Source of the DNA: Saccharicrinis sp.
Lineage (GTDB): Bacteria; Bacteroidota; Bacteroidia; Bacteroidales; Marinilabiliaceae
Direction: 5' to 3'
Assembly: GCA_965230625.1 (NCBI GenBank)
Contig: CBDDLL010000001.1
Location: 522,689 to 586,688 of the forward strand
DNA length: 64,000 nucleotides
Numbering within the stretch: position 1 is the stretch's first letter; every line of letters begins with the position of its first letter. The translations under genes and the position numbers were made by a program. Below, piece by piece: positions 1 to 64,000 of this stretch. The notes beneath the pieces were generated by a model that was given only the letters and a program-made list of their open reading frames with translations, had not been told where the DNA came from and did not search any database.

Positions 1-2
1 AT

Positions 3-317
3 TTTCAGTACGTGGGTGGTGGATGCGGAATGAAAGATGTAGCTTATTTTATAAGTAGTTGTTTGTATGAAGAAGATTGTGAAGCATTAGAAAATCAAGT
101 ACTCGACTTTTATTTTTCAGAATTAAAAAATGCCTTAGACAGAAAGGGTAAAAACATCAACTTTAAGGATTTAGAAAACGAATGGAGAGAACTTTACCCA
201 TATGCCTGGACTGATTTTCATCGCTTTTTAAAAGGCTGGAGTCCTGGCCATTGGAAAATTAATAGTTATAGCGAAAGATTAGCACAGCAAACCATAAATA
301 AGTTAAGTCAAATATAA
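3..317 (+). CDS. C-terminal fragment (cut by window edge) of a phosphotransferase/kinase-like protein (APH / ecdysteroid-kinase-like fold)
   Basis: The frame is open from the window edge. The [16 protein letters not shown] segment resembles the DFQ..G....D..Y region of APH/EcKL-type kinases. The stop lies 1 nt before the next gene. Confidence 0.4.
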
Positions 318-318
318 A

Positions 319-1266
319 ATGCAACTTAGTCAACAAGATCTGTTAACACTTACACAAAAGGCAATATTTGCCGCTGAACAAGCAGGTAAAGAGATTAATA
401 ATAGCACTAAGAGTAACTTAAATATCTCTTTTAAAACCAGTAATACCAGCTTGGAAAATACACCAACTGGCGGCAACAGTATTGCCTCACAAATTGTTAC
501 TGAGGTTGATATTAAAAGTCAAAATGTTATTTTAGACATTTTAACTCCTACTCTATCGTTATATGATTTAGGACTTTTAACTGAAGAACAATGCGACGAT
601 AAAAGCAGATTTGAAAAAGATTTTTTTTGGTGTATAGACCCTTTGGATGGAACACTTCCTTTTACTGAAGGAAAAGAAGGATATTCAGTGAGTATAGCAT
701 TAGTTTCTCGAACAGGAATGCCGTATGTTGGTGTCGTACATAATCCCGTTAATAGCAATACTTATTGGGCATATAAAAACGGAGGTGCTTTTAAAAACCA
801 AAAGCCATGGCAGATTTCCAAAAGTACTAACCATTTTAGTTTTATAATGGATGGGAGTTTTGCTAAATCAGAACTATTTAAAAATGTACATGCCGAAATT
901 GAAAAATACGCTCATTCTAAAAACCTTAACGATATTAAGCTTATAAACCAAGGAGGAGCTGCCATGAATGCGATATGGGTAATAGAAAATAATCCCGGGT
1001 GTTATTTTAAAATCCCTAAAAAAGAACAAGGTGGAGGAAGCTTGTGGGATTTTGCAGCAACTTCTGCCATTTTTAACGAACTCAATATTCCTGCAACTGA
1101 TATATTTGGTAATACCTTAGATCTAAACAAGAAGCATTCTACCTTTATGAACCTTAATGGAGTACTATACGCTTCTAATCTCGAAATTGCATCCTTTATT
1201 CAAAACATTAATAATATTTTATTGGAGAAAGGTAAAGGGAGAAGGCAGAACGGAAAAATGTACTGA
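319..1266 (+). CDS. Inositol monophosphatase / CysQ-like phosphatase family protein
   Basis: 315-aa ORF with the family signature W-x-I-D-P-L-D-G-T (FWCIDPLDGT), an upstream acidic LTEEQCDD segment and a later GGAAMN motif. Confidence 0.75.
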   Translation: MQLSQQDLLTLTQKAIFAAEQAGKEINNSTKSNLNISFKTSNTSLENTPTGGNSIASQIVTEVDIKSQNVILDILTPTLSLYDLGLLTEEQCDDKSRFEKDFFWCIDPLDGTLPFTEGKEGYSVSIALVSRTGMPYVGVVHNPVNSNTYWAYKNGGAFKNQKPWQISKSTNHFSFIMDGSFAKSELFKNVHAEIEKYAHSKNLNDIKLINQGGAAMNAIWVIENNPGCYFKIPKKEQGGGSLWDFAATSAIFNELNIPATDIFGNTLDLNKKHSTFMNLNGVLYASNLEIASFIQNINNILLEKGKGRRQNGKMY

Positions 1267-1575
1267 AAATCGAATAAACACAACTGAGAATAAAGATTTT
1301 CTTTATGTAGATGTAACTAAATCTCCTTCACACAAAACGCCAATAAAGAAGTGTATGTCTAGACCTTAGGAATGTCATCCCTAAAGACTTTATGTGTTTA
1401 CTCGAATGTTCTCAATCCTTAGTTGAAGTTATTAGCCCACCTGCTTGAGACAAATAAGAAGTTGCAAATTGAATAAAAGTATTTTCCCATGACAATAGTG
1501 ACTCTGAATTTTTAAACTCACTTGTCGTGCAAAAGTGAATTACTTATATTGCAACCACTAATGCAATTTTAAAAA

Positions 1576-2469
1576 ATGAAGAAACATATTATTCTATATA
1601 TTTCTGCATTAATTATATTGGCAAGTTGTACTAAGCTTAAATTAGCATATAAATATTATATTAATCCATGTTATTATGATAGTCCTGTAAAACAAAACGA
1701 TTTCCCACAACATTTTATCCATGTAGATTTAAAAGATTATTACAACCAAGTAATAACTCTATCTGATTCGTTTATAGTTGACACACTTGAAAATATAGAA
1801 TATAAAGAGCACTCCTATCCTATTTTAGGAATTACCAAAAATCCTACAAGTACAAATACTAGATTATTAATTATTGCAGGAGTACATGGTAATGAAACCG
1901 GAGGTACTTTAGCTATAATTAAACTGCTAAACGACTTAAATAATAATCCATCCCGCTATAAAAACTGGACAATAAAAATAGTAACCCCCATAAATCCGGC
2001 AGGGACAATTGAGATGTCACGTTACAATGAATGTGGTTGTGATTTAAACCGTAAAATGAAGTCATCTAATCAAAAAGGTATAGTAGTTCAAAGAAGAGTT
2101 ATTGAGGAATTTAAGCCTGAATTAATAATATCATTGCATGAATCTCCATCCCAAGGATTTTTAATTCATCCAAACAAACATCTTAATAGTGACTTAAGAA
2201 ATAAAATAATAAACGATATAGAAGCTCAAAATATTAATTTGGCCACACAGGATTACTTTGGCAGAAGCTTAGTTATACCAGGTGTGTCCAAAATAAGTGG
2301 GATGATGAAATTTTTTGAAACAATTGTACAAGTTGAATCACTAAGCGACTATATAAATAAAATGGGCATTATTGAAATTACAACCGAAAGTGGATGGAAT
2401 TCGCAAGATACCTTCCAAAGAGTAAACAGTCATTTGATATTTATCGCTAGTATAATTGATAATTACTAA
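1576..2469 (+). CDS. Zinc hydrolase lipoprotein, M14-like / succinylglutamate desuccinylase-aspartoacylase (AstE/AspA) type
   Basis: Lipoprotein signal (LIILASC). The H-x-x-E zinc motif in IIAGVHGNETGG and a later SLHES histidine are typical of M14/AstE-AspA folds. Confidence 0.55.
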   Translation: MKKHIILYISALIILASCTKLKLAYKYYINPCYYDSPVKQNDFPQHFIHVDLKDYYNQVITLSDSFIVDTLENIEYKEHSYPILGITKNPTSTNTRLLIIAGVHGNETGGTLAIIKLLNDLNNNPSRYKNWTIKIVTPINPAGTIEMSRYNECGCDLNRKMKSSNQKGIVVQRRVIEEFKPELIISLHESPSQGFLIHPNKHLNSDLRNKIINDIEAQNINLATQDYFGRSLVIPGVSKISGMMKFFETIVQVESLSDYINKMGIIEITTESGWNSQDTFQRVNSHLIFIASIIDNY

Positions 2470-2732
2470 CACTACTCCAATAACATGCTAAATTTTCCAC
2501 AATATTTCGGTATCAAAAAAACTGTTTAATATCACATTATAAAACAAGGATTAAATTTTTGTTTGATTAATAATAATTATATTTTGGAAACAACTTTATA
2601 AATAAAACATATTATAATTTTCAGACATTAACCATATCATTAATATTTACTGTGCATATATACAACTAAAATGAATGATATAATAGAAATAAATGTACTG
2701 ACGAAGTGTAATTGTTGTAGCCAATTAGAGCA

Positions 2733-2873
2733 ATGAAGAAACTAATCATTGAACTGTCAAAGAATGAAGCTTTAGTATTGATTGAATTTTTATTACGATT
2801 TCGTGATAAGGACAAATTAAGCATTGAAGATGAAGCTGAAGAACAAATATTGTGGGATTTGTGTGCAATGTAA
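2733..2873 (+). CDS. Small hypothetical ORF (46 aa, MKKLIIELSKNEALVLIEFLLRF...), possibly the first segment of a broken larger gene
   Basis: ATG-initiated ORF read by hand; it is below the ORF-track cutoff. It overlaps the next open segment by ~22 nt. Confidence 0.3.
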   Translation: MKKLIIELSKNEALVLIEFLLRFRDKDKLSIEDEAEEQILWDLCAM

Positions 2874-3413
2874 TTCATCTTGAATATTTTGAAGGGTTAT
2901 TGATACATGAAGATATTGAAAGTATATCTTCTAAAATATCAACTGTTGGACTTGATTTAAGTCGATTTGATAAGAATGGTGTTCCATATGCTTCCATTGA
3001 AGATTTTATGTTACATGTTTCTTTATTTATAAGCGACCCAATTGTAGGAAATATAGTCTTAGGAGCAAGTGGAAGTGCATTGTGGGACGCAATTAAAATG
3101 TCCTCAATTTTAATATGGAGTAGAATTAAAGTAAGGCATTGGGACAGAAGATGAAAATATAAATAAACCACTTAATTTTGGATTACATGTATCAATAGAC
3201 AAAAACACAAAACTTGACTTAAAACTGGGCGGTGATTTAAGTGAAGAATTTGCATTAAAAGCTCTTGATAAGGCCATTGATTTGATAAAAACTACAAAAA
3301 AGAATGAGAACCCTGAGCCTGCTAAATTTTATACTACGAATTCTATTGGTAATTGGTGTGAATTGGATACTCTCGAAGAATTAAGAAAGAAAAGGAAGAA
3401 GAAAAAGAAATAA
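2852..3413 (+). pseudogene. Hypothetical gene interrupted by a frame change (open segments 2852-3154 and 3135-3413)
   Basis: A 100-codon segment ends at 3154. A different frame is stop-free for 93 codons (3135-3413, ending in a ...RKKRKKKKK tail) but has no usable start codon near its 5' end. Confidence 0.35.
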
Positions 3414-3426
3414 AAGAAACTATATT

Positions 3427-4392
3427 ATGAGTGACAAGAAAATTGCAGTAATTTTTGACACGAATTCATATCGAAATTTTGTTAGAGGTAAGAATTTTGA
3501 TGAAGTTATTGAACTTACGAATAAGTTAAGAAAACAAGAGAAAACAAAGGATATTAGACCTTCAGCATCTGTAATTGCTTTGATAGAAATGATTGCAAAT
3601 CTAGCAGAAGGCAAAAATGGATTTAATTATAATGATTGTTTGAACGGAATTGTTGCGATGTCTTACCATTGCTTTGATAATGTTGAGCAAGCTCCTCGAA
3701 TAATACCACACGCATATTTATTAATAGCAAAATCATTTTTTCATCAATTACCCTCACAAGTTGAAGAAAATGTGAAAAATCTTGGGGGATTGTTAAATGA
3801 CTTTAAAAATGATAAAGATATCGCTATCAGACATTATGAAAAGCAAGCTACATTTGAGAACTACAAAGAATATATTGGTAATCTTGAAACAGGGTTTTCT
3901 CAACAAATAATTGCACTTATTGATGGAGTGAAAAGTGAGATTAAAAAAGATTCTCCAGATATTTCTTCAAAACATTTGCGTGAAAAGATGTTAAATTACA
4001 TTGATAGTGATTTGTTTTATAATAATATGTCGATTGCTATATTAACAGCATTATCTAATAAAATGGGATTAAGTTATAGCCAATCTGAATTTAAAAAAAT
4101 GGGAACTTTTTTAAGTGAAAATTTTCCCTTTGCTTCTGGATTTTTCAAATGGATATGTTATGAAGTTGTAGATAAAAATATTGACTTAAATTCAAAAACA
4201 TCAAAAGAAAAAAGATGGAACTGGATTTGGGATTATAATGTGTCTTTTTCTGTCTCTAATTCAACTGTACAAGGAAGAGAAGTGATATTAGTAACTTCCG
4301 ATAAGGATTTAAAACAAATGCTGGCGGATACAGGCTTTGGTGCAAGGGTGATGGAATTAGATGATTACCTTGATTTTGTGGAATTTAAATAA
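3427..4392 (+). CDS. PIN-like nuclease-fold protein with a large central insertion (hypothetical)
   Basis: The N-terminal strand IAVIFDTNSY has an acidic D, followed by the helix ALIEMIANL with an E. The C-terminal VILVTSDKDL supplies two further acidic residues. This order matches the PIN D-E-D-D arrangement. Confidence 0.45.
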   Translation: MSDKKIAVIFDTNSYRNFVRGKNFDEVIELTNKLRKQEKTKDIRPSASVIALIEMIANLAEGKNGFNYNDCLNGIVAMSYHCFDNVEQAPRIIPHAYLLIAKSFFHQLPSQVEENVKNLGGLLNDFKNDKDIAIRHYEKQATFENYKEYIGNLETGFSQQIIALIDGVKSEIKKDSPDISSKHLREKMLNYIDSDLFYNNMSIAILTALSNKMGLSYSQSEFKKMGTFLSENFPFASGFFKWICYEVVDKNIDLNSKTSKEKRWNWIWDYNVSFSVSNSTVQGREVILVTSDKDLKQMLADTGFGARVMELDDYLDFVEFK

Positions 4393-4666
4393 AAGCTGGT
4401 AACACTGTATATACAAAATGGGCGAGATAGTAGTAAATTCAAGGGGTGCAGCTCGCTTAAAATTTTCACGGGTTGATAAGTTTGAAGCCCGCAATCGCCC
4501 ACATTTGCATATACTTGCCGTTGTATGCAAAAAAGACAGCGGTACATGGAAAATTGGATTGATAAATTGAAATTATAAACAGATAGAAAAAGAGCATTGA
4601 TTGAAGGTTGGAGCAAGAAAAAATAGTTTTTGCCCGCCCGCTTCTGCCCTTCGGGACAGTTGGGAA

Positions 4667-4733
4667 GCCAACGCACATTGCACACATTTGCAAATCGCAC
4701 AGGCTGTCGCACAAACCAAAATTTGCAAAAGAG
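4667..4733. repeat. Intergenic repeat, R family, copy R1 (upstream of the STAND gene)
   Basis: Contains GCCAACGC, CACATTTGCAAAT and AAAATTTGCAAAAGAG blocks that recur at 12632-12698. Confidence 0.5.
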
Positions 4734-4773
4734 TGCAATTATCCACGCTTAAAGAAAAAATATATCACTAAGT

Positions 4774-7700
4774 ATGAAAACTCTCGATTCGTCACAATTG
4801 AACTGGAAAAGGTATTGGTGTAAACAAGATGAACTAGTTACACTTGATGATTCTGGATTTTTATTTGACCCTGAGACTAAAGAAACTTTTTATAAGAAAA
4901 CGGATGTTGTTCCTTACAGTGAAATTTCTAATTTAAATTGTTTAGTCTTACTAGGGGAGCCTGGTATTGGAAAATCTACAACGCTTCAAAATGAATTTTT
5001 TAATCATAAAAAGACGCAGAAACCTAATGAAATATGCCTTTTTAAAAATTTAAATGAGTATGGTGACGAGAATAGGTTAATAAAGGAAATCTTTAATGCA
5101 CAAGAATTTGATAAATGGCTAAAATCTGATAAAAAATTGTATTTGTACCTTGATAGTTTTGATGAATGTTTGCTTGAAATTAAAAGGTTATTTCAAATAC
5201 TGAAAAATCAGTTTAGCAAATACAAAGAGATTTCTTCACGGTTTTATCTTAGGATAACTTGTAGGACAGGATATTGGTCAGAATGTTTAACTGTCTTTTT
5301 TAATAATCTTTACGGAACAGTTAATGTTGGAACCTATGAATTAGCCCCAATAAAAAGAAGCGATATTGAAGAAGCAGCACAACAAGTAGGACTTAATTCC
5401 AGTAGTTTTATTGAGGAAATAATCACAAAGGAAATTCAACCCCTAGCAATCAATCCATTAACATTAGACTTATTATTTCAGGCTTACCTTCATTCAAACT
5501 CTTTTCCATCTTCAAAAGAGGAGTTATTCTATTCCGCTTGCAAAAGACTTTGCACCGAACCTAATTTTGAAAGGCAGTTTCTATATCAAGCTAATTGCTT
5601 ATCGCCAGAAAAAAGAATTGCTCTTGCAGCGAGAATAGCTGCCGTAATGGTTTTCTGTGATAAAAGAGTTGTTGATTTACGAAATAACTTCGGATTATCA
5701 GATGAAGCTATTTCTATTGACATTCTGCTTGAAGGTAAAGAATACACAGATAGTTTTGAATTTCAATTTTCACAACAAGATTTAATTGAAACTATAACGC
5801 AGACTTCGCTTTTTTCAAGTAGAGGGGATTTACAGTTTGGTTTTTCTCATCTTGCGTATTCAGAATTTTTAGCAGCAAAATTTATTTCAAATCATGGATT
5901 AGAAATTGAACAGATAAAATCTTTAATTACTCTATCCACAGATGAAGAAAATAAAATAATTCCTCAGATGAAGGGTGTTGCAGCTTGGATGAGTATGATT
6001 AACTCAAAAGTTGCTGAGGATACAATAAAAAATGACCCTCAAAATGTTCTTATTGGTGACTTGGATGTGTTAAGTCTTGAATATAAAGAAAAGCTTGTAA
6101 ACTCACTTTTGGAAAAATTAAGCAACAATACAATAGATGATGGAGATTGGGGTCTACATAAGCAATATAAAAAACTAAATCATCCGAACTTATCAGAACA
6201 GTTAAAACCTTACATTGTAAATAAAGATAGTTATTTCTTAGCACGAAGAGTAGCTATTGATATTGCTGAAGCCTGTAGGTTAACTGAATTAAACTCAAAT
6301 CTAATAGATTTAGCTTTAGATGAATCAGAGGATATCCATGCAAGAAGCAATGCAGTGCATGCACTAATTGAAACTGGCGATATTGAAACCCAAAAGAAGC
6401 TAATTCCGCTTGCTACATTACCTCAAGAGCTTGACAAAGATGATGATATAAAAGGATATTCACTGAGAGCACTTTGGCCAGAAATACTAACTACTTCAGA
6501 AGTCTTTGAGGTTTTAACAACCCCTAAAAGGTCAAATTACAGTGGTGGTTATGTATTTTTCTTGTATCTATTACATGATAGTATTACAAAAGATGATTTA
6601 GATAGCGGATTATCTTGGATTTTGGAGAATATTTCATCAAATAAGGATAACCATTATAAGTTTAATAATCTGGAAGATGTAATAATAAACCTTTCATGGG
6701 AAAATGTAAATTGTATAAAAGATAAGTCCTTATTTGCCAAAGTACTTTTACTTAGAATGCAAAAGTATCAAACAATTTTTCCTACCCCCCAAAGAATAGG
6801 GAAACAATGGAATTCTCTTGTCCTCGATAACAATAACAGACTTACCATTTTTAAAGAATTGATAGAAGTAATAAAGGATGAAGAGGTTCATTTTTTAACA
6901 CACAATGAGATAATAACTAAAGATAACTTTGAAGATATTACAGATATTTTCATCAAAACTGATAGTTCAAATAGCAAACTTAAAATTGCAAAGACCTTAA
7001 CCTATTTTCAATATTCTGAATTTAGTCATATTGATAAAATACTTATGCTTTGTCAAGAACATGAAGAATTTAAAAATGCATTTAGTCATTGGCTAAAGAC
7101 CGTTGAAATTGGTTCTGATGAGGCAAACAAACTTAAACAAGGTGTTGAACAAAGGAAAGAATGGGAGAAAAAATCAAAAGAAAGAAAACAACAAAAGGAT
7201 GCTAAGAAGATTGACATGCCTTTAAGGTTGTCTAATGACTTAGAAAATTTTGAAGAAAGCAGAAATGTTAGTTCTTGGTATCAATTATTTATGGATTTAA
7301 CTCTCACTGAAACAAGTACGCATTATGGTGACGAACTTAATTCAAGTGTATTGAATTTACCTGGCTGGGAGTATGTCGATGAAAATATAAAGGAAAGAAT
7401 TATTGACTCAGCGAAATACTATATTAACAATTTTGATGATAAAAAGTCTGAATGGTTTGGTACAAATACTTTTTATCGCCCTGCTACGGCTGGTTACAAA
7501 TCATTAATCTTGCTTTATAAACTAGACAAACAATTTATAGTAGACTTAACGAGTGAAACTTGGGCTAAATGGAATCATATTTTAATAGATTATCCAGAAT
7601 CTCATGGAATTGCAGGGAAAGATGAAACTTACATTGAACTTATATCAATTTCATTTCAAAATCATAAGCAAGGTATCATAAAGGTGATATTAGAAAAAAT

Positions 7701-8991
7701 TAATAAGGCTAATAGTGGCGATGATAATTACCTAACTTTCCTAAATAAGGTTGATGCATGCATGGATAAAGATTTTCAAGATGCTTTATTAGAGAAGCTA
7801 AAGGGTAGTGAACTACGTGCACAAGTTACAAACATCCTACTCTCTAAGCTACTTGAAAAGGGAAATACTAACGCTATCTCATACAATATTGAATTGTTTA
7901 AAAATTCTAATGGTAGTGATAAAGTATTATATGCAAAATCATTAGCTAGTTTTTGCGATGAAAAAACGTGGGAAATAATTATGGAAGCCATCAAATGCGA
8001 CAAAGATTTCGGAAAAGATTTTTTCTTCTCGTTTGTAGATACTTACGTTGTTGAAATGATACCTCTTCTTGAAAGGATTTCGGAAATTCAAAGTGCAGAT
8101 TTATTTCTTTGGTTGATTGATGAATTCCCTCGTGAAGAAGACCCTGTTTTTGAGGGAGCTCATATGGTTGGTGCACGTGAAAGTGTTGGGAATTTTAGAG
8201 ACCAGATTCTAAGGATTCTTACAGGCAAAGGCACTAAAGAATCCATATTGGCACTTGATAAAATTAAAGCAGCAAGGAATGATTTAAATATAGAATTTTA
8301 TCTTGTTGCTGCTAAAAAGAATTTCCGAGCAAATAATTGGGAGCCTCTTACTCCAAACGAGTTACTAACTCTAGCAAGTAATTCTAAAGCACGTGTTATT
8401 TTAAGTTCAGCTGATTTGATGAATTTAATTCTCGATTCATTAAGTCGACTAGAATTTTCTTTACAAGGAGCTAATTCATTATCAGAAGGACTTTGGAATA
8501 AGTTAAACAGTGGCAATTATACTCCTAAATCAGAAGAGTATATATCAGATTATATTAAGCAACATTTAGATAGAGAATTAAAATCAATAGGTATTTCAAG
8601 TTATCGAGAAGTTCAACTTAGAAAACCTAGGTCAAAAGATTTTGCTGATGGTAGAAAAGGAGAAATTACAGATATTTACGTGTCCTTTACCCATCCTAAA
8701 ACTAAAGAATCTTTTAATGTTATAATTGAAGTAAAAGGTTCAAATAATAAAGAAGTAAATACGAATATGAAAGCTCAGCTCTGTGATAGATATCTTGAAA
8801 CTGACCAATATAAATACGGCATTTATTTAGTTGCATGGTATAATTGCAAGGCTTACAAAAAACAAGTTAATAAAACTCAGCAATCTACTTTATTACAAGC
8901 TAGAAAACACTATAAAGAAATGGCCAGTAAATTAGATGGTGCTGAGAAAAGTATAAAATCTTTTGTTTTAGATTGCTCATTAAGAAATTGA
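4774..8991 (+). CDS. NACHT/STAND-type P-loop NTPase with helical-repeat middle region and C-terminal PD-(D/E)xK (restriction-endonuclease-fold) domain
   Basis: Walker A GEPGIGKST (aa 61-69) and NACHT-style Walker B LYLYLDSFDE (aa 122-131). HEAT-like helical repeats occur mid-protein. The C-terminus has the ordered motifs ...ITDIYVSF...VIIEVKGS...YGIYLVAWY, typical of a PD-(D/E)xK core. Confidence 0.7.
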   Translation: MKTLDSSQLNWKRYWCKQDELVTLDDSGFLFDPETKETFYKKTDVVPYSEISNLNCLVLLGEPGIGKSTTLQNEFFNHKKTQKPNEICLFKNLNEYGDENRLIKEIFNAQEFDKWLKSDKKLYLYLDSFDECLLEIKRLFQILKNQFSKYKEISSRFYLRITCRTGYWSECLTVFFNNLYGTVNVGTYELAPIKRSDIEEAAQQVGLNSSSFIEEIITKEIQPLAINPLTLDLLFQAYLHSNSFPSSKEELFYSACKRLCTEPNFERQFLYQANCLSPEKRIALAARIAAVMVFCDKRVVDLRNNFGLSDEAISIDILLEGKEYTDSFEFQFSQQDLIETITQTSLFSSRGDLQFGFSHLAYSEFLAAKFISNHGLEIEQIKSLITLSTDEENKIIPQMKGVAAWMSMINSKVAEDTIKNDPQNVLIGDLDVLSLEYKEKLVNSLLEKLSNNTIDDGDWGLHKQYKKLNHPNLSEQLKPYIVNKDSYFLARRVAIDIAEACRLTELNSNLIDLALDESEDIHARSNAVHALIETGDIETQKKLIPLATLPQELDKDDDIKGYSLRALWPEILTTSEVFEVLTTPKRSNYSGGYVFFLYLLHDSITKDDLDSGLSWILENISSNKDNHYKFNNLEDVIINLSWENVNCIKDKSLFAKVLLLRMQKYQTIFPTPQRIGKQWNSLVLDNNNRLTIFKELIEVIKDEEVHFLTHNEIITKDNFEDITDIFIKTDSSNSKLKIAKTLTYFQYSEFSHIDKILMLCQEHEEFKNAFSHWLKTVEIGSDEANKLKQGVEQRKEWEKKSKERKQQKDAKKIDMPLRLSNDLENFEESRNVSSWYQLFMDLTLTETSTHYGDELNSSVLNLPGWEYVDENIKERIIDSAKYYINNFDDKKSEWFGTNTFYRPATAGYKSLILLYKLDKQFIVDLTSETWAKWNHILIDYPESHGIAGKDETYIELISISFQNHKQGIIKVILEKINKANSGDDNYLTFLNKVDACMDKDFQDALLEKLKGSELRAQVTNILLSKLLEKGNTNAISYNIELFKNSNGSDKVLYAKSLASFCDEKTWEIIMEAIKCDKDFGKDFFFSFVDTYVVEMIPLLERISEIQSADLFLWLIDEFPREEDPVFEGAHMVGARESVGNFRDQILRILTGKGTKESILALDKIKAARNDLNIEFYLVAAKKNFRANNWEPLTPNELLTLASNSKARVILSSADLMNLILDSLSRLEFSLQGANSLSEGLWNKLNSGNYTPKSEEYISDYIKQHLDRELKSIGISSYREVQLRKPRSKDFADGRKGEITDIYVSFTHPKTKESFNVIIEVKGSNNKEVNTNMKAQLCDRYLETDQYKYGIYLVAWYNCKAYKKQVNKTQQSTLLQARKHYKEMASKLDGAEKSIKSFVLDCSLRN

Positions 8992-9002
8992 AAATGAAAA
9001 GT

Positions 9003-9032
9003 CAGCCCACACAGCCAAGCACATTTGCAATT
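9003..9032. repeat. Intergenic repeat, R family, copy R2 (30-mer CAGCCCACACAGCCAAGCACATTTGCAATT)
   Basis: Matches 12632-12661 at 29 of 30 positions, counted by hand. Confidence 0.8.
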
Positions 9033-9034
9033 TA

Positions 9035-9067
9035 TTTGAGACAATTCCAATGGGTAGCTTAAATTTG
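9035..9067 (+). promoter_or_regulatory. Candidate Bacteroidota sigma-A promoter (-33 TTTG / -7 TAnnTTTG) for the AEP-helicase operon
   Basis: TTTG at 9035-9038, a 21-nt spacer, then TAAATTTG at 9060-9067, 4 nt before the ATG at 9072. Confidence 0.3.
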
Positions 9068-9071
9068 TAGT

Positions 9072-11213
9072 ATGACAGATACCGCAATAAATATCGAATT
9101 ATATAAATCTCTTTTCAAGGGAAGAACCGATATTTATGCTACCCGATGGGAAAAAGAAGGTAGAAGTGGTTACATGCCAGCTTATAAAGTTGATTGGACA
9201 GATTATAACAAACACAAAGCCCAAGGTGGCACGTTTAAAGACTACAAAAATAAGGAATACCTGGCATTTGATAACAAAGCCATTGAAACCCATTTGTCAG
9301 GAAAAGAAACAAATGGTATTTATCCACTCTTAGAAGACAATACTTCATTTTTTATTGCAGTAGATTTCGACAAACAAAATTGGCAAGAAACTATAATCAG
9401 ACTTTATGAAGCTTGTCAAAAGCATGACCTACCTGCACATATTGAGCGTTCACGGTCTGGCAATGGAGGACATTTATGGATATTCTTTGAACAAGCGTTT
9501 CCTGCTGAACAAAGTCGGAAATTAATGTTTGAGTTGTTAAGACATTCAAATATTATATCTCATTTTGAGAAAGAACCAAGTTTCGATCGTTTATTTCCAA
9601 ATCAGGATTATCATTCAGGTAAAGGCATGGGAAATCTTATTGCCTTACCATTACAAGGCAAATCTTTAGAACAAGGTAACTCGTGTTTTATAAATCCAGA
9701 AACATTAGAACCATATCAAGACCAATGGACATATCTTGAAACTATTAAAAAGGTTCCAACCCAAAAATTAAAAGAACTTTACGAAGACCTTTTTAATACA
9801 AAACCACAGGAAGTTTTTGTTTCCACCTCTCAAAACGGTAAAACCAGTTATCATCTTGAAATTGTAATCAGCAATCAGATTTATCTGAAACGTGCACAAT
9901 TAAGTCAAAAGTTGATTGTGTTTTTACGAGAACAATTAAACTTTTATAATTCTGATTATCTGGCAAAGAAGAACCTAGGAAAAAGTGTCTTTAATACCGA
10001 GAAATTCTTCAAGTTAATTGAAGAATCAGAAAGTGAAGTAATGATACCAAGAGGATTTTCGGCAAGTTTGGTTCAATTTTGCAATAAAGAATCGATTCCG
10101 TATAAAATAATAGACAAAAGGGAAAAGAAAGAACCGATTGATTTTGATTCCAACATTGAGTTATTAGACCATCAGGAAATCGCTCTTGAACAGGTAAGAG
10201 AAAAGGATTTTGGTGTTATTGTGTCTCCACCAGGTTCTGGAAAAACAGTAATTGGACTTGAAGTTATATCGGAGAAACGACAACCAGCATTAATTATAGT
10301 ACACCGAAAACAATTATTTGACCAGTGGATTGAACGAATACAGGATTTTCTTAAGATTCCAAAGAAAGAAATCGGACAAATTGGGAACCAGAAAAAGAAG
10401 ATTGGTAAACATATAACCATCGCTATGATTCAATCTCTATCAAGGATTGAGGACTATTCTGAAATATCTAGTGCATTTGGAACAATTATTATCGATGAGT
10501 GTCACCATATTCCTGCAAAATCATTCCGTGAAGTAATTGTAAATTTCAATGCCTTTTATCTGTATGGTTTAACTGCTACTCCGAAACGGAAAAACAATGA
10601 CCAAAAACTGATTTTTATTTATATTGGAAATATTCTGCATCAAGTTAATCAGACTGATTATCTAGCTGAGAAAAATATAAAAACTGAAATAAACATAAAG
10701 GAAACTGAACTTTTCGCTCCATTTGATTATAAGATAGATAAATATGAAACCATTTCTCGGATTCTTGTTCATGATACTCAGCGAAACTCGTTGATATTAA
10801 AAGATATTGAAGAAAATGCAAGTCGCTTTAAAACTATCCTCATTTTATCTGAACGAAAAACCCATGTCGATATTCTAAATCTTTACTTAAAAGATAAATA
10901 TGAGACTATAACGATTCATGGAGAAGATTCTGAAAGTTCGAGAAAAAGTAAAATAGAACAAATTAAGCAAGGTCATTTTAAAATCGTAATTTCGACAGGT
11001 CAATATTTTGGAGAAGGCATTGACATAAGCAATCTGGAATGTCTATTTATTGTTTATCCATTTGCTTTTGAGGGTAAATTGATTCAATACATTGGCAGAA
11101 TTCAGCGTTCTGAAAATCCACCAGTTATATTTGATTATCGAGATTCCAAAATTGATTATTTTGAAAAGATGTTTAAACAGCGGAAACGCTATTACAAGAA
11201 ATTATTAAAGTAA
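9072..11213 (+). CDS. Archaeo-eukaryotic primase (AEP/PrimPol-like) domain fused to an SF2 (type III restriction Res-like, DEAH) helicase
   Basis: N-terminus carries AEP motif I FFIAVDFD (DxD, aa 98-100), motif II SGNGGHLWIFF and GNLIALPL. C-terminus carries Walker A SPPGSGKT, IIDECHH, GLTATP, GEGIDI and QYIGRIQR. Confidence 0.75.
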   Translation: MTDTAINIELYKSLFKGRTDIYATRWEKEGRSGYMPAYKVDWTDYNKHKAQGGTFKDYKNKEYLAFDNKAIETHLSGKETNGIYPLLEDNTSFFIAVDFDKQNWQETIIRLYEACQKHDLPAHIERSRSGNGGHLWIFFEQAFPAEQSRKLMFELLRHSNIISHFEKEPSFDRLFPNQDYHSGKGMGNLIALPLQGKSLEQGNSCFINPETLEPYQDQWTYLETIKKVPTQKLKELYEDLFNTKPQEVFVSTSQNGKTSYHLEIVISNQIYLKRAQLSQKLIVFLREQLNFYNSDYLAKKNLGKSVFNTEKFFKLIEESESEVMIPRGFSASLVQFCNKESIPYKIIDKREKKEPIDFDSNIELLDHQEIALEQVREKDFGVIVSPPGSGKTVIGLEVISEKRQPALIIVHRKQLFDQWIERIQDFLKIPKKEIGQIGNQKKKIGKHITIAMIQSLSRIEDYSEISSAFGTIIIDECHHIPAKSFREVIVNFNAFYLYGLTATPKRKNNDQKLIFIYIGNILHQVNQTDYLAEKNIKTEINIKETELFAPFDYKIDKYETISRILVHDTQRNSLILKDIEENASRFKTILILSERKTHVDILNLYLKDKYETITIHGEDSESSRKSKIEQIKQGHFKIVISTGQYFGEGIDISNLECLFIVYPFAFEGKLIQYIGRIQRSENPPVIFDYRDSKIDYFEKMFKQRKRYYKKLLK

Positions 11214-11215
11214 AT

Positions 11216-12547
11216 ATGGCAGAAAGTCAAAACATAGAATGGAAAGAAAGCTGGCGTGATGAATACCTGAAATGGATTTGTGGTTTTGCAAATGCACAAG
11301 GAGGTAAAATCTATATTGGCAAAAACGATAAAGGAGAAGTTGTTGGAATTGACAATGCTAAACGATTAATGGATGATTTGCCAAATAAGATTGTAACAAA
11401 TCTCGGGATAATCTGTGATATAAACCTATTAGCTGAAAATAACAAAGAAGTCATTGAAATAATTGTTGAGCCTTATCCAAATCCTGTAAATTATAAAGGA
11501 CAGTATCACTATAGAACTGGAAGTACTAAGCAAGAGTTAAAAGGAGCTGCGTTAGATAAATTCTTGCTTCAAAAGCATGGTAAAACATGGGATAGTGTAC
11601 CTGTTCCTAAAATTGCGATTGAAGACCTTGATGGTAATGCTTTTAATATTTTCAAGAAGAAAGCTGAAAAAAGTGGTCGTGTCGACGATGAAGTTTTAAA
11701 TGACTCAAACCAATCATTATTAGAAAACCTTGACTTAATTGAAGACGACTATATTACAAGAGCAGGAGTTTTATTATTCCACCCTAAACCTGACAAGTTA
11801 TTTACAGGTTCATACATCAAAATTGGTTTTTTTGTAACCGATGATGATTTGCGTTTTCAGGATGAAATCCATGGAAATGCATTCGACCAAATAGAAAAGA
11901 CACTCGACTTACTAAAGACAAAGTACTTGAAGGCAGAAATAAGATATGAAGGAATAAGCAGAGTTGAAGAATTTCCATTTCCAGCTCCTGCATTTCGAGA
12001 GGCAATTTTGAATGCCATTGCTCATAAAGATTATAGTAGCACGACTCCTATACAGATTAGTGTTTATGAGGATAAAATGATTATTTGGAATCAAGGTCAA
12101 TTACCTGAAAATTGGACTGTAGATAAGTTGTCTGAAAAACATCCATCTATGCCATTTAATCCATTGGTTTCAAATACACTATTCCGAAGTGGATACATTG
12201 AAGCTTGGGGGCGTGGCACAATCAATATGATAAATGAATGTGCAAAGCGAAATATTCCACGTCCAAGCTACAAATACGATTTTTCTGGATTTATTGTGGA
12301 GTTTAGAAAGTTCAGTAAGGATTACTTGGAGTCACTTGGATTAAGTGAAGCATTTATCAAAATCATCCTTTATGTGCAAGAAAAAGGACAAATAGGAAAT
12401 ACTGAAGTACAAGAGATTTGTGGTGTATCGAAACGAACTGCTTCTACTTATTTAGCAGAATTAGAGAAAGATTATTTGGATAAAAAAGGAGCTACAGGTA
12501 AGGGAACTCTTTACTCATTAAAGGGGCAACAAAGGGGCAGTTATTGA
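11216..12547 (+). CDS. AlbA_2 (Schlafen-type, 'divergent AAA') domain protein with HATPase_c_4-like region and C-terminal wHTH
   Basis: N-terminus ESQNIEWKESW...ICGFANAQGGKIYIGKNDKGEVVGI is the classic AlbA_2 opening. REAILNAIAHKDY and WGRGT motifs lie in the ATPase-like part. The start is 2 nt after the helicase stop. Confidence 0.75.
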   Translation: MAESQNIEWKESWRDEYLKWICGFANAQGGKIYIGKNDKGEVVGIDNAKRLMDDLPNKIVTNLGIICDINLLAENNKEVIEIIVEPYPNPVNYKGQYHYRTGSTKQELKGAALDKFLLQKHGKTWDSVPVPKIAIEDLDGNAFNIFKKKAEKSGRVDDEVLNDSNQSLLENLDLIEDDYITRAGVLLFHPKPDKLFTGSYIKIGFFVTDDDLRFQDEIHGNAFDQIEKTLDLLKTKYLKAEIRYEGISRVEEFPFPAPAFREAILNAIAHKDYSSTTPIQISVYEDKMIIWNQGQLPENWTVDKLSEKHPSMPFNPLVSNTLFRSGYIEAWGRGTINMINECAKRNIPRPSYKYDFSGFIVEFRKFSKDYLESLGLSEAFIKIILYVQEKGQIGNTEVQEICGVSKRTASTYLAELEKDYLDKKGATGKGTLYSLKGQQRGSY

Positions 12548-12631
12548 CTTTATTTAAATCTCAAACAATAGATTATCAGAATGTTGATTGAAATTTAAAG
12601 GGGAACTAAAGGGGCAATAAGATTAAATTGC

Positions 12632-12661
12632 CAGCCCACACAGCCAAGCACATTTACAATT
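12632..12661. repeat. Intergenic repeat, R family, copy R3
   Basis: CAGCCCACACAGCCAAGCACATTTACAATT has one mismatch to 9003-9032. It is followed by the AAAATTGCAAAAGAG block (12684-12698) shared with R1. Confidence 0.8.
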
Positions 12662-12819
12662 CACACAAGCCAACGCTTGACCTAAAATTGCAAAAGAGCT
12701 TGTCTGTCTGCCACCGCTTTTTTGCCGACCCTAAAAACTATTTTTTTCGGGAACAGTAGTGCTTCGAATGAGAGGATTTTAGATTGTGCTAGATTGATAA
12801 CTTATTGACAATGAATGAA

Positions 12820-12951
12820 GCCCAGCATACAACAATAAATATAAGGCATAGGGCAAAAAGTGCTATATTTGAGCTTAGTAACATTTAATAAAAATTGTAA
12901 GGGTTTGATAGGTTAGTGTTCCAAAGTGCCCTACGACCTCATATTCGTGCC
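12820..12951. repeat. Structured intergenic repeat, C family, copy C1 (interrupted by the IS; continues at 14642)
   Basis: Aligns by eye over ~130 nt with 19372-19500. Shared blocks are AATAAATATA, AGTGCTA.ATTTGAG, ATTTAATA, GATAGGTT, ATATTC and CCGTT. Confidence 0.6.
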
Positions 12952-14641
12952 GTCAGACTGTCTAAAAACCAAATTCACTGTTGAAAACGATTCATAAGTT
13001 GTGACATGGAAATTATCGTATGGCCCTGTTGTTTTGTATCTTATAGATATGAAATTCATACAAGGACAAAACAGGGAACAAACACATCTTTTTCCAATTT
13101 CTTTGGATCAGGCCATTGAACCAGACAATGAAGTGCGTATAATAGATTTGTTTGTAGATAGCCTTGATATTGGCAACATGGGTTTTGATGTTGGGTTTGT
13201 TGAAAACGGGAGGCCTGCGTATCATCTGTCCGACTTACTAAAACTCTACATTTATGGGTATATGAATCGCATCCGTTCGTCGCGACAGTTAGAAAAGGAA
13301 AGTAAACGTAATATTGAGGTGATGTGGTTAATACATTCACTTTCGCCCGATCACAATACCATCTCAAACTTCCGCAAAAACAACCCCAAAGCCATAAAAA
13401 AGGTATTTAGGGAAACAGTACGCATAGTCCGTAATTTCGAACTTATTGGCGGCAAATAACTGGCAGGCGATAGCACAAAGCTACGTGCACAGAACAGTAA
13501 AAAAAACAACTATAACCAAAAGAAAATAGACCGGCATATCGAATATATTGAGAACAAAATAGATGAACATAACAAGGCTATTGCGGAAAAAGATGGGGAT
13601 AAGCAGGAGCATAAAAAAGAAATAGAGAAACACGAAAACCGAAAAGAAGGCTATGAGCAGTTGGAGCAACAGTTAAAGCAATCCGGTCTGTCGCAAATAT
13701 CCACTTCCGACCCTGATAGTCGTCACATGATTACCCGTAACAATATAATGGAAGTAGCCTATAATGCCCAAACTACGGTTGACGACAAAAACAACCTACC
13801 GATAGATTACAAAGTGACCAATGCCAACGACTGCAAGGCCATGGAAAATATGCTTCAAAGAGCCAAAAGTATTCTGGGCACCAATAAATTTACGGCCTTG
13901 TACGATAAGGGATATCATACGGGATCGGAATTTGATATGGCGGATAAATTAGGTATAAAAACAATTGTAGCCATTCCCGGCGTGGCAGCTCAAGCTCCAG
14001 ACCCGGCATATAATGTCGAGCACTTTAAATATGATAATTTGGATGATTGTTACATTTGCCCCAGGGGTCACCGAATGATCATCACCGGAAAATTACACCA
14101 AGCCAAAACTTATCAATTTAAGCGGTACACTACTAAAGCATGCAAAAGTTGTGAGGATAAATATAAATGTAGTAAAGCAAAGTATGGTAAAGCCATACAG
14201 CGTAGCGAATATCAAGAGCTCATCAAGTTAAATAAGGATAGAGTAAATAATAACCAAAATTATTACAGGCGTCGACAGGCCATTGTCGAACACCCCTACG
14301 GCACAATCAAACGGCAATGGGGATTCAATTACATTATAACAAAGAAATTTATCCATCGAGCCGAAGCAGACCTTGGCCTGATAATGAATGCCTATAATCT
14401 AAGAAGGCTTATCAATATCATAGGAAAAGAGCAGCTGGTGAAATACCTGCAAAGTATAGTCTCTGCGTTGCTAAATCAAAACAGCCTAAATTGTTTCTTC
14501 TCGAATATTGTAAGCTATTTAATTATCAAAATAAATTATTATCATTATTTTCAGTTCGTAAATAAAACGGCAATAAGGAGCTAAAAACGGCATAAAAAAC
14601 TATGAATCATTAAATGTTTTTGAGTTTTTAGACAGACTGAC
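12952..14641 (+). mobile_element. IS1182-family insertion sequence (1690 bp)
   Basis: 18-bp terminal inverted repeats: GTCAGACTGTCTAAAAAC (12952-12969) against the reverse complement of 14624-14641, GTCAGTCTGTCTAAAAAC, with 1 mismatch. It encloses a DDE transposase reading frame. Confidence 0.8.
13049..14584 (+). pseudogene. IS1182-family transposase interrupted by a single in-frame TAA (13457-13459)
   Basis: ORFs 13001-13459 and 13661-14584 are in the same frame. The stretch 13460-13660 is stop-free and reads LAGDSTKLRAQNSKKNN.... The N-terminus MKFIQGQNREQTHLFP is typical of this family. Confidence 0.75.
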
Positions 14642-14717
14642 GTTGGGCATAATTTTGTCACATACATAACAGGCAGACACATAGTCTGATAAATACTAAT
14701 TATTATAATTTATTTAA

Positions 14718-15239
14718 ATGAAAACTTATTTTATCCTTATTGCTCTGTGTAGTATTTTTTTAATTGATTGTAATGCTCAAAAATGTGAAGTTACTGAAGA
14801 TCCGTTTACAAACGAAAAAGTAATATCATTTAACTGGAAAAATGGAATCGTTTTTTACGAATTAAAAAGTGATAAAATCAAATTTGGAATCACGTGTAAC
14901 TACAATGGTGATCGAGATGTAATTATTGAAAAAGGACATAAAGCATTTTTTAAGTTTGATAATGGAGAAACGATGGAGTTAACTACATGTGTTGATTCTC
15001 ATCCAGACACAAATATTAGTGCCTCTCAATATGGCGCTGCTGTATTTACATATTATACTTTCACATTTTCCCTATCAAAAGATCAATTAAATAAGCTAGC
15101 AGTTAATAAGACGACAGCAGTTAGGTATCCTGATACAAATGGTGAATATTTAGATGTCATTTTAAAAGGAAAGAGGAACAAGTATACTAAAGCGGTACTT
15201 GAAGGTGGACAATGCATTTTAAGTAATTTAATGAATTAA
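14718..15239 (+). CDS. Hypothetical secreted protein (173 aa)
   Basis: N-terminal signal peptide (MKTYFILIALCSIFLIDCNAQ). No family recognised. Confidence 0.5.
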   Translation: MKTYFILIALCSIFLIDCNAQKCEVTEDPFTNEKVISFNWKNGIVFYELKSDKIKFGITCNYNGDRDVIIEKGHKAFFKFDNGETMELTTCVDSHPDTNISASQYGAAVFTYYTFTFSLSKDQLNKLAVNKTTAVRYPDTNGEYLDVILKGKRNKYTKAVLEGGQCILSNLMN

Positions 15240-15645
15240 TACATTCATAATAAAACTATGCCCAATAAATAGGACTATGAGCGGTCTGTAAGACCAAGCG
15301 TGGTAGTCCATGTTGGACTACATCCCGGTTTCTATTTAACCTATGTACTTATCGACGCTTTTTTATATTCTGAAGTAGGTAGAAGGTGTTGTTAAGTGGT
15401 CTAAAAGAATTGTAAATATAAGGTAGAAAAAAGAAGAGATCAAGTGCTTTTTGCGAAGATAGGGTACTGTATTTTTTTAGAGCGAAGGTGATTGGATATA
15501 GAAAGCAGATTAAATACATTTTGTTGTTTGTTCTGAAAAAGTACATTTGCTACATTTGACCAAAGCTATCCCGGAGGGATTTAGTTCAACAATTAATAAA
15601 AAATACTACCTGTCATTAGATTAATATTTGTAATAAAAAAATAAA

Positions 15646-16092
15646 GTGAAAGTTAAAAAGCTCATATGGACTTTAGTTGGACTTGCGATTTTATCCTTAG
15701 TTTTTCTTTGGTTATATTTTGTTGTAGGTTTTAGTTCAACTTATCTGCCACTTGAAAAATATTACAGTAATATTACTCAAAATGAAATAAAGCAAAGACT
15801 TGAAATACTAGATTCAACGCAAGGCTTTAATGTCAATATTACTGATACAACAGGACAATACCCAAAAGAATATAATGTGTATTTTAAAATTACAGATAAC
15901 AATAATTGTGAATACCATTTAAAATTTCATCTAGATAAATCATTAATTCATAAAGAGCAGACTGAAATATCCCTATTAGGAGTATTTGACAGAGACAAGA
16001 ATATTGGAGGTTATAGTAAATTAGACTCTAAATATATTATTCATCTTATTGACTGTTTTGAAAAGGAAGTACTTCCAAGAATAAATAACTAA
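15646..16092 (+). CDS. Hypothetical membrane-anchored protein (148 aa, GTG start)
   Basis: One N-terminal TM helix (LIWTLVGLAILSLVFLWLYFVVGF). No family recognised. Confidence 0.4.
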   Translation: MKVKKLIWTLVGLAILSLVFLWLYFVVGFSSTYLPLEKYYSNITQNEIKQRLEILDSTQGFNVNITDTTGQYPKEYNVYFKITDNNNCEYHLKFHLDKSLIHKEQTEISLLGVFDRDKNIGGYSKLDSKYIIHLIDCFEKEVLPRINN

Positions 16093-16357
16093 TGCCAATA
16101 ACTAAGCGTCCTGCCTGTTTGTAAAACAGAAGCTGGACGCAGTGTTGACGAAAACCGGGAAAAAGTCTCTGATATGTTATGGAGATTGATATATTTTTAT
16201 TGAGGTCTTAGTGAGATGCTTTTAAAGTATAGTTTAAGTAAAAGGTGTACTGATTATAATAGAACTTTCAAAAAAAAAGGATTTATAGTCTTTTCTGTCA
16301 TGTCATTTGGACTTATTTTTCTGTATAGCACATAGCTATTCTATTCACCCATGGGTG

Positions 16358-17482
16358 TTATTTTAAATCTATCATATAATCAGCTCCAAGAGGAACTACT
16401 TTATTAGGAGGTCCCCTGATATCGAACCGTGCAATGATAACCAGGTCTCCAACTTTGCAACAAGGACATTTGTTGTGCCTTAAAGGTTCTCGATGATGGA
16501 TATTCACTTTACCCAGCTGGGTTTCTATTATTGCTAATACTTTACGCTTAACAGCAGAAGCCAAAATTCCATAATGCCTGATACGCACAAAACCTTTGGG
16601 TAATATGTGCAGGGCAAAACGCTTTATAAAGTCATGGCTACTTAAAGTGAGCTTATACTTTTGGCCACCCTTTCTGTAATCCTTGGCTTCAAAAGTCACC
16701 TTTTGGTTTTCTATATTCTTGATACGGTGATTTGATATTGCGATTTTATGGGTATACCTGCCAAGGTATTCAATAACTTGTGAGGGACCATAAAAAGGGT
16801 GCTTGCAATAGATAACCCATTTCTTTTTAAACAGTTGTTTGTACAAAGCTTCCAGTTGTGGCCATTCTTTTCTAAGAGATGCTATAAACTTTGCCCTAAA
16901 CACCTTTGACATAGTCTTAACCGGGAAAAGAAATTTATCTTTTCCCCTGGCATTTTTCCATTGGTTAGAAGAAGTAATTCCGCCACCAGGTACAATACAG
17001 TGCAGGTGCGGGTGTAACCATAGGTTTTGTCCCCATGTGTGTAATATGGAAACCATGCCAGTTTTTGCACCCAAAAACCTGTGATTAGCAGCAAAGCCCT
17101 GGATTACCTGCCAACTGACTTTAAACAGTAAGTTATAAAGTTTATCTGGCATAAAAACTGCGAGTTTATTGAGTTCACAGGGCAAGGTAAATACTATATG
17201 ATAGTAAGTCGTATTTAGCAGTTCTTCTCCGCATTTGCGTATCCATAGCTCCTTTTTATGCCCCTGGCATTTGGGACAATGACGGTTACGGCAACTATTG
17301 TAACTAATATGCAGTTTATGGCATTGAGGATTGGTGCATTGGTCAACATGGCCGCCCATTAGGTAAGTGCGGCAGATTTCAATGGCATACAATGTTCTTA
17401 GTTTCCATTTGTTAAGAACCAACTTGTGTAGCCTATGATGTTCTTGCTGTAGCACCTGTGCTACTTCAAAGGCTGGTTTCAT
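16358..17482 (-). CDS. IS91-family transposase (zinc-binding N-terminal domain + Y2 HUH transposase)
   Basis: Cys-rich N-terminus (CTNPQCHKLHISYNSCRNRHCPKCQ), an HTWGQNLWLHPHLHCIVPGGG HUH-like segment, and YLGRYTHKIAISNHR with the catalytic Tyr region. Confidence 0.8.
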   Translation of the reverse strand: MKPAFEVAQVLQQEHHRLHKLVLNKWKLRTLYAIEICRTYLMGGHVDQCTNPQCHKLHISYNSCRNRHCPKCQGHKKELWIRKCGEELLNTTYYHIVFTLPCELNKLAVFMPDKLYNLLFKVSWQVIQGFAANHRFLGAKTGMVSILHTWGQNLWLHPHLHCIVPGGGITSSNQWKNARGKDKFLFPVKTMSKVFRAKFIASLRKEWPQLEALYKQLFKKKWVIYCKHPFYGPSQVIEYLGRYTHKIAISNHRIKNIENQKVTFEAKDYRKGGQKYKLTLSSHDFIKRFALHILPKGFVRIRHYGILASAVKRKVLAIIETQLGKVNIHHREPLRHNKCPCCKVGDLVIIARFDIRGPPNKVVPLGADYMIDLK

Positions 17483-18252
17483 GATTCCTGGTTGAGATAG
17501 AGTTTATCTAATGGACAAAATGCCTTGTATTTATCCAGTTGGGCAACATGTAGGTATACCATAGTAGTCCGGATGTCGGTATGTCCCAAAAGTTCTTTTA
17601 AGGTGATAATATCAGTACCCATCTCTAACAGGTGGGTGGCGTAAGTATGACGGAGCACATGTGAGGTAACCTGTTTTTTGATGGAGGTTTTCTTTAAGGC
17701 TTGCCTGATAATCCATTGAACTCCTGTTTCTGAAAAGCGTTGAAGCTGCCCTGTACTGGATTTTCCATTAAATAACCACTGGTATGGGTGTTCCGATTCC
17801 AGATAATCCTTAAGTCCTCTACATAACATGTTTCCCAATGGAACGTATCGGTCTTTTCGCCCTTTTCCTTCTCGTATGTGAAGTTGCTTACGGTCAAAGT
17901 CGATGTCGGGGATTTTGATATTGAGCAACTCGAACCGACGCAATCCACAGCCATATAACAATCCAATTACCAACCTGTGCTTTAAAAGGTGGGGTGCTTT
18001 TAATAATTCTCTGAGCTCGTTGTGGCTTAATACAACGGGTAATTTTTTAGGGAACTTAAGTTTGGGAAGAAAAATAGAATATTGTTTAATTCCCAATACC
18101 CGATAAGCAAAGCGAAGCCCATATACTGTATGTTTAAAATAGCTCGAAGATGGTGTTTTACTTTGTGTCTTTAAGTACTGCAGGTAATCTAATACCTGTT
18201 CCTGATCTAAATGGGTAGGGCAACAATTAAAATGCAATGCCATTGTCGACAA
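17479..18252 (-). CDS. Tyrosine recombinase/integrase associated with the IS91-family transposase (5' end displaced by a frameshift, see findings)
   Basis: Catalytic motifs GLRRFELLNI (R), HVLRHTYATHLL (HxxR) and LLGHTDIRTTMVYLHV (H...Y). Confidence 0.8.
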   Translation of the reverse strand: MSTMALHFNCCPTHLDQEQVLDYLQYLKTQSKTPSSSYFKHTVYGLRFAYRVLGIKQYSIFLPKLKFPKKLPVVLSHNELRELLKAPHLLKHRLVIGLLYGCGLRRFELLNIKIPDIDFDRKQLHIREGKGRKDRYVPLGNMLCRGLKDYLESEHPYQWLFNGKSSTGQLQRFSETGVQWIIRQALKKTSIKKQVTSHVLRHTYATHLLEMGTDIITLKELLGHTDIRTTMVYLHVAQLDKYKAFCPLDKLYLNQES

Positions 18253-18698
18253 ACAACGGGCATAATTGGTCAGTGTACTTCTACTCTTACCTGATATTTC
18301 AATATTCCTTTTTAGTTTAAGAAATAGTTCGTTAAATTCGGGTACTGTTGAACGAGCCTGGGCAATTAACGTTAAACTTTTTTTTCATAACTATAATATT
18401 TATGGTGAATCTATTAAAGTTACGAAGCTTATTAGTTTATAGCTACCGCAGGTTTCGTTCAACAAATTGGAATAAATCATGTGGGGCGGTGGTGATTTGG
18501 GAGTGAGTTATGGCGAAACTAGTTCCGCCAAATCTTTTCATTCCGTTTGGAATGAAAATCTATAAACAAAATAACAAGCTTTGGCTCGGTTGGATTTCGG
18601 AAGTGGATTTAGGTTTTATCTCCACACAGTTCATCCAAGAGCCGTTTTCTGCAAGTGCAAAAAAACTTATTATACAATGACCAAAAAAACTAAAAATA

Positions 18699-19331
18699 AT
18701 GAAAAGTAAAGCTATCATTCAACAAATATTAATATTCATAACATTAATTGCTTTTACTTTTGAAATATCATGTAACGGACAAAATAATACCTGTATGAGA
18801 AAAAATGATACTATAAAGGTTAGAGTCAAAATTATCAAATCACTAGCAATTGGATGGGGTGTCAAATACCAAGCAAGCATAGAAAAAATAGTTGGAGGAA
18901 ATACAAAAGATTTTAATGATACGATAATATTTGGAATTACTGCCGAAAGAAATTATCAATTCTTAAAAGTCGGGGATACTTGTTTAATAACATTTCAAAA
19001 TACAAAGAAAATAAATAATAAACCGTACTTGCCTTCTATTACTGGGACTGTAAGCAAGTTAAATGAAATATGTTTGATTAAAAAAATTGAAAATATAACC
19101 TCAATCAATGAAAGAAGAATTTTTATGGGCAGTGCTATTATAAGTAATGGAAAATCTGTGTTTATTTGGGATTTCTCTGACTCGCAAGCGTTTTACCTTG
19201 ATGGCTTGGAAAGTTGGGATTTAAAATATTTAAATAAGAAGATAACAATTGAAGGTATACTTATAAAATATATTGATGGTGTATATACTGTACCGGTAAT
19301 TAAAGATTGGAAAATATTATCCCCAAATTAA
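18699..19331 (+). CDS. Hypothetical secreted protein (210 aa)
   Basis: Signal-peptide-like N-terminus (ILIFITLIAFTFEISCNGQ). No family recognised. Confidence 0.45.
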   Translation: MKSKAIIQQILIFITLIAFTFEISCNGQNNTCMRKNDTIKVRVKIIKSLAIGWGVKYQASIEKIVGGNTKDFNDTIIFGITAERNYQFLKVGDTCLITFQNTKKINNKPYLPSITGTVSKLNEICLIKKIENITSINERRIFMGSAIISNGKSVFIWDFSDSQAFYLDGLESWDLKYLNKKITIEGILIKYIDGVYTVPVIKDWKILSPN

Positions 19332-19371
19332 TGAAAAATATGACTAGTACAGACAAGAGTGCACTGGCTAT

Positions 19372-19500
19372 AAAAATAAATATAGGTTATTTGCAGATAG
19401 TGCTAAATTTGAGTGTGGTAATAATTTAATAGAATATATAGCTGTTCGATAGGTTTGTTTCAAAATGCCTAACGCACTATATTCAAACCGTTATTGGCAA
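19372..19500. repeat. Structured intergenic repeat, C family, copy C2
   Basis: See C1. It ends in CCGTTATTGGCA, 14 nt before the next ORF's TTG. Confidence 0.6.
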
Positions 19501-19513
19501 GTATGACCTAGAC

Positions 19514-19984
19514 TTGGAAAATATGATGAATAAATTTTTTAAAGAGGCTAATAAGATTTGGCCTGCTAAATCTGCTATACCCATTATTATTTCGTTTTTT
19601 GTCCTTTCAACTTTGATAATGGTAGTTACTTATTTTGTAGAAATAGAAGTGATAAAGAACGATTATAATTCATTTCGAATAAACGGTAGAATTGAAAAAA
19701 TCATTAGGACAAACAATTACGTTTTTTGCAAAATTAATAGCGACTGGTATGGAATTCGTGGAGATATAAACATTTACATCAGTCAAAATGATATATTACA
19801 AAAAAAAACAGACTCGTATAAATTAACGGTTACTAAAGAAAACGGAAAAACAAATGTGTACGATTTCCCAAATACTTACTTTTGCTTGGTTCGAGAAAAT
19901 AAAAAGTTGATAAAGTATTTCAAGTCCTCAAAATTGATTCCTGACTCTATTAGGACTTCTTTAAAAAAGTGCAATAAGAAATAA
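19514..19984 (+). CDS. Hypothetical membrane protein (156 aa; ATG at 19523 is an alternative start)
   Basis: One TM helix (IPIIISFFVLSTLIMVVTYFV). No family recognised. Confidence 0.4.
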   Translation: MENMMNKFFKEANKIWPAKSAIPIIISFFVLSTLIMVVTYFVEIEVIKNDYNSFRINGRIEKIIRTNNYVFCKINSDWYGIRGDINIYISQNDILQKKTDSYKLTVTKENGKTNVYDFPNTYFCLVRENKKLIKYFKSSKLIPDSIRTSLKKCNKK

Positions 19985-19988
19985 AAAC

Positions 19989-20080
19989 ACTACAACAAAA
20001 GCTAATAAGTAATGCGGAGGCAGTTATGTTTTGTGAGTTTGTAGGTTGTTTGGGGGCGCCAAATATTCGTTCCGAAAATT
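19989..20080. repeat. Intergenic repeat, C family, shorter copy C4
   Basis: TACAACAAAAGCTAATAAGTAATGCGGAGGCA ... GTAGGTTGTTTGGGGGCGCCAAATATTCGTTCCG aligns with both ends of C1. The central part is missing. Confidence 0.4.
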
Positions 20081-20363
20081 CATTAAGTTCAAGATAAAAT
20101 TTCAAAACATAAATCTGGCTATGTATGGTTTGGGATGGTAAATTATTCTAATCTCTACGCTCTGCATATTAAAACCGTCGTTAAAACAAGGCTAAGAAAC
20201 ATTGCGCTAAATATTATAATGACAGAAATATTGTAAATTGTTTTAACGGGCGGTGTCAAATAATTTAACACTTGATTTGTATAGTACAAGTTGTAAATTA
20301 CAGTAAAACTGCAAATTATGAAGTTGGCTTAGAGATTGTATTTGTAGACAAGAAATTTATACT

Positions 20364-20972
20364 ATGGTAAATCTCAAACAAACCTTAAGAATAATCTTCA
20401 GGAATAAAAGAACAACACTTTTATTCCTATTATCCCTGTCAGTTGGATTGTCGGGATTCTCAATGTTGAAAAATTTTTATGGCGAAATGGTTTTAAAGAA
20501 TAGAACGGAGACAAATCTTATTTCGCATGAAATGGCTAATCAGTGGTGGGGTAATCAAATAACATGTGAAAGCTGGAGTCACTTTTGTCTCAATGAAGGT
20601 ATGGCAACATTCCTATCAGCGGCATATAACGAATATAGATTTGGCGAAGAAGTGTATCATGCTAATATTGATTCGTACTACAAAGTGTATCAAGGTATAA
20701 AACAACGTGACAATGACCGGTCGTTGGTTTTCGAAAACTGGATTAATCCACCAAAAGATGATAATAACTTAGTTTACTTTAAAGGAGCATATGTAATTCA
20801 TCTGTTAAAAGAAAAACTGGGCGATAAAGAATTCTGGAATGCCATTCGTTTTTATAGTAAAAAATTCATTGGGCAATCAGATGTAACGGCTGACTTTCAG
20901 AAAGCCATGGAAGAATCATCAGGTGTTAACCTTGAAGATTTTTTTAACAAATGGATTTATTACAAGAAATAA
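20364..20972 (+). CDS. Truncated, probably inactive M1-peptidase-like fragment with an unrelated N-terminus
   Basis: HEMANQWWGN-x17-NEGMATF corresponds to the M1 HExxH-x18-E zinc site, but the second His is Asn. It is only 202 aa and no GAMEN region is present. The first ~35 aa look like an FtsX-type permease N-terminus. Confidence 0.5.
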   Translation: MVNLKQTLRIIFRNKRTTLLFLLSLSVGLSGFSMLKNFYGEMVLKNRTETNLISHEMANQWWGNQITCESWSHFCLNEGMATFLSAAYNEYRFGEEVYHANIDSYYKVYQGIKQRDNDRSLVFENWINPPKDDNNLVYFKGAYVIHLLKEKLGDKEFWNAIRFYSKKFIGQSDVTADFQKAMEESSGVNLEDFFNKWIYYKK

Positions 20973-20994
20973 CACTAAACTTTCATTTACAGAT

Positions 20995-21915
20995 ATGAAA
21001 ATATTATTCGGATCGATATTAATTGCTTTATTATTCGTTTCTCCTCAAAATAAGACCGAAAGAACAGAAAAGCCGCATATTGCTTTTTCCTTTGATGATG
21101 GCAGTACCAGAAATATTCTGTCATATGATAATGCCGAGTGGAATTCAATGATACGAAAACAATTAAAGGACAACCATATTCAAGCTGTTTGGTTTGCCAC
21201 AGGAGGAAGTGTTGATAATGAAAAAGGCAAACAGCTCCTACAAAAATGGTATGAAGATGGTCATATTCTAGGAAATCACACCTACAGTCATTTCAATTAC
21301 AACGATTCATTAATTACTTGTAAAGCATACACTAAGGACATTCAAAAATGTCACTCAATACTAAAAAGCTATAAAAACTACGAGAAAATATTTCGTTTTC
21401 CCTACCTAAAAGGAGGAAATACAATAGCTAAAAGAGATAGTATAAATTTATTTCTTAAACGAAATGGTTATAAACAAGGCTGGGTAACTATAGATGCTTC
21501 CGATTGGTATATAAATATGAGATTGATTCGACGATTAAAACAAAATCCCAATGCCGATATTAGTGAATTTAAAGAATATTACATTAATCATATTTTTGAA
21601 AGAGCCCAGTATTACAATAATTTATCAAAACAGATAAATAACAGGCAAATTAAACACACAGTTCTGTTACATTTCAATTTGACTTCGGCATTGTTCTTAA
21701 ACGATTTAATTGAAAAATTTGGAAATGAAGGATGGATAATTGATGATTACAGCGAAACCATTAAAGACCAGATTTATTCTGAACATCCAACAGCAATGCC
21801 TGCCGAACAAAGTTTGATATGGATGCAGGCGAAACAAAAAGGAGAATTTGAATTGAGATACCCAGGAGAAGATACTAAGTATGTGAAAGATAAAATGGAT
21901 AAATTAAAATTATAA
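20995..21915 (+). CDS. Polysaccharide deacetylase (NodB-homology) family protein
   Basis: Start placed at MKILFGSILIALLF (signal peptide). NodB motifs FSFDDGS and HTYSH are present. Confidence 0.7.
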   Translation: MKILFGSILIALLFVSPQNKTERTEKPHIAFSFDDGSTRNILSYDNAEWNSMIRKQLKDNHIQAVWFATGGSVDNEKGKQLLQKWYEDGHILGNHTYSHFNYNDSLITCKAYTKDIQKCHSILKSYKNYEKIFRFPYLKGGNTIAKRDSINLFLKRNGYKQGWVTIDASDWYINMRLIRRLKQNPNADISEFKEYYINHIFERAQYYNNLSKQINNRQIKHTVLLHFNLTSALFLNDLIEKFGNEGWIIDDYSETIKDQIYSEHPTAMPAEQSLIWMQAKQKGEFELRYPGEDTKYVKDKMDKLKL

Positions 21916-22117
21916 ACAAAAGGAGGGAATAATTTATTCAATCAATTCCTATTGTTGATTAATTAATTAATGTTTATTTTTCATTAAATAATATGGTACA
22001 GTTTTAGTCGCTAACGAGAACTAAGACTGAGTTAAATCAAACTAATTCGAAATCACTTTTCTTGAAACATCTAGAAAAATTATATTACTATTTTATTAAT
22101 CTATTAAAGTGCAAACT

Positions 22118-23809
22118 ATGAAAAAAATTATTGCAGTAGCATTAGTTTTAATGTGTTGTATACACATGCTCCAAGCTCAATCCGACAAACTATTAAACAT
22201 CCTCCATAAGGAAGTAAACCGCGAAATGGATGGGTTTAAGCAAAGCAAAACTCCCCCTTATTACATCAGCTACAGGGTTGAACACCAAAAAGCCCTTTAT
22301 ATTAATTGCAGTTTTGGATATGTAAAAAGCGTAAACGAGCAAAATAACAGACAATTAACAACCATGGTAAGGGTAGGATCGCCTAAGTTGGACAATTATC
22401 ACCAATTAAGAGGAGGTGCACAGTCTAACAGAAGGCGTACGATGGAGCTTTTACCTATAGAAGACGACGAAACTTCTATACAGCAAATTTTATGGAAATC
22501 GACCAACAGTGAGTACCTGAAAGGAATTTCATTGCTTTCCAAAATAAAAGGAAACCTTGCCATTAATGTTGAGGAAGAAGATAAATCGGAAGACTTTATT
22601 ATAACCGAACCAACAGAATACTACGAAGAACCTGTATCATTTGCAGATTTAGGAGTTGATAAGGAAGCTTTAATTGCAATGGCAAAGGAGTACTCGGATC
22701 AGTTTTCTAAAAACCCTGAATTAACCTATGGGAATGTTTCGGTTAGTGTACGAAATACCAGAAAATATTTTGTGGCATCCGACGGTAGTAAAATTGCTGA
22801 AAATGTACCAACCATTAGAATGAGTCTAAGTGCTGGTATAAAAGCCGATGATGGTATGAATTTACCTTTATACGAATCGTACTTTGGCTACCATATGAAC
22901 GATTTACCATCGAAGGAAAAAGTTGTGGACGACATAAAAAATTTAATGGCCACATTAATTGCAATGAAAGATGCACCCGTAGTAGATCCATATTCGGGAC
23001 CTGCATTATTATCTGGAAATGCATGCGGTGTTTATTTTCATGAAATATTCGGGCATAGGGTTGAAGGTGCAAGGTTAAAAAAAGAAAGTGATGCACAAAC
23101 TTTTAAAAAGAAGGTTGGCGAATTGGTTTTACCCAAGGATTTCTCTGTAATATTTGACCCTACCATAAAGGAATATGCAGGCTTTAAATTAAACGGTTAT
23201 TATAAATACGACGACCAAGGCATATTGGGAAAAAAAGCCGATGTGGTTAAAAATGGTGTTTTAAACGATTTTTTAATGTGTAAAACTCCAATTGATAAAT
23301 TTAACTATTCCAATGGCCACGGAAGAGCTCAGGCAGGTTTTCAACCAGTATCTCGTCAGTCGAACCTGATTGTAAACTCTACTAACCTCTTATCGGAAGA
23401 AAAATTGAGAAAGCTTTTTGTAAAAGAGCTTAAAAAGCAAAAACTGGAGTTTGGTTACTTGTTTAATAAAGTAAGCGGTGGTTTTACCAATAACGGTAGG
23501 TATAGACCTAACGCTTTTAATGTTACTCCTCTCGAAATTTATAAAGTATTTGCCGATGGCAGACCCGATCAACTGGTACGTGGAGTTAATCTGGTAGGAA
23601 CTCCTTTAGCCATGTTTGCTGAAATTAGTGCACTTGGCGGTGAGTATGGTGTGTTTAACGGAACTTGCGGTGCAGAGTCGGGCGGAGTACCAGTATCTTC
23701 TATAACACCTATGTTAATGGTAAATAAAGTTGAGATTCAAAGAAAAGGCAAGTCGAGCGAAAAACCTAGCATATTAGAGCGTCCTGCTTCAACCATTAAC
23801 AAACAGTAA
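22118..23809 (+). CDS. Secreted TldD-like metallopeptidase
   Basis: ATG at 22118 gives MKKIIAVALVLMCCIHMLQAQ (signal peptide). HEIFGHRVEG matches the TldD HExxxH zinc motif. Confidence 0.7.
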   Translation: MKKIIAVALVLMCCIHMLQAQSDKLLNILHKEVNREMDGFKQSKTPPYYISYRVEHQKALYINCSFGYVKSVNEQNNRQLTTMVRVGSPKLDNYHQLRGGAQSNRRRTMELLPIEDDETSIQQILWKSTNSEYLKGISLLSKIKGNLAINVEEEDKSEDFIITEPTEYYEEPVSFADLGVDKEALIAMAKEYSDQFSKNPELTYGNVSVSVRNTRKYFVASDGSKIAENVPTIRMSLSAGIKADDGMNLPLYESYFGYHMNDLPSKEKVVDDIKNLMATLIAMKDAPVVDPYSGPALLSGNACGVYFHEIFGHRVEGARLKKESDAQTFKKKVGELVLPKDFSVIFDPTIKEYAGFKLNGYYKYDDQGILGKKADVVKNGVLNDFLMCKTPIDKFNYSNGHGRAQAGFQPVSRQSNLIVNSTNLLSEEKLRKLFVKELKKQKLEFGYLFNKVSGGFTNNGRYRPNAFNVTPLEIYKVFADGRPDQLVRGVNLVGTPLAMFAEISALGGEYGVFNGTCGAESGGVPVSSITPMLMVNKVEIQRKGKSSEKPSILERPASTINKQ

Positions 23810-23959
23810 ACAATCTAATCTTATAAAAAATAAATCTAACAGATGAAACTATCATGATTAAGTATTAAATAAACAGACGGTTGGATAAAAGCTTAGTGTA
23901 TCTGAGATTCTGTGTTCATCCATCTTGATACTTGTATCTTGATACTAATTTATAAACAG

Positions 23960-25657
23960 ATGAAAAAAATAACATTATCCATCATAATAACATTTTTTTG
24001 CTTGGTTGCATTTTCTCAGCAAGAAACAATTCATAAAGCCATACAATCTGAGATTAACAGAAACCTCGAAAACATTCATATAGAAGGGATGGCTAAACCA
24101 TATTACATTGGGGCAAACTTAATAAACTCTAATCAGTTGCGTGTTAGGGCAACGTTGGGTGCATTGGTAACATCGGATGAGTACACCTATAATTTAATTT
24201 GTAACAACAGGATATTGGTAGGTTCACCTGAGTTTACAAACTACAATTACATGGAAATGGGTTTGATGAATAAAGCGATGAGGGTTAGTAGCAGCGTGCC
24301 TAACGAAATTACTGAACAAAGTATTAAAAACTCGTTTTGGAAAGCTTTTGATCAGAGATACAAGCTGGCTGCTGAAAAGTATGATTCAAAGAAATCGGCA
24401 TTGGCCAATCAGGTTATTCAAGATGATGATTTACTTGATTATTCTTCAGCTGAAAAAGCAACGGTACATTTAAACGAAATTAGCTGCGAATATAATAAAG
24501 CCGATTTAGAAGATATTGCAAAAAAAGTGTCAGCAGTATTTTTAAAATTTCCACAAGTAAGGGGTTCTTTTGCAACAATAACAGGATTTAAGGCAAACGT
24601 TTATTTTGACAATAACGAAGGATCGTCGGCCACATACCCAGTTACTGCATTAAAACTAGGTATTGAGGCTGTAATTCAGTGTAAGGATGGCAGCGAAGTT
24701 AGAGACCAGCTTTATTATTATGCATCGGATGAAAAAGACTTTCCTGAAACAACTGTAATAGTTAATGAAACAGAGCAAATGGCCCAAAAATTAGTTGAGC
24801 TGAGTACAGCAAAAAAGTTTGATATAAGCTACGATGGACCCGTTTTGTTTACAGATCAGGCTGCGTTCGAAATATTTGCACAAACTTCGGCTGCGCTTAA
24901 AGCATACCGTAAACCCATTTGTGGAGACGAAGGCAGTGTAAAATACACTCAAAATAAAACATCGTTAAACAACCGAATAGGTACTAAAATAGCAAATGAG
25001 GGAATATCTATTGTAAGTTCACCTTCTCAAAAACAATATGATAATACAAACTTGCTAGGCCACCAAGTGTTTGATATGGAAGGGGTTGTTCCAACCAAGG
25101 AATTGGTTTTGGTAGAAAATGGTAAGCTTAAGTCGTTGTTTAATAACCGTAAACCAACTAAGGGACTGCATAAATCCAATGGCCATATGTATATTAGTAT
25201 AAACTCGCGCGAAGCTGCGTTGGCGCCCGGAGTTGTAGAAATGAAATCGGAAATTACAATGGATGATGAACAGCTAAAGTTACAGCTGGCCAATATGGGC
25301 AAAGAAGAAGATTTAGAAAAAGTTTATATTATATCTAAAGTTCAGCAAGGTACTTGCCAACCAATATATGCTTATGAGTATAATATTGAAACAGGCGAAA
25401 AAACACTGGTTAGAGATGTTCAGTTGATTAAGCCTAGTGTAAGTCAGTTTAAAAAGCTAAAGGCAACATCGGGCAACAAAATGGTTTATAACATATTGTT
25501 CAGTACTAAAAGTGTAGGATCGTATAGTATAACAGGCTCGCCAGCTTCGTTTATTAGCTACGATGGCTTACTGTTTAAAAGTTTAAGTTTAAAAAAGAAT
25601 AAGAGAGCCATTAAAAAGAAACTACCAATTGTAGATAATCCGGTTACAATGCTGTAG
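23960..25657 (+). CDS. Secreted PmbA/TldE-like partner protein (no zinc motif)
   Basis: Start at MKKITLSIIITFFCLVAFSQQ. It is collinear with the upstream TldD-like protein (e.g. SNGHMY vs SNGHGR) but lacks HExxxH. Confidence 0.55.
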   Translation: MKKITLSIIITFFCLVAFSQQETIHKAIQSEINRNLENIHIEGMAKPYYIGANLINSNQLRVRATLGALVTSDEYTYNLICNNRILVGSPEFTNYNYMEMGLMNKAMRVSSSVPNEITEQSIKNSFWKAFDQRYKLAAEKYDSKKSALANQVIQDDDLLDYSSAEKATVHLNEISCEYNKADLEDIAKKVSAVFLKFPQVRGSFATITGFKANVYFDNNEGSSATYPVTALKLGIEAVIQCKDGSEVRDQLYYYASDEKDFPETTVIVNETEQMAQKLVELSTAKKFDISYDGPVLFTDQAAFEIFAQTSAALKAYRKPICGDEGSVKYTQNKTSLNNRIGTKIANEGISIVSSPSQKQYDNTNLLGHQVFDMEGVVPTKELVLVENGKLKSLFNNRKPTKGLHKSNGHMYISINSREAALAPGVVEMKSEITMDDEQLKLQLANMGKEEDLEKVYIISKVQQGTCQPIYAYEYNIETGEKTLVRDVQLIKPSVSQFKKLKATSGNKMVYNILFSTKSVGSYSITGSPASFISYDGLLFKSLSLKKNKRAIKKKLPIVDNPVTML

Positions 25658-26183
25658 ATATAGAAAGAGGCTGTCTTCTAAAAAGGCGGCCTCATCAATT
25701 TTTGTTTACTTAGTAAACTTATTTTATTTCCAATGTAAGCATCGCGGTATTAAACCAAATTTTGATTACCAAAAACTATTCAGCTTCAACAAAAAAAATT
25801 GATTAGGTTCCTGAATACTTATCTTCACGCATCAAATTATTACTTATATCATCAGAATATCATCTCTCTAATTTACAGTTTGTTATTCAAGCAAACGTCC
25901 TTAAAAAGGGATATTCCATAACTAAAAAAGCTGTAAAAATGCACACGATTTAAAAGCAGGGACGTAGTTTCTACAAAAACATAGTAAAGGAAAAAAGAAA
26001 GCATTGTTAAATAACTGTGATTTTTTAAGAATTTAGATACTTCAATATTAATACAGACTTAACTGTAGTTTCCTATTACAATGTAGCAGTATATTTAACT
26101 TCGCACAGTTTTTTGATAAGCCTGTAAATACGATTGGCTTTACATAAAACTAAACTAATATCAATAATTTAAATTGAGGCCAA

Positions 26184-27692
26184 ATGGTTAAAAAAATGAA
26201 ACTTAACTTAAGTATTGCAGTTTGTGCATTTATGCTATGGAGCTGTTCTGATGATGATGGTAATACTCCAGAAAAAGAAAACGAAACATTTAGTAAAGTA
26301 TCAAGCATTTCTTTAGGCGAAGGTGTAGGAGAAATTTCTGCTTATGATAAAGAAACTAAGCAACTTTTTGTAGTAAACACCACAAAAAAAGCTGTAGATG
26401 TTATAGATCTTTCTAACCCAGAAACTCCTGTTAATAAAACCCCAATATCGGTTACAAACTATGGAGGTAACTTAAACAGTGTAGATGTAAAAGATGGTAA
26501 ACTTGCCATTGCAGTAGAAGGTAATGATAAAAGTTCAGATAAAGGTAAAATTGTTGTATTCAACACTTCTGATTTAACTAAGACTTACGGAAAGTTTGAA
26601 GCGGGATATTTACCAGACATGGTTAAGTTTACACCAGATGGTAAATATATTCTTTCTGCTAACGAGGGAGAGCCAAACGATGACAATACAGTTGATCCGG
26701 AAGGCTCTATTTCAATTGTGGATATAAACGCCAAAACAATATCTACTATCGACTTTAAAAGTTTCAATAGTAAAGAGGCTGATTTGGAGAAAGATCATTT
26801 TAGAGTATTTGGGGAAACTAATGGTGAAAAAAATAATTTGGCACAAGATGTAGAGCCAGAATATATTGCTATTTCAAAAGACTCAAAAACGGCTTGGGTA
26901 TCATTACAAGAAAATAATGGTTTAGCTAAGGTAGATATTGCTTCAAAAACCATTACTGAAATTTATCCACTGGGCGTTAAAGATTATAGCCTTGAAGAAA
27001 ACAAGTTCGATTTTAGCGATAAAGATGATAAAGTTCAATGGATCAATGCTCCTGTAAAAAGCTACTTTCAACCAGATGCTATTGACTACTTTGAAGTAGG
27101 GCAAACAGGTTACATTATTACTGCAAACGAAGGAGATTCAAGAGATTACGATGGCTTTAGCGAAGAAGAAAGAGTGGATGACTTAGATCTTGACCCTACT
27201 AAATTTCCTGAAGCGGCCACCTTGCAATTAAAAGAAAATTTAGGGAGGCTAAAGATTACTACTGCTTATGGTGATACTGATAATGATGGAGATTACGATG
27301 AGTTGTTTGGTTATGGAGCACGTTCTTTTTCAATTTTCGATACCAATGGTAATTTAGTTTTCGATAGTGGAAACATGTTGGGTAAAAAATCAGATGAGTT
27401 AGAAAACTACCCTGACAAAAGAAGTGATGATAAAGGAGTGGAGCCGGAAGCAGTAATTACATATTCCTTAAACCAAAAAGTATTTGCAGCAATAGGTTTA
27501 GAAAGAAGCGGTGATGTACTTATCTATGACATTACAGATGTTAATCAACCTGTTTTTGTTCAAAACTTAGAAAATACCTCTCCTGAAGGATTGTTAATTG
27601 TATCAAAAGAGGATAGCCCTAACGGTAAAACCCTATTAATTGTATGTAACGAACATCCAGATGATGCAACTGTAAATGTTTATTCAAACTAA
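26184..27692 (+). CDS. Lipoprotein, probable beta-propeller; resembles phytase-like/'choice-of-anchor I' phosphatase-associated family
   Basis: Lipobox (FMLWSCSDDD). Repeated strand-rich segments with PD/EPE and ANEGD motifs (SANEGEPND, TANEGDSRDY, VEPEYI, VEPEAV). The family call is from memory only. Confidence 0.4.
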   Translation: MVKKMKLNLSIAVCAFMLWSCSDDDGNTPEKENETFSKVSSISLGEGVGEISAYDKETKQLFVVNTTKKAVDVIDLSNPETPVNKTPISVTNYGGNLNSVDVKDGKLAIAVEGNDKSSDKGKIVVFNTSDLTKTYGKFEAGYLPDMVKFTPDGKYILSANEGEPNDDNTVDPEGSISIVDINAKTISTIDFKSFNSKEADLEKDHFRVFGETNGEKNNLAQDVEPEYIAISKDSKTAWVSLQENNGLAKVDIASKTITEIYPLGVKDYSLEENKFDFSDKDDKVQWINAPVKSYFQPDAIDYFEVGQTGYIITANEGDSRDYDGFSEEERVDDLDLDPTKFPEAATLQLKENLGRLKITTAYGDTDNDGDYDELFGYGARSFSIFDTNGNLVFDSGNMLGKKSDELENYPDKRSDDKGVEPEAVITYSLNQKVFAAIGLERSGDVLIYDITDVNQPVFVQNLENTSPEGLLIVSKEDSPNGKTLLIVCNEHPDDATVNVYSN

Positions 27693-27714
27693 AAAGTAAT
27701 TCGATTTTTTATAT

Positions 27715-27743
27715 AAGCTGTCTTGTTTGAGGCAGCTTTTTTT
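27715..27743 (+). terminator. Intrinsic terminator after 26184-27692
   Basis: AAGCTG / CAGCTT stem with a 12-nt loop, followed by a T-run. Confidence 0.5.
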
Positions 27744-28233
27744 AGCCCTTATATTGTATCATCTCAATCCCAATTGTATGTCAAATCAATTATCTTTCTA
27801 ATCTCTTAAGCTACTCTTTTTACCAGTAATTGATTTTCAATACTTAAAATCCGTACATTAGCTGATGTATCTCCTAGTCAAACTTCTTTCTTCCAAATAT
27901 TTGATATCTAACAAATAATGTATTTTCTTATCCAACTTTATATCTCATATTAGTTCCTGTTAGTTTGTGCCAGAATTTGCAGTTCAATAAAATTAATAAC
28001 ACCTCACCTTGGTTTGTTTATGATAATTTGTACTTTCGACCTTTTGATACAAATTTGGGTATAAATGTACTGTTGCACATGAAAGGTACACTCGAAAAAT
28101 ATAGGTTATTTTGAAAGCTTTGCAAATTTTAGGTATAATTACGATTAACAAATCATATTCAATTCATTAGCAAACTTCATCTCTGAAAAAAAATATCTCA
28201 TACAACTGTAATTATTAAGAAGAAATAAACTTT

Positions 28234-31125
28234 ATGAAGATTCCAAACAAAACTCTATTAAGCAAAGTAATATTTTTTTGGGCAATTTACATTGTTTCAA
28301 CAGATGTTGAAGTTAAAGCTCAAAACAGCGATACTGCCATAGTAAATAACGACACAATTGGATTCTTTTCGAACGAGCATTTCGTAAACACTATCTGGCA
28401 TAATAATATAACTGGTATTCAAGAAGATGGTGCAACCAATTATAATTTATCTATTTCCGATTACCTGCAAGGAAAAGTAAGTGGAGTTGATGTTGTTGAT
28501 GCTTATGGAACTCCGGGTAGGGCTTCTCAAATTACCCTTCAAGGATATAGTATCACCGGAAATCATCAATCTTTAATTGTTATTGACGGAATACCTCAAC
28601 CACAGTTGGCTAATACATTCAATGGCCTAAATGTTAACACTGAAGATATACATCCTTTAATTCCTGTGGCTTTAGATGATGTTACTTCTATAAAGATATT
28701 GAAAAATCCTACAGCAGTATTGTTATATGGAGCCGAGGGAGCAGACGGCGCAATTATTATTGAAACAAAAAAAGAAGGAGATTCTCCACTGGAAGTCAAT
28801 TATAGATATAGTGTTGGCTTTGAATCGGAATCTGAATATATAGAATTGCTAAACGGAGCTGAATACATTAATTACCAAATAGAGGCACTGTTTAATGCTT
28901 CCGATGGTTTTGGTTTGACTATTCCTGAAGAATTAGCTTATGATCCGAACAGTCCTGATTTTTACAATTATACGGCTAATACAGACTGGATTAAAGAGGT
29001 ATCGCAACCGGGATCGGTATCCAATCATTATATAAGTTTTAGTGGGAAGCAAAACAAGTTGGCTTATCATACGTCTATTGACTATTCAAATAATAAGGGT
29101 AGTATTATAAATACACGTAATCACAGATTTTTATCAAGATCTAAAATACAATATGATGTAAATAATAAAATTAAGCTCGGACTTAATATTGATTATGCAA
29201 AAAATGAGTATGAAGGAAATATTGAAGTAGAGAAGAACGATCAAGAACTTAGTGTTCTTGAGATGGCTTTTATTAAAGCACCAAATATGAGTGTATATCG
29301 ATACGACCCGGACGGAAATAAAACAGAGGATTATTTCACTCCTAGAAGATCCTATCAAAATTCTTACAATCCGGTTGCTATTGCAGACTATGGCAAATCA
29401 GAGAATGATTATAATCTATTGAGTACTACATTAAACTTTAACTATCAAATTACAAATTGGTTTCAACTGCAAGAGGTATTTAACTTTAATAAAGTAACAG
29501 CAAAATCATATTCTTTTTTGCCTTTTAAAGCATTATATGATGCAGACGAATCTTCTATTGTGGAAGAATATGATAGTAACCTTACTCTTAAATCCAAACG
29601 GTATCGTAGCGAAACAAAACTATTGTTTGAACTTCCTTTTAATAATAAAGAAGTAAACTCTCTGAATATACAATTAGCCGGCATTTATCAACAGCAGGAA
29701 TTAAATGGAGAGTATGAATATATAAGGAGTTATTCGAATAGTAAATATGAAAATAAAAATACACACTATATACATACAGGTTTTGCATCCATAAATTATT
29801 TATTTAAAAAACGTTATTTCTTTGATATTTCTACTCGCCTTGAATCATCCTCTTTAAAAAATAGTGATAACAATACTGCAATGCACCAAGGAGGAAATAT
29901 AGGGTGGTTGTTTTCTGAAGAGCCGTTTTTAAAGGGTAATAGTATATTAAATAAAGGAAATTTAAGTTTGGGATATAGTACTTCAGAGTACAATGATCAA
30001 TTTTTTTATGATAATATATTAATGTTTATGTATTCCACCAGAGGTTTTCCGGTTATTGGAAGTATGCCCTTATATGATTACAATATTACGGCACTAAACC
30101 TTGGCTTAAACCTTAATTTTTTCAATAATAAATTAATAGTTGAGGCAGATTACTTTAGGAGAAATATTCGTAAGGAATGGAGTCACACAACTTTTGATAT
30201 TTTATTTGTTGGACTTCTTGATATTAATCAAAGAAGTATTGATTTGGCTATTACAGGCAATGTTTTGAATAATAATAATATGAATTGGGATGTTTATTGG
30301 AATGGTAGTTTTAACAGGCATTACCTGGAAGAAAGTTCTGATTCTTTTCTTTCTGAACGAACATTTTCGAGTGGAGACTATTTATCAAGAGTTGAAAGTG
30401 ATGACAGAATTGGGGGGATTTACGGGTTGAAATACGAGGGGGTATATGCTACTGATGAAGATGTTATAATGAAAGATCAATTGGGCAACTATATCTTGGA
30501 TGAGAATGGAATTCCGGTTCGAATGACTTATTTAGGAGGATATCGAGCTAAAGCCGGAGATCCAATATATGCTGATATTAATTCCGATAATAATATAGAT
30601 GAGAACGATGTTCAATATCTTGGCAATTCCTTTCCGAAGATGATTGGAGGATTTGGAACAAACTTCCGATATAAATCATTTTCTTTTGTGGCGAACTTTC
30701 ATTATAAGTTTGGGTACGAAATTATTAATCAGGTGGCCCTAACATCAGAAAGTATGAATACACGTAATAATCAGAGTACAGCCGTATGTAGACGTTGGAG
30801 AGTACCTGGAGATAATGTAAAAAATATATTACCAAGTGCGAATAGGAATAGACCACTGAACGGATTTGCTTCGGATGCTTATGTAGAGTCGGGAGATTAT
30901 ATAAGGTTAAATAATGTGAGTGTTGGATATTCGTTTAAGCCTTCAGTTTGTCAGAAGCTTCGTTTAGAGGATTTAAATATAATATTGAATGCCAGAAATC
31001 TACATACTTCTACCAGTTATTCAGGGTTAGATCCTGAGATTGAAAATGGAGGTTGGTTAAGGAGAGATAGAATAAGAAATATACCTGCTAGGTCATTTAC
31101 CTTCAGTTTACAATTAAAAATATAA
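28234..31125 (+). CDS. SusC/RagA-like TonB-dependent receptor with no adjacent SusD
   Basis: Plug-region motifs LQGKVSGVDV, LIVIDGIP and SIKILKNPTAVLLYGAEGADGAIIIETKK. Long beta-barrel. The next gene is not SusD-like. Confidence 0.7.
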   Translation: MKIPNKTLLSKVIFFWAIYIVSTDVEVKAQNSDTAIVNNDTIGFFSNEHFVNTIWHNNITGIQEDGATNYNLSISDYLQGKVSGVDVVDAYGTPGRASQITLQGYSITGNHQSLIVIDGIPQPQLANTFNGLNVNTEDIHPLIPVALDDVTSIKILKNPTAVLLYGAEGADGAIIIETKKEGDSPLEVNYRYSVGFESESEYIELLNGAEYINYQIEALFNASDGFGLTIPEELAYDPNSPDFYNYTANTDWIKEVSQPGSVSNHYISFSGKQNKLAYHTSIDYSNNKGSIINTRNHRFLSRSKIQYDVNNKIKLGLNIDYAKNEYEGNIEVEKNDQELSVLEMAFIKAPNMSVYRYDPDGNKTEDYFTPRRSYQNSYNPVAIADYGKSENDYNLLSTTLNFNYQITNWFQLQEVFNFNKVTAKSYSFLPFKALYDADESSIVEEYDSNLTLKSKRYRSETKLLFELPFNNKEVNSLNIQLAGIYQQQELNGEYEYIRSYSNSKYENKNTHYIHTGFASINYLFKKRYFFDISTRLESSSLKNSDNNTAMHQGGNIGWLFSEEPFLKGNSILNKGNLSLGYSTSEYNDQFFYDNILMFMYSTRGFPVIGSMPLYDYNITALNLGLNLNFFNNKLIVEADYFRRNIRKEWSHTTFDILFVGLLDINQRSIDLAITGNVLNNNNMNWDVYWNGSFNRHYLEESSDSFLSERTFSSGDYLSRVESDDRIGGIYGLKYEGVYATDEDVIMKDQLGNYILDENGIPVRMTYLGGYRAKAGDPIYADINSDNNIDENDVQYLGNSFPKMIGGFGTNFRYKSFSFVANFHYKFGYEIINQVALTSESMNTRNNQSTAVCRRWRVPGDNVKNILPSANRNRPLNGFASDAYVESGDYIRLNNVSVGYSFKPSVCQKLRLEDLNIILNARNLHTSTSYSGLDPEIENGGWLRRDRIRNIPARSFTFSLQLKI

Positions 31126-31380
31126 TAATCTGGTTAAAATTGAATTAATAAGTTCATAAACTTTTGATAGTTGATTAGATGATCAGTGAGACTCTTCTAA
31201 TGTATTTGATGAACATACAAATAGTAATATCTTTATTGCAAAAAACTGGTTTAAAACGTTATGCATACTGATGATTCTACCAATCTTACAATTATTAGTG
31301 ATCGTAAATTTATATTTATCTTTTGCGTTAAGAATAAACGAACAAAAAAAATAACATCGAAATAAAATTACCAAAACAAG

Positions 31381-32307
31381 ATGATAAAGCTTAGTATTCT
31401 ATTATTTATATCATTTTTCTTGGCAAATATTGTTAATTGTCAAGAAGTTAAATTTAAAGAAAAAATATCAGGAAATTTCGGAGAAGAATATTCGGTATTA
31501 AAAGAAAATAAAAAAATTAAACACGGTGGATATATTAAGTATAAAGTTCACCCTCTAGATAATAGATCACTTCTGATTATTGGGCAGTTTAAAAATGATA
31601 AAAAAGAAGGCAAATGGTACTATTTAAATGAAAAAGGATATCTTAAAAGAGTAGGAGAATTTCATGATAATAAAAAACATGGATTCTGGAGAGACTATTA
31701 TACCCCACAATCAAAAAATACATTGCTTGTTAATTCTTTAGGATTAAGTTCAAATAGAGGTTATGAAATAGCTAAAGATGGATCTATAGATTTTAATATG
31801 TCTAAATTAACAGTAGCAGGAGAAGGAAATTATTTATCTGGTTCGAAAGTTGGAATCTGGAATTTTTACACAAAAAAATCAGAAAAATTTATCATTTATG
31901 ATTATTCGAAGAAAGAACTATTATTTCCAGATAGTATAGAAATACCTTTATTTAATAAGGGGAACGAAGAACTCATTAGATTTTTAGCAAATACAATTAA
32001 AATTCCTTCAAGAATTATAAATAAAGGAATTACTGGAGAAACTTATATGCAATTTGAGATTAATAAGAACGGAAATATAGAAAATATTACTTTTTTAAAA
32101 AGTGTTGATGAGGCTTTGAATAAAGAATTAAGGTCTGCCATTCTAAAAACATGTGGAGAATGGATTCCTAGTAACATATCTTACAAATTTGTTTTACCTG
32201 TTTTAGTGCAAAAGTCTAATTCTGAAATTAGTACACTTAATATTAACAATCTTAATTTAAAAGGAACTAAAACTATTAAACGCCTTGATATCTTCATTAA
32301 AGAATAA
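31381..32307 (+). CDS. MORN-variant (YwqK-like) repeat protein with TonB C-terminal-like domain
   Basis: Signal peptide. Repeats GKWYYLNEKGYLKRVGEFHDNKKHGFWRDYY. The C-terminal GETYMQFEINKNGNIENITFLKS resembles the TonB_C fold. Confidence 0.55.
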   Translation: MIKLSILLFISFFLANIVNCQEVKFKEKISGNFGEEYSVLKENKKIKHGGYIKYKVHPLDNRSLLIIGQFKNDKKEGKWYYLNEKGYLKRVGEFHDNKKHGFWRDYYTPQSKNTLLVNSLGLSSNRGYEIAKDGSIDFNMSKLTVAGEGNYLSGSKVGIWNFYTKKSEKFIIYDYSKKELLFPDSIEIPLFNKGNEELIRFLANTIKIPSRIINKGITGETYMQFEINKNGNIENITFLKSVDEALNKELRSAILKTCGEWIPSNISYKFVLPVLVQKSNSEISTLNINNLNLKGTKTIKRLDIFIKE

Positions 32308-32454
32308 GATGCTAACATTTGAATAAACGTGAATTTTCATCATTTCAAATTCATATAGAAGAAATATTTGAAATTTATGTGAGTCATAAAATTTAGCTTA
32401 AAATGATTTAGAAGTTAAATCTATTCAATGATAACAATTACTAAAGTGCGAAGG

Positions 32455-32487
32455 GATAAAAAACCCTCCTGTATATCAGAAGGGTTT
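32455..32487 (-). terminator. Hairpin + T-run directly downstream (minus strand) of the displaced tRNA 3' fragment
   Basis: AAACCCT / AGGGTTT stem (32461-32487), with a T-run on the minus strand. Confidence 0.45.
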
Positions 32488-32500
32488 GTAGCCGCACCAG
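32488..32500. repeat. Direct repeat GTAGCCGCACCAG, distal att copy (attL-like) of the tRNA-Arg islet
   Basis: Exact 13-nt copy of 38975-38987, which is the 3' end of tRNA-Arg. Confidence 0.65.
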
Positions 32501-32765
32501 TAAAGTTACTAGATAATTAGGAGTATTATATTGTTAACTATTTGAATATATTATTATAAACACTCGAAAAACGAAGAAATCTAACAATAGTGCAAAATCG
32601 TGTGTTACAATTAAATGCTCATGAGCATTCCTTAACTTCTCAAAGTGATATTATAATTGTAAAATGAAATGTAACTTAATTTTTAGACAAAAATGTATAA
32701 ACTTTAATCCTGTTAGGTTTATTTTTTATTTTTGATTAAAATTAGATAAAGGATAACTATTTATT

Positions 32766-35700
32766 ATGGAGTATCTCAAACCTGAGTATTGGAATAATTT
32801 CATAGACTCAAAAGGTAAATTTATTGGGAAAAAGTTTGAGAGACTCGTTCATGATATTCTCAAATTGGGGTTTGGTGGTGATTGGCAGCAAACTCCATTG
32901 TCATGGGACGGTGGAAAAGATTTTATCAATAATTCATACAATGGAAATTCTACAGGGTGGGCAGAGTGTAAGATGTATAAGAAAAATCTTACCACTCATA
33001 ACTTTGCCAAAACCCTTGTCATGGCTGTCAATAATTCTATTGACTCAATCATCATTTTCTCATATAGTCCACTTGTTAAAAATGCACAGATTCACCTTGG
33101 TGACTTTGCAACATTGACAAATAAGAGCATACAGGTATTTGATGATTCTAAGCTGGAACAGTTAATATTTAAATGCTTTGGAAAGAGAGAGTTTGAAATT
33201 TATTTCCCTGATTTCACATACCTAAATCAGAATATTTTTACTTACTCATCCTATTTGTCGTATAGTTTTCTTAGTAATGATATTACCATAGAATGGTCAC
33301 AGTTAAGTGAAGAACAAACTCAAGAGCGAAACGTAGTCACCAAAAGAAATACCCCATGTCTATACGAGCTTTGTTTTATTTCTAACTTAACCACCAATGA
33401 AGACTTAAAAATTGACTTTTCACCCTTATTTACTAATACAGGTCAGCTGGATTATAGGTTCAATTTTGTCAATTTACCTGCTATACTATTGGAAAATCAA
33501 AACATAGTAGAACTTGACGGTTCCAAAGACGAAATAGAAAATACGAATTATATTCGATCGGTTATCCCGGGACAAATTTTTAGTTTAAAGCTCTACTTTA
33601 TACCTGTTGAAGTAGGTGAATTAATTATACCACCAATAAATTTTCATTTTGGAGAACTAAACGAGCAATTTGCATCAAAGAAGCTCACTGTTTCTAATCT
33701 TGCATCTCCTCCTTTAATTGGAACTAAAATTCATGAAACTATCCACATTACAGATTTGGCTATTTCGTCGAATAATAGGGTAGTTTTTCAAATCGTAAGT
33801 GGAGGAAGTGGAGTTGGAAAAACAAGGTATGCAAAGGAAATAATTGATAGACTTTTAAAGTATAACTTTCGTGTTAATATACTTGATGGCAGTACAAGTA
33901 ACTGCGACGACTTCTCAAAATTTGTTGTAGAGCTTTTAACACAACTATATAAACTTCCTAATCCATATAAGTTCGAAAATAAAGACATCACTATCAATCT
34001 GTTTAAAGAAGACAGTGCTTATAATGAGAAGGATGAAGTAGTATATTCCATAATAAAACAGTGTGTTTACAACAATGAAATAGATAAGGACGAGTTAAAA
34101 AAAGATCTAATTCCTATTCTTTTCAAATTGATTTTAGAAAGAAGGTCAGCATTGATCATTGATAATGTTCAGGCTCTTGATGATGGTATAATTGATTTAC
34201 TTTTTAGGTTATTGGAGTTAAACAATACGGTTGGTCAGAACTTTATAATGTATGTTTTCAATACAGATACTTTGGATTTGAACTCCAAGGCTGGAGCATT
34301 TTATAATCAATTACAAAATGGCAGTCTGCCAGATAATACTTTTGTCTCAATAACACCATTCAAGTCTACAGAAGTTAAGCTTTTTATTGATTCTACAATC
34401 AGGATAAAAGACAATAAACAATTTAGTATTGAACACCAGGGTTTATTCAAGCTAATAGCTAAGAATATCCCTGCAAGACCATTTTATTTATCACAGTTTA
34501 TTGATCTGTTATTTCAGGATAAAATTATTTCACTGGATAAAGGAGAGTTCTATATTAACGATATTTCATTGCTTGACAGACAACTTAAGACTCTATCAGA
34601 TAAAGAAACAGATATAATAACTGCAAGGTTATTAAGGTTGACAGATACCCAGTTAAATGTTTTAAGCATGATTATCTATCTGGGTGAAATTGATTTCGTA
34701 TTACTAAAATCTTTATTGCCTTATGAAATTGATGGAATAGAATATTTAATAGATGCTAACTTCTTAATAAAAGAATACGACAAAGTGAAGTTTATCCATT
34801 CATTAATGGATAATTATTTAGTACAAAGAGCTGAGGAGTATTGTAAATATCTGAAGACTGATATTAAAGAATCTGTTTTATTGAATTCATTTCTTCGGAA
34901 ACAATATCCACATGCTTTGTTCTCGATTTCTAATGAAAGTCACCTGTTTGATTCGGCTATACTTAAGGTGTCGAGGTTATCCGAAATATCTGTTAGAAAT
35001 CAGTTTTACGCAAAAAAGATATTAGATTATATTTATTTTTCTCCTAATGGATTGAAGCCGGAACAGTACTTATTTGCAGTTAAAAAAGTACTATCGCTAG
35101 TATGCCATGATAATAAGAAAATATTTTTGACTAAGCTTTTAGAAATGTGGGAGTTTTTGGAAGGCTACAACCCTACATCAAATATTCAAGCAATACATTA
35201 TATAGAGATTGCGAGGGAATGCGGAAGCTTTCTCACTGTGTATGGACAATATAATGCGAGTATTAAAATCCTTAATGAAGCTATAAGCAAAGTGAATACT
35301 CATGTAACTGATAGAGGAATAAAGAATAAACTTATTGCCAGGTTAACCAATAGAGTTGGAGTTACTTACAAGCAAGCTTTAGATTATAAAAGATCAAAGG
35401 AATCGCTTCAATTAGCCCTGGAACTGTCGAAAAAATCAAAGAGCATAGTTGAAGAATACCTGACGTATATTGACCTGGGTTATATTTTTTATGGTAGAAA
35501 TAAAGAAAAAACTATCGAATATTGGAAAAACGTACATAGCATTTCAGCCGAGAAAGAAGAAAAAATAATGAACGAAGATACAGATACTGGATTGGCCTGT
35601 ATTCTAATAAAATCCTTATTCAATGGAATTTCAGGTAACTATCAAAATGCTATTGCCATTGCTAGCCAATTGATAAATATATCTCAAAGTGAATGTTCCA

Positions 35701-36122
35701 TTTATTACGAATTACAAGGTCGTCGAGCAAAGGTGCTTTTTGAGTTTAAGTTAGATTATCCCACAGATGTGTTGGAAGAACAGTTAATGCAAATAATATC
35801 AATAAGTGCAGATGCTAAGATATTCAAATATCATTTGTTTGCGTATCATTTATTGGCAGTTATATACGATCAACAAGGAGAAACTGAAAAAGCAACAAGA
35901 CATTATCAAAACATTTTGGAGCAAATAAAAAACAAAGAAGTTTTTAAACCTTCGTTAGAAGTTTGTTTACTTATTTCTGACTCAAGCAAGTATTATAACA
36001 AACAAGACCAAGCATTTCCTCTGGAGGAATATGAGATATCACAAATATGCTTGAATGAGAACAACCAATTAGATATCAATTCTCCATTTTCAGAAGAAGA
36101 ATATTGCTTAACATTAGCGTAA
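32766..36122 (+). CDS. Avs-like antiviral STAND protein: N-terminal Mrr-type PD-(D/E)xK nuclease, central P-loop NTPase, C-terminal TPR-like repeats
   Basis: FERLVHDILKLGF...WDGGKDF...WAECKMYKK...SIIIFSYS is the Mrr_cat pattern (D...ExK). Walker A SGGSGVGKT and Walker B ALIIDNVQALDD. Helical repeats run to the C-terminus. Confidence 0.7.
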   Translation: MEYLKPEYWNNFIDSKGKFIGKKFERLVHDILKLGFGGDWQQTPLSWDGGKDFINNSYNGNSTGWAECKMYKKNLTTHNFAKTLVMAVNNSIDSIIIFSYSPLVKNAQIHLGDFATLTNKSIQVFDDSKLEQLIFKCFGKREFEIYFPDFTYLNQNIFTYSSYLSYSFLSNDITIEWSQLSEEQTQERNVVTKRNTPCLYELCFISNLTTNEDLKIDFSPLFTNTGQLDYRFNFVNLPAILLENQNIVELDGSKDEIENTNYIRSVIPGQIFSLKLYFIPVEVGELIIPPINFHFGELNEQFASKKLTVSNLASPPLIGTKIHETIHITDLAISSNNRVVFQIVSGGSGVGKTRYAKEIIDRLLKYNFRVNILDGSTSNCDDFSKFVVELLTQLYKLPNPYKFENKDITINLFKEDSAYNEKDEVVYSIIKQCVYNNEIDKDELKKDLIPILFKLILERRSALIIDNVQALDDGIIDLLFRLLELNNTVGQNFIMYVFNTDTLDLNSKAGAFYNQLQNGSLPDNTFVSITPFKSTEVKLFIDSTIRIKDNKQFSIEHQGLFKLIAKNIPARPFYLSQFIDLLFQDKIISLDKGEFYINDISLLDRQLKTLSDKETDIITARLLRLTDTQLNVLSMIIYLGEIDFVLLKSLLPYEIDGIEYLIDANFLIKEYDKVKFIHSLMDNYLVQRAEEYCKYLKTDIKESVLLNSFLRKQYPHALFSISNESHLFDSAILKVSRLSEISVRNQFYAKKILDYIYFSPNGLKPEQYLFAVKKVLSLVCHDNKKIFLTKLLEMWEFLEGYNPTSNIQAIHYIEIARECGSFLTVYGQYNASIKILNEAISKVNTHVTDRGIKNKLIARLTNRVGVTYKQALDYKRSKESLQLALELSKKSKSIVEEYLTYIDLGYIFYGRNKEKTIEYWKNVHSISAEKEEKIMNEDTDTGLACILIKSLFNGISGNYQNAIAIASQLINISQSECSIYYELQGRRAKVLFEFKLDYPTDVLEEQLMQIISISADAKIFKYHLFAYHLLAVIYDQQGETEKATRHYQNILEQIKNKEVFKPSLEVCLLISDSSKYYNKQDQAFPLEEYEISQICLNENNQLDINSPFSEEEYCLTLA

Positions 36123-37262
36123 ATTTCCATTAACAAAATCCTCAAATTTGACAATATTAGCATGCCTGTCAACAATGATATCCAACTCTATATTTCGCCT
36201 TGTGGTCCAAAAAAAATTGTTTTTTAAACTTGTAAATCTATCTACAAAATAGATAATAGGAGGACCTATTTGCATGATGTTATAACCAAGGTTTGCAAAC
36301 AAATCAAGATACGCGCTGTCACGATTAATTGATTGAATTCGTGTAGATTCATATTTCCTTATCCCCTTGGATATTAAAGTTTCTTCATAAAACTCATAGT
36401 TAACAATTGACAACATATTACAGAAGAAGTATTCTCTGGACAGATCTTTCTTTGTAAGTGCATAGTCAAAGGTGTTCTTAATAAAGAATCCTGCATCATT
36501 TTTTAATTCAGATGCATTTCGCTTCGTAAATACGCTTTTTATATCTGATTTGAAATTACTGTTCTTATATTCACGATTTAAAGAATAGTAATCACCTCCA
36601 ATATGATATGCTTTAGCCCTAGCTGAAGCTATGATTTTTAACCCTTTTGCTTTTATCCTGAGACATAAGTCTAAATCAGAATAAAGAGTATGGAATGGTT
36701 CGTAAAATCCTTCAACTAGGTTAAAATTGGTTTTACTTATTAGCAATAAGGCCGAACACACCATTTGTACATCCTTATCTGTTTGAGTTAAATGGTGAAA
36801 ATCTGGCAATCCCGCATTAATGTGGATATAGTTATATTCTGATGAAGCTATTCCAAAATCCAAAACGGTATTATCCGTGTGATTCAGTAATTTGCCCCCA
36901 ACGGCACCAATATTTTCTACTGATGAATAAGATTCCCATAGTCCTTGTAACCAGTTCTCGGAAACAATTATATCCTGATCACAAAAGATGAGATGTTCAT
37001 TTTGGGCATATTTTACAGCCTCATTTGCTGCCTTACTATAACCCAAATTCTCATAAATATGGATATACCTAACTTTGTTAGGGTAATAATTTAGGTCGTG
37101 AAATTCTTTATTGGAATTATTAATATATACTACTATTTCATCTTCCGCACGAATAGTCTCAATCAGAGAATCTAAACAGGCTTTAATAAAATTTTCTCCA
37201 CTGTGGTACAACACTATAATTGAAAATGCAGGTGCTGCTAATAACTCCTTTGAGTACTCCAT
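36114..37262 (-). CDS. Family 2 glycosyltransferase with C-terminal extension
   Basis: FSIIVLYHSGENFIKACLDSL opening, LGYSKAANEA and a CDQD (DxD) motif. Its 3' end overlaps the convergent STAND gene by 9 nt. Confidence 0.65.
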   Translation of the reverse strand: MEYSKELLAAPAFSIIVLYHSGENFIKACLDSLIETIRAEDEIVVYINNSNKEFHDLNYYPNKVRYIHIYENLGYSKAANEAVKYAQNEHLIFCDQDIIVSENWLQGLWESYSSVENIGAVGGKLLNHTDNTVLDFGIASSEYNYIHINAGLPDFHHLTQTDKDVQMVCSALLLISKTNFNLVEGFYEPFHTLYSDLDLCLRIKAKGLKIIASARAKAYHIGGDYYSLNREYKNSNFKSDIKSVFTKRNASELKNDAGFFIKNTFDYALTKKDLSREYFFCNMLSIVNYEFYEETLISKGIRKYESTRIQSINRDSAYLDLFANLGYNIMQIGPPIIYFVDRFTSLKNNFFWTTRRNIELDIIVDRHANIVKFEDFVNGNLR

Positions 37263-37290
37263 AATAAATAGTTATCCTTTATTCAGATAG

Positions 37291-38214
37291 CTACATCTCA
37301 AAAGAATTCCTAGGATGTTTTAATGTTAATATTTCACTTTTCTTTCGACTATTCACATGGGTATATATTTGAGTAGTATTGATTGAACTATGCCCAAGCA
37401 AACTTTGGATATATCGAATATCTACATCTTCCTCTAATAAAAGGGTTGCGAATGAATGCCTAAATACGTGAGGCGTTGTATTTAGTGCAATATTAGCTTT
37501 TTTACTATATTTTCGAACCAAATACCTTACCGATTGTTCTGAAAGCTTATTTTTAAGTCGATTTACAAAGAAATAATTATTAATGTTAGCGTTATATTTT
37601 AAGTAATATAGCTTAAGTGCCTCTCTAACCTCATTATTTGTAATTGGTATCATACGTTCTTTACTGCCTTTTCCATTAACCTTAATAAGAGAATAATCTT
37701 GTTCAATATTTCCGATAGTAAGATTACATAATTCAGAAACTCTTAGCCCTGTTGAAAAAAGGAGTTCCAAAACAGCAATATCCCTTAACCTTTCTATATA
37801 TGTGTATGAATCTTTTTTTTTACAATTCTCTTTACTTAAGTAAGCAACATTTAGAATCTTTTTAATTTGTTCTAGAGATAGTACAATAGGTAACTGTTTT
37901 GGTATTTTGATTGATGTTTTTACCTTTCTGAATGGATTGACAACAATATTCTCTTCAAATTCATGATAATTAAAAAAAGCCCTCGTTGCAGCTAATTTTC
38001 TCTTTATTGTTTTTGGCGCAAAACTAATCAGCTGTTGATAATATAACTTGATTTGATCCTTACCAATATCTTCAATTAGATTTATCTCATTACTAGATAA
38101 AAACTTTTGAAACTGATCTAGATCTATCCTATAAGCTTTAATTGTCTTAGGATCAAGTTGTTTTTCCAGCATACAGTGAGAGAAATAATCATTAAAAGCA
38201 TCGTTTATCTTCAT
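37291..38214 (-). CDS. Tyrosine site-specific recombinase/integrase (XerC/D-like architecture)
   Basis: SAM-like N-terminal domain. Catalytic motifs TGLRVSEL (R), HVFRHSFATLLL (HxxR) and LLGHSSINTTQIYTHV (H...Y). Confidence 0.85.
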   Translation of the reverse strand: MKINDAFNDYFSHCMLEKQLDPKTIKAYRIDLDQFQKFLSSNEINLIEDIGKDQIKLYYQQLISFAPKTIKRKLAATRAFFNYHEFEENIVVNPFRKVKTSIKIPKQLPIVLSLEQIKKILNVAYLSKENCKKKDSYTYIERLRDIAVLELLFSTGLRVSELCNLTIGNIEQDYSLIKVNGKGSKERMIPITNNEVREALKLYYLKYNANINNYFFVNRLKNKLSEQSVRYLVRKYSKKANIALNTTPHVFRHSFATLLLEEDVDIRYIQSLLGHSSINTTQIYTHVNSRKKSEILTLKHPRNSFEM

Positions 38215-38457
38215 CTTCCTTTTTTTAAAAATCTGACAAAGATAACTCAGAAGAAATACATAGAACCATTCCTCCTGTTATGACAAAAGCAAATCCCTTA
38301 ATGCAAAGTCGCTTAAAGAGTTTACAATATAGCCACACCAAGACTAAGTAAAATTTACCATATAGATAAACGGTAAATTTATTTAGAGCCGACAATATCG
38401 CGAGAGATGTCCCCACCAAGACTCTATAAGAATAAGTTTACTTCAGCCGTTATTAGA

Positions 38458-38610
38458 TTAAAAATCCAGTAGTTTATTTGCTGCTTCCTTCTTACTTTCG
38501 GTATCAAAACTGTCCAGATAGTTCTGAGTGGTTCTTAAACTACTATGCCTTATGCTTTTCGGGACAAATGATATGGTATATCTAAACCTACTATTTAATG
38601 GAATTGCATC
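38458..38610 (-). pseudogene. Remnant of the 3' end of a second tyrosine integrase
   Basis: A hand translation gives ...FVPKSIRHSSLRTTQNYLDSFDTESKKEAANKLLDF*. This is the conserved C-terminal H..(T)TQ.Y box, with no upstream catalytic domain. Confidence 0.4.
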
Positions 38611-38927
38611 CTATGTAAATGGTGAGTATACAAAACTTGGTAAATTAAGTATGACTCTCTAAACCAATAGTTTTTATGATAGCATACTCACAAGAAATGA
38701 CACATGGTGCTAAATCGTCTTAAAATTAACAATAACAACCCATACTCATCTGGGTATATAATGGTCACAAATAAAGTCAAAGAGTCAATAAACAATTGAA
38801 GACTACTTTTTGATAGAATTATTAGTTGCGGACCTGGATTTTATATTTTGATTGAGGAATGATAATTGTTCTTTCTTGCTACATATACGTAGATTTTATC
38901 ACAATATATGTAACTATTTTGTAACTC

Positions 38928-38970
38928 ATAAAAAACAAACCCCTTTAAAATAAGTTATTTAAAGGGGTTT
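38928..38970 (-). terminator. Intrinsic terminator downstream of tRNA-Arg
   Basis: Perfect 13-bp stem AAACCCCTTTAAA / TTTAAAGGGGTTT (38937-38949 / 38958-38970), 8-nt loop, T-run on the minus strand. Confidence 0.6.
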
Positions 38971-38973
38971 AAA

Positions 38974-39047
38974 GGTAGCCGCACCAGGACTCGAACCTGG
39001 ATCTATTGTTTAGGAAACAACTATTCTATCCCTTGAACTATGCAGCC
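38974..39047 (-). tRNA. tRNA-Arg (anticodon CCT)
   Basis: Hand-folded cloverleaf: acceptor GGCTGCA/TGCGGCT (two G-U pairs), D stem GTTC/GAAT, anticodon stem GTTGT/ACAAT with loop TT-CCT-AA, and T arm CCAGG-TTCGAGT-CCTGG. Discriminator is A, and CC (not CCA) is encoded. Confidence 0.85.
38975..38987. repeat. Direct repeat GTAGCCGCACCAG, proximal att copy (inside tRNA-Arg 3' end)
   Basis: Identical to 32488-32500. Confidence 0.65.
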
Positions 39048-39116
39048 ATCAGCTTAAAGCGATGCAAATATATAATTTTTAACGCAATTTTAACAACGAA
39101 AAGTTTGTTATAAAAA

Positions 39117-39140
39117 AGGCTGCCCCAGAAGAGACAGCCT
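39117..39140 (-). terminator. Hairpin terminator after OMP gene copy 1
   Basis: AGGCTG / CAGCCT stem with a T-run on the minus strand. The same hairpin recurs at 43244-43267. Confidence 0.5.
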
Positions 39141-39163
39141 AAAAATAAGTTGTGCATTGAGAG

Positions 39164-39937
39164 TCAAAATGTAAAACCTACTTTAAACATTGGATTGGAA
39201 AAAATACCAATGGTATGGTTATCTGCATCTCCTGCTTCCATTCCTGGTTGCGGGAATATACGATTTACCGAATACATGTAGCTAAAAACTTTTATTTCTA
39301 GTCCAAGAAAAAAGCCTTGAGCCACATAATAATCAACACCAGTTACAACACTTCCTCCTAAACCATAAGTTTCAGAAACACGCTCACCCAAATCATCTTC
39401 AAGAAGAGTAAAATCTTTTCTTTGCGAATAACTACCGTTGAGCTGACCACCAGCATAAGGATATAAACGATCATTACCAACCGAGAATAAATAATCAGCA
39501 CCTACATTACCTACAAATTGATACCTTGTACTTGATGGTACATCTGCATAGTTAGGAATAATCATTGTAGGCAGTCCTGAATCATAATCATAATTATCAT
39601 CTGGATTGCGTACTCCCGGAATATCTTGTTGAGCCGGAGTATTGCTGATTAATCCCATTCCACTTAATCTAACTGCAAGATTACTCGACAAATAGTACTT
39701 CCCCTCTACACCAATCATATTAATCAATGAATTGCTATTGGTAGAAGCGGATGAATTCGATGGAGCATAAATGGAATATGTACTTTGGTTTTTAGTAAGA
39801 TACTGAACATCATTTAAATTCTCAGCTCTACCAAGTTGTAATGATAACGAAACATCACCTGCTTGTGGTCCAAATCCTTGAGCCATAACCAAACAGGTGC
39901 TCATGGTTAAGACAATACTAAATATAATTTTCTTCAT
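39164..39937 (-). CDS. Outer-membrane beta-barrel protein (OmpA-N/OMP_b-brl-like), copy 1
   Basis: Signal peptide (CLVMAQG), alternating-hydrophobic strands, and a terminal ...FKVGFTF with C-terminal Phe. Confidence 0.65.
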   Translation of the reverse strand: MKKIIFSIVLTMSTCLVMAQGFGPQAGDVSLSLQLGRAENLNDVQYLTKNQSTYSIYAPSNSSASTNSNSLINMIGVEGKYYLSSNLAVRLSGMGLISNTPAQQDIPGVRNPDDNYDYDSGLPTMIIPNYADVPSSTRYQFVGNVGADYLFSVGNDRLYPYAGGQLNGSYSQRKDFTLLEDDLGERVSETYGLGGSVVTGVDYYVAQGFFLGLEIKVFSYMYSVNRIFPQPGMEAGDADNHTIGIFSNPMFKVGFTF

Positions 39938-40026
39938 AAGGATAAGGATTAAAATTCAAAAAATTCATTTTATGGCGGAAATTGAATTTCCGCCAATTAA
40001 TTTATAACAATTATGAACCCTAACCC

Positions 40027-42096
40027 TTAGTCAGCTAATTCAGCATCTAACCTAGCTTTGTAATCGTCTGCTATATCCTGTTGTGCAACTAACCTGCTTT
40101 GGTATTCTGCTAATCTGGCTTCATCATCTGCAATTAATTGTTGCAAGTTAGCAATTGTTGCATCATAAGTATCATTCGCTTCCTCAATATCTTTTTCAGC
40201 AGCTGCAATACTCTCTTGTTTATCCGCAATTTCGTCTTGCTTATCTTCTATTTGAGAATCTAAATCCTCTATATCATCATTTAAAGCTTCAAGTTCAGTT
40301 TCAAAATCAGTTAAATAACCATTCAATTCTAGAGCACTTTTTAAGGTCTCTTTTACTCCTTTTTGGCTAGTAAGGCTTGCTATTTCATCTTGGATATCGT
40401 CCTTAGCAGTTAGAGCAGTATTTGCCTCATCCATATATGTTGCCATTTGAGCAACAACATCATCAAATTGGTCAAGGGCATCATCATACGTATTTTCTAC
40501 CTCCTGAAGCTCTGCAACTAAATCTGCTTTTTCTTGTGTAAGTCTAACCACCTCATTATTTGCATCGTCTATATCCTTGTTGTGTTCTCTGATATTTGCT
40601 TGATGATTCTTAATAGCATCAGTTAAACTACTAATAGTGCCTTCTGTATCATTATAATTATCTAAAGCCACATCATAAATAGCAAAAGCTTCTGTTTGAG
40701 CATTGGATTTATCACTATAGTCACTTAGTGCATCAGTACGTGCGTCTAAAGCATCGTCTCTTGCTTGCTCTTTTGCAGCGTTGGCTTGATCTTGATTCCA
40801 AATTTCCCACGCTAACTGATATGCATCATCAGCATCTTGATATTCTGCCCAAGCCATATTTGTAGCTTGTACAGCATTTTCATATGCATCTTCATATGTG
40901 TCCAGCTCATCAGACCTATCTTCTAAACTGGCTGTGTATTCAGCAAGAGTTGCCTGATTATTTGTGATATCTTCATTTCTTTCAGTAATGTTATTTTGTA
41001 ATTCTTCTATATCTGCAAGCTTATTTTCAATATCTACTTGTTTAGCTAAAGTATCTTCCTTAAGATCATAAATTGTTTTTGGTCCATTACTAATTGTATC
41101 TATGATTTCGGTGTAAAGGCCATTTCTATAATCATCCTCTGTTTTTTGAACATTAGTTAAAGCTTCTTCAGCATTGGCTAATTCTCTATCTTTGGTAGCA
41201 ATTTGATTATCTAAAGCTTGTATTTCTGCTTCTACTGCTTCAAGAGCATCTGCAATTGCTGTAGCTTCTGCACCCTTTAGTCCCTCTAATGTAGTTATTG
41301 CATCTTCAGTTTCTGTTTTTTCAGTTTCTAAATCAGCAATTTCATCGTTTAAGTCAGCAATTTCGTCATTCCAAACGTCAATTTCATCTTGAAGATCAAT
41401 CGAATCCGTATTTTCAATATACGTTAGTTGAATTTTTTGTGTTTCAATGTCTAGTTGTAATCCTGTAATCATACCTCTTAGCATAATTACTTGATCTAGT
41501 GCATTTTGGAATTGACCTAAATATTCAGCAGCATTATTAGCAACTTCATCCCTACCATCTTTTTCATACTGACGTATTAATGCTTCGTACTGATTAGTAG
41601 CTGTTAACAATGCCTGTTGTGCAGCAATTAGATCAGCCTCTGCCCTAACAGCCTCTTCGGCAATTGCATTTGTTGTTTGTGCAAGCAATAATTCTTGTGC
41701 TGCTTGTTGAGCTGCATATTGTGCTTTCCAAAGTTCCAACTCTGCTAGAATTCTTTCCTTTTCTGCTTCGTTTTCTGCTTCCATTAAATCTGCTTCCAAC
41801 TCTTTCATTTCTGCTTCTGCTTCCGCTTTTCTTGCATTGGCTTCAATAATTGCTACTTCAGCTTGTTCTTGTAAAGCGATTGCATTTTGTACAGCAGCTT
41901 GAGCTGCGGTAAGAGCTGCTTGAGCATCAGCTGCTGTTTTGGTTGCTTCGGCTTGCGCGTTATACAACGCAGCTTGAGCATTCCTTAGTGCCAATACACC
42001 ATCTGATTCTTTATTTTCTACACAACCAGTAAAGGTCACACTTAATGCTAATGCCATTCCTAAAAAAGGCATTAAGTTACGGTTTGAAAGTTTCAT
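40027..42096 (-). CDS. Acidic Ala/Glu/Asp-rich coiled-coil lipoprotein (689 aa), copy 1
   Basis: Lipobox LSVTFTGC. Heptad-like, Cys-free, highly acidic sequence throughout. It sits upstream of and co-oriented with the OMP gene. Confidence 0.6.
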   Translation of the reverse strand: MKLSNRNLMPFLGMALALSVTFTGCVENKESDGVLALRNAQAALYNAQAEATKTAADAQAALTAAQAAVQNAIALQEQAEVAIIEANARKAEAEAEMKELEADLMEAENEAEKERILAELELWKAQYAAQQAAQELLLAQTTNAIAEEAVRAEADLIAAQQALLTATNQYEALIRQYEKDGRDEVANNAAEYLGQFQNALDQVIMLRGMITGLQLDIETQKIQLTYIENTDSIDLQDEIDVWNDEIADLNDEIADLETEKTETEDAITTLEGLKGAEATAIADALEAVEAEIQALDNQIATKDRELANAEEALTNVQKTEDDYRNGLYTEIIDTISNGPKTIYDLKEDTLAKQVDIENKLADIEELQNNITERNEDITNNQATLAEYTASLEDRSDELDTYEDAYENAVQATNMAWAEYQDADDAYQLAWEIWNQDQANAAKEQARDDALDARTDALSDYSDKSNAQTEAFAIYDVALDNYNDTEGTISSLTDAIKNHQANIREHNKDIDDANNEVVRLTQEKADLVAELQEVENTYDDALDQFDDVVAQMATYMDEANTALTAKDDIQDEIASLTSQKGVKETLKSALELNGYLTDFETELEALNDDIEDLDSQIEDKQDEIADKQESIAAAEKDIEEANDTYDATIANLQQLIADDEARLAEYQSRLVAQQDIADDYKARLDAELAD

Positions 42097-43243
42097 AGTT
42101 ACTAAATTAATTAAACATTGATTTTATGTAAATTACAGTATTTGAACTTCAATTAGTAACTTTAATTTAGAGCATAAATTTTCGCTTGAATATTAACCTT
42201 ATTTATATGTGACTAATTGTCCTTTTTTAATGTTATTCGTGTATTTTTTTATGACTAAAACACTTTTTTATAAAAACAATATTAACCCAAAAAAAGTTAT
42301 TTTGCGTAACAAACTAAGCAAGTACAGTAAATGTTATTTTACATATGTGTTTTAAGTATCTAAATGCTGATATACAATACATAACCTGAATGACGATTTT
42401 TTATTTCTAAATTATGCCATTTAATGATCCTATTTTTTAAACAGCTATATATGTGTCCTTTATGTAAATTGATAGAATGATAAAAATCTGTCAAATATTA
42501 ATTCATATGAAGTTATTTTTTACCAACGTTTTCTATTCGCCTCACCTAGTGCGCTTTATGGTATTTCCCTAAGAAATAACTTTTAGAAAGTGACATATAC
42601 TTAATGATTAAATTTACTCCAAGAGCTTCTATTCGCTTATAATATTTCAGGATTTTAGATGAGTATTTTTAATAAATACATTTTATGTTTGCAAAAAAAT
42701 TCGTAGAACTATAAATTATTCATATATAATCTAATACGATAAATAAAAAGGGTTAATTAAAGATTCACATAATTGGATCAATCTCTTATGGATAAAAGAT
42801 TTTATTATGGTTGAACATTACATGTAATATATGTACTCCTAATAAAGATATTAGATACTTGTTTTAATAGAAAAGTCAAAAATGAGATAGATCTAATACT
42901 GATTAATCTGTATGATTTTATCGAAATAAGAGGATAATAAGTAGGTTCGAAACTATAAATGTTAGTAATTTAATTTCAATAGATCCGTCTTTTAGGGAAA
43001 GTTTAACCGGATTATGTATTAGAATTTCGTTATGAACATTGAAAATGCAATTATTGCGATAAATGAATGCAGTGCCAAGTTTTTCTTGGGCAATGCTGAA
43101 CAAAGCAATAATCAGAAACTAATAAAACAAGGCTTTAGCGAAACGAGGCATAGCATCGTTCTGGTGGAGAGAAGCAACGAAGTGACTTGTTTTGAAGTAA
43201 TTTCAACGTGTAATAGATTTTCTAATGCATATTACAAGTTTAA

Positions 43244-43267
43244 AGGCTGCCCCAAAAGAGACAGCCT
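43244..43267 (-). terminator. Hairpin terminator after OMP gene copy 2
   Basis: Same AGGCTGCCCCA.AAGAGACAGCCT element as at 39117-39140. Confidence 0.5.
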
Positions 43268-43289
43268 AAGTATAGTTGTGTATTGAGAG

Positions 43290-44057
43290 TTAAAATGTAA
43301 AACCTACTTTAAACATTGGATTGGAGAAAATACCAATGGTATGGTTATCTGCATCTCCTGCTTCCATTCCTGGTTGCGGGAATATACGATTTACCGAATA
43401 CATATAGCTAAAAGCTTTTATTTCTATACCTAGAAAAAAGCCTTGAGCCACATAATAATCTACGCCAGTTACTACACTTCCTCCTAAACCATAGGTTTCG
43501 GAAACACGCTCTCCTAAATCGTCTTCTACAAGAGTAAAGTCTTTTCTCTGTGAGTAACTACCGTTTAATTGACCACCAACGTATGGGTAAATACGATCAT
43601 TACCTACTGAGAATAAATAATCTGCTCCTAAATTACCAACAAATTGATACCTTGTACTTGATGGTACATCTGCGTAATTAGGAATACTCATTGAAGGTAA
43701 TCCTGATTCAGGATCATAGTTTGGATTTGGTACTCCCGGAATATCTTGCTGAGCCGGAGTATTACTAATTAGTCCCATTCCACTTAATCTAAGTGCAAAG
43801 CTACTTGACAAATAATACTTTCCCTCTACCCCTATCATATTAATCAACGAATTACTATTAGTTGATGCAGATGAATTCGATGGAGCATAAATGGAATATG
43901 TACTTTGGTTTTTAGTAAGATACTGAACATCATTTAAATTCTCAGCTCTACCTAGTTGTAGTGATAACGAAACATCACCTGCCTGTGGTCCAAATCCTTG
44001 AGCCATAACCAAACAGGCACTCATAGTTAAGACAATACTAAAAATAATTTTCTTCAT
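43290..44057 (-). CDS. Outer-membrane beta-barrel protein, copy 2
   Basis: Near-identical to 39164-39937. Differences cluster in one segment, VPNPNYDPESGLPSMSI vs VRNPDDNYDYDSGLPTMII. Confidence 0.65.
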   Translation of the reverse strand: MKKIIFSIVLTMSACLVMAQGFGPQAGDVSLSLQLGRAENLNDVQYLTKNQSTYSIYAPSNSSASTNSNSLINMIGVEGKYYLSSSFALRLSGMGLISNTPAQQDIPGVPNPNYDPESGLPSMSIPNYADVPSSTRYQFVGNLGADYLFSVGNDRIYPYVGGQLNGSYSQRKDFTLVEDDLGERVSETYGLGGSVVTGVDYYVAQGFFLGIEIKAFSYMYSVNRIFPQPGMEAGDADNHTIGIFSNPMFKVGFTF

Positions 44058-44145
44058 AAGGATAAGGATTAAAATTCAAAATTTCATTTTATGGCGGAAG
44101 TTTCACTTCCGCCAATTATATTTATTACAAATATGAACCTAATCC

Positions 44146-46200
44146 TTAGTCTTCTAATGCAGCATCTAAATCGGCTTTGTAATCTGCTACTAAAGCATCT
44201 TGAGCAGCTAATTGATTTTCTAACTCAGCCAATTGTGCTTCTTTGTTAGCAATACGTTCCTCGAAACGCGTTTTAGTAGCTGTTCCTTTTGCAATATCTT
44301 CATTAGCTTTCTCAATGGCATTTTCAAGTTTGATAATAGACTCTTCTATTCCTTCTATACCATCAGCTTCATTACCTTTTATTGCATCTTGAAGTTTACT
44401 TATATCTTCTTTTAAACTAGCAATTTCCTTTTCTAAATCATCTATATTAGTTGTTAATGCTTCTATCAAATCTTCATTAATCTTAATTTCAGCTTCTATT
44501 GCATCAACTTCTTTTTGCAAATCCTCATATAATTCCTTAGCATCCTTTGCTGTTTTTACTAATGCATCATATTGAGAACGCGTTGATGCATAATCCGCAA
44601 TTGCCTTATTATATTCAGCTGTTAATTCATTTAATTTAGCCTGCTTCTCTACAACTTCTTGCTCTTTCTTAGCATTTTCATCATTAAATTTCTTTATTGA
44701 TTCATTCGCACTAGCAATAGACGTATTGATGTTTGCTTTACCATTCTCAGTAATACTTACCTCATTATTAGCCGCTTCTAACTGATTTTTAGCATTAGTA
44801 TAAATTGCTTCAGCATCGTTTAGTTTATCAGTAGCATTGGTTAATACTTTATTAGCTTCAATCAATTCTTTATTAGCATCTTCAAGAGCTTTTAGGTTTG
44901 TTGTGCTTGCTTCAACATCAACTGCAGCTTGAGCAGCTTTAACATTTTCATTTGCAGTAGTTACAGCTGCTTCTGCTGCTTCTTTAGCAACTTCAGCATC
45001 TTTGTATTTTGAATTTGCAGAATTGTATTCAATCTTACGCGTAGTTTGATTTTTAATTTCTTCTGATAATTTAGCGTTTAATACATTTATATTCTGATTT
45101 AAACCTTCAATTTCTGTATTTTTATTAGCAATAAGATCAAGGTTTGTATTAATTGCTTCATTTGTAGTAATGATGTCTTGCTCTAAAACCTTAATATCTT
45201 CTGGTAAACTACTTATTGTATCAGTTAATGGTTCATATACATAATTATAGTAAGCATCGCGCTCAGCATTCGCTGTTTTTTGTCCTGCATCAGCATTATC
45301 AAAGTCACGTTTCTTAGCTTCTAAATTAGTTTTTAGTGTTGCTAATTCTCCATTTAAATTATTAACAGTAGTCTCAACAGTAGTTGATTCTGCACCTAAA
45401 ACTCCATCTAGAACTACAACTGCAGCCTCTAAATTAGCAATATCAGATTCTTTCTCTAATTTGTCTTCTTCCAAATCTGCAATACTTTCGTTGTATGCAG
45501 CAATTTCTCTCTCACTCCATACTTTGTCATCATCAGTTTCGTAGTTTGCCAATGTTAACTTATCACTTTCAATATCAAATTTTAATTCAGTAATTTGACT
45601 ACGTAAACTTCTAACAGTCCCTAAGGCTAAACTATATTTTTCATATGCAATAAGAGCCTCATCATCTTCTTTTGCTTTAAGTTCAGCCTTAATGTCTAAC
45701 AAAGCAATTTTAAGGTTTTTATCTGCTTCTTCAAGTGCTTTCTCTGCATTTAATTTTGCTACTTCAATATCATTTTTAGCAGTAATTAAAAAAGCATCTT
45801 GTTGAGCTTTATAAACAGCCAAAGCTGCTTCTTGTCTTTCTAACTCAATTCTCAATAATTCAATGTCATGTTCATTTTGAGATTGAGCCATTTCAGCTTT
45901 CAATTCTGCAATATTAGCTTCTGCAGCAGCTTCTCTCGCTTGAGCTTCAATAATTGCTACTCTTGCTTGTTCTTGTGCAGCTTTTGCTGTTTCAACAGCT
46001 GTTAAAGCAGCCTTGTAAGCAGCCTCTGCGTCAGCTTCAGTTTTGGTTGCTTCCGCTTGTGCGTTATACAACGCAGCTTGAGCATTTCTTAGTGCTAGTA
46101 CACCATCTGATTCCTTGTTTTCTACACAACTAGTAAAGGTTAAGCTTAATGCTAATGCCGATCCAAAAATTGGCATTAAGTTACGGTTTGAAAATTTCAT
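44146..46200 (-). CDS. Acidic coiled-coil lipoprotein (684 aa), copy 2
   Basis: Lipobox LTFTSC. The first ~55 aa and last ~30 aa closely match copy 1, while the core is collinear but strongly diverged. Confidence 0.6.
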   Translation of the reverse strand: MKFSNRNLMPIFGSALALSLTFTSCVENKESDGVLALRNAQAALYNAQAEATKTEADAEAAYKAALTAVETAKAAQEQARVAIIEAQAREAAAEANIAELKAEMAQSQNEHDIELLRIELERQEAALAVYKAQQDAFLITAKNDIEVAKLNAEKALEEADKNLKIALLDIKAELKAKEDDEALIAYEKYSLALGTVRSLRSQITELKFDIESDKLTLANYETDDDKVWSEREIAAYNESIADLEEDKLEKESDIANLEAAVVVLDGVLGAESTTVETTVNNLNGELATLKTNLEAKKRDFDNADAGQKTANAERDAYYNYVYEPLTDTISSLPEDIKVLEQDIITTNEAINTNLDLIANKNTEIEGLNQNINVLNAKLSEEIKNQTTRKIEYNSANSKYKDAEVAKEAAEAAVTTANENVKAAQAAVDVEASTTNLKALEDANKELIEANKVLTNATDKLNDAEAIYTNAKNQLEAANNEVSITENGKANINTSIASANESIKKFNDENAKKEQEVVEKQAKLNELTAEYNKAIADYASTRSQYDALVKTAKDAKELYEDLQKEVDAIEAEIKINEDLIEALTTNIDDLEKEIASLKEDISKLQDAIKGNEADGIEGIEESIIKLENAIEKANEDIAKGTATKTRFEERIANKEAQLAELENQLAAQDALVADYKADLDAALED

Positions 46201-46744
46201 AGTTACTTTCTTCTTTAATTAAAAATTGATTAAATAATTAATTTGATTATTGTTTTAAAATTAATCGGCGGCAAGATATATTATGAAGATTTGTACGAAT
46301 TTTAACTTCTCTAAAATGTGATTAACACACTTATTAATGTGACTAATGGTATTTTTTTTGTGATTAAATGACTTTTTTGCTAATATGTCTTTAATTCAGA
46401 TAATGTTATTTTTATTGATGAATAATATAAGTACAATAAATGTTATTTTACATATATTTAAAAACCATCAACTTATTGAACAATAATAGATAACATAAGA
46501 AAGTTAAAATTCTTCTCAAATGAACCTTAAAAATACTTAATTTGAGTATTTACCTGAATACCTGACCAATAGTGTTTTTAACATAATGATATTGTTGAGC
46601 TTAAAGCTAGCACATATGTAGTTATTTTTAAAAAAACCTTCATACATCACTCATATACTGAATGTTATACCTATTTGTTAAAATAAGTAAAAAAAAGATC
46701 GGAATTTTAGGATAGTATGTTCGAAAAATGTGGTTGTGTTTATT

Positions 46745-46777
46745 AAATAAAAAAACCCGGTATATGTTATCCGGGTT
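46745..46777 (-). terminator. Intrinsic terminator after the T9SS cargo gene
   Basis: AACCCGG / CCGGGTT stem (46754-46777), with a T-run on the minus strand. Confidence 0.55.
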
Positions 46778-46799
46778 CCACAAATTAAAGTCTTATTAG

Positions 46800-49700
46800 C
46801 TATTTAATAATTAATCTAAATTCCTTCTTTTGATCGTTAGTTCTTACTTTTAAAATATATATTCCTCTGCTTATTCTATTAAGCTTAATATTCATGTAAT
46901 TTGAAGACTGTTTATTATGAATATAATCTTTCTTTATTCCATCTAGAGTATATATCTCTGCACTTAGAATTTTAGACTTTGCTTTGATATTAACAACACT
47001 TGATGCCGGATTTGGATAAACTACAAAGTCATGCTCCTTAAAAGTATCTTTATAAACAGATGATCTTAGTTCTCCATTACTAACATTCAGGTTATAGTCT
47101 TCTACCTGGCCATAATTAAATGATGCTTCACATGCTGTTGGATCACCATTGTATTCCAAACTTATACGCATGCGTGTATTACCTACTAATGCACCTGAAG
47201 GAACTATTATTTCCAAGGTTCTTGTGTTAGCTCCAGATGCTTGCCCCAGATCGTAGCTTTCACCAGCATCATTAAAATCACAATCCTGATTCCAATCTAT
47301 GAAAGCCCAATAGTTTTCAGTCCAATTTCCTGTTGAGCCTGCTGAAACTGAAAGGGTATATGTGTTTCCTATAACAACATTGGTTGACTTGCTTGTGAAA
47401 TCTTCATAACCAGATGTTGTATTCTCTGAGTTATCAAGAGTATTAAAGGATACGTTACTAATCCACTCCTCACCAGCATTACCAGAAGATGAATTACAAT
47501 AACTGCAAGTAGCTTCTGTTACGGTTATATACCCTGTTTTTATTTCTGTATCAGTTCCTCCTGCATTGGTTGCTGTTAAAGTTACATTATATGTGCCTGC
47601 AGTATTATAGGTTACTGTTGGAGATTCTACAGTGCTACTCGCAGGTGTTCCTCCATCAAATGTCCATGACCAGGATGTCGGTGAATTAGTTGATTGATCT
47701 GTAAACGTAACTGACCCTCCTTCTACAATTGCTACAGCATCTGCACTAAAATCGGCTACCGGTACACTAACTGCAGTTCCACTTGTAAGAGAAATATTAT
47801 CGATACATATGTCACTGGTGTAACCTGAACCTGTTATAGCATTAAACCTTATTTTAACATTTGATTGGTTAATGTATGAACTTAAATCAACGCTAGCCGA
47901 TAGCCAGTTGTTACCTTGATCACCGGATTTAGTCCATTCTGTATTCCAGTTAGCTCCATCATTAGTACTCACCTGAATATTTAATGTGCCCATGGCCGAG
48001 CCATACATATGATATTTAAAGCTTAGCTCAGCACTATTAATACTTGATAGATCAAAGCATTCAGAATCAATATTGGCTACTTTATCAGGATTGTTTGGGC
48101 TTGATGATTCTACATATAAATAGTAAGATCCCTCTACCGCTGAAGATGCTCCTGTATTTTGAGATGGTGTTGATCCTGTTTGATGAGTCCAATCTAAGTC
48201 GTCTCCTGTTTGTTGTACAAAATTACCCACACCACTTTCTAAGTCTTCTGAGTAAGGCAATGTGGCACAGCTACCTCCAGTACTACCCGAATCTTTAAAT
48301 CCATCACTTGTAAATAGACCTCTTCCGTAAGTTGCAGCTAACACCATATGATCCGATGATCGGTATTTTAACATGTCTACCCTTACATTTGCCAAACCTG
48401 AGTTGGATGGTATCCAATTCGGTGAAGTATCGTTAAAGTTAGTTGATGTCCAAACACCAACATCGGTGGCCAAAATCATTTCGTTTCGATCTAATGGATT
48501 AAATAAAGCCCAACGAACTGGCATATCAGGTAAATTACCTTCTTTGTTTGTCCACGATGATCCTCCATCTGCAGTATACCATACCGATACAACTCCATAA
48601 TTTGAAAATATGGCTACAATTTCATTTTCATTGGCGCCTATTTCAACGCACTTTATGGTTCCCGTAGGAAAATTAGCCCCAGTTATTTCTGTTTGTGATG
48701 GTGTGCTTGTATTGGCATTGGTAATCTTAAATAGTTTACCTGTTCCAGTACCTGCAAATATTGTTGTTGATGCAGTTGTATAAGGAGAAACAGTTAAACA
48801 TGATGATTTGTCGTAATAAAAATGTGTTCCTAGATTTACCGGTACTTTTCCTATTGTATTGTTACTTCCCACATCACTTATCTTATTCAGTTCCGAATTT
48901 GAAAATGTAGTATAGAGTATATTCAAATTATGATCGTATGCAGCTGGATTAATAAATTGTCCTCCAGATTCGTTTTGAACCACAGAAAATGAAGAACCTC
49001 CATTATTTGATACCTTGTAATAAAGAGTCTGGGCAGATACAATCTGAATATTGGGATTGTCTTTGTCAATAAATGTAAAACATCCATCTCCTCCTCCAAC
49101 TGTTCGTGTTACGTCAATACCGGCACCATCAAATTGCTGACTTCCATTATCCTGACAACCTGCCAAAAAGTAATTACTCCCATTACCCGGATGTATGGCA
49201 CAAGCATAATATTGTGTAACATTATACCTGTTGTTCATTAACTCAAAAGAATGGCTTCCAGATGTAAGGTTATTTGAATAGTAAATTCCTCCGTCGTTTC
49301 CAAAAATGGCTTCTGATGAAGAATTTCCTCTAAACACAATAGCATGCTGATCGGAGTGCAATGATGGATATGGATAACTTGATAATTGCTCCCAGCTTTG
49401 TGTTGCATCGTTGGTTCTATACATATTAATTACCCCTAAATAAAGAGTTTCCTCATCGTTAGGATCAACTTGTATAATAAGGTCGTACCATGCTTGCGAT
49501 CTTGAAAAATCCTCTCCCATCGCATGATCGGTTGGCATACTTATCGCATTGTTCCAACTGACACCTTTGTTGGTTGAAAAATAAATCCCCTCAACATCCC
49601 ATTGTCCGGCAGCAACAGCATACACATAATTGGCATTGGATGGTGCAACGGCAATTTCAACTCGTCCGGCATCTGTTGGTAAAAAGGTATGCGAGGTCCA

Positions 49701-50687
49701 GTTTGTTCCGTTATCAGAAAATAATATTTTACCCCCATTTTTCCCGGTTGGACTTTCATTAGACCCTACATAAAGGCGATTATCCGCTCCTATTTCTATA
49801 TCAGCGGGTGTTATTACTTCTCCATCTGCAGATGGAAATACCTGTGTAAAAGAACTTCCTCCATTTGTTGACCGGTATAAGCCTTGATTGTTTGAACCTG
49901 CTTGAACAGTTCCTTGGTAGTCCTGAGTAGCTACCGCCACATATAATACACTGTTTCCTGATTCATTGCGTACAGCAATGTCATTAATGTATTTATAATT
50001 TTCGGTTCCTGTTATGTGGTTCCAGTTAGCACCACCATCGGTTGTTTTCCAAATGCCACCTCCAATAGACGATTGTGTTTTCCATCCTTCTCCAGTACCT
50101 GCATAAAATACTTGGGTATTGTTAGGATCGTAAGCAATACAGCTTATGGCAATATTATCAAGAAAATCGTTAACAGGTGTCCACTCCGATGTGGCGTTTG
50201 TAATATCATTGTTATACCATATTCCTCCGGTGGCACCTCCTGCCCATACTTTTTTTAGTGTAGCATCATTAGGGTCGAACATTAAAGCACGGGTACGTCC
50301 GCCAACATTGTACGGACCACGTTCTTCCCATGGGTGTTGCTCAACACCTACTGATTTTAGGCTACTAAATGATTTTACCCTTTTATAGGCTTTCATTAGA
50401 CGCTCCGTTGCTGGGCGGCCTAAAGCAGGATCGAGAGTTTCTAAATAGTTTTGCTTCCAAGCTAAATCAGGACGATCATGTTTTGGCATACTTTTGATTT
50501 GTTCAGAAGTAAGAGCCAAATGCTCAGGATTGTGAATACCTAAAGATTCCAGATACTGTGCGTATCGATCATGTTTGTTCAATAAACGATAAGTTTTAGA
50601 AAAATAAGAAGTAAGAAAAATTGCACCTGTTGTAAATCCTAATAACAACAGTACAATTGCATTTCGCGAAAAGAGTTTTCGTTTCAT
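46800..50687 (-). CDS. Large T9SS-secreted multidomain protein: BNR/Asp-box (sortilin/VPS10-like) propellers, MAM-like, PKD, GEVED-like domains, Por C-terminal sorting domain
   Basis: Asp-box repeats (TTDGGANW, STNGGSSF, STNKGVSW, TADGGSSW). PKD signature (ADFSAD...VTFTDQS...WSWTFDGG...YNVTLTATN). C-terminal VVYPNPASSVVNI...LKV tail typical of T9SS type A sorting domains. Confidence 0.75.
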   Translation of the reverse strand: MKRKLFSRNAIVLLLLGFTTGAIFLTSYFSKTYRLLNKHDRYAQYLESLGIHNPEHLALTSEQIKSMPKHDRPDLAWKQNYLETLDPALGRPATERLMKAYKRVKSFSSLKSVGVEQHPWEERGPYNVGGRTRALMFDPNDATLKKVWAGGATGGIWYNNDITNATSEWTPVNDFLDNIAISCIAYDPNNTQVFYAGTGEGWKTQSSIGGGIWKTTDGGANWNHITGTENYKYINDIAVRNESGNSVLYVAVATQDYQGTVQAGSNNQGLYRSTNGGSSFTQVFPSADGEVITPADIEIGADNRLYVGSNESPTGKNGGKILFSDNGTNWTSHTFLPTDAGRVEIAVAPSNANYVYAVAAGQWDVEGIYFSTNKGVSWNNAISMPTDHAMGEDFSRSQAWYDLIIQVDPNDEETLYLGVINMYRTNDATQSWEQLSSYPYPSLHSDQHAIVFRGNSSSEAIFGNDGGIYYSNNLTSGSHSFELMNNRYNVTQYYACAIHPGNGSNYFLAGCQDNGSQQFDGAGIDVTRTVGGGDGCFTFIDKDNPNIQIVSAQTLYYKVSNNGGSSFSVVQNESGGQFINPAAYDHNLNILYTTFSNSELNKISDVGSNNTIGKVPVNLGTHFYYDKSSCLTVSPYTTASTTIFAGTGTGKLFKITNANTSTPSQTEITGANFPTGTIKCVEIGANENEIVAIFSNYGVVSVWYTADGGSSWTNKEGNLPDMPVRWALFNPLDRNEMILATDVGVWTSTNFNDTSPNWIPSNSGLANVRVDMLKYRSSDHMVLAATYGRGLFTSDGFKDSGSTGGSCATLPYSEDLESGVGNFVQQTGDDLDWTHQTGSTPSQNTGASSAVEGSYYLYVESSSPNNPDKVANIDSECFDLSSINSAELSFKYHMYGSAMGTLNIQVSTNDGANWNTEWTKSGDQGNNWLSASVDLSSYINQSNVKIRFNAITGSGYTSDICIDNISLTSGTAVSVPVADFSADAVAIVEGGSVTFTDQSTNSPTSWSWTFDGGTPASSTVESPTVTYNTAGTYNVTLTATNAGGTDTEIKTGYITVTEATCSYCNSSSGNAGEEWISNVSFNTLDNSENTTSGYEDFTSKSTNVVIGNTYTLSVSAGSTGNWTENYWAFIDWNQDCDFNDAGESYDLGQASGANTRTLEIIVPSGALVGNTRMRISLEYNGDPTACEASFNYGQVEDYNLNVSNGELRSSVYKDTFKEHDFVVYPNPASSVVNIKAKSKILSAEIYTLDGIKKDYIHNKQSSNYMNIKLNRISRGIYILKVRTNDQKKEFRLIIK

Positions 50688-51004
50688 TTTAAATTTTAAT
50701 TAGATTAGAAATTAAATTAAGCTCATCGATTGGATAATCGAAGGGGAGCATCAATTGTGGTGGGAACAGCTAATCTTAGTTAATGTCGGAATGGTATTTA
50801 TTGTTTCGATAAACCTATTGCAGTAGGTTTGTGGTACCAAAAATTATTGTAAGTCAGGGTCTGAAACACTGTCAAACCCAGACTTTAAATCAGATGTATA
50901 TTTGGAATAGATTATTGGAATCATGTATGAATTATCTCGTATTAATAATAACTAAACTATATTCAAGCTTTTTTTCTAGTATGTTATAACATATCAATAA
51001 GACA

Positions 51005-52213
51005 TTATAAAGCATCTATACCCTTTTTTACATTAGTAACTGTAGGATGTGTATTATTACCTCCAGCTTTTCCGTTAGCATCTAAAAAAATATTAAAATG
51101 TTTTAATGCCGCTTCTTTGTCCTTTGTTGTAAGATATAGCTTAGCCAGTAAGAAGTTTCCCATAATTAGTCCTTGCTTATCTTCAGCTAGTTGATGTGCC
51201 ATTTTTAAAGTTTTGTCCAAAATTTCTTTTGAAGAACTTAACTTTGGGTTTCGTACTACTTCATCGCCAATTTGATGGATTATAAAAACATAGCTTGATT
51301 CGCTTTTACGTTCTTGGGCATCTTTTAATTTTAAATCAAACCATGTTTGTAATTGATTATTGTTAATGTAAAAAGAATATTGTAGTTCCTCTTCAAATTT
51401 ATCCTGACGAGGTGAAACGTGTACTTCTTTGCACTTATTTATTTCATTTTGTAAGTCTGTTAAACTTGTACAAGTTTTTATATATTCCTTTAAATGCGAA
51501 CCAATTGCTCTTTCAATTACTTTATCAAACTCATTAGCTTCAACCTTGGTTTTAATAGCTTTTTTATTTTTTGTTAGGTATTTAAATTCTGAACTATTAT
51601 ACCCTATTTTGGCATCTGCAACAACATAAAATAACTCTTTGGAAAGGAATCTATTTAATGAATATTTTTTTATCAATTCATTGGATACAATTGGGATATT
51701 TACTCTATCATATTGTCTTTTAAGAGCAGTTAGGTATGTCATTAAAAACTCATAATTTCTATTGCCATCTTCATATTTTGCTTTTAAAGCTCCTATTCTC
51801 AAACTAGGATCAATTGCTCCTTTAGCTCCTTCAATCAACTCTTCAGCAGCCATACCGCCTACTAATTTATGAACAACAACTCCTTTTTCATCAATAAACA
51901 GTAATGTAGGAAAAGATGAGACACCATATTTTTTACAAAGATCAACACCTTCACCTTTTTCCATATTCATTTTTTGGTTCACAAAGTGTTGATTGAAAAA
52001 GTCGCTTACCTGCTTCTGTGGAAAAATATTTTTGGCCAGGTATTTACAAGGGCCACACCAGGTTGTGTAGCAATCCATAAAAATGAGTTTGTTCTCTTTT
52101 TTCGCTTTTTCTAATGCTTCTCTAAATGTGCCATGTTCAAAATTGATTCCTTGAGCATTATTTTTAGTTAGATAAGCAAGTAAAAGCACTAAAATTAATA
52201 ATATTGTTTTCAT
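51005..52213 (-). CDS. Secreted thioredoxin-fold protein with C-terminal helical domain
   Basis: Signal peptide. CxxC active site in FMDCYTTWCGPCKYL. Confidence 0.7.
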   Translation of the reverse strand: MKTILLILVLLLAYLTKNNAQGINFEHGTFREALEKAKKENKLIFMDCYTTWCGPCKYLAKNIFPQKQVSDFFNQHFVNQKMNMEKGEGVDLCKKYGVSSFPTLLFIDEKGVVVHKLVGGMAAEELIEGAKGAIDPSLRIGALKAKYEDGNRNYEFLMTYLTALKRQYDRVNIPIVSNELIKKYSLNRFLSKELFYVVADAKIGYNSSEFKYLTKNKKAIKTKVEANEFDKVIERAIGSHLKEYIKTCTSLTDLQNEINKCKEVHVSPRQDKFEEELQYSFYINNNQLQTWFDLKLKDAQERKSESSYVFIIHQIGDEVVRNPKLSSSKEILDKTLKMAHQLAEDKQGLIMGNFLLAKLYLTTKDKEAALKHFNIFLDANGKAGGNNTHPTVTNVKKGIDAL

Positions 52214-52395
52214 CTATATAGAATTATAATTTCATTTATCTAGTATAACTCTTGAGTAAATTTTAATCAAAGCATGCATACAACTTTTTAAAAAATATTG
52301 ATACACAGAACTTTTCTTTTTCAGTCATTAAGTAGAGTGAAAACAAAGCAGCATTTACCATTCAATATTTCACTCTTTTACCTTGTCACAATTTC

Positions 52396-53766
52396 CTACA
52401 TCACTTTATCCATGATCCTTCTAGTCTTTTTATCAGAAGGGAATGGAGCGTTGAAATTAACCAGCTTACCTTTAGAATCTATAATGATATAACGAGGGGC
52501 ATAACCAATACGGTAATCTTTGTTGAATTGAGATTTATGACCATCCTTTACAATAAACTGACGATCTAAATGCCCAAGCTCTTTGGCCTTGGCTTGCCAT
52601 TTTTCATTATCTGTATCTAATGAAACCATAAGGAAAATCCAGTTTTTATTCTTATAGTCTTTTTCTAATTCATGAACTGCAGGCATTTCTGCAATACATT
52701 TTCCACAGTAAGTAGCCCATACATCAATGTAAATCTTTTTGCCTTTGTAGTCTGTCAAACTATGAATTCTCCCATCCATATCTATCAATTCAATCTCAGG
52801 AGCTGGTTTTCCAGGACCTAATAGAGAAATTTCTTCTACTTTTGCTAACAACTCAGTTTTAACATTATTATCTAAGCAGTTTTTATTAAAATAATCAAGT
52901 ATAGGCTGAATGTTAGCATCTGAATATTCATTCAATTGCATCTGCAGAAGGTATTGCGCTGCTATAGACTTAACTTTTGGATTATAAATTATTTTCTTAA
53001 CCATCTCAAGATTGCCAATTGACGATGGATTGGGTATTTCCGAATAATTGGCTTTATGTAACTTTCCATAGTTGTACAATATAACTCCCAACAGGCTTTG
53101 TCCATAGGTGGCTATTTCATCTTTATTTAATACCTCTTTGTTAACAATCGAGTTTGTAAAAGAAGGAATTTCATCTGGAGCATCTTTATAGGAATAAGCA
53201 GCATTCATAAAAGGATAAGACACTAATCGGTTATATACCCAATATTTTGATAACATTCGTTCTTCATCTATCCATTCTTGATCAACTACTTTATTTTTAA
53301 GCAAATCTTCTAAATGAAAATCAGTTCTTTTAATAACCTCATCCATTTGATTTTTAAAAGTAAGACTATCCATAAGACTTTCATCTTTGCTCCAGCTATT
53401 TCTAAATGTTTGTGCTTTAAATATGTTATATTTATTTTGTGCATCGAACTTACCTCCTTTCAATACAATGTTGCTTCCGTTTTTTCCTTCTAATGAAATA
53501 TTAACATTATCGCCTCCTTTAATTTTTAGGTTTAACCGATAACCATTTAAAAAATAGTTGATCTCTTGTATACTATCGGTGGTATAATTAAATATGTGTT
53601 GACCACCTGGTGAAATTGATATATTTGCAGTATTAACTTGACTTATAAGCTTTATGTCTTTCGAACAATCATCACTTACATCTATTGTTATTGTTACTTT
53701 ATCAGATTGAACTTTGCATGAATTAAAAACGAGTACTATTATTGATATTAATGCTGCTATTTTCAT
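52396..53766 (-). CDS. TlpA/redoxin-family thiol:disulfide oxidoreductase with long N-terminal domain
   Basis: C-terminal redoxin domain with YIDVWATYCGKCIAEMP (CxxC). Confidence 0.7.
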   Translation of the reverse strand: MKIAALISIIVLVFNSCKVQSDKVTITIDVSDDCSKDIKLISQVNTANISISPGGQHIFNYTTDSIQEINYFLNGYRLNLKIKGGDNVNISLEGKNGSNIVLKGGKFDAQNKYNIFKAQTFRNSWSKDESLMDSLTFKNQMDEVIKRTDFHLEDLLKNKVVDQEWIDEERMLSKYWVYNRLVSYPFMNAAYSYKDAPDEIPSFTNSIVNKEVLNKDEIATYGQSLLGVILYNYGKLHKANYSEIPNPSSIGNLEMVKKIIYNPKVKSIAAQYLLQMQLNEYSDANIQPILDYFNKNCLDNNVKTELLAKVEEISLLGPGKPAPEIELIDMDGRIHSLTDYKGKKIYIDVWATYCGKCIAEMPAVHELEKDYKNKNWIFLMVSLDTDNEKWQAKAKELGHLDRQFIVKDGHKSQFNKDYRIGYAPRYIIIDSKGKLVNFNAPFPSDKKTRRIMDKVM

Positions 53767-53793
53767 TGTTATAACATTCTGTTTTAATTAATA

Positions 53794-54852
53794 CTAGTTG
53801 ACTTTAAAACCATGATTAGCTAGTTCATCCCATATGGCTTGACCATGCATTTGTTTGGCCAATATTTTTCCTTCAGGAGAAATTAGTAGAATATGTGGAA
53901 TTGCAGTTACATTATATGCCTTAGATACTTCCTTAGTATCCCTAGCTTGCAACCATGGCATTCGTTCTTGCTCAACAGCCTTTAACCACGCTGATTCTTT
54001 GGTGTCAGTAGAAATACTTAAGATTTCTAAGCCTTTGGAATGAAAAGCTTCGTAAATCTTTTTAAGATTAGGAATCTCTTTACGGCATGGTCCGCACCAT
54101 GATGCCCAAAAATCAATTAACATGTACTTACCTTTATATTTTGAAACAGAAATATCATCTCCACTTAGTGCTGTTAATGTGAAACTTGGAGCTAGTTGTC
54201 CAATGGCTGTTTTTTTCTCAGTATCTCTTCGTCTAATTAAATTAGACAAATAATAACTTTGATGAATTTCGGTTGAAAACGAAGTAATTATATGCTCTAA
54301 TGTGGCTAAATCAGCTCCCCAATATTTTTCATAAAACAACTGTGAAAGTGGGATACTAGAAGAGTGGTTGTTAACTAAATTCCAGAGTTGGGCTTCATAT
54401 TCATCCTTAATTTTTTGCTCTTCCTGGCTTAATTGCTTTTTATACTTTAATTTTTGGTAAGATTTATAGTTCAATTCCTTTAATAGTTTGTGGTATTCAT
54501 TATCTATTTTGGAATTCATTACCACTACTTCTCCATCTACTTCCTTTATAGTAATATTTCCCGGTTCTGAGAAAAGATCATACGATTTTCTTCCTTCTTT
54601 CAAATTAAAATACATACGACGTAATGCCTTCTCTGCATCTATTTTAACTTCGAATTTCCCATTTACAACTTTAGATTTATATCCTAAGCTATCTGCTTCT
54701 TCTCTTGAATGAACTTCTTGATATGGATAGATAACCAATTCCCCGTTACCTCCTGAAAGTTGTCCTTTAATAATGCATGTATTAGGCTTTGGTGTACAGG
54801 AAAAAAGCACTGCAAGCACTAACACTGCAATCAGACTTTTATTGTTAGTCAT
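53794..54852 (-). CDS. TlpA/ResA-like thiol:disulfide oxidoreductase lipoprotein
   Basis: Start chosen at MTNNKSLIAVLVLAVLFSC (lipobox). LIDFWASWCGPCRKEIP active site. Confidence 0.75.
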   Translation of the reverse strand: MTNNKSLIAVLVLAVLFSCTPKPNTCIIKGQLSGGNGELVIYPYQEVHSREEADSLGYKSKVVNGKFEVKIDAEKALRRMYFNLKEGRKSYDLFSEPGNITIKEVDGEVVVMNSKIDNEYHKLLKELNYKSYQKLKYKKQLSQEEQKIKDEYEAQLWNLVNNHSSSIPLSQLFYEKYWGADLATLEHIITSFSTEIHQSYYLSNLIRRRDTEKKTAIGQLAPSFTLTALSGDDISVSKYKGKYMLIDFWASWCGPCRKEIPNLKKIYEAFHSKGLEILSISTDTKESAWLKAVEQERMPWLQARDTKEVSKAYNVTAIPHILLISPEGKILAKQMHGQAIWDELANHGFKVN

Positions 54853-54955
54853 ATTGTTAATATTTTTGAGGATTCCACTCAAAGTGAAATCCCCAAGATT
54901 CATTAATTATTTTTTTGTAGAGATATTAAAAAGATTAGCTTTAACTCTAATACAA

Positions 54956-56353
54956 TTATCTTGGATTTTGCTCAATCTCAGAATTTTTACTCCTGTACAG
55001 TTCTCCAATTGGTAATACCCACTTGTTATCTCCAGGAGCTAATGTATAAGGTGTACCTTTTACAGTACGAGTAATACTAATATTGGCATCATCATTCTCA
55101 TTATATCTTTTAAGGTCAAACCAGCGAACACCTTTAAAAGCTAACTCTCTTCTTCTCTCTTCTTTAACAAGTAATAATGCCTCCTCTTTATTAGCTGCAG
55201 AGACAGGTGTATATGTTCCCGTCTCGTAACGTTTTTCTCCTAAGAAATCAAGATCTTCCATTGCTTTGTTAATTTCACCATTTCTTGCATTACACTCAGC
55301 TCGGGTTAATAACATCTCGGTTGTTGACAACCCATACTGTCGTCCAGATAAATACTCAGTGATATACAACTTACTCTCGTAAGGAGGAAACCATTCGTCA
55401 TAGTATAAACCTGTATATCTCAAATCATTGGTTTTATCATACAAACTCTCTAATTCAGGACTAGGGTAAATTAATTTATATGGATTACTCGCTGTTTTTA
55501 ATAACAACACTTCTTCATTTTCATATCCATCTGGCAAATCTACAACTGTTGCATACCATCTGTTCTTCGGCAATTCATTATAATCATATACAAAACTTTT
55601 ATACTTGAGCGACTCTTCTGAATTAATTAATGCATTTGTATAATCACCTATTAATAAATAAGCCCTAGATAATAAAGCGTAAGCAGCTGCCTTTGATGGT
55701 CGTAAATTAAAATCATTAACATCAGGGAGAAAATCAACCACTTCTTGAACATCATTAAGGATTAAATTATATGCATCCTGAACCGATGAACGCTTTAGAG
55801 AACCCTCCAGAACTGGTTCAAATAACATGGGAATTCCTAAATCAGTACTAGCAGATGAACTATTATAATGCTTTGAATATAAATTAACCAAAATAAGATA
55901 ACAATATGCTCTTTGAACTTTTGCCTCAGCATATAGTTGATTCTTTTCTGTAACATCACCTTCTGCATCATAGATTTCATCTATTACAACGTTAGCAACA
56001 CTAATTTGCGAATACAATGCTTGCCAATCACCATCCGATTCCGTGGATAAGTAAATATGATCCTTCCATGTATAAGCATTTCGATCATTTTCTCCCATGT
56101 TTTCATCAAAATTATCATCACTCATAATCACATCATCACTCATGAAGAGCATATTGCCATACGACTCTTCAAAACCATTTGAAGCTCCCCTGGAAACTCT
56201 CTGATCTAACAGTAATCGGTAGTCTTCTGTCTTTGTTGGTATTATTTTCCCTTTTGGAACTATTTCTAACCAATCGTCGCATGCACTTAAGGTTACTAAA
56301 GCACAAACTATATATACTAATTTTTTCATCATTGTTAATGTTTTGTTTATCAA
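54956..56353 (-). CDS. SusD/RagB-family nutrient-binding outer-membrane lipoprotein
   Basis: Lipobox (LVTLSACDD), TPR-like helical content and a conserved RRRELAFKGVRWFDLKR motif. It lies directly downstream of SusC. Confidence 0.8.
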   Translation of the reverse strand: MINKTLTMMKKLVYIVCALVTLSACDDWLEIVPKGKIIPTKTEDYRLLLDQRVSRGASNGFEESYGNMLFMSDDVIMSDDNFDENMGENDRNAYTWKDHIYLSTESDGDWQALYSQISVANVVIDEIYDAEGDVTEKNQLYAEAKVQRAYCYLILVNLYSKHYNSSSASTDLGIPMLFEPVLEGSLKRSSVQDAYNLILNDVQEVVDFLPDVNDFNLRPSKAAAYALLSRAYLLIGDYTNALINSEESLKYKSFVYDYNELPKNRWYATVVDLPDGYENEEVLLLKTASNPYKLIYPSPELESLYDKTNDLRYTGLYYDEWFPPYESKLYITEYLSGRQYGLSTTEMLLTRAECNARNGEINKAMEDLDFLGEKRYETGTYTPVSAANKEEALLLVKEERRRELAFKGVRWFDLKRYNENDDANISITRTVKGTPYTLAPGDNKWVLPIGELYRSKNSEIEQNPR

Positions 56354-56365
56354 GAATTTTAATTG

Positions 56366-59300
56366 CTAAAAAGTAGCTTTTAAACTTAAACTAAACTCTG
56401 GCCTACGAGGAAGATCAGTTCCATCAATTGTAGCTTGATTTTCAGGATCAATATCTTTATCATTAAATACTATTACACCTACATTACGAACCTGACCTCC
56501 AATACTTAACCGTGATAACCCAATAGGTTCTAATAGTCTTTTGGGTAAATCGTATGATGCTGTAATTTCAGTAAAACGTATGTGAGATGCAGATTCAACT
56601 GTATTATCTGATCTTGTAGTATAACCACTGAAAAAACCAGTATAATCAGAAGTAAGATCCATCAAACGAGGCACATCAGTTACATCCTCATCCCCAGGCT
56701 TTTGCCATCTTTTTTCAAAGTCAGAATGAACATGATTCTTGTAATAACTAGTAGTAATATCAGTTGGATTTAGGGTTTTAACCCTGAAAACATGTCCGAT
56801 TTTATATGTTAAGAGCGTGGTTAAACTTATATTTTTAAAAGAGAACGTGTTTTTCCAGCTACCATAATATCTTGGAGTTAATGACCCTTCGTACTTCAAA
56901 GCACTAACTTCAGTTAATTCTGTATTAAAATCTATAACATCACCATTTTCATTAAATATTTGGGGCGCACCTTCTGATGATAAACCAGCCCACCTATAAC
57001 TGTACATATAGCTTAATGGCTTATCTTTCATAGGATCACCAGAGAAATAACCGCTCACTGTTTCATCTGGAAATTCAACCTTCTCTACCACATTTTTATT
57101 ATGGCTAAAATTTAATACAGTTATCCAACTAATTGTTTTCTTTATTGGGCGTACTCCAATACTAGCATCAATACCTTTATTGGACATTTCACCGGCATTT
57201 ACTAATGCAGAAGAATAACCATAAGTTGCATTTAATGCCACATTTGATAATAGATCTGTACTGTATTTATCATAGTATTCTAAAGAGCCAAATAAGGAAT
57301 TACCCCAAAAGCTATAATCAACACCAACATTAAATATTTTAGTCTTTTCCCACCTTAGTTCAGGATTTTTTGGGTTATTTACGTAAGCGTATTGCCTATC
57401 TGTTCGCCAATCCCTAGTAATATTGGCAATTAGATAAGGACTTGTTGACCTGTCTATATTTCCAGCAGTACCAATGGAAGCTCTGATAGCTAAACGATCT
57501 ATAAAATCAACATTAATAAAACCTTCCTGATGAAGCTGCCAATTAATCCCTAAAGACCACAAAGGAACATTTCTATATTTATTTGTTGCACCGAACAAAT
57601 TTGAATCATCTAAACGAGAACTGGCGGTAAAAGTATATTTTGAGTCGAAAGTATAAGCCACATTTCCATAGTATGATGCGTACCTATCTTTATTATAACT
57701 AAATCCTGCAGAATCTGGTATTTTTCGTTTCCGACCAGTTATAGCTTGGGTATAGTCTTCGCCATGATTTACAAGTGCATATGACAAAGATTGAGAATCA
57801 AAACCATATTTATGTAGTCTTGAAAATTCGGTTTCATATTCCCTTAACTCAATACCTGCAAATGCATTTATTTGATGTTTTTCTTCAATCGTCCTGTTAA
57901 AATTTAATTGTCCACGAGTTGTCCATGAGGCATAATTTGTAAAAGATTCTCTTATTGCACTTCCATCCGGAAAGTTTGAAACCAATTCATTTTCTTCTGT
58001 ATCAAAATATGTAAATTGATTATAAAGATCTCTTATATAGTAGGTATCCTCATTATAAAATCTTCTTTCTTTTTTATCCCCCCATTCATATAAAAATTTG
58101 GTATCTAGATCCAAACCTTTCATCAGCTTAATATTCAGGCCAACATTTAGCCTAAGGTCAACTTTCTTGTTTTTATGATCGTTATTTTCATATTCTCGAT
58201 ATAAATTATAATCCCAATCAACATAACCTTGCTCTACTAATTCTTCTTTTGTATCCTGATAATAACTTTTTGGTTGCGCTACATAATTTCCATTTTCATC
58301 AAGAATTGTTTGATAATTTGGAGTTTCTTTTAAATTTGAATAAGCAACACCATTTGTTTTATTATTTTGAATAATTGCAGATATACCACCGTTAAATTTC
58401 AACCAATCTCTCAATTCAGTTGTATAGCGAAGGCTTGTAGTAATTCGCTCATAATTGTGACCCTTTATCTGATTATGGTTTTTGTCATAATTAATGGAAC
58501 TGTTATAAGTGCTCTTTTCACCACCTCCATAAATGGATAAATTGTATTGCTGACGAATTTCTTTTCTCATAAACAGCTTTTCAAATTCATCCCTTACATC
58601 AACTCCTTTTAATTTAGCTATTTCTCGTTCAGCTTCTTCTGGTGAAATAAGTCCCGCATTTAATTTTAAGTAAGTATCCATCCCCTGAGTCAAGGCAGGT
58701 TGTTGGGCACCTGATGGTAATTCTTGCCACTCATTATTTGCTTTATGTTGCTCAAACTCTAAAAATGAATCTGTTGATAAGTAAGGTATCTCTTTAAGGT
58801 CATCATGATTCCTAACAGATAAACTTGTCATGAATTCTACAGTTGGTGCCTTCTTTTTTCCGCTCTTTTTTGAAACTATCACAACAACTCCATTAGCTGC
58901 GCGAGCTCCCCAAATGGATGCTGCAGCTGCATCTTTTAAAACTGTAATGCTTTCAATATCATTAGGATTTATAGTTTCCAACCCTCCTTGAATTGGAAAA
59001 CCATCAAGAACATAAAGAGGTTCTTCATATCCATCTACATCATTAGGATTTAGAGTACTAACCCCCCTAATATTAATTGTACCATCGCTATTAAATAAAA
59101 CACCTGGTGTTTCTCCATTTAATCTTGAAATGATATTTCTTGTAATCTTAGATTCTAATCGTTTAGCATCAACTTTTTCAAACGAACCTGATGCTCTCTC
59201 TTTTGAAAGAATCTGATATCCAGTAACAACAACCTCATCCATCCCTTGTAATTCTGATTGCATTGTCAGATTTATCTCTGTTAAACCATCAAATACAATT

Positions 59301-59878
59301 TCCTGAGTTTTCATCCCTACAAATGAAAATATTAAAGTGTACCCATTTTCGATTTCTTCACTTAATCTATACTTTCCATCAATATCAGTAATTGTACCTA
59401 AGGTTAACTCTTTAACAATTATATTAACACCTGGAATTGGGATATCATCTTCATCCTTAACTGTACCAGTAATTGTAACCTTTTGTTGTTGAGCAACCTC
59501 AGCAGAAGTACTTTCTTCTTTACCTGGCTTAATTACTACGTAATAATCGGAAATTTCAAAATCGTACTCCGAGTCTTTTAAAATTTTGCTTAGTGCATCT
59601 TTTAGCAATTCGTTCTCAAATTGAGCTGTTACCAATAGATCTTGATCCAGGCTTTCTTCGTTATACACAAAGTACATACCTGTTTGATCTTTAATTTGTC
59701 TAAACACTTCACGAATAGCCTCGTTCTCTACATTTAAACTAACTTTACCTTGGGAATAACCAATAGCGGAGAGTTGGGTTAGGCTTACAAATAGAAGCAT
59801 GAAACACATTTTCATAACCAAAAAAATTTTATGCGAGAAATACCTCTTATACCTCCGCAGTAGTGCAAGTTTTTTCAT
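56366..59878 (-). CDS. SusC/RagA-type TonB-dependent receptor with N-terminal signalling (STN-like) extension
   Basis: N-terminal extension of the kind seen downstream of FecR-type anti-sigma genes, a CarboxypepD_reg-like segment (TITGTVKDEDDIPIPGVNIIV), plug motifs and a terminal ...SLSLKATF. Confidence 0.85.
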   Translation of the reverse strand: MKKLALLRRYKRYFSHKIFLVMKMCFMLLFVSLTQLSAIGYSQGKVSLNVENEAIREVFRQIKDQTGMYFVYNEESLDQDLLVTAQFENELLKDALSKILKDSEYDFEISDYYVVIKPGKEESTSAEVAQQQKVTITGTVKDEDDIPIPGVNIIVKELTLGTITDIDGKYRLSEEIENGYTLIFSFVGMKTQEIVFDGLTEINLTMQSELQGMDEVVVTGYQILSKERASGSFEKVDAKRLESKITRNIISRLNGETPGVLFNSDGTINIRGVSTLNPNDVDGYEEPLYVLDGFPIQGGLETINPNDIESITVLKDAAAASIWGARAANGVVVIVSKKSGKKKAPTVEFMTSLSVRNHDDLKEIPYLSTDSFLEFEQHKANNEWQELPSGAQQPALTQGMDTYLKLNAGLISPEEAEREIAKLKGVDVRDEFEKLFMRKEIRQQYNLSIYGGGEKSTYNSSINYDKNHNQIKGHNYERITTSLRYTTELRDWLKFNGGISAIIQNNKTNGVAYSNLKETPNYQTILDENGNYVAQPKSYYQDTKEELVEQGYVDWDYNLYREYENNDHKNKKVDLRLNVGLNIKLMKGLDLDTKFLYEWGDKKERRFYNEDTYYIRDLYNQFTYFDTEENELVSNFPDGSAIRESFTNYASWTTRGQLNFNRTIEEKHQINAFAGIELREYETEFSRLHKYGFDSQSLSYALVNHGEDYTQAITGRKRKIPDSAGFSYNKDRYASYYGNVAYTFDSKYTFTASSRLDDSNLFGATNKYRNVPLWSLGINWQLHQEGFINVDFIDRLAIRASIGTAGNIDRSTSPYLIANITRDWRTDRQYAYVNNPKNPELRWEKTKIFNVGVDYSFWGNSLFGSLEYYDKYSTDLLSNVALNATYGYSSALVNAGEMSNKGIDASIGVRPIKKTISWITVLNFSHNKNVVEKVEFPDETVSGYFSGDPMKDKPLSYMYSYRWAGLSSEGAPQIFNENGDVIDFNTELTEVSALKYEGSLTPRYYGSWKNTFSFKNISLTTLLTYKIGHVFRVKTLNPTDITTSYYKNHVHSDFEKRWQKPGDEDVTDVPRLMDLTSDYTGFFSGYTTRSDNTVESASHIRFTEITASYDLPKRLLEPIGLSRLSIGGQVRNVGVIVFNDKDIDPENQATIDGTDLPRRPEFSLSLKATF

Positions 59879-59963
59879 AATTTTGTACTATTAGATTAGA
59901 AATAAATGCCTTGCAGGGCATTTTGTAATTGCAGGAGGTGTTGCAGCATCTCCTGTTTTATTT

Positions 59964-61136
59964 TTATTCGCGCATTACACGAATCTCATCGTTATAAACC
60001 TTAAATTTTACACTGGTTGTTTTTTCAATGATAGAACATATTTTATCTATATTATCCTGTCTTCTGGCAGCACCTGTAAAGTGTAATTGTCTGATATCCT
60101 GAGATTCAAACATAAAATCAACATTATACCATCTCTCCAAACGTTGACATATATATTCAAGGTTTGCATTTTCGAATTCAAAAACCCCATTTACCCATGA
60201 TGTATACAAAGCAGTATTTACATCTTTAACAACGATATTTGAGTTACCATGTATATTAAACACAGCCTGTTTACCTGGCTCAATAACAATCGATTGGTCT
60301 TTAGTTGATACTTTTACTTTCCCTTCAACTAATGTTGTTGCAACATAACTGTCGCTTGTATATGCAGAAACATTGAATGACGTTCCTAAAACTTCAACAC
60401 TTCCACTGCTTGTATTCACAATAAACGGCTTACCAACATTGTGTGCAACTTTAAAATAAGCTTCTCCATTTAATGTAACTTGCCTATTATCTCCGATAAA
60501 CTCAACAGGGAAATGCATAACTGTTTCTGAATTGAACCAAATTTGTGTACCATCACTTAAAATCATAGAATACTCACCACCTCTAGGAATATTTATAGTA
60601 TTGTATACCAAAGTTTTCCTCACATTATTAATTGGTTTGTACGATATAATATTATTTGAATCCTTGGAGATTACACTTCCATTTTTTTCCGTTACAGAAA
60701 ACTCTTCTTGTTGTTGTAAGTCTAAAGTTTCCCCGTTTGCTAATGTTAAAAAAGCTTGTGTAGATCCTGGTTTAGCAATGTCATTTAGGGATAATTGTTT
60801 GCCATCATCTTTCGTATTAAACCATAAAAAAAATGATACTGACAATAGCACAATAATAGTTGCTGCTACTTTTGTCCAAATTCTATTTCCTCGAAGAGAA
60901 ACCTTATTCTTAGAAATTTTCTTTTCAAAAATTACCCATGATTTATTTTTATCACAATTTCTCAAGAACGAAATTTCCTTTGCTTCCCTGTATGAAGCAA
61001 TAAATTTTACCGCATCATTTTCATTTGATTTTGAAGCATCTATCCAGATACGCAATTTATTTCCATCTTCTTCAGTTAAAACTCCTGCACAGTAATCTGC
61101 TAATAGATCATATATTTCATCAGGTATATTACTCAT
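59964..61136 (-). CDS. FecR-family anti-sigma factor
   Basis: One central TM helix (VAATIIVLLSVSFFLWF) and a FecR periplasmic domain (TLANGETLDL, LSDGTQIWFNSETV, GEAYFKVAH, VEVLGTSFNV). Confidence 0.85.
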   Translation of the reverse strand: MSNIPDEIYDLLADYCAGVLTEEDGNKLRIWIDASKSNENDAVKFIASYREAKEISFLRNCDKNKSWVIFEKKISKNKVSLRGNRIWTKVAATIIVLLSVSFFLWFNTKDDGKQLSLNDIAKPGSTQAFLTLANGETLDLQQQEEFSVTEKNGSVISKDSNNIISYKPINNVRKTLVYNTINIPRGGEYSMILSDGTQIWFNSETVMHFPVEFIGDNRQVTLNGEAYFKVAHNVGKPFIVNTSSGSVEVLGTSFNVSAYTSDSYVATTLVEGKVKVSTKDQSIVIEPGKQAVFNIHGNSNIVVKDVNTALYTSWVNGVFEFENANLEYICQRLERWYNVDFMFESQDIRQLHFTGAARRQDNIDKICSIIEKTTSVKFKVYNDEIRVMRE

Positions 61137-61334
61137 TTTTTGAAGTATTTTATTGTATGATACCTTAAATCAAAAAATGGGTGAAACAAAAACAAGGTTT
61201 TTTTAAAAAAAACAATATTTTTTCTAATATCATCATACTCCAAATACACATGAAGGATGATTTATTTAGTTTTTTCTACACCATTAGTGCCATATTTTAG
61301 GGCACTATAGAATTATTAACCTGTTTTACTAATG

Positions 61335-61359
61335 AACCCTTTATCTTAAATAAAGGGTT
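61335..61359 (-). terminator. Hairpin downstream of the ECF sigma gene
   Basis: 9-bp stem AACCCTTTA / TAAAGGGTT with a 7-nt loop. There is no clear T-run. Confidence 0.3.
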
Positions 61360-61463
61360 TGTGTAGATTTGTATATTTTTGTTAATATACGTTTAGCATC
61401 TCATTTCCAAGCATAACAATCCTATAAGAAAATAAAATCCATTATTCGTAAAGCATAGATTGA

Positions 61464-62021
61464 TTAAATCATTAAAAGAAGAATTAGATCTAAAGAATTT
61501 CTTAGTAACTTTAATGATCTGGAAAATTGAGTTTTAACAGTATTAATAGAAATTTGCAATTCTTCGGCTACCTCTTTATACTTTAATCCTTTAAAAACTA
61601 TAAGTTCTAGAACCTTACGTGCCTTAGGTGGCAACTTTTCTATTTCTGCATTTAAAACTTTAATTCGTTCTTCTAATCCCGAATTATCACGTTTTTCAGC
61701 AATTAAAACTTCAACTAAAGATTCAATATCATCAAAGTATATTCTTTTATTAAGCTCTAACTGCCTTAAACATTTATTTTTAACAGACATAAAGAGATAT
61801 GCCTTTAGTGAAGTATCTACAGATTTATACTTTTCATTTTCCCAAAATTGTACAAATGTATCCTGAACAATATCTTCTGCCTCTTGAATTGAATCGAAAA
61901 ACTTTAGTGCAAAAACACATAAGGGCTGATAATATAAATCAAACAAACCCTTAACTCCAGACTGGTCGCCTAGAGACATTTTTTTTAATATCTCTTCTTC
62001 TGTTTTCCGCATTAGGTTCAA
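61464..62021 (-). CDS. ECF-type RNA polymerase sigma-70 factor
   Basis: Region 2 (DIVQDTFVQFWE) and region 4 HTH (LKYKEVAEELQISINTVKTQFSRSL). Adjacent to FecR/SusC. Confidence 0.85.
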   Translation of the reverse strand: MNLMRKTEEEILKKMSLGDQSGVKGLFDLYYQPLCVFALKFFDSIQEAEDIVQDTFVQFWENEKYKSVDTSLKAYLFMSVKNKCLRQLELNKRIYFDDIESLVEVLIAEKRDNSGLEERIKVLNAEIEKLPPKARKVLELIVFKGLKYKEVAEELQISINTVKTQFSRSLKLLRNSLDLILLLMI

Positions 62022-62185
62022 AAATAGGAATTATAGTTATAGGACAAAACAACTATTTACATCGACTTCTTATTTTTTTACACAAAAAATCATAACCTAA
62101 TATATTCGTGCACACTAATTTATATTATGCAAAACGAATAAATTTAAAACAAAACAAGCTAATAATGATATATGCAGGTTTAGTG

Positions 62186-62216
62186 AAAAATAAAAGGTTG
62201 ACCTAAAGGTCAACCT
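62186..62216 (-). terminator. Intrinsic terminator overlapping the RNase G stop codon
   Basis: GGTTGACC-TTTA-GGTCAACC (62197-62216 on the plus strand) includes the last codons and the TAG. It is followed on the minus strand by TTTTATTTTT. Confidence 0.55.
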
Positions 62217-63753
62217 TTTTATTTTTATCATCGAAGATCTTGAACTCCAAAAAGCTTAATGAGGCGGAAGGTATCAACTTCAGTCCAAAACCATATTTGA
62301 ACTTCCATTTTAAAAATATAGATGGGAAACCTTTTTTCAAATAAGCTCCCAAATAAGGATGAACCTTCAAGGTCAATTTTTTAATCTTTTGTCCTTCGAC
62401 AGCTTTTCTTATGCTGTCTTCCAACTTCTCTTCAAGTAGGATAGCTGGTGCAATTTTACCTGTTCCAAAGCAGGTAGGGCATGACTCATCGGTTTCAATT
62501 GCCATTTCCGGTCGTACACGTTGGCGTGTAATCTGCATGAGTCCAAATTTACTAAGTGGAAGGATATTATGCTTTGTCCTGTCAGCGGTCATTGCCTCCT
62601 TCATTTTTTCATACACTTTTTGCCTGTGTTCCGACTTTTGCATATCAATAAAATCAACAACTATAATACCACCCATGTCTCTTAATCTTAACTGGCGTGC
62701 AATTTCATCGGCAGCAGCCAGGTTTACCTCAAGGGCATTGTTCTCCTGGTTAATAGCATTCTTTGCTCTATTACCACTATTAACGTCAATTACATGGAGT
62801 GCTTCAGTATGTTCAATAATAAGATATGCTCCACTTTTAAAGGAAACCGTTTTCCCAAAAAGTGTTTTAATCTGTTTTTCAATTCCAAACTGGTCGAACA
62901 GAGGTACATCACCTCTAAATTCTTTTACGATCTTTTCTCGATCAGGAGCAATTAAACTCACATATTCTTTTACCTCTTTACACATTTCCTTATCGGAAAT
63001 ATAAATGCTGTTAAACGAAGGGCTCATAATATCCCTTAAAATGGCTGAGGTACGTCCAATTTCGCCAACAACAAGTGCACGTGGCTTAAGATGAAATAAT
63101 TTGGCAGTAGCATCATCCCAACGCCTGATAAGGGTTTTTAGTTCCTTATCCAGTTCTGCAACTCTTTTGCCTTCGGCCACGGTTCGAACAATTATCCCAA
63201 AATTTTTGGGTTTAATACTCATTAGTAACTTCTTTAAACGATTTCGTTCTTCTGAAGATTTAATTTTCTGACTTACAGAAACCTTATCAGAAAATGGCAT
63301 GAGTACTAAATTTCGTCCGGCAATGGATAACTCGGAAGTCAGCCTTGGTCCTTTTGTTGAAATAGGTTCCTTAGCTATTTGCACCAAAACTTCCTGACCT
63401 ACTGAGAGAACATCTGAAATGGTACCGTTTTTATCGATATCCGGATCAGCTTTAATTTTGTGTAAGGCAACGCCTCCTTTTTTAGCAGTGGCGGCCATGT
63501 TAAGAAACTTTTTTAGGGTACGAAACTGGGGTCCAAGATCTAAATAATGCAAAAAAGCATCTTTTTCGTAACCAACATCAATAAAAGCAGCGTTTAAACC
63601 TGGCATTATTTTTTTTACCTTACCAAGGTAAATATCGCCTACGGTAAACTGTACGTCGCTTTTTTCTCTTCTTAACTCAACCAACCTTCTGTCTTCGAGC
63701 AATGCTATTGAAAGCTCGTCAGGAGATACATCTACAAAAAGTTCTGCACTCAC
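62203..63753 (-). CDS. rng: Rne/Rng-family ribonuclease (RNase G-like)
   Basis: N-terminal S1 domain (GDIYLGKVKKIMPGLNAAFIDVGYEKDAFLH), catalytic-core motifs (IIVRT, HVIDVNSG, GGIIVVDFIDM) and a CPTCFGTG zinc link. Confidence 0.85.
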   Translation of the reverse strand: MSAELFVDVSPDELSIALLEDRRLVELRREKSDVQFTVGDIYLGKVKKIMPGLNAAFIDVGYEKDAFLHYLDLGPQFRTLKKFLNMAATAKKGGVALHKIKADPDIDKNGTISDVLSVGQEVLVQIAKEPISTKGPRLTSELSIAGRNLVLMPFSDKVSVSQKIKSSEERNRLKKLLMSIKPKNFGIIVRTVAEGKRVAELDKELKTLIRRWDDATAKLFHLKPRALVVGEIGRTSAILRDIMSPSFNSIYISDKEMCKEVKEYVSLIAPDREKIVKEFRGDVPLFDQFGIEKQIKTLFGKTVSFKSGAYLIIEHTEALHVIDVNSGNRAKNAINQENNALEVNLAAADEIARQLRLRDMGGIIVVDFIDMQKSEHRQKVYEKMKEAMTADRTKHNILPLSKFGLMQITRQRVRPEMAIETDESCPTCFGTGKIAPAILLEEKLEDSIRKAVEGQKIKKLTLKVHPYLGAYLKKGFPSIFLKWKFKYGFGLKLIPSASLSFLEFKIFDDKNKKVDL

Positions 63754-63903
63754 TATAGTAGGTATTTCTAAAAAAATAAGAACTTACCTGATCTCTTTTT
63801 GTATCAGGATTTTACAATATGTACATAAAATAAAGAACAAACAAAGAAGAAAGTACTTCAAATGTTTGTTCCTTATAATGCTTTCGCTATAAAATGGCGA
63901 AGA

Positions 63904-63996
63904 TTACTTCTTCTTCTTGTGCCTGTTCTTTCTTAGCCTCTTCTTACGCTTATGCGTAGCCATCTTATGTCTTTTTCTTTTCTTTCCGCTTGGCAT
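63904..63996 (-). CDS. Small basic ribosomal protein, bTHX-like (30 aa)
   Basis: Hand translation gives MPSGKKRKRHKMATHKRKKRLRKNRHKKKK*. This matches my memory of the Bacteroidota '30S ribosomal protein THX' mini-gene. It is below the ORF-track cutoff. Confidence 0.55.
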   Translation of the reverse strand: MPSGKKRKRHKMATHKRKKRLRKNRHKKKK

Positions 63997-64000
63997 ACTA

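Follow-up and report, generated by a model that had tools for sequence, protein, structure and literature searches.

A probable defence island of independent modules, framed by a conserved hairpin element, in Saccharicrinis sp.

Genes and repeats of the tract

The window that we analysed is a stretch of 64,000 nucleotides from Saccharicrinis sp. It contains four neighbouring genes on the same strand, g1 to g4, together with hairpin elements, further non-coding repeats and two mobile elements (Table 1). A first, sequence-only reading had described four co-oriented genes for a PIN-like nuclease, a NACHT protein with a nuclease domain, an AEP-helicase and a Schlafen-like ATPase. All four open reading frames exist, and the domain calls were confirmed by Pfam for g3 and g4, whereas the PIN call for g1 and the nuclease call for g2 come from motifs, with fold matches that are all weak.

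Table 1. Genes, hairpins, repeats and mobile elements, with positions counted from the first nucleotide of the window (CM, covariance model)
Feature	Position	Strand	Description
g1	3427-4392	+	321-aa predicted split PIN-like protein with large helical insert; probably an independent single-gene module
Second conserved non-coding repeat family	4400-4530	+	Just after g1; blastn copies in L017 (two), L213, L065, L008, L125 and others
5' frame of g2 cassette	4519-4740	+	~160-nt leader, then H1 (end 34 nt ahead of the g2 start codon); includes the 13-mer at 4619-4631
Full hairpin H1	4677-4740	+	63 nt; CM 68.4 bits, E 4e-16
g2	4774-8991	+	1405-aa STAND/NACHT NTPase; helical sensor region; predicted C-terminal PD-(D/E)xK domain (~aa 1250-1360)
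Truncated hairpin	9003-9033	+	Only 5' box and 5' arm present; left-hand junction of the inserted g3-g4
Putative g3 promoter, Bacteroidota-type	9035-9067	+	TTTG (9035-9038), 21-nt spacer, TAAATTTG (9060-9067); read from sequence
g3	9072-11213	+	713 aa; TOTE-type AEP primase-polymerase, ~125-aa linker, XPB/Rad25-like SF2 helicase
g4	11216-12547	+	443 aa; Schlafen/AlbA_2, HATPase_c_4, wHTH; starts 2 nt after the g3 stop codon
3' frame	12632-12843	+	5' box, H2, ~140-nt tail; includes the 13-mer at 12733-12745
Full hairpin H2	12643-12705	+	63 nt; CM 73.5 bits, E 2e-17
Third conserved non-coding repeat family	12826-12944	+	Abuts the IS; blastn copies in L006, L167, L212, L189, L001, L180, L160 and L142
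IS5/IS1182-like IS	12951-14642	+	Transposase split into ORFs 13001-13459 and 13661-14584; DUF772, DDE_Tnp_1_6, DDE_Tnp_1
IS91-family element	16358-18252	-	Y2 HUH transposase (16358-17482); Xer/IntI-like tyrosine recombinase (17479-18252)

From its motifs, g1 is predicted to be a PIN-like nuclease. Its 59 homologues, of about 320 aa each, show the PIN-type signature FDTNSYR...LVTSDKD, and their alignment has invariant residues at D11, E54, D269, T290 and D292 and a near-invariant one at D294. The structure model is confident (AF2 pLDDT 92.8), and its matches to the PIN domains of SMG6/EST1A and VapC are not significant (best E ~0.6, ~77 columns). No profile in Pfam, PADLOC or NCBIfam matches g1.

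g2 has the features by which Avs and bacterial NACHT STAND proteins are broadly recognised, i.e. Walker A and B motifs, a long helical sensor region and a fused predicted effector, all in a single gene. Its Walker residues are invariant (G61, G64, G66 and K67 of GxxGxGK(S/T); D127, D130 and E131 of DSxDE), and its Pfam STAND matches are all sub-threshold. Among the NCBIfam profiles, g2 matches EruA (6.7e-77, 259.7 bits) and HyoA (4.8e-54, 183 bits), both under the cut-offs. The EruA match is limited to residues 47-813 and reaches about a quarter of the equivalogue cut-off of 1000 bits, so that by whole-protein score g2 is not an Avs10/Erebus EruA equivalogue; residues 814 to the C-terminus are family-specific. 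In this C-terminal part, E1254...D1300...E1319-x-K1321 is invariant among homologues, and the structure model places these E/D/ExK residues on the expected elements of an alpha-beta-beta-beta-alpha-beta core. The C-terminus has no sequence match in Pfam or the PDB, and its PDB fold matches (Cap4, HamA and MspJI) are weak, all with E >0.1; the assignment as a nuclease is thus a prediction from motifs. There are 974 homologues, many of them full length (about 1400 aa). Taken together, g2 appears to be a stand-alone Avs-like single-gene system that is related to Avs10/Erebus/Hypnos.

The domains of g3 are clear. Pfam detects AEP-TOTE (1.7e-86; 290 bits with a cut-off of 27), ResIII (1.6e-31) and Helicase_C (1.9e-11), and the AEP-TOTE match is nearly end-to-end, with residues 7-235 aligned to positions 2-229 of the 230 in the profile. 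The AEP motifs DxD, sxH and hD, as well as Walker A, DECH and helicase motifs III and VI, do not vary among 15 homologues of 33-85% identity. Sequence matches in the PDB include an archaeal XPB (5e-23) and the CRISPR-associated PrimPol CAPP (7NQD, 7e-11). Homologues of g3 number more than 7900 (77-100% identity for the best 120), and matches to its AEP domain come from 5468 clusters at 50% identity.

Upstream of g3, we read a putative promoter according to the established consensus of Bacteroides promoters. Its TAAATTTG element ends 4 nt before the ATG, and most g3 homologues are preceded by a conserved TATATTTGTAAT(A/G)TG. Because the putative promoter is this close to the start codon, the g3 mRNA may be leaderless or nearly so.

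For g4, all three domains score over their cut-offs: SLFN_AlbA_2 (6e-16, residues 3-108), HATPase_c_4 (2e-17, 277-362) and HTH_24 (3e-5, 381-419). Their order fits COG2865-type proteins. HATPase_c_4 belongs to the histidine-kinase-like ATPase family.

An IS had been noted directly downstream of the tract, and this is borne out by its DUF772 and DDE reading frames and by terminal inverted repeats of 19 nt (12951-12969 and 14624-14642, 95% complementary). Further downstream, the IS91-family element was recognised by Pfam (Y2_Tnp, Zn_Tnp_IS91, Phage_integrase) and NCBIfam (IS91, 400 bits). Its tyrosine recombinase scores 176 bits against the integron-integrase profile TIGR02249, under the cut-off of 265. 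The element has a conserved end hairpin of its own, ~250-330 nt past the transposase stop codon, and the pair of Y2 and recombinase genes also occurs near hairpins of the kind described below in L032, L042, L085 and L098.

Co-occurrence of the four genes

For co-occurrence, we used the loci of 80 genomes with a close g3 homologue. The pair at 9072-12547 recurs, as g4 lies directly 3' of g3 in 35 of the 80 loci. The partnership is one that we only infer, since over half of the loci have g3 but no g4; g4 would thus be a frequent, not an obligatory, partner. Where both are present, g4 is 50-61% identical and g3 69-93% identical in the same loci.

The first reading had combined the PIN effector, the NACHT switch, the AEP-helicase and the Schlafen ATPase into one new joint system. 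The adjacency and shared orientation of the four genes agree with this, and so does L225, where a different STAND-plus-nuclease-like protein is encoded 1.3 kb away from a g1 homologue. However, g1 and g2 accompany g3 in none of the 80 loci, and g1 homologues are found in other defence contexts, such as next to Gabija in L225. The homologues of g2 are solitary and found in varied contexts without g1, g3 or g4, and no g1 was present beside the g2 homologues that we examined. Furthermore, full or truncated hairpins separate g1 from g2 and g2 from g3, and the hairpin located after g4 here directly follows g2 in contig L085. A single joint system is thus largely refuted already, and we regard it as very improbable.

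In contrast to the joint system, the general reading as a conflict or defence island was supported. Elsewhere, the neighbours of g3 include HsdR, RhuM, Eco57I-type restriction-modification (R-M) proteins, C5 and N6 methylases, TIR and IrrE. We conclude that the tract is probably a defence island of at least three independent modules, namely g1 alone, g2 alone and g3 with its variable partner g4, that is framed by a conserved hairpin element.

A function outside of defence has to be weighed for g3 (with or without g4), which might be a primase-helicase with which the host or an integrated mobile element initiates replication or tolerates DNA damage. Fusions of primases and helicases classically serve plasmid and satellite replication, and AEP-helicase fusions such as pRN1 ORF904 and the satellite and plasmid primases are replication proteins. 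In addition, g3-like genes were found on 183 plasmids and, in E. coli, in a P4/CP4-57-like island, and their identity of 65-93% across the FCB phyla (Bacteroidota, Ignavibacteriota and Chlorobiota) is unusual for immune genes. On the other hand, the helicase is an XPB-like SF2 enzyme and not a replicative SF3, SF4 or SF6 helicase, and we found no conserved integrase, Rep or origin-like partner beside g3 in the 80 loci, where R-M, TIR and RhuM are its neighbours. The E. coli homologue (full length, 32% identical, annotated with the TOTE name) is present in 684 of 5426 complete genomes (13%), as a single gene at the cargo position of a CP4-57-like island where K-12 has abpAB, and the island carries a separate replication-type gene, YfjI (DUF3987). 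Lastly, no close relative of g3 was found in viral contigs. A replication or damage-tolerance function is therefore unlikely, and we prefer to place g3 in a defence module.

As part of a defence module, the g3 helicase would load on invading or replicating foreign nucleic acid, and the coupled PrimPol would make or extend strands there, which would result in poisoned replication or a signal; g4 would act as a more variable nucleic-acid-binding sensor or regulator. In the literature that we searched, we found no experimental test of a TOTE-type AEP-helicase, and the E. coli homologue makes such a direct test easy. By analogy to related systems, g2 would bind a phage protein through its helical region and then oligomerise, which would turn on the C-terminal PD-(D/E)xK nuclease.

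The hairpin element and its cargo

A segment of about 8 kb with defined ends had been proposed, and such ends exist, but they are not set by the A/T-rich 13-mer to which they had been attributed. This 13-mer, AAAAATAGTTTTT, is present at 4619-4631 as described, whereas its inverted copy is located 10 nt away from the place first given, at 12733-12745. By itself, the 13-mer is at chance level, with three matches (at most one mismatch) compared to 2.1 expected, and 31 of 100 shuffled sequences reach three. Both arms do fall within conserved non-coding blocks that also occur in other genomes. The actual ends are these blocks of ~210-220 nt, each of which contains a 63-nt hairpin.

A covariance model search detected only two full copies of the hairpin in the 64 kb, H1 and H2. 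Across 35 aligned copies, the core GCACATT...AAAGAGC with two A.A mismatches is conserved and the outer arms are variable. Pairing is maintained by strong covariation: 89% of cells are paired (67% after shuffling; 25-45% in slid controls), and 15 of 18 pairs vary on both sides. Among the matches to a metagenome pattern that left the stems unspecified, 112 of 123 have complementary stems. The hairpin has the orientation of the gene in 40 of 40 copies from 26 loci, and open reading frames within 3 kb upstream of a hairpin are mostly co-oriented with it (168 co-oriented, 17 not). In Bacteroidota, Ignavibacteriota and Chlorobiota, the hairpin adjoins R-M, Avs2, TIR and other defence genes, and R-M and defence families are abundant among the genes upstream. 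One g1 homologue, in L226, is also followed by a hairpin. Just after g1 in the window, a short-loop variant lies at about 4497-4540, slightly beyond the repeat block there, with a weak covariance model match at 4500-4535. An Rfam scan of 2400-16500 with E up to 1 returned a single chance-level miRNA match.

The comparison to contig L085 shows different cargo within the same flanks. There, g2 stands alone, with the 3' frame directly after it. The 5' frame is 84% identical over 234 nt (93% over a core of ~150 nt) and the 3' frame is 80% identical to L085 7680-7888, whereas the coding sequence of g2 is only 70.6% identical. In L111, the same flanks enclose an Avs2 equivalogue, with the 5' block upstream and the tail downstream of it. 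Relative to L085, g3 and g4 are located within the hairpin at the 3' end of the g2 cassette. They are bracketed by a direct repeat of 30 nt, as 9003-9033 matches 12632-12661 at 29 of 30 positions, which had no chance matches in shuffled sequences, and the homology with L085 stops exactly after ...GCACATTTGCAATT at the truncated hairpin. The truncated copy does not fold (z +1.9). Because this left junction lacks the loop and the 3' arm, the insertion is not a clean reciprocal product of site-specific recombination.

The hairpin that frames each module, flanked by GCCAAC-type boxes, probably marks the boundaries of exchangeable units and may thereby show a route of defence-gene exchange. Two explanations were considered. 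First, it could be a mere terminator, insulator or regulatory passenger while the cargo is swapped by ordinary homologous recombination. This is a real possibility, even if it falls short of being probable. Hairpins start a median of 19 nt past the stop codon (usually about 15-20 nt) and are co-oriented with the gene, some housekeeping genes precede a hairpin as well, and the -33-like TTT(C/G) that lies 33 nt ahead of the start codon in the g3 promoter comes from the 3' outer arm. Furthermore, no recombinase is consistently near, and an IS91-type Y2 gene occurs on none of the 112 metagenome contigs with hairpins. Several observations speak against a passenger: a T-tract after the hairpin is lacking in 101 of 112 copies, there is almost no G-T wobble (5 compared to 546 Watson-Crick pairs), and the large loop (~22-27 nt) has a conserved sequence. 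Boxes of the GCCAAC type are found at 46-61% in the loop and in both flanks (5' and 3'), compared to a background of 2.5%. Moreover, the non-coding flanks are better conserved than the cargo, unrelated cargo is found in the same frame, and breakpoints of homology between loci are 10-fold enriched at hairpins.

Second, the hairpin could be the site at which a cassette-exchange system recombines or processes DNA. Such a system would assemble and shuffle defence genes and follow an integron-like logic, yet would be unrelated to integrons in sequence. We put this forward tentatively, as an idea that is more doubtful than probable. The hairpin with its GCCAAC-type boxes would then be a single-stranded DNA site for a tyrosine recombinase and/or an HUH (Y2) enzyme. 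The shuffled cargo would include R-M, Avs2, Avs10-like, TIR and TOTE AEP-helicase genes in Bacteroidota, Ignavibacteriota and Chlorobiota.

Outside of integron-bearing Proteobacteria, it is an open question how defence islands come together and how their cargo is swapped. Here, the hairpin offers a handle that can be modelled from sequence, given its covariance model, its invariant core and the rule for its orientation, and at least two of the framed units consist of one gene each, of a known or related antiviral family (Avs2 and Avs10-like). If the hairpin were a true recombination site, it would represent a new cassette platform in a phylum prominent in the gut and the environment, and defence genes could be discovered cheaply by inspecting the content between two hairpins.

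Comparison with known systems

Avs10/Erebus (EruA), Hypnos (HyoA) and bNACHT64 are antiviral STAND systems that are reported to be triggered by the phage major capsid protein (PMC12803255). g2 resembles EruA and HyoA in its NACHT NTPase and part of the helical region as well as in its single-gene layout and size, and a related protein has an analogous nuclease-like region to which the EruA C-terminus aligns.

The first reading had recognised no named system with a fusion of AEP and SF2 helicase. However, the fusion is already named, as g3 has the Pfam domain AEP-TOTE: PF22548 titles this domain 'TOTE conflict system', and NCBI/PGAP gives the same name to g3 homologues. TOTE stands for TPR, OB, TBP and Effector, as Aravind, Iyer and Burroughs (2022) are cited in PMC12458937. 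We found no TPR or OB/CSD domain in g1-g4, in g5-g6 or in the recurrent or profiled neighbours of the 80 g3 loci, and no Pfam match to TBP in the scanned open reading frames of the window or in sampled neighbours. Instead, the recurrent partners of g3 are the AlbA_2/HATPase_c_4/wHTH protein and RhuM.

A second name comes from PADLOC, where the model for CRISPR-associated PrimPol also matches g3 (PDLC01465, 4e-70), as does PrimPol_Msp of NCBIfam (1.6e-26). The AEP fold of g3 is homologous to that of CAPP (PDB 7NQD, 7NQF). In contrast to CAPP, g3 is fused to an XPB-like helicase and has no link to Cas1-Cas2 or a reverse transcriptase; the window contains no CRISPR array, and no cas gene is among the genes profiled around g3 (positions about 300-31,000).

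HUH nuclease sites classically consist of a hairpin that has a conserved loop and is flanked by direct repeat boxes. The hairpin shares this layout with IS91/ISCR elements, and an IS91-family element is located 3.6 kb from H2. However, the end hairpin of that element is a different one, and its orientation to the hairpins is inconstant (opposite in the window, the same in L098).

There are also parallels in logic to integrons. As in attC sites, structure is kept while the stems vary by copy in step with the adjacent gene, and the bottom strand folds better (136 of 141 copies). As in integron cassettes, the hairpin lies just 3' of a reading frame and is co-oriented with it, and the cargo is exchangeable and often defence-related. 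In contrast to attC, the hairpin has no RYYYAAC/GTTRRRY boxes and no AAC/GTT pair in the 35 aligned copies. We found no adjacent intI, attI or Pc platform at the hairpins; the tyrosine recombinase closest by is encoded on the opposite strand, 4.8 kb downstream and inside the IS91-family element; and the framed units are often multi-gene. Surveys with IntegronFinder detected almost no integrons in Bacteroidetes (PMC9024848). Integron-like exchange by this hairpin, if true, would take place in phyla where classical integrons are nearly absent.

Independence of the gene modules

The sequence-only reading proposed a defence island of four co-oriented genes, here called g1 (PIN-like), g2 (STAND/NACHT), g3 (AEP-helicase) and g4 (Schlafen/AlbA_2). 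The island is real, and its GC content (about 31–34%) is similar to that of the flanks. We compared the neighbourhoods of g3 homologues at 65–93% identity in 80 genomic loci from Bacteroidales, Marinilabiliales, Ignavibacteria, Chlorobiota and some MAGs of other phyla. Directly 3′ of g3, starting within a few bases of its stop codon, 35 of these loci have a g4 homologue; the neighbourhood check suggested for this pair (9072–12547) thus finds it conserved. RhuM adjoins g3 in 11 loci, and every other neighbour recurs in at most five. These less regular neighbours are of the kinds that islands usually carry, namely HsdR of a type I system, an Eco57I-type restriction enzyme accompanied by its methylase, methylases of the C5 and N6/N4 classes, a TIR protein and IrrE-like peptidases.

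Neither g1 nor g2 was found in any of the 80 g3 loci, even at an E-value of 0.1. In the three contexts examined, g2 homologues are solitary among unrelated genes, and g1 homologues adjoin Gabija and a different STAND protein in one locus (L225) and lie in another variable region in a second (L226). Thus, the four genes do not recur as a set, and the proposal that they form one system fails. The comparison demonstrates the architecture of the tract, the independence of its modules and their defence-rich contexts. The gene content is ordinary in kind: each gene belongs, as a new member or variant, to a known or predicted family, and there is no new four-gene system.

Features of the gene tract and its neighbourhood (window positions)
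Feature	Position	Strand	Basis or content
g1	3427–4392	+	ORF call
Short-loop hairpin variant	~4497–4540		After g1
Full hairpin copy (H1)	4677–4740	+	Covariance model
g2	4774–8991	+	ORF call
Truncated hairpin, 5′ half	9003–9033		Repeat comparison
g3	9072–11213	+	ORF call
g4	11216–12547	+	ORF call
Full hairpin copy (H2)	12643–12705	+	Covariance model
IS5/IS1182-like IS	12951–14642		19-nt inverted ends; transposase split in two ORFs
IS91-family element	16358–18252	−	Y2 transposase (400 bits) and overlapping Xer/IntI-like tyrosine recombinase

No profile library searched gave a match to g1, and searches of Pfam (E up to 5) and of PDB sequences returned nothing for g1, the g2 C-terminus or the g3 linker. 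A homologue search placed g1 among about 59 related proteins, each some 320 aa long, with D11 (in an FDTNSYR motif), E54, D269, T290 and D292 invariant and D294 near-invariant. Its structure model is confident (pLDDT 92.8); Foldseek against the PDB found weak resemblance to the PIN domains of SMG6/EST1A and VapC and nothing significant. The modelled fold looks like a split PIN domain with a long helical insert, and from family knowledge g1 would act as a PIN-type nuclease.

For g2, Pfam gives STAND matches below threshold only, and NCBIfam gives the antiphage NACHT proteins EruA (6.7e-77; 260 bits versus a cut-off of 1000) and HyoA. A 2026 preprint (PMC12803255) groups Erebus, Hypnos and bNACHT64 as Avs10 and reports their activation by the phage major capsid protein. 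We found 974 homologues of g2, many of them full length, spread over many phyla. Walker A and B are invariant across 25 homologues at 33–69% identity, as are E1254, D1300, E1319 and K1321 in the C-terminus. When the C-terminal 271 residues were modelled with AlphaFold (pLDDT 84), these four residues fell on an alpha-beta-beta-beta-alpha-beta core, whose matches in the PDB (Foldseek, E above 0.1) include the PD-(D/E)xK nucleases Cap4, HamA, AspBHI and MspJI. The earlier designation of g2 as a NACHT-nuclease is well motivated; since these similarities are weak, we infer the nuclease rather than demonstrate it by a fold match. By likeness to Avs proteins, the helical region of g2 would bind a target, and NTP-dependent oligomerisation would then activate the C-terminal nuclease.

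The AEP-helicase g3 and its partner g4

Residues 7–235 of g3 match Pfam PF22548, 'TOTE conflict system, Archaeo-Eukaryotic Primase domain' (E 1.7e-86), and residues 362–680 match ResIII, DEAD and Helicase_C. The AEP-helicase fusion, which the sequence-only reading could link to no named system, thus already has a name. A PADLOC model of CRISPR-associated PrimPol also matches g3 (4e-70); the window contains no CRISPR array. In the PDB, g3 resembles by sequence archaeal XPB/Rad25 helicases as well as 7NQD/7NQF, a solved PrimPol domain that carries the deposited name 'TPR_REGION domain-containing protein' and that we take to be CRISPR-associated PrimPol. Across 15 homologues at 33–85% identity, including E. 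coli and Acinetobacter proteins, the AEP residues D98-x-D100, S127, S129, G132, H134 and D172 are invariant, as are the helicase residues G390, K391, T392, D475, E476, T501-A502-T503, Q672, G675 and R676. No TPR, OB/CSD or TBP gene stands beside g3 here or recurs beside it elsewhere. As far as the single secondary description of TOTE found by our literature search allows, g3 therefore carries the TOTE AEP domain outside a canonical TOTE operon. A search of the literature on PrimPol, helicase and defence found nothing relevant, and we found no published experimental test of the fusion.

More than 7900 proteins match g3 at an E-value of 1e-10 or better, and the AEP domain alone as query gives 5468 clusters at 50% identity. 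Full-length relatives (about 32–33% identity) are present on 183 plasmids. Matches to plasmid records also yielded a full-length E. coli homologue (32% identity), which PGAP names 'TOTE conflict system archaeo-eukaryotic primase domain-containing protein' and which occurs in 684 of 5426 complete E. coli genomes when counted at ≥80% of its length. The copy in E. coli O157 stands as a single gene, 3′ of alpA and yfjI homologues, within a CP4-57-like island. At this position K-12 has abpA/abpB, which is the Hachiman system. The E. coli loci compared are L227, L229 and L230. IMG/VR contains no close relative of g3 that we could find, and the idea that g3 is a phage gene is thus unsupported. Together, the prevalence of the family, its island position in E. 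coli and the lack of close relatives found in IMG/VR support a stand-alone conflict function of g3, and the same observations weaken the alternative that g3 is a replication protein. Going by its families, g3 would be an XPB-like translocase coupled to a PrimPol that acts on foreign nucleic acid. The E. coli homologue offers a convenient experimental entry point.

Pfam assigns SLFN_AlbA_2, HATPase_c_4 and winged HTH domains to g4, which from family knowledge may be a nucleic-acid-binding, ATP-dependent sensor or regulator. In the same loci g3 is far more conserved than g4 (e.g. 85% versus 51%), so that g4 behaves as an exchangeable partner and not as a co-evolving subunit. Conservation of g3 at 65–93% amino-acid identity across families and phyla is unusual for an island gene (g3 loci L001–L080). 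The g4 proteins beside it split into clades at 50–61% identity, and the hairpin stem variant 3′ of g4 tracks the g4 clade.

Most g3 homologues carry a Bacteroidota-type −7 box (TAnnTTTG) 4–6 nt 5′ of the start codon, as in TATATTTGTAAT(A/G)TG (window 9035–9071; g3 loci L001–L045). This short distance would imply a leaderless mRNA. In this putative promoter, the −33-like box comes from the hairpin upstream, namely from its 3′ outer arm.

Structure and distribution of the hairpin

Similar sequence recurs in the intergenic stretches 3′ of g1, g2 and g4. Using iterative nhmmer followed by a covariance model, we defined the shared element as a hairpin, a 63-nt imperfect palindrome with a 7-bp outer stem, an invariant core (5′-GCACATT paired with AAAGAGC-3′, with two A·A mismatches), a 9–10-bp inner stem and a loop of about 22–27 nt, roughly CGCACAAGCCAACGC..AACC. 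In 35 copies, 89% of cells are paired versus 67% in shuffles and 25–45% in slid-register controls; 15 of 18 pairs change on both sides, with 147 doubly changed cells versus 49 expected. Wobble is nearly absent (546 Watson-Crick, 5 G-T and 25 A-C pairs), and the near-absence of G-T pairs makes the constraint look more DNA-like than RNA-like. Folding favours the strand complementary to the genes in 136 of 141 distinct copies, an asymmetry that may just reflect T·T in the core instead of the A·A mismatches. GCCAAC-type boxes occur in the 5′ flank, loop and 3′ flank of 46–61% of copies versus a background of 2.5%. In one copy (L016:386–447), the 5′ outer arm ATTTGGC is unpaired with the 3′ outer arm GCTATTT and each arm matches a different hairpin subtype; this site may be recombinant.

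The window contains only two full copies in 64 kb, which rules out a genome-wide REP-like repeat. Among 83 g3 and g2 loci, 26 (within L003–L085) contain 40 copies, all co-oriented with the genes. We scanned metagenome contigs with a degenerate pattern in which just the core and three bases of the loop were fixed, and obtained at least 123 matches; 112 of the 123 listed (loci L105–L224) have complementary stems, which the pattern left unspecified. IMG/VR added seven loci on six contigs, with restriction–modification gene pairs.

In the metagenome sample, ORFs ≤3 kb upstream are predominantly co-oriented with the hairpin (168 versus 17), and the nearest upstream ORF ends at a median of 19 nt from the core (sharp mode 15–22 nt). 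The genes just 5′ of hairpins include restriction–modification genes (Eco57I-type, HsdM/N6, N6_N4 and C5 methylases, HsdR, ResIII, YgjP), ATPases (SMC_N, AAA_21, AAA_23), and UvrD, DUF4411, DUF6804 and AlbA_2; a minority are housekeeping genes. We conclude that the hairpin borders defence-gene units in Bacteroidota, Ignavibacteriota and Chlorobiota. Its structure, orientation and position are demonstrated by these comparisons, and there are two candidate roles, a recombination or HUH site and a terminator or insulator. Breakpoints in the homology between loci lie ≤60 nt from a hairpin in 17.7% of cases versus 1.7% expected (10-fold). A T-run follows just 11 of the 112 metagenome copies.

The cassette frame and neighbouring mobile elements

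Conserved non-coding blocks, a leader plus hairpin on the 5′ side and a hairpin plus tail on the 3′ side, frame the gene cassette. In L085, a locus with a g2 homologue (68% amino-acid and 70.6% nucleotide identity), the gene sits within the same blocks. Window 4519–4740 is 84% identical to L085 over 234 nt (93% over the core), and window 12632–12843 is 80% identical to the sequence right after the L085 gene. The frame is thus better conserved than its cargo. Downstream of g2, the homology to L085 breaks off immediately past the hairpin's 5′ arm; the remainder of this hairpin and its tail recur 3.6 kb further on, past g4, and both junctions of the g3–g4 module carry a 30-nt direct repeat (29/30 identical). 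Hence a hairpin that is undivided in L085 here encloses the g3–g4 module. At its left junction the module has neither loop nor 3′ arm, so the event was no clean reciprocal exchange, or a deletion came later.

In L111, another compared locus, the same leader-plus-hairpin and tail frame an Avs2 gene (6739–10965, minus strand; 1531 bits versus the NCBIfam equivalogue cut-off of 1000) that is unrelated to g2. The same frame therefore holds different cargo. Remnants of a g4-like gene follow the Avs2 gene.

A 13-nt inverted A/T-rich block had been read as a weak sign that the 8-kb segment has defined ends. We reject it as a terminal repeat: its occurrence in the window does not exceed chance, and similar 13-mers occur near just 6 of 147 hairpins, on either side. 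Both 13-mers lie inside the conserved blocks, which explains why they seemed to mark ends though not significant alone.

Two further conserved non-coding elements were observed. One of about 130 nt (4400–4530) lies directly after g1, overlaps the short-loop variant and has copies at 74–89% identity in L017 (two), L213, L065, L008, L125 and other loci. The other, of about 110 nt (12826–12944), lies between the hairpin tail and the IS, with copies in L006, L167, L212, L189, L001, L180, L160 and L142.

The IS5/IS1182-like element separates the 3′ frame from the orphan ORFs g5 and g6; the split of its transposase (13001–13459 and 13661–14584) reflects either a frameshift or inactivation. The IS91-family transposase/recombinase pair is found near hairpins in five loci (within 10 kb in L032, L042, L085 and L098). 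This link is suggestive but not general, and the IS91-family element has its own conserved end hairpin (~16050–16120), which differs from the cassette hairpin. The Y2 transposase and the Xer/IntI-like recombinase are a lead for a possible hairpin-acting enzyme and no general partner. A second tyrosine-recombinase ORF (37291–38214, minus strand), which shares 38% identity with the IS91-associated recombinase, adjoins a 382-aa ORF and is itself about 760 nt from tRNA-Arg(CCT) (38974–39047); positions 36114–39047 may hold a further integrative element.

No Rfam family matches the hairpin, and literature searches with its sequence turned up nothing relevant. We found no earlier description of the hairpin frame, which is the feature that deserves follow-up. 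Classical integrons are almost absent from Bacteroidetes (PMC9024848). The hairpin differs from the attC sites of integrons in that it has no attC R boxes, and on these motifs we rule out that it is an attC site.

Follow-up and report, generated by a model that had tools for sequence, protein, structure and literature searches.

A NACHT protein with a predicted C-terminal PD-(D/E)xK nuclease in Saccharicrinis sp.: very probably a stand-alone antiviral STAND of the Erebus/Hypnos (Avs10) type

Introduction

Antiviral STAND proteins such as Avs1-5 (AVAST) and those of the bNACHT25 type combine a STAND NTPase, a repeat sensor and a PD-(D/E)xK nuclease on one polypeptide, and are presumed to be activated by oligomerisation. 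In these proteins the nuclease (Mrr or Cap4) lies at the N-terminus. In the 64,000-nucleotide stretch of Saccharicrinis sp. DNA analysed here (the window), an open reading frame encodes a protein of 1405 aa with the same three components, presumably activated in the same way, and with the effector at the other end. Is this an unusual immune protein, one part of a multi-gene system with its neighbours or a further member of a family that is already known? We argue for the last of these. That is, the product is very probably a bacterial NLR-like protein, an antiviral STAND of the Erebus/Hypnos (Avs10) type that stands alone and works by the mechanism that we propose below. The original description of Erebus and Hypnos is reportedly that of van den Berg et al. 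in 2024.

Gene and domain architecture

The gene starts with ATG and is read as one polypeptide of 1405 aa plus the stop codon. Its homologues span 99-100% of this length, so the start and stop calls are correct. From the N- to the C-terminus the protein consists of a NACHT module, an alpha-solenoid and a predicted PD-(D/E)xK domain, laid out as follows (nucleotide positions in the window):

4774 to 8991, + strand: complete open reading frame (NACHT / alpha-solenoid / predicted PD-(D/E)xK); homologue coverage 99-100%
4774 to 4908, + strand: N-terminal extension, aa 1-45; W11, R13, W15, G28 and P33 each at least 92% conserved
4909 to 5358, + strand: NACHT nucleotide-binding domain, aa ~46-195; five parallel strands and NLR fold matches
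5359 to 5898, + strand: NACHT helical domain and winged-helix part, aa ~196-375; model secondary structure, and EruA profile alignment over aa 47-373
5905 to 8358, + strand: HEAT-like alpha-solenoid, the presumed sensor, aa ~378-1195; fold matches
8401 to 8988, + strand: predicted C-terminal PD-(D/E)xK (restriction-endonuclease-fold) domain, aa ~1210-1405; model, Foldseek and conservation

The N-terminal extension leaves no room for an effector domain. This architecture is constant over 45 complete family ORFs from many phyla, in which the median distance from the P-loop to the ExK motif is 1256 aa and the ExK lies 91 aa before the stop.

NACHT module and sensor

The first-pass annotation had placed a P-loop about 60 aa from the N-terminus and had read a Walker B motif in the stretch LYLYLDSFDE, and both readings hold. 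The Walker A motif GEPGIGKST occupies aa 61-69 (nt 4954-4980), and its K67 is kept in all 119 homologues having that alignment column. The Walker B stretch (aa 122-131, nt 5137-5166) contains the conserved NACHT signature D127-S-F-D130-E131, whose acidic residues are found in 119/119 (D127), 118/119 (D130) and 116/119 (E131) homologues having the column. The protein therefore carries both motifs of the NACHT clade, Walker A GxxxxGK[ST] and Walker B D[GAS]hDE (the latter as defined by Kibby et al.).

The AlphaFold model of the front part (pLDDT 87.8) shows a nucleotide-binding domain, then a helical and a winged-helix domain, and the best Foldseek matches are NLRC4 (E 2.7e-7), NLRP3 and NOD2. 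These eukaryotic NLRs share the NTPase fold and the D[GAS]hDE Walker B with the window protein. They differ from it in having LRRs in place of a HEAT-like solenoid, and an N-terminal adaptor domain in place of a C-terminal enzyme. The Pfam NACHT model gave no match above its gathering score (only NPHP3_N, nSTAND3 and AAA_14 appeared, all sub-threshold), so membership of the NACHT clade rests on motifs, fold and the NCBIfam matches described below.

The P-loop had also been thought to be followed by about 1100 aa of repeats. This figure needs correction: the remainder of the NACHT module extends to aa ~375, and the alpha-solenoid after it is ~820 aa long in the structure model (aa ~378-1195). 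Its Foldseek matches include CAND1, karyopherins and SF3B1, and conservation within it is lowest at aa ~600-800.

A predicted nuclease at the C-terminus

A PD-(D/E)xK core had been proposed for the last ~150 aa, with the motifs ITDIYVSF (aa 1298-1305) and IIEVKGS (aa 1317-1323). The AlphaFold model of the C-terminal 306 aa (pLDDT 85) agrees with a PD-(D/E)xK fold, with the order alpha-beta-beta-beta-alpha-beta (helix 1254-1272; strands 1274-1278, 1301-1306 and 1313-1322; helix 1331-1340; strand 1348-1355). Searched against the PDB with Foldseek, this model matched BsaWI best (E 2e-4), then McrC, BstEII, BamHI, SwaI and HamA; the E-values are moderate and the TM-scores low, partly since the query included ~110 aa of solenoid. 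The proposed position is thus right and the proposed size too small. The domain measures ~195 aa (nt ~8401-8988), because it also takes in a hairpin and two helices, one N-terminal and the other bearing E1254. The putative catalytic residues are as follows (counts refer to homologues having the alignment column):

8533 to 8535, + strand: E1254, 117/117
8671 to 8673, + strand: D1300, 115/115
8728 to 8730, + strand: E1319, 115/115
8734 to 8736, + strand: K1321, 115/115
8776 to 8778, + strand: Q1335, invariant in the 115-117 homologues

D1300 belongs to the second strand of the core and E1319-x-K1321 to the third, as is typical of the superfamily. This set is invariant across homologues that are 31-88% identical, which fits selection for catalysis, and the E...D...ExK...Q residues are also common to EruA-like proteins. 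Scanned against Pfam at E up to 10, the last 205 aa returned only a spurious ART-PolyVal match, and sequence and profile searches of the PDB gave nothing relevant for the nuclease domain or the whole protein. The fold assignment therefore rests on the model, the Foldseek matches and residue conservation, which support an intact predicted PD-(D/E)xK nuclease.

Some homologues carry something else at this position. In a Rhizobium pTi homologue, the sequence after aa ~1199 is a GT4-conflict domain (E 7e-114) instead of the nuclease, and in a homologue from Nostoc the nuclease position holds a zinc ribbon. These replacements show the C-terminal slot to be a position for exchangeable effectors, which holds a nuclease, a GT4 glycosyltransferase or a zinc ribbon. 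Such swapping bears on a different reading of the domain, as a DNA-binding, sensing or tethering module of a protein whose output lies elsewhere (e.g. ATP depletion or a recruited factor). Inactive binders are common among PD-(D/E)xK domains, the protein has no N-terminal effector for comparison, and small C-terminal (‘hybrid’) domains may tether bacterial NACHT proteins (Kibby et al.). Yet a mere binder sits poorly with a full catalytic set that is invariant over this range of identities and recurs in EruA-like proteins, and with an enzyme (GT4-conflict) in the same position in Rhizobium homologues. We consider a non-effector role very improbable and treat the domain as the candidate effector.

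Relation to Erebus and Hypnos

The 1405-aa protein matches two NCBIfam models of ‘NACHT domain-containing antiphage proteins’, each of them named as an antiphage protein on its own. These are EruA of Erebus (NF058535; E 6.7e-77, 260 bits against an equivalog cut-off of 1000) and HyoA of Hypnos (NF058534; E 4.8e-54, 183.5 bits where the cut-off is 1200). Both scores fall below the equivalog cut-offs, so function cannot be transferred as it would be for an equivalog, and the protein belongs to a distinct, widespread subfamily. On these profile scores, it is a homologue of EruA and HyoA and not an equivalog of either.

The homology runs from end to end. The N-terminal 400 aa align with positions 17-305 of the EruA profile, and the C-terminal 306 aa alone align with positions 1050-1318 of 1318 in EruA (E 1e-18) and 1150-1422 of 1430 in HyoA (E 1e-12). 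A tblastn search of plasmids for a protein named EruA gave matches annotated only as ‘hypothetical protein’, two of which, from Vibrio and Pantoea, are EruA-like by NCBIfam. The EruA-like Vibrio protein (777 bits against the EruA profile) was aligned by hhalign with the profile of our family, and the two are collinear over residues 26-1335 of 1343 (99.9%, E 2.4e-32). The order of the Erebus/Hypnos type (N-terminal NACHT, helical sensor, C-terminal nuclease-like domain) is thus also that of the window protein. For Erebus and Hypnos themselves we infer the C-terminal effector from the profiles and the EruA-like sequences.

Like EruA, the window protein has a short N-terminal lead, a NACHT module, a long helical sensor and a predicted C-terminal PD-(D/E)xK domain; the two are homologous at both ends and over much of the sensor, with identical catalytic residues, and both are single-gene systems. 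Unlike EruA-like proteins, with which it shares only ~19-24% identity, it is ~60-90 aa longer, and whereas EruA has proteobacterial hosts, its own are Bacteroidota and environmental phyla. HyoA is similar in length (a 1430-position profile against 1405 aa), in its N-terminal NACHT and in the alignment of the C-terminal domain, but the match is weaker than that with EruA. Sensor residues 814-1099, queried alone, matched no NCBIfam profile, neither EruA nor HyoA, so the trigger may differ from theirs.

Erebus, Hypnos and bNACHT64 have been grouped as Avs10, a sensor of the phage major capsid protein, in which cell death requires the effector (Nature 2026, PMC13581612). C-terminal effectors in bacterial NACHT proteins were described earlier by Kibby et al. 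The first-pass annotation had presented the layout as the reverse of the textbook order (effector, NTPase, sensor) and as unusual among characterised STANDs. The reversal is real, but the layout is neither unusual nor uncharacterised, given that EruA and HyoA, already known, are collinear with it. It is the standard layout of Erebus/Hypnos (Avs10), an antiphage family already described and tested, and the gene is a further member rather than a new kind.

The same annotation assigned the usual layout to a second STAND gene in the window (32766-36122), and rightly so. This gene has an N-terminal Mrr-like D...ExK region (Pfam Mrr_cat E 0.0019, below the gathering score); its P-loop, GGSGVGKT, follows near aa 345, and its TPRs lie at the C-terminus. 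An hhalign comparison of our C-terminal profile with its Mrr-like N-terminus showed no relationship, so the two nuclease modules in the window are not recent copies. PADLOC (E up to 0.01) gave no AVAST or other defence-model match for the 1405-aa protein and none for the second STAND, with a database of 2023 that is older than the Erebus/Hypnos report (2024 according to the reference list of PMC13581612).

Genomic context and distribution

Two genes follow on the same strand: an AEP-TOTE/SF2 helicase (9072-11213), whose start lies 80 nt from the NACHT stop, and a Schlafen-AlbA_2/HATPase_c_4 protein (11216-12547). The NACHT protein could accordingly be part of a multi-gene system with both, for example as a TOTE-like repeat sensor. 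TOTE systems do have a repeat (TPR) component (bioRxiv 10.1101/2025.09.15.676423), and the 10-mer CACATTTGCA is confined to two intergenic stretches, one 5' of the NACHT gene and the other 5' of the AEP gene. A promoter/terminator scan gave counts at shuffle level, with a sigma-70 consensus that is unsuited to Bacteroidota.

The related loci speak against such a system. Within 6-8 kb, a homologue of the AEP helicase was found in 0/88 of them and a Schlafen-like homologue in only 2/88; on this lack of co-occurrence we reject the idea that the NACHT gene and the AEP helicase form a TOTE-like operon. The TOTE-defining TPR-CSD and TBP proteins were not detected among the genes scanned around the NACHT gene (CSD and TBP families), and NCBIfam names EruA and HyoA individually as antiphage proteins. 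Neighbours also vary: a Moorella homologue lies inside a BREX cluster, another (L007) beside a toxin-antitoxin pair and an IS91 element, and a third (L008) among housekeeping genes. We regard the multi-gene system as very unlikely. The NACHT gene is stand-alone, and its contexts are variable, defence islands included.

The L008 context could also suggest a STAND protein that has nothing to do with defence (e.g. a regulator or a housekeeping scaffold), and non-immune STAND clades are interspersed with defence clades (PMC13581612). The intact predicted nuclease module and the homology with named antiphage proteins argue otherwise, as do the Moorella BREX cluster and the window itself, where mobile elements (transposases lie near the NACHT gene) and other defence-type genes are the neighbours. 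The distribution points the same way, since homologues are patchily spread over bacteria and archaea and also occur on plasmids. A non-defence role is, in our view, extremely improbable.

The family was found in 381 of ~185,000 species genomes, archaea included, and one search yielded more than 974 family clusters at 90% identity. Hosts of the ~1400-aa subfamily include Bacteroidota, Cyanobacteria, Planctomycetota, Chloroflexota and ANME/Methanosarcinales archaea. In public records the homologues are mostly annotated as ‘hypothetical protein’.

Proposed mechanism

For a stand-alone Erebus/Hypnos-type protein, the trigger, oligomerisation, DNA substrate and abortive outcome that we infer would come together as follows. 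At rest, the protein would be an autoinhibited monomer. Upon infection, the ~820-aa alpha-solenoid would bind a phage protein, which in the tested Avs10 relatives is the HK97-fold major capsid protein. Binding would free the NACHT module to bind ATP (through K67, D127 and D130/E131) and then to oligomerise. The oligomer would unite the C-terminal PD-(D/E)xK domains (E1254, D1300, E1319-x-K1321) as an active nuclease, which would degrade DNA and abort the infection.

More tentatively, the ~1400-aa subfamily could form a branch with a function of its own. A phage component other than the major capsid protein might be the ligand of its divergent distal sensor (aa ~814-1100), and the fixed ~1256-aa geometry from P-loop to ExK might return the nuclease to the NACHT hub, an arrangement unseen in solved STAND assemblies. 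We hold this to be possible and rather doubtful.

Conclusions

The result leaves the current picture of STAND immunity unchanged. What it provides is a confident annotation for a large family that Pfam and PADLOC v2 miss. It also shows that the Erebus/Hypnos architecture is found well outside Proteobacteria: in Bacteroidota, in cyanobacteria and in archaea that oxidise methane and ethane.

NACHT gene and NTPase module

The NACHT gene is an uninterrupted ORF with an ATG start (4774-8991, forward strand) that encodes 1405 aa. Searching a large protein collection gave homologues in more than 974 clusters. The top 120 share 31-88% identity with the window protein over 99-100% of its length, and nearly all are ~1400 aa themselves. 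This coverage confirms both the start and the stop of the ORF and shows that the C-terminal region belongs to the protein and is conserved with it. The motifs quoted in the first-pass annotation were all found: GEPGIGKST (aa 61-69), LYLYLDSFDE (aa 122-131), ITDIYVSF (aa 1298-1305) and IIEVKGS (aa 1317-1323).

The residues D127-S-F-D130-E131 match the D[GAS]hDE signature, which sets NACHT apart from other STAND NTPases (Kibby et al.), and K67, D127 and D130 are essentially invariant in the homologue alignment. Pfam gave only sub-threshold matches (NPHP3_N, nSTAND3, AAA_14, HEAT_2). An AlphaFold2 model of aa 1-1200, made from 48 sequences (mean pLDDT 87.8), shows a five-stranded P-loop domain at aa ~46-195, a helical and winged-helix part up to aa ~375 and then an alpha-solenoid without a break to aa ~1195. 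Its top PDB matches are NLRC4 (E 2.7e-7), NLRP3 and NOD2, followed by the HEAT-repeat proteins CAND1, karyopherins and SF3B1. What had been described as 1100 aa of repeats after the P-loop is, on this model, better divided into the remaining NACHT module and a solenoid of ~820 aa.

C-terminal nuclease domain

Pfam and PDB sequence searches of the C-terminal region gave no match. A structural model of aa 1100-1405 (pLDDT 85) contains a helix (1254-1272), three strands (1274-1278, 1301-1306, 1313-1322), a helix (1331-1340) and a further strand (1348-1355). This alpha-beta-beta-beta-alpha-beta order is, in the model, that of the restriction-endonuclease fold core, with D1300 at the start of the second strand and E1319-x-K1321 on the third. 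In Foldseek searches against the PDB, restriction endonucleases come first: BsaWI (E 2e-4), McrC, BstEII, BamHI, SwaI, PspGI, PaqCI, HamA and MspJI, with moderate E-values and low TM-scores, partly since the solenoid makes up a third of the query model. The catalytic site is intact: E1254, D1300, E1319, K1321 and Q1335 do not vary among the 115-117 homologues having those columns. Since the region models as a PD-(D/E)xK fold and its D/E/K residues are conserved, the earlier observation of a C-terminal nuclease stands.

Kinship with Erebus and Hypnos proteins

The window protein matches the NCBIfam families 'NACHT domain-containing antiphage protein EruA' (Erebus; E 6.7e-77, 260 bits) and 'NACHT domain-containing antiphage protein HyoA' (Hypnos; E 4.8e-54, 183.5 bits); for equivalog status these families require 1000 and 1200 bits, respectively, far more than either score. 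Scanned separately, its N-terminal 400 aa align to positions 17-305 of the EruA profile, and its final 306 aa align to positions 1050-1318 of 1318 in EruA (E 1e-18) and 1150-1422 of 1430 in HyoA (E 1e-12). EruA and HyoA therefore also end in this domain. EruA-like plasmid proteins of Vibrio campbellii (777 bits) and Pantoea ananatis (772 bits) match the EruA profile over its full length; their C-termini align to the window protein, with E...D...ExK...Q invariant. A profile of the window protein's family matches the Vibrio protein with 99.9% probability (E 2.4e-32), collinear across residues 26-1335 of 1343. These alignments argue that the window protein is homologous to Erebus-type proteins from end to end and belongs to a separate subfamily, a class assignment we hold with high confidence.

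The usual STAND order is an N-terminal effector, a central NTPase and a C-terminal sensor (PMC13581612). The first-pass annotation had proposed that the window protein reverses it, and the domains and folds were indeed found in that order. The arrangement is not novel, having been described already for Erebus/Hypnos-type proteins. Erebus, Hypnos and bNACHT64 are grouped as Avs10 (Nature 2026, PMC13581612; preprint 10.64898/2026.01.04.697583), and Kibby et al., who give REase and GT4 among the effectors, predicted that helical or toroidal repeats carry a C-terminal effector to the place of an N-terminal one. The reverse layout is therefore a known feature of a validated family, and the window protein is a new member, in a distinct subfamily, of a known kind.

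Both polarities in one window

A second STAND gene has the usual polarity, as had been claimed:

32766-36122, forward: second STAND protein, 1118 aa; Mrr-like N-terminus, P-loop, TPRs
37291-38214, reverse: tyrosine integrase, near the second STAND gene
38974-39047, reverse: tRNA-Arg, near the second STAND gene

Its N-terminal D...ExK region (...WDGGKDF...AECK...) matches Pfam Mrr_cat at E 0.0019, under the gathering score; the P-loop (GGSGVGKT) lies near aa 345 and the TPRs are C-terminal. PADLOC, NCBIfam and PDB gave no family match for this protein, and no relationship was detectable between the two nuclease modules. Being close to the integrase and tRNA-Arg genes, the second STAND gene may sit on an integrated island. 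Further on, the ORFs at 40027-42096 and 44146-46200 (reverse strand; 689 and 684 aa) match Pfam only weakly, to coiled-coil-type families (Filament, DUF4407), and may be paralogues.

Distribution and the C-terminal slot

Scanning one genome per species yielded 381 loci of the family, in phyla including Bacteroidota, Cyanobacteria, Planctomycetota, Chloroflexota, Acidobacteriota, Bacillota, Desulfobacterota and Nitrospirota, and in archaea (Methanosarcinales/ANME-2, Ca. Argoarchaeum). The P-loop is near the N-terminus in 45 complete ORFs, at a median of 1256 aa from the ExK motif, which lies 91 aa before the stop. Other homologues end differently:

L005 (Rhizobium pTi plasmid locus) 3989-8902: 1637 aa, annotated 'glycosyltransferase'; adjoins SIR2 and integrase genes
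L006 (Nostoc PCC 7120 plasmid epsilon locus) 3983-7891: 1302 aa; two other NACHT genes flank it

The Rhizobium pTi homologues match the window protein to aa ~1199 and continue as a GT4-conflict glycosyltransferase (E 7e-114); the Nostoc protein carries a C-terminal zinc ribbon after the common NACHT-sensor chassis. That the chassis stays the same while the C-terminal enzyme varies speaks for an effector slot at this position.

Identical 792-aa proteins occur at two loci, L067 (1280-3655) and L069 (4561-6936), whose MAGs are assigned to a Desulfobacteraceae bacterium (Eth-SRB1) and to the archaeon Ca. Argoarchaeum ethanivorans; adjacent accessions (RPGP01 and RPGO01) and shared 'Eth' labels suggest a single project. 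Both proteins retain the P-loop and nuclease but have no counterpart of query aa ~148-763, so that the bulk of the NACHT module and half the sensor are missing. Either duplication at the binning step or recent transfer of a variant with an internal deletion could explain the pair.

Genomic context

The window carries a small defence and mobile-element islet:

9072-11213, forward: AEP-TOTE primase-polymerase (TOTE: TPR, OB, TBP, Effector; Pfam E 1.7e-86) fused to a ResIII/SF2 helicase
11216-12547, forward: Schlafen-AlbA_2/HATPase_c_4/wHTH protein, two bases past the preceding gene
13001-14584, forward: DUF772/DDE transposase, two ORFs, probably frameshifted
16358-18252, reverse: IS91-family Y2 transposase overlapping a tyrosine recombinase gene

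The transposase and integrase genes (13001-18252) lie downstream of the defence genes. With a 2-nt gap, the first two genes form an apparently translationally coupled unit. PADLOC returned only CRISPR-associated PrimPol, type IV REase helicase and pAgo-associated models for them and no named system; the unit (9072-12547) is a candidate for a defence module in its own right, separate from the NACHT gene.

An operon joining the NACHT gene to these neighbours is very unlikely: across 88 related loci, an AEP-helicase homologue is nearby in none and a Schlafen-like homologue in two only, and contexts vary. On the Moorella sp. Hama-1 chromosome (locus L003, 1-17124), a 33%-identical homologue sits amid a BREX-type cluster (BrxC/PglY, PglX methyltransferase, DUF3644, NACHT, SNF2 helicase, PglZ). 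Another, 68% identical (locus L007), adjoins a PIN toxin-antitoxin pair and, downstream, an IS91 and integrase pair; a third (locus L008) lies amid housekeeping genes. This lack of linkage and these differing contexts argue that the NACHT gene acts alone.

The IS91 and integrase pair at 16358-18252 is the same pair as that downstream of the 68%-identical homologue. The 10-mer CACATTTGCA has three copies in the 64 kb (4500-4509, 4683-4692 and 9020-9029, forward strand) against 0.19 expected, a count reached in 0 of 100 shuffles. All three are intergenic, just upstream of the NACHT and AEP-helicase genes, each preceded by an AGCC-rich stretch; it may serve as a promoter element of the Bacteroidota type or as an operator common to both genes.

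Proposed mode of action

Phage major capsid proteins lead to cell death by Avs10, and structure models show its sensor wrapped around the A-domain of the HK97 fold (PMC13581612). That the window protein responds to the major capsid protein in particular is a tentative suggestion, because one part of its sensor (aa 814-1099), scanned alone, gave no match to the EruA or HyoA profile, and because aa ~600-800 are the least conserved stretch of its family. By analogy with Avs10 and other Avs/bNACHT proteins, from which trigger, oligomerization and substrate are taken, the window protein would be a stand-alone abortive-infection STAND: its solenoid would bind a phage protein, the NACHT module would then oligomerize in an ATP-dependent manner, and the clustered C-terminal PD-(D/E)xK domains would become active and cut DNA.

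What the first reader, a model, noticed from the sequence alone, without database searches (positions are those of the whole stretch)
9072..12547. Translationally coupled AEP-primase::SF2-helicase and AlbA_2/Schlafen-type ATPase operon
A single polypeptide combines an archaeo-eukaryotic primase-polymerase fold (DxD in AVDFD, SGNGGHLW, GNLIALPL) with a Res/DEAH-type SF2 helicase (GSGKT, DECH, TATP, QYIGRIQR). This is not the SF3/SF4 replicative helicase usually fused to primases. The next ORF starts 2 nt after its stop and encodes an AlbA_2 (Schlafen-core) + HATPase_c_4 + wHTH protein. The pair has its own candidate promoter and is delimited by the 30-mer repeat on both sides, so it behaves as a discrete module. 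It could prime or extend on invading nucleic acid, or provide sensor-coupled remodelling. The function is unknown to me.
Basis: partly seen in the sequence, partly recalled or inferred. Interest (0 to 1): 0.7.

Follow-up and report, generated by a model that had tools for sequence, protein, structure and literature searches.

The report
IEE-like polymerase–helicase plus Schlafen tRNase operon
Both genes belong to known families: the first is a relative of the E. coli "IS-excision enhancer" and the second is a bacterial Schlafen-type tRNA nuclease. What is new is that they recur as a tight but optional pair in Bacteroidota defence islands, and that the flanking "30-mer" is part of an undescribed hairpin element marking the ends of such gene blocks.

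Summary
In detail: ORF1 (9072-11213, 713 aa) and ORF2 (11216-12547, 443 aa) are 2 nt apart, all cited motifs are present, and a 30-mer flanks the pair.

ORF1 is not an orphan. It is a full-length member of the IEE family (Z1568-like AEP + SF2 ATPase; Pfam AEP-TOTE). It is 32% identical end to end to E. coli O157 IEE, and all eight functional residues are invariant in 82 sequences.

ORF2 is a "Schlatpase"-HTH: a prokaryotic Schlafen tRNase with a GHKL ATPase and wHTH, with its nuclease and ATP motifs intact.

- **Pairing, ORF1 side:** 35 of 68 related loci have or had an ORF2-type gene directly downstream.
- **Pairing, ORF2 side:** only 12 of 69 ORF2 relatives follow an IEE-like gene. The rest follow R-M, helicase or ATPase genes, or stand alone.
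- **What moves:** homology to non-IEE loci begins exactly at the ORF2 start codon.
- **The 30-mer:** it is one arm of a ~130-nt hairpin element with strong covariation, not in Rfam, that ends co-directional gene blocks in related loci.
- **Excluded:** no TPR-OB or TBP genes, CRISPR or phage context.

Both genes are known kinds. The operon and the boundary element are new variants. Whether the two proteins cooperate is unproven.

The parts
9072..11213 (+). ORF1, 713 aa: IEE-family protein (Z1568-like AEP/PrimPol domain fused to an SF2 DNA-dependent ATPase)
   Evidence: Pfam AEP-TOTE 1.7e-86, ResIII, Helicase_C. BLASTP against the E. coli IEE homologue: 32% identity over the full length, E 3e-122. 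At least 7931 relatives with E <= 1e-10, and the best 120 share the same architecture.
9090..9776 (+). AEP (primase-polymerase) domain, aa 7-235. Metal ligands D98, D100, D172; nucleotide-binding S127 and H134; Y84
   Evidence: Pfam match covers profile positions 2-229 of 230. Residues equivalent to IEE D142, D144, D216, S171, H178 and Y128 are invariant in 81-82 of 82 sequences (residue roles from PMC9943667).
10155..11111 (+). SF2 helicase-like ATPase core, aa 362-680. Motif I K391, motif II DECH 475-478, motif III TATP 501, motif VI arginine finger R676
   Evidence: ResIII and Helicase_C. The best solved relatives are archaeal XPB/Rad25 (4.9e-23). K391 and R676 are equivalent to IEE K451 and R735.
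11216..12547 (+). ORF2, 443 aa: Schlatpase-HTH (Schlafen nuclease + GHKL ATPase + winged HTH)
   Evidence: Pfam SLFN_AlbA_2, HATPase_c_4, HTH_24. PADLOC match to the N-terminal part of SLFN-pAgo, 6.4e-23. Architecture described in PMC13056530 and bioRxiv 10.64898/2026.05.29.728809.
11222..11539 (+). Schlafen (AlbA_2) nuclease domain, aa 3-108. Catalytic motif E3-x4-E8-x-K10 and Schlafen box CGFAN
   Evidence: The sequence ESQNIEWK matches Ex4(E/D)xK. It is conserved in all six ORF2 lineages. Motif definition.
11978..12301 (+). GHKL (Bergerat-fold) ATPase region, aa ~255-362, with N-box REAILNAIAH and GRGT box
   Evidence: Pfam HATPase_c_4 covers aa 277-362. The N-box E and N are conserved in all lineages. 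They correspond to the Mg/gamma-phosphate ligands E314 and N318 of RzAgo.
12356..12472 (+). C-terminal winged helix-turn-helix, aa 381-419
   Evidence: Pfam HTH_24, 2.6e-5. The divergent homologue in L026 also hits MarR and LexA-type HTH models.
12628..12765 (-). Full copy of the conserved hairpin element (E3), starting 81 nt after the ORF2 stop. The second '30-mer' (12632-12661) is its arm
   Evidence: Covariance model 134 bits, E 3e-35. Minus-strand fold -43.9 kcal/mol, z -2.3. It is 88% identical to copies behind ORF2-type genes whose coding DNA is 72-77% identical.
9003..9032 (.). Truncated half copy of the element (one arm only), 12 nt after the NACHT stop and 40 nt before ORF1. This is the first '30-mer'
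   Evidence: Identical to the element arm in L169, L086 and L087. It has no partner arm and folds no better than shuffles. It lies outside the DNA shared with related loci, which starts at ~9060-9064.
4665..4781 (-). Another full copy of the element (E1), between the 321-aa ORF and the NACHT gene
   Evidence: Covariance model 50.5 bits, E 4e-11. It has the same long hairpin with changed outer-stem sequence.
9060..9067 (+). TAAATTTG, a Bacteroidetes -7-like promoter box 4 nt before the ORF1 ATG (candidate only)
   Evidence: Pattern match. Untested. The homology with related loci begins here.
4774..8991 (+). Neighbouring single-gene block: a 1405-aa NACHT/STAND protein, EruA-like. Context only, not part of the operon
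   Evidence: NCBIfam antiphage_EruA 6.7e-77, below the curated cutoff. Absent from all related loci.
12951..14642 (+). Degenerate IS1182-family element inserted just downstream of the module's conserved 3' flank
   Evidence: 19-nt terminal inverted repeats. NCBIfam transpos_IS1182 on both split ORFs. L169 shows the uninterrupted site: its homology ends at 12956.

Best explanation
This is a co-transcribed two-gene block in a small defence/mobile-DNA islet (~3.4-18.3 kb of the window) of a Bacteroidota chromosome.

**Gene 1** is an IEE-family enzyme, with an AEP/PrimPol-type DNA polymerase domain fused to an SF2 DNA-dependent ATPase. By homology with E. coli O157 IEE it should do three things:
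- bind primer-template or 3'-tailed DNA;
- carry out Mn-dependent, slippage-prone DNA synthesis;
- join or template-switch at microhomologies.

It would thereby abort or reverse reactions of mobile DNA, as IEE does when it enhances transposase-dependent IS excision.

**Gene 2** is a Schlatpase-HTH. ATP binding by its GHKL domain should drive oligomerisation that assembles an active Schlafen nuclease. This nuclease cuts tRNA and arrests translation (abortive infection).

**Origin of the pair.** Gene 2, together with a conserved hairpin element downstream, is a promoter-less unit found appended directly behind many different genes: R-M, helicase, ATPase and IEE-like. In this clade it became fixed behind the IEE-like gene, so its expression is coupled to gene 1.

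**Most likely working model.** This is a layered module. Gene 1 acts on the invading or transposing DNA. Gene 2 is a plug-in effector or second line. It is possibly licensed by DNA structures or products that gene 1 makes, but it does not depend on gene 1 for its chemistry.

**Shown here:** identities, intact active sites, operon conservation, modularity and the boundary element.

**Inferred:** all activities, and any cross-talk between the two proteins.
For: **ORF1 identity.**
- Pfam AEP-TOTE 1.7e-86 plus ResIII and Helicase_C.
- Collinear 32% identity, E 3e-122, to an E. coli homologue. That homologue is 96.5% nucleotide-identical to the 786-aa O157:H7 gene.
- IEE biochemistry comes from PMC9943667.
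- The eight IEE functional residues are invariant in 81-82 of 82 sequences.

**ORF2 identity.**
- Pfam and PADLOC hits.
- Ex4ExK, the Schlafen box and the GHKL N-box are conserved in six lineages.
- The mechanism of the Schlatpase module comes from the SLFN-pAgo preprint. Defence by bacterial Schlafens comes from PMC13056530.

**Operon conservation.**
- The gap is -8 to +4 nt in 27 genome loci and 12 metagenome loci.
- 35 of 68 loci have or had an ORF2-type gene downstream.
- 18 of 19 loci in the window's own ORF1 clade are paired.
- Partial co-divergence: Mantel r 0.61, with 0 of 2000 permutations as high.
- IEE-like is the commonest partner of ORF2 relatives (12 loci).

**Modularity.**
- Homology to non-IEE loci begins exactly at the ORF2 start codon.
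- Other tight partners are HsdR, HsdS, a C5 methyltransferase, an HNH nuclease, a DndE-HerA-like ATPase and a Shango-like helicase.
- Blocks bounded by the element contain exactly IEE+ORF2 in five loci.

**Context.** NACHT, RhuM, AbiEii, R-M, integrases and STAND NTPases.
Against: - No activity was tested. ORF1 is only 32% identical to the one characterised member, and IS-excision enhancement has been shown only in E. coli.
- The window's IS elements are IS1182 and IS91 family. They are not among the IS3, IS1 or IS30 families for which I recall IEE effects being reported (Kusumoto 2011, not held here).
- Each gene occurs without the other in half or more of cases. 33 of 68 IEE-like loci lack ORF2. 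57 of 69 ORF2 relatives lack IEE. ORF2 has decayed in 6 loci where ORF1 is intact.
- All ten proteobacterial, Bacillota and E. coli O157 loci examined have stand-alone IEE homologues.
- The two closest ORF2 relatives in the metagenome scan with upstream sequence (82% and 70% identity) have other partners.
- These facts fit two independent genes sharing a transcript just as well.
Confidence: 0.6

Rival explanations
1. Obligate sensor-effector system. The IEE-like protein is the nucleic-acid sensor: its SF2 motor and AEP domain engage foreign or transposition-derived DNA. It directly licenses the Schlatpase tRNase, by contact or through a DNA product bound by the wHTH. Neither gene protects alone in this clade.
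For: - The tight junction is conserved across many loci and across six swapped ORF2 lineages.
- The first ~100 nt of ORF2 co-conserve with the ORF1 3' end at ~90%.
- Each is the other's commonest partner.
- In fused relatives (SLFN-pAgo) a DNA-sensing module licenses the same Schlatpase.
- HisKinase-type Schlafens tested alone in E. coli gave no protection.
Against: - ORF2-type genes occur alone between two elements (L106, L129) and behind at least six other kinds of gene.
- ORF1 persists intact where ORF2 has decayed.
- E. coli IEE works without such a partner.
- The negative E. coli tests covered very few genes and phages.
Confidence: 0.25
2. Two unrelated stand-alone genes. An IEE-type genome-maintenance enzyme and an autonomous single-gene Schlafen defence system are adjacent only because promoter-less Schlatpase units insert behind whatever gene ends a transcription unit in defence islands.
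For: - The reciprocal test gives 17%.
- The homology boundary lies exactly at the ORF2 ATG.
- ORF2 has many alternative partners.
- At least 10 gain/loss events are needed on the ORF1 tree.
- Decayed ORF2 copies exist, as does a relic ORF2 without IEE (L172).
Against: - 18 of 19 loci in the window's clade keep the pair, even though ORF2 alleles were replaced.
- The enrichment of IEE-like among partners suggests selection for this combination rather than random placement.
Confidence: 0.35
3. Replication module of a mobile element. ORF1 would be a primase-helicase replicase and ORF2 its DNA-binding regulator.
For: - AEP-helicase fusions are typical replicases of plasmids and phages (general knowledge).
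- 95-98 plasmid records carry full-length homologues.
- IS elements and recombinases lie nearby.
Against: - The helicase is SF2 XPB/RadD-like, and IEE has ATPase activity but no unwinding activity.
- No full-length homologue exists in 50,697 phage records or in IMG/VR.
- On plasmids the gene sits in accessory regions next to TA, Abi, IS and R-M genes, not at replicons.
- The E. coli island already has its own YfjI-type replication gene.
- The ORF2 nuclease motif is conserved, which a mere regulator would not need.
Confidence: 0.03
4. Canonical TOTE conflict system (TPR, OB, TBP, Effector), or a CRISPR-associated PrimPol used in spacer acquisition.
For: - The Pfam and RefSeq names ('TOTE conflict system AEP domain').
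- The PADLOC model 'PrimPol, CAS associated', 4e-70.
- The solved CAPP structures are the closest AEP relatives in the PDB (7e-11).
Against: - No TPR-OB, CSD or TBP gene lies within ~20 kb in the window.
- None appears among 128 neighbours of 33 related loci or among the block cargo.
- There is no CRISPR array.
- None of the 25 window ORFs scanned between 319 and 37262 hits a Cas family.
- The NCBIfam CAPP score is 93, against a cutoff of 200.
Confidence: 0.03

Closest known systems
IEE, the IS-excision enhancer of E. coli O157:H7 (ECs1305/Z1568; Z1568-like AEP family; Pfam PF22548 AEP-TOTE)
   Same: - Same two-domain architecture and collinear alignment over the full length (32% identity, E 3e-122).
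- All catalytic and nucleotide-binding residues of both domains are conserved.
- Horizontally spread, and located in variable islands rich in IS elements and recombinases.
   Different: - ORF1 is 713 aa against 786 aa, lacking IEE's ~44-residue N-terminal extension.
- It comes from a Bacteroidota clade 65-93% identical within itself but only ~30% identical to proteobacterial members.
- In this clade it is frequently followed by a Schlafen gene, or preceded by RhuM and type I R-M genes. The E. coli and plasmid homologues stand alone.
- Neighbouring IS families differ: IS1182 and IS91 here, IS629 in E. coli. Activity is untested.
Schlatpase-HTH / pSlfn 'HisKinase-HTH' class of prokaryotic Schlafens; the Schlatpase module of SLFN-pAgo (RzAgo)
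   Same: - SLFN_AlbA_2 with Ex4ExK and a Schlafen box.
- A GHKL ATPase with the Mg/phosphate-binding E and N.
- A short C-terminal HTH.
- Defence-island location. PADLOC aligns aa 15-358 to the N-terminal part of SLFN-pAgo.
   Different: - It has no fused sensor such as pAgo, NACHT, Ig-like or DUF262. Instead it is encoded 2 nt behind an IEE-like gene.
- No stand-alone Schlatpase-HTH has yet been shown to protect. The HisKinase-type genes tested in E. coli were negative.
TOTE conflict systems (TPR, OB, TBP, Effector; Aravind, Iyer and Burroughs 2022, as cited in PMC12458937)
   Same: The AEP domain family carries the TOTE name. The context is biological conflict.
   Different: The defining TPR-OB and TBP components are absent here and in all sampled relatives. 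The source paper is not held, so its exact definition of the AEP-containing variants could not be read.
Integron gene cassettes with attC sites (including defence cassettes of Vibrio and mobile integrons)
   Same: - Promoter-less gene units are followed by a conserved imperfect hairpin in fixed orientation.
- Structure is conserved more than sequence.
- Wobble bias points to the strand complementary to the coding strand.
- Blocks are arranged in series, with mostly defence cargo.
   Different: - There is no integron integrase, attI or Pc next to the array. The only IntI/XerA-like recombinase is 4.7 kb away, is paired with an IS91 transposase, and scores below cutoff.
- No RYYYAAC/GTTRRRY core boxes were seen by eye.
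- Blocks are multi-gene and large.
- Some cargo is housekeeping-like.
- Mobility of the blocks was inferred only from homology breakpoints.
Human SLFN11 and PRIMPOL in replication stress
   Same: A Schlafen tRNase and a PrimPol-type AEP act on the same kind of DNA problem (ssDNA at stalled or gapped replication) (abstracts of PMC12904793 and PMC12696100).
   Different: The resemblance is in logic only. The ATPase domains differ, the proteins are not orthologous as a pair, and no interaction was tested here.

Membership tests
IEE / Z1568-like AEP-SF2 family (PF22548 AEP-TOTE + SF2) | N-terminal AEP domain of the Z1568-like/AEP-TOTE type | tested here: met
   Pfam PF22548, E 1.7e-86, 290 bits against a cutoff of 27, profile positions 2-229 of 230.
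IEE / Z1568-like AEP-SF2 family (PF22548 AEP-TOTE + SF2) | AEP catalytic triad (motif A DxD, motif C D), motif B histidine, and Tyr in place of the ribose-sensing His | tested here: met
   D98, D100, D172, H134, S127 and Y84 align with IEE D142, D144, D216, H178, S171 and Y128. They are invariant in 81-82 of 82 sequences (residue roles).
IEE / Z1568-like AEP-SF2 family (PF22548 AEP-TOTE + SF2) | C-terminal SF2 helicase-like domain with motif I Lys, motif II DExH and a motif VI Arg finger, collinear with IEE | tested here: met
   K391, DECH 475-478 and R676 are present. The BLASTP alignment covers residues 8-711 of 713.
IEE / Z1568-like AEP-SF2 family (PF22548 AEP-TOTE + SF2) | Enhances transposase-dependent IS excision; Mn-dependent polymerase and MMEJ activity | not testable with these tools
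   Needs biochemistry and genetics. It has been shown only for E. coli IEE.
Schlatpase-HTH / prokaryotic Schlafen (pSlfn HisKinase-HTH) | SLFN_AlbA_2 domain with the Ex4(E/D)xK nuclease motif and a Schlafen box | tested here: met
   Pfam 6.1e-16. The motif E3-SQNI-E8-W-K10 and the box CGFAN are conserved in six lineages.
Schlatpase-HTH / prokaryotic Schlafen (pSlfn HisKinase-HTH) | GHKL ATPase (PF13749) with the ATP/Mg-binding N-box, and a C-terminal HTH | tested here: met
   HATPase_c_4 1.8e-17 and HTH_24 2.6e-5. The N-box REAILNAIAH is conserved.
Schlatpase-HTH / prokaryotic Schlafen (pSlfn HisKinase-HTH) | ATP-driven oligomerisation, tRNA cleavage and phage defence | not testable with these tools
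   Shown for RzAgo and RorSlfn5 only.
TOTE conflict system | TPR-OB (cold-shock domain) fusion gene in the same locus | tested here: not met
   No TPR or CSD family was found in window ORFs from 319 to 19331. None was among the 25 commonest families of 128 neighbours in 33 loci, nor in the block cargo. The only TPR-bearing protein (32766-36122) lies 20 kb away and is a STAND-like ATPase.
TOTE conflict system | TBP-domain gene in the same locus | tested here: not met
   Same scans, with no TBP family hit.
CRISPR-associated primase-polymerase (CAPP) | Linked cas1/cas2 (or an RT-Cas1 fusion) and a CRISPR array | tested here: not met
   No arrays in 64 kb. None of the scanned window ORFs between 319 and 37262 hits a Cas family. 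NCBIfam PrimPol_Msp scores 93 bits against a cutoff of 200.
Replicative primase-helicase of phages and plasmids | AEP fused to an SF3/SF4/SF6 hexameric helicase, located in a replication module of a phage or plasmid | tested here: not met
   The helicase is SF2. There is no full-length phage or viral homologue. On plasmids the gene sits in accessory regions.
Integron cassette array (for the boundary element) | Integron integrase with attI and Pc adjacent to the array | tested here: not met
   The only tyrosine recombinase (17479-18252, minus strand) scores 176 bits against a cutoff of 265 for the integron-integrase model. It overlaps an IS91 transposase gene.
Integron cassette array (for the boundary element) | A 3' hairpin site with conserved structure, fixed orientation and bottom-strand bias | tested here: inconclusive
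   The hairpin, its orientation and the strand bias are present. The attC core boxes were not seen by eye, and no attC model was available to run.

The most novel reading that the evidence does not exclude
The IEE-like PrimPol-helicase is the DNA sensor of a two-component immune system that licenses a Schlafen tRNase. This would be a prokaryotic counterpart of the human PRIMPOL-SLFN11 axis. In addition, these blocks are mobile, promoter-less cassettes exchanged through a previously undescribed attC-like hairpin recombination site that organises defence islands in Bacteroidota.
Probability: 0.12. Interest if true: 0.85.

Novelty: new variant of a known kind. Interest (0 to 1): 0.45.

Why it matters
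- **IEE biology.** IEE has been studied almost only as an E. coli O157 curiosity that removes IS elements. In Bacteroidota the same enzyme family sits inside defence islands, next to R-M, RhuM, NACHT and pAgo-like genes, and is often translationally juxtaposed to a Schlafen tRNase. This supports the view that IEE-type PrimPol-ATPases are general anti-mobile-DNA factors.
- **A testable pair.** The operon offers a concrete two-gene construct for phage, plasmid and transposition assays.
- **Stand-alone Schlatpase-HTH genes.** These are the commonest bacterial Schlafens and have no demonstrated function. A possible reason is that they are plug-in units expressed behind DNA translocases.
- **A new non-coding element.** The covarying ~130-nt hairpin element at the ends of these gene blocks is not in Rfam. 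Its role is open: terminator, antisense RNA or recombination site. It may explain how such blocks are shuffled.

Tried and rejected
- **Replication-module reading.** Rejected: no phage or IMG/VR homologues, and plasmid copies lie in accessory regions.
- **Canonical TOTE system.** Rejected for lack of TPR-OB and TBP genes. The defining paper (Aravind et al. 2022) and Iyer et al. 2005 are not held.
- **CRISPR-associated PrimPol.** Rejected.
- **The 30-mer as a private att-like duplication or tRNA-derived att site.** Rejected. It is not found within 6 mismatches in the 80 genome loci and there is no nearby tRNA gene. It then proved to be an arm of a widespread element.
- **A small convergent protein gene downstream of ORF2.** Rejected: stops occur in all frames in the window, and the 'small ORFs' in other loci are not homologous as proteins.
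- **A known RNA family.** None was found at E <= 1.
- **Source organism.** It could not be identified. The exact protein look-up gave no contig or name.
- **The 30-mer in viral contigs.** No match.
- **Literature on the pairing or the element.** Nothing was found.
- **Structure prediction.** Not run, because profile E-values and the published AlphaFold-based analysis of IEE made it redundant. A complex prediction was not possible with the tools.

Full report
**1. Observation.**

The window holds ORF1 at 9072-11213 (+, 713 aa) and ORF2 at 11216-12547 (+, 443 aa). They are separated by two bases: AAG TAA at ATG.

Pfam assigns these domains:
- ORF1: an AEP-TOTE domain (aa 7-235, E 1.7e-86, full profile), ResIII (362-506) and Helicase_C (582-680).
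- ORF2: SLFN_AlbA_2 (3-108), HATPase_c_4 (277-362) and HTH_24 (381-419).

The 30-mer direct repeat is real: 9003-9032 and 12632-12661, 29/30 identical, with none expected by chance. The 'own promoter' is only a motif. TAAATTTG at 9060 resembles the Bacteroidetes -7 box. Sigma-70-like matches are not enriched over shuffles.

**2. What ORF1 is.**

The family is very large. At least 7931 clusters score E <= 1e-10, and the best 120 all have the same ~712-aa architecture. RefSeq names members 'TOTE conflict system archaeo-eukaryotic primase domain-containing protein' or 'DEAD/DEAH box helicase'.

Literature search led to the E. coli O157 IS-excision enhancer, IEE. It is a 786-aa protein made of a Z1568-like AEP domain and an SF2 helicase-like domain (PMC9943667).

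- ORF1 aligns end to end with an E. coli homologue: 32% identity, E 3e-122.
- That homologue is 96.5% nucleotide-identical to the 786-aa O157:H7 gene, which lies in an integrase/AlpA/YfjI island full of IS elements.
- The IEE residues assigned to catalysis and nucleotide binding are D142, D144, D216, H178, S171, Y128, K451 and R735. They correspond to ORF1 D98, D100, D172, H134, S127, Y84, K391 and R676. All are invariant in 81-82 of 82 aligned family members.

ORF1 is therefore a bona fide IEE-family protein.

Published IEE properties:
- end joining of 3' overhangs with >= 4 bp of microhomology, which needs both domains;
- DNA-dependent ATPase activity without unwinding;
- in vivo, transposase-dependent enhancement of IS excision.

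The closest solved helicase relatives are archaeal XPB/Rad25. The closest solved AEP relatives are CRISPR-associated PrimPols.

**3. What ORF2 is.**

ORF2 has the 'HisKinase-HTH' architecture, which accounts for 19.2% of 5,930 prokaryotic Schlafens (PMC13056530). A 2026 preprint names the SLFN+GHKL supradomain 'Schlatpase'. It occurs in 58.6% of 103,533 prokaryotic SLFN proteins, mostly with a short C-terminal HTH.

[quoted passage not shown] This assembles the nuclease, and target recognition then licenses tRNA cleavage and abortive infection.

ORF2 carries the nuclease motif (E3-x4-E8-x-K10), the Schlafen box (CGFAN) and the GHKL N-box (REAILNAIAH). All three are conserved in the six ORF2 lineages found. 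The HisKinase-type Schlafens tested alone in E. coli did not protect.

**4. Is the pair a unit?**

*From the ORF1 side.* I examined 80 genome loci with ORF1 relatives of 65-93% identity, mostly Bacteroidota. Of the 68 with enough downstream sequence, 29 have an intact ORF2-type gene directly downstream, 6 have a decayed one and 33 have none. Gaps are -8 to +4 nt.

On an ORF1 tree the pairing is clustered. Basal branches lack it, while 18 of 19 loci in the window's clade have it. At least 10 gain/loss events are needed.

ORF1 and ORF2 partly co-diverge (Mantel r 0.61, 0 of 2000 permutations as high). Even so, ORF1s that are 79-93% identical carry at least six ORF2 lineages that are 23-88% identical. 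At DNA level, identity to L001, L003 and L005 stays near 90% through the first ~100 nt of ORF2 and then falls to 40-60%.

*From the ORF2 side.* Of the 69 close ORF2 relatives from metagenomes with upstream sequence, only 12 have an IEE-like gene upstream. This is still the commonest partner. The other tight partners are:
- type I HsdR or HsdS;
- a C5 methyltransferase;
- an HNH nuclease;
- a DndE-HerA-like ATPase;
- a TerB/BrxD-like/DEAD-helicase trio, which resembles Shango from my own knowledge.

Members of ORF2's own >= 90% cluster again follow a 713-aa AEP-TOTE helicase (L169, L170). A 151-aa relic survives elsewhere without one. Homology between the window and the non-IEE loci starts exactly at the ORF2 start codon.

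*Wider IEE family.* Distant IEE homologues on plasmids and in E. coli stand alone among TA, Abi, IS, R-M and recombinase genes.

*Conclusion.* ORF2 is a promoter-less plug-in unit that became fixed behind the IEE-like gene in this clade. Functional cooperation is possible but not shown.

**5. The 30-mer.**

L169 is 92.7% identical to the window from 9064 to 12956. The end point is exactly where the terminal repeat of a degenerate IS1182 element begins (12951-14642). L169 has only the downstream 30-mer.

Mapping the flanks onto all loci showed that a ~110-nt segment starting with the 30-mer follows ORF2-type genes even where no IEE gene is present. It is 82-96% identical, more conserved than the genes themselves.

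Evidence that it is a structured element:
- The alignment shows a long imperfect hairpin whose inner stem covaries: TTTGCA/TGCAAA against TCCCGA/TCGGGA.
- A covariance model finds 66 confident copies, all in the same orientation relative to the flanking genes.
- 70 of 74 copies are intergenic, with a median distance of 73 nt after the stop of the preceding gene.
- On the model-fitted alignment the 16-pair helix is 96% paired. 15 of the 16 pairs show compensatory changes. There are 271 double-change cells against 72 +/- 7 in shuffles. Slid registers pair only 27-49%.
- G.U cells outnumber A.C cells 29 to 8 on the strand complementary to the genes.
- The window copy folds at -43.9 kcal/mol on that strand (z -2.3), against -27.7 on the other.
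- There is no Rfam match and no intact small ORF.

The window has full copies at 12628-12765 and 4665-4781. The copy at 9003-9032 is a non-folding half. The islet therefore reads: element | NACHT | half-element | IEE-Schlatpase | element.

Between consecutive elements lie compact co-directional blocks:
- exactly IEE+ORF2 in five loci;
- ORF2 alone in two loci;
- larger blocks ending in IEE+ORF2.

Cargo is mostly defence-type: type IIG and type I R-M, Vsr, TIR, AAA_13, IrrE-HTH and NACHT. It also includes a MacB/FtsX permease and a TonB-receptor block.

The element's role is open. It could be an operon-end terminator or insulator, an antisense RNA, or a recombination site. No integron integrase or attC core was found, and no description was found in the literature.

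**6. Context and exclusions.**

The islet spans about 3.4-18.3 kb:
- an unknown 321-aa ORF;
- an EruA-like NACHT protein;
- the pair;
- the IS1182 element;
- two small unknown ORFs;
- an IS91 transposase with a XerA/IntI-like recombinase.

Housekeeping genes lie on either side.

Three things are absent:
- TPR-OB and TBP genes, here or in relatives;
- CRISPR arrays;
- full-length homologues in phages or viral contigs.

**7. Verdict.**

Both genes belong to described families, so the AEP-SF2 fusion is not new.

Three things are new as far as the searchable literature shows:
- the recurrent but optional IEE-Schlatpase operon in Bacteroidota;
- the behaviour of Schlatpase-HTH genes as appended units;
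- the covarying hairpin element that bounds these blocks.

The most likely mechanism is a layered anti-mobile-DNA module. An IEE-type polymerase/ATPase acts on DNA intermediates, and an ATP-gated tRNase serves as a coupled effector. Direct licensing is unproven.

Noticed in passing
window 12628-12765 (-), 4665-4781 (-), half copy 9003-9032; also L086:7437-7569, L091:2008-2140, L140:7439-7574 and about 60 more: A ~110-135-nt hairpin-forming intergenic element family, absent from Rfam, sits at the ends of co-directional gene blocks. It has strong covariation and fixed orientation, and its wobble bias favours the strand complementary to the genes.
   Followed up: yes
window 12951-14642: A degenerate IS1182-family element with 19-nt terminal inverted repeats and a split transposase (13001-13459 and 13661-14584). 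L169 shows the empty site. Related IS1182 copies or solo ends lie next to the IEE-Schlatpase pair in L042 (solo ends at 9667 and 14055 bracket the pair), L107, L048 and L096.
   Followed up: partly
window 4774-8991: A 1405-aa NACHT/STAND protein related to the antiphage proteins EruA and HyoA (NCBIfam 6.7e-77, below cutoff). It forms its own single-gene block between two copies of the element. By eye its C-terminus looks like a PD-(D/E)xK nuclease (DIYV...IIEVKG).
   Followed up: partly
window 16358-17482 (-) and 17479-18252 (-): An IS91-family Y2 transposase gene overlaps by 4 nt a 257-aa tyrosine recombinase gene. The recombinase's best models are XerA and integron integrase, both below cutoff.
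   Followed up: partly
L046, L047, L056, L060, L061, L067 (ORF1 about 68-70% identical): In a basal subclade the IEE-like gene follows a RhuM-family gene by about 14-41 nt. L047 has a full type I HsdR gene, and L080 has a similarly sized gene, upstream. The IEE-like gene is thus the last cistron of an hsdR-rhuM-iee arrangement.
   Followed up: partly
L083 (Paracoccus pAMI8) and L168 (Dinoroseobacter pDSHI03): In Rhodobacterales plasmids the IEE homologue converges on a trio of tyrosine recombinase genes (a recombinase-in-trio element).
   Followed up: no
L147, L148: The order is reversed: type I HsdR, then an ORF2-type Schlatpase-HTH gene, then an IEE-like gene (53% identical to ORF1) 175 nt downstream.
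   Followed up: partly
window 12517-12550 vs 12594-12629: A short imperfect repeat of the ORF2 3' end (TTAAAGGGGCAAC-AAAGGGGCA) recurs just before the element. The motif GGGGCAAT also precedes the element in L152, L163, L169 and L172, so it may belong to the element's left flank.
   Followed up: partly
window 11126-11133: A second Bacteroidetes -7-like box (TATATTTG) lies inside the ORF1 3' end, 90 nt before ORF2. This is the most conserved stretch of DNA in the module (~90-94% to L001, L003 and L005). It is a possible internal promoter for ORF2.
   Followed up: no
L006:6981-9964: Two genes (487 and 507 aa) upstream of the IEE-like gene, in the same element-bounded block, look like a short pAgo system by eye. 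A TIR domain hit appeared in the cargo scan, but the 507-aa protein has no Pfam hit.
   Followed up: no
L172:6001-6456, L173, L174, L175: A 151-aa C-terminal relic (GHKL + HTH) of an ORF2 gene more than 90% identical to the window's is still followed by the hairpin element. It lies next to an ISAzo13-type transposase and has no IEE gene.
   Followed up: partly
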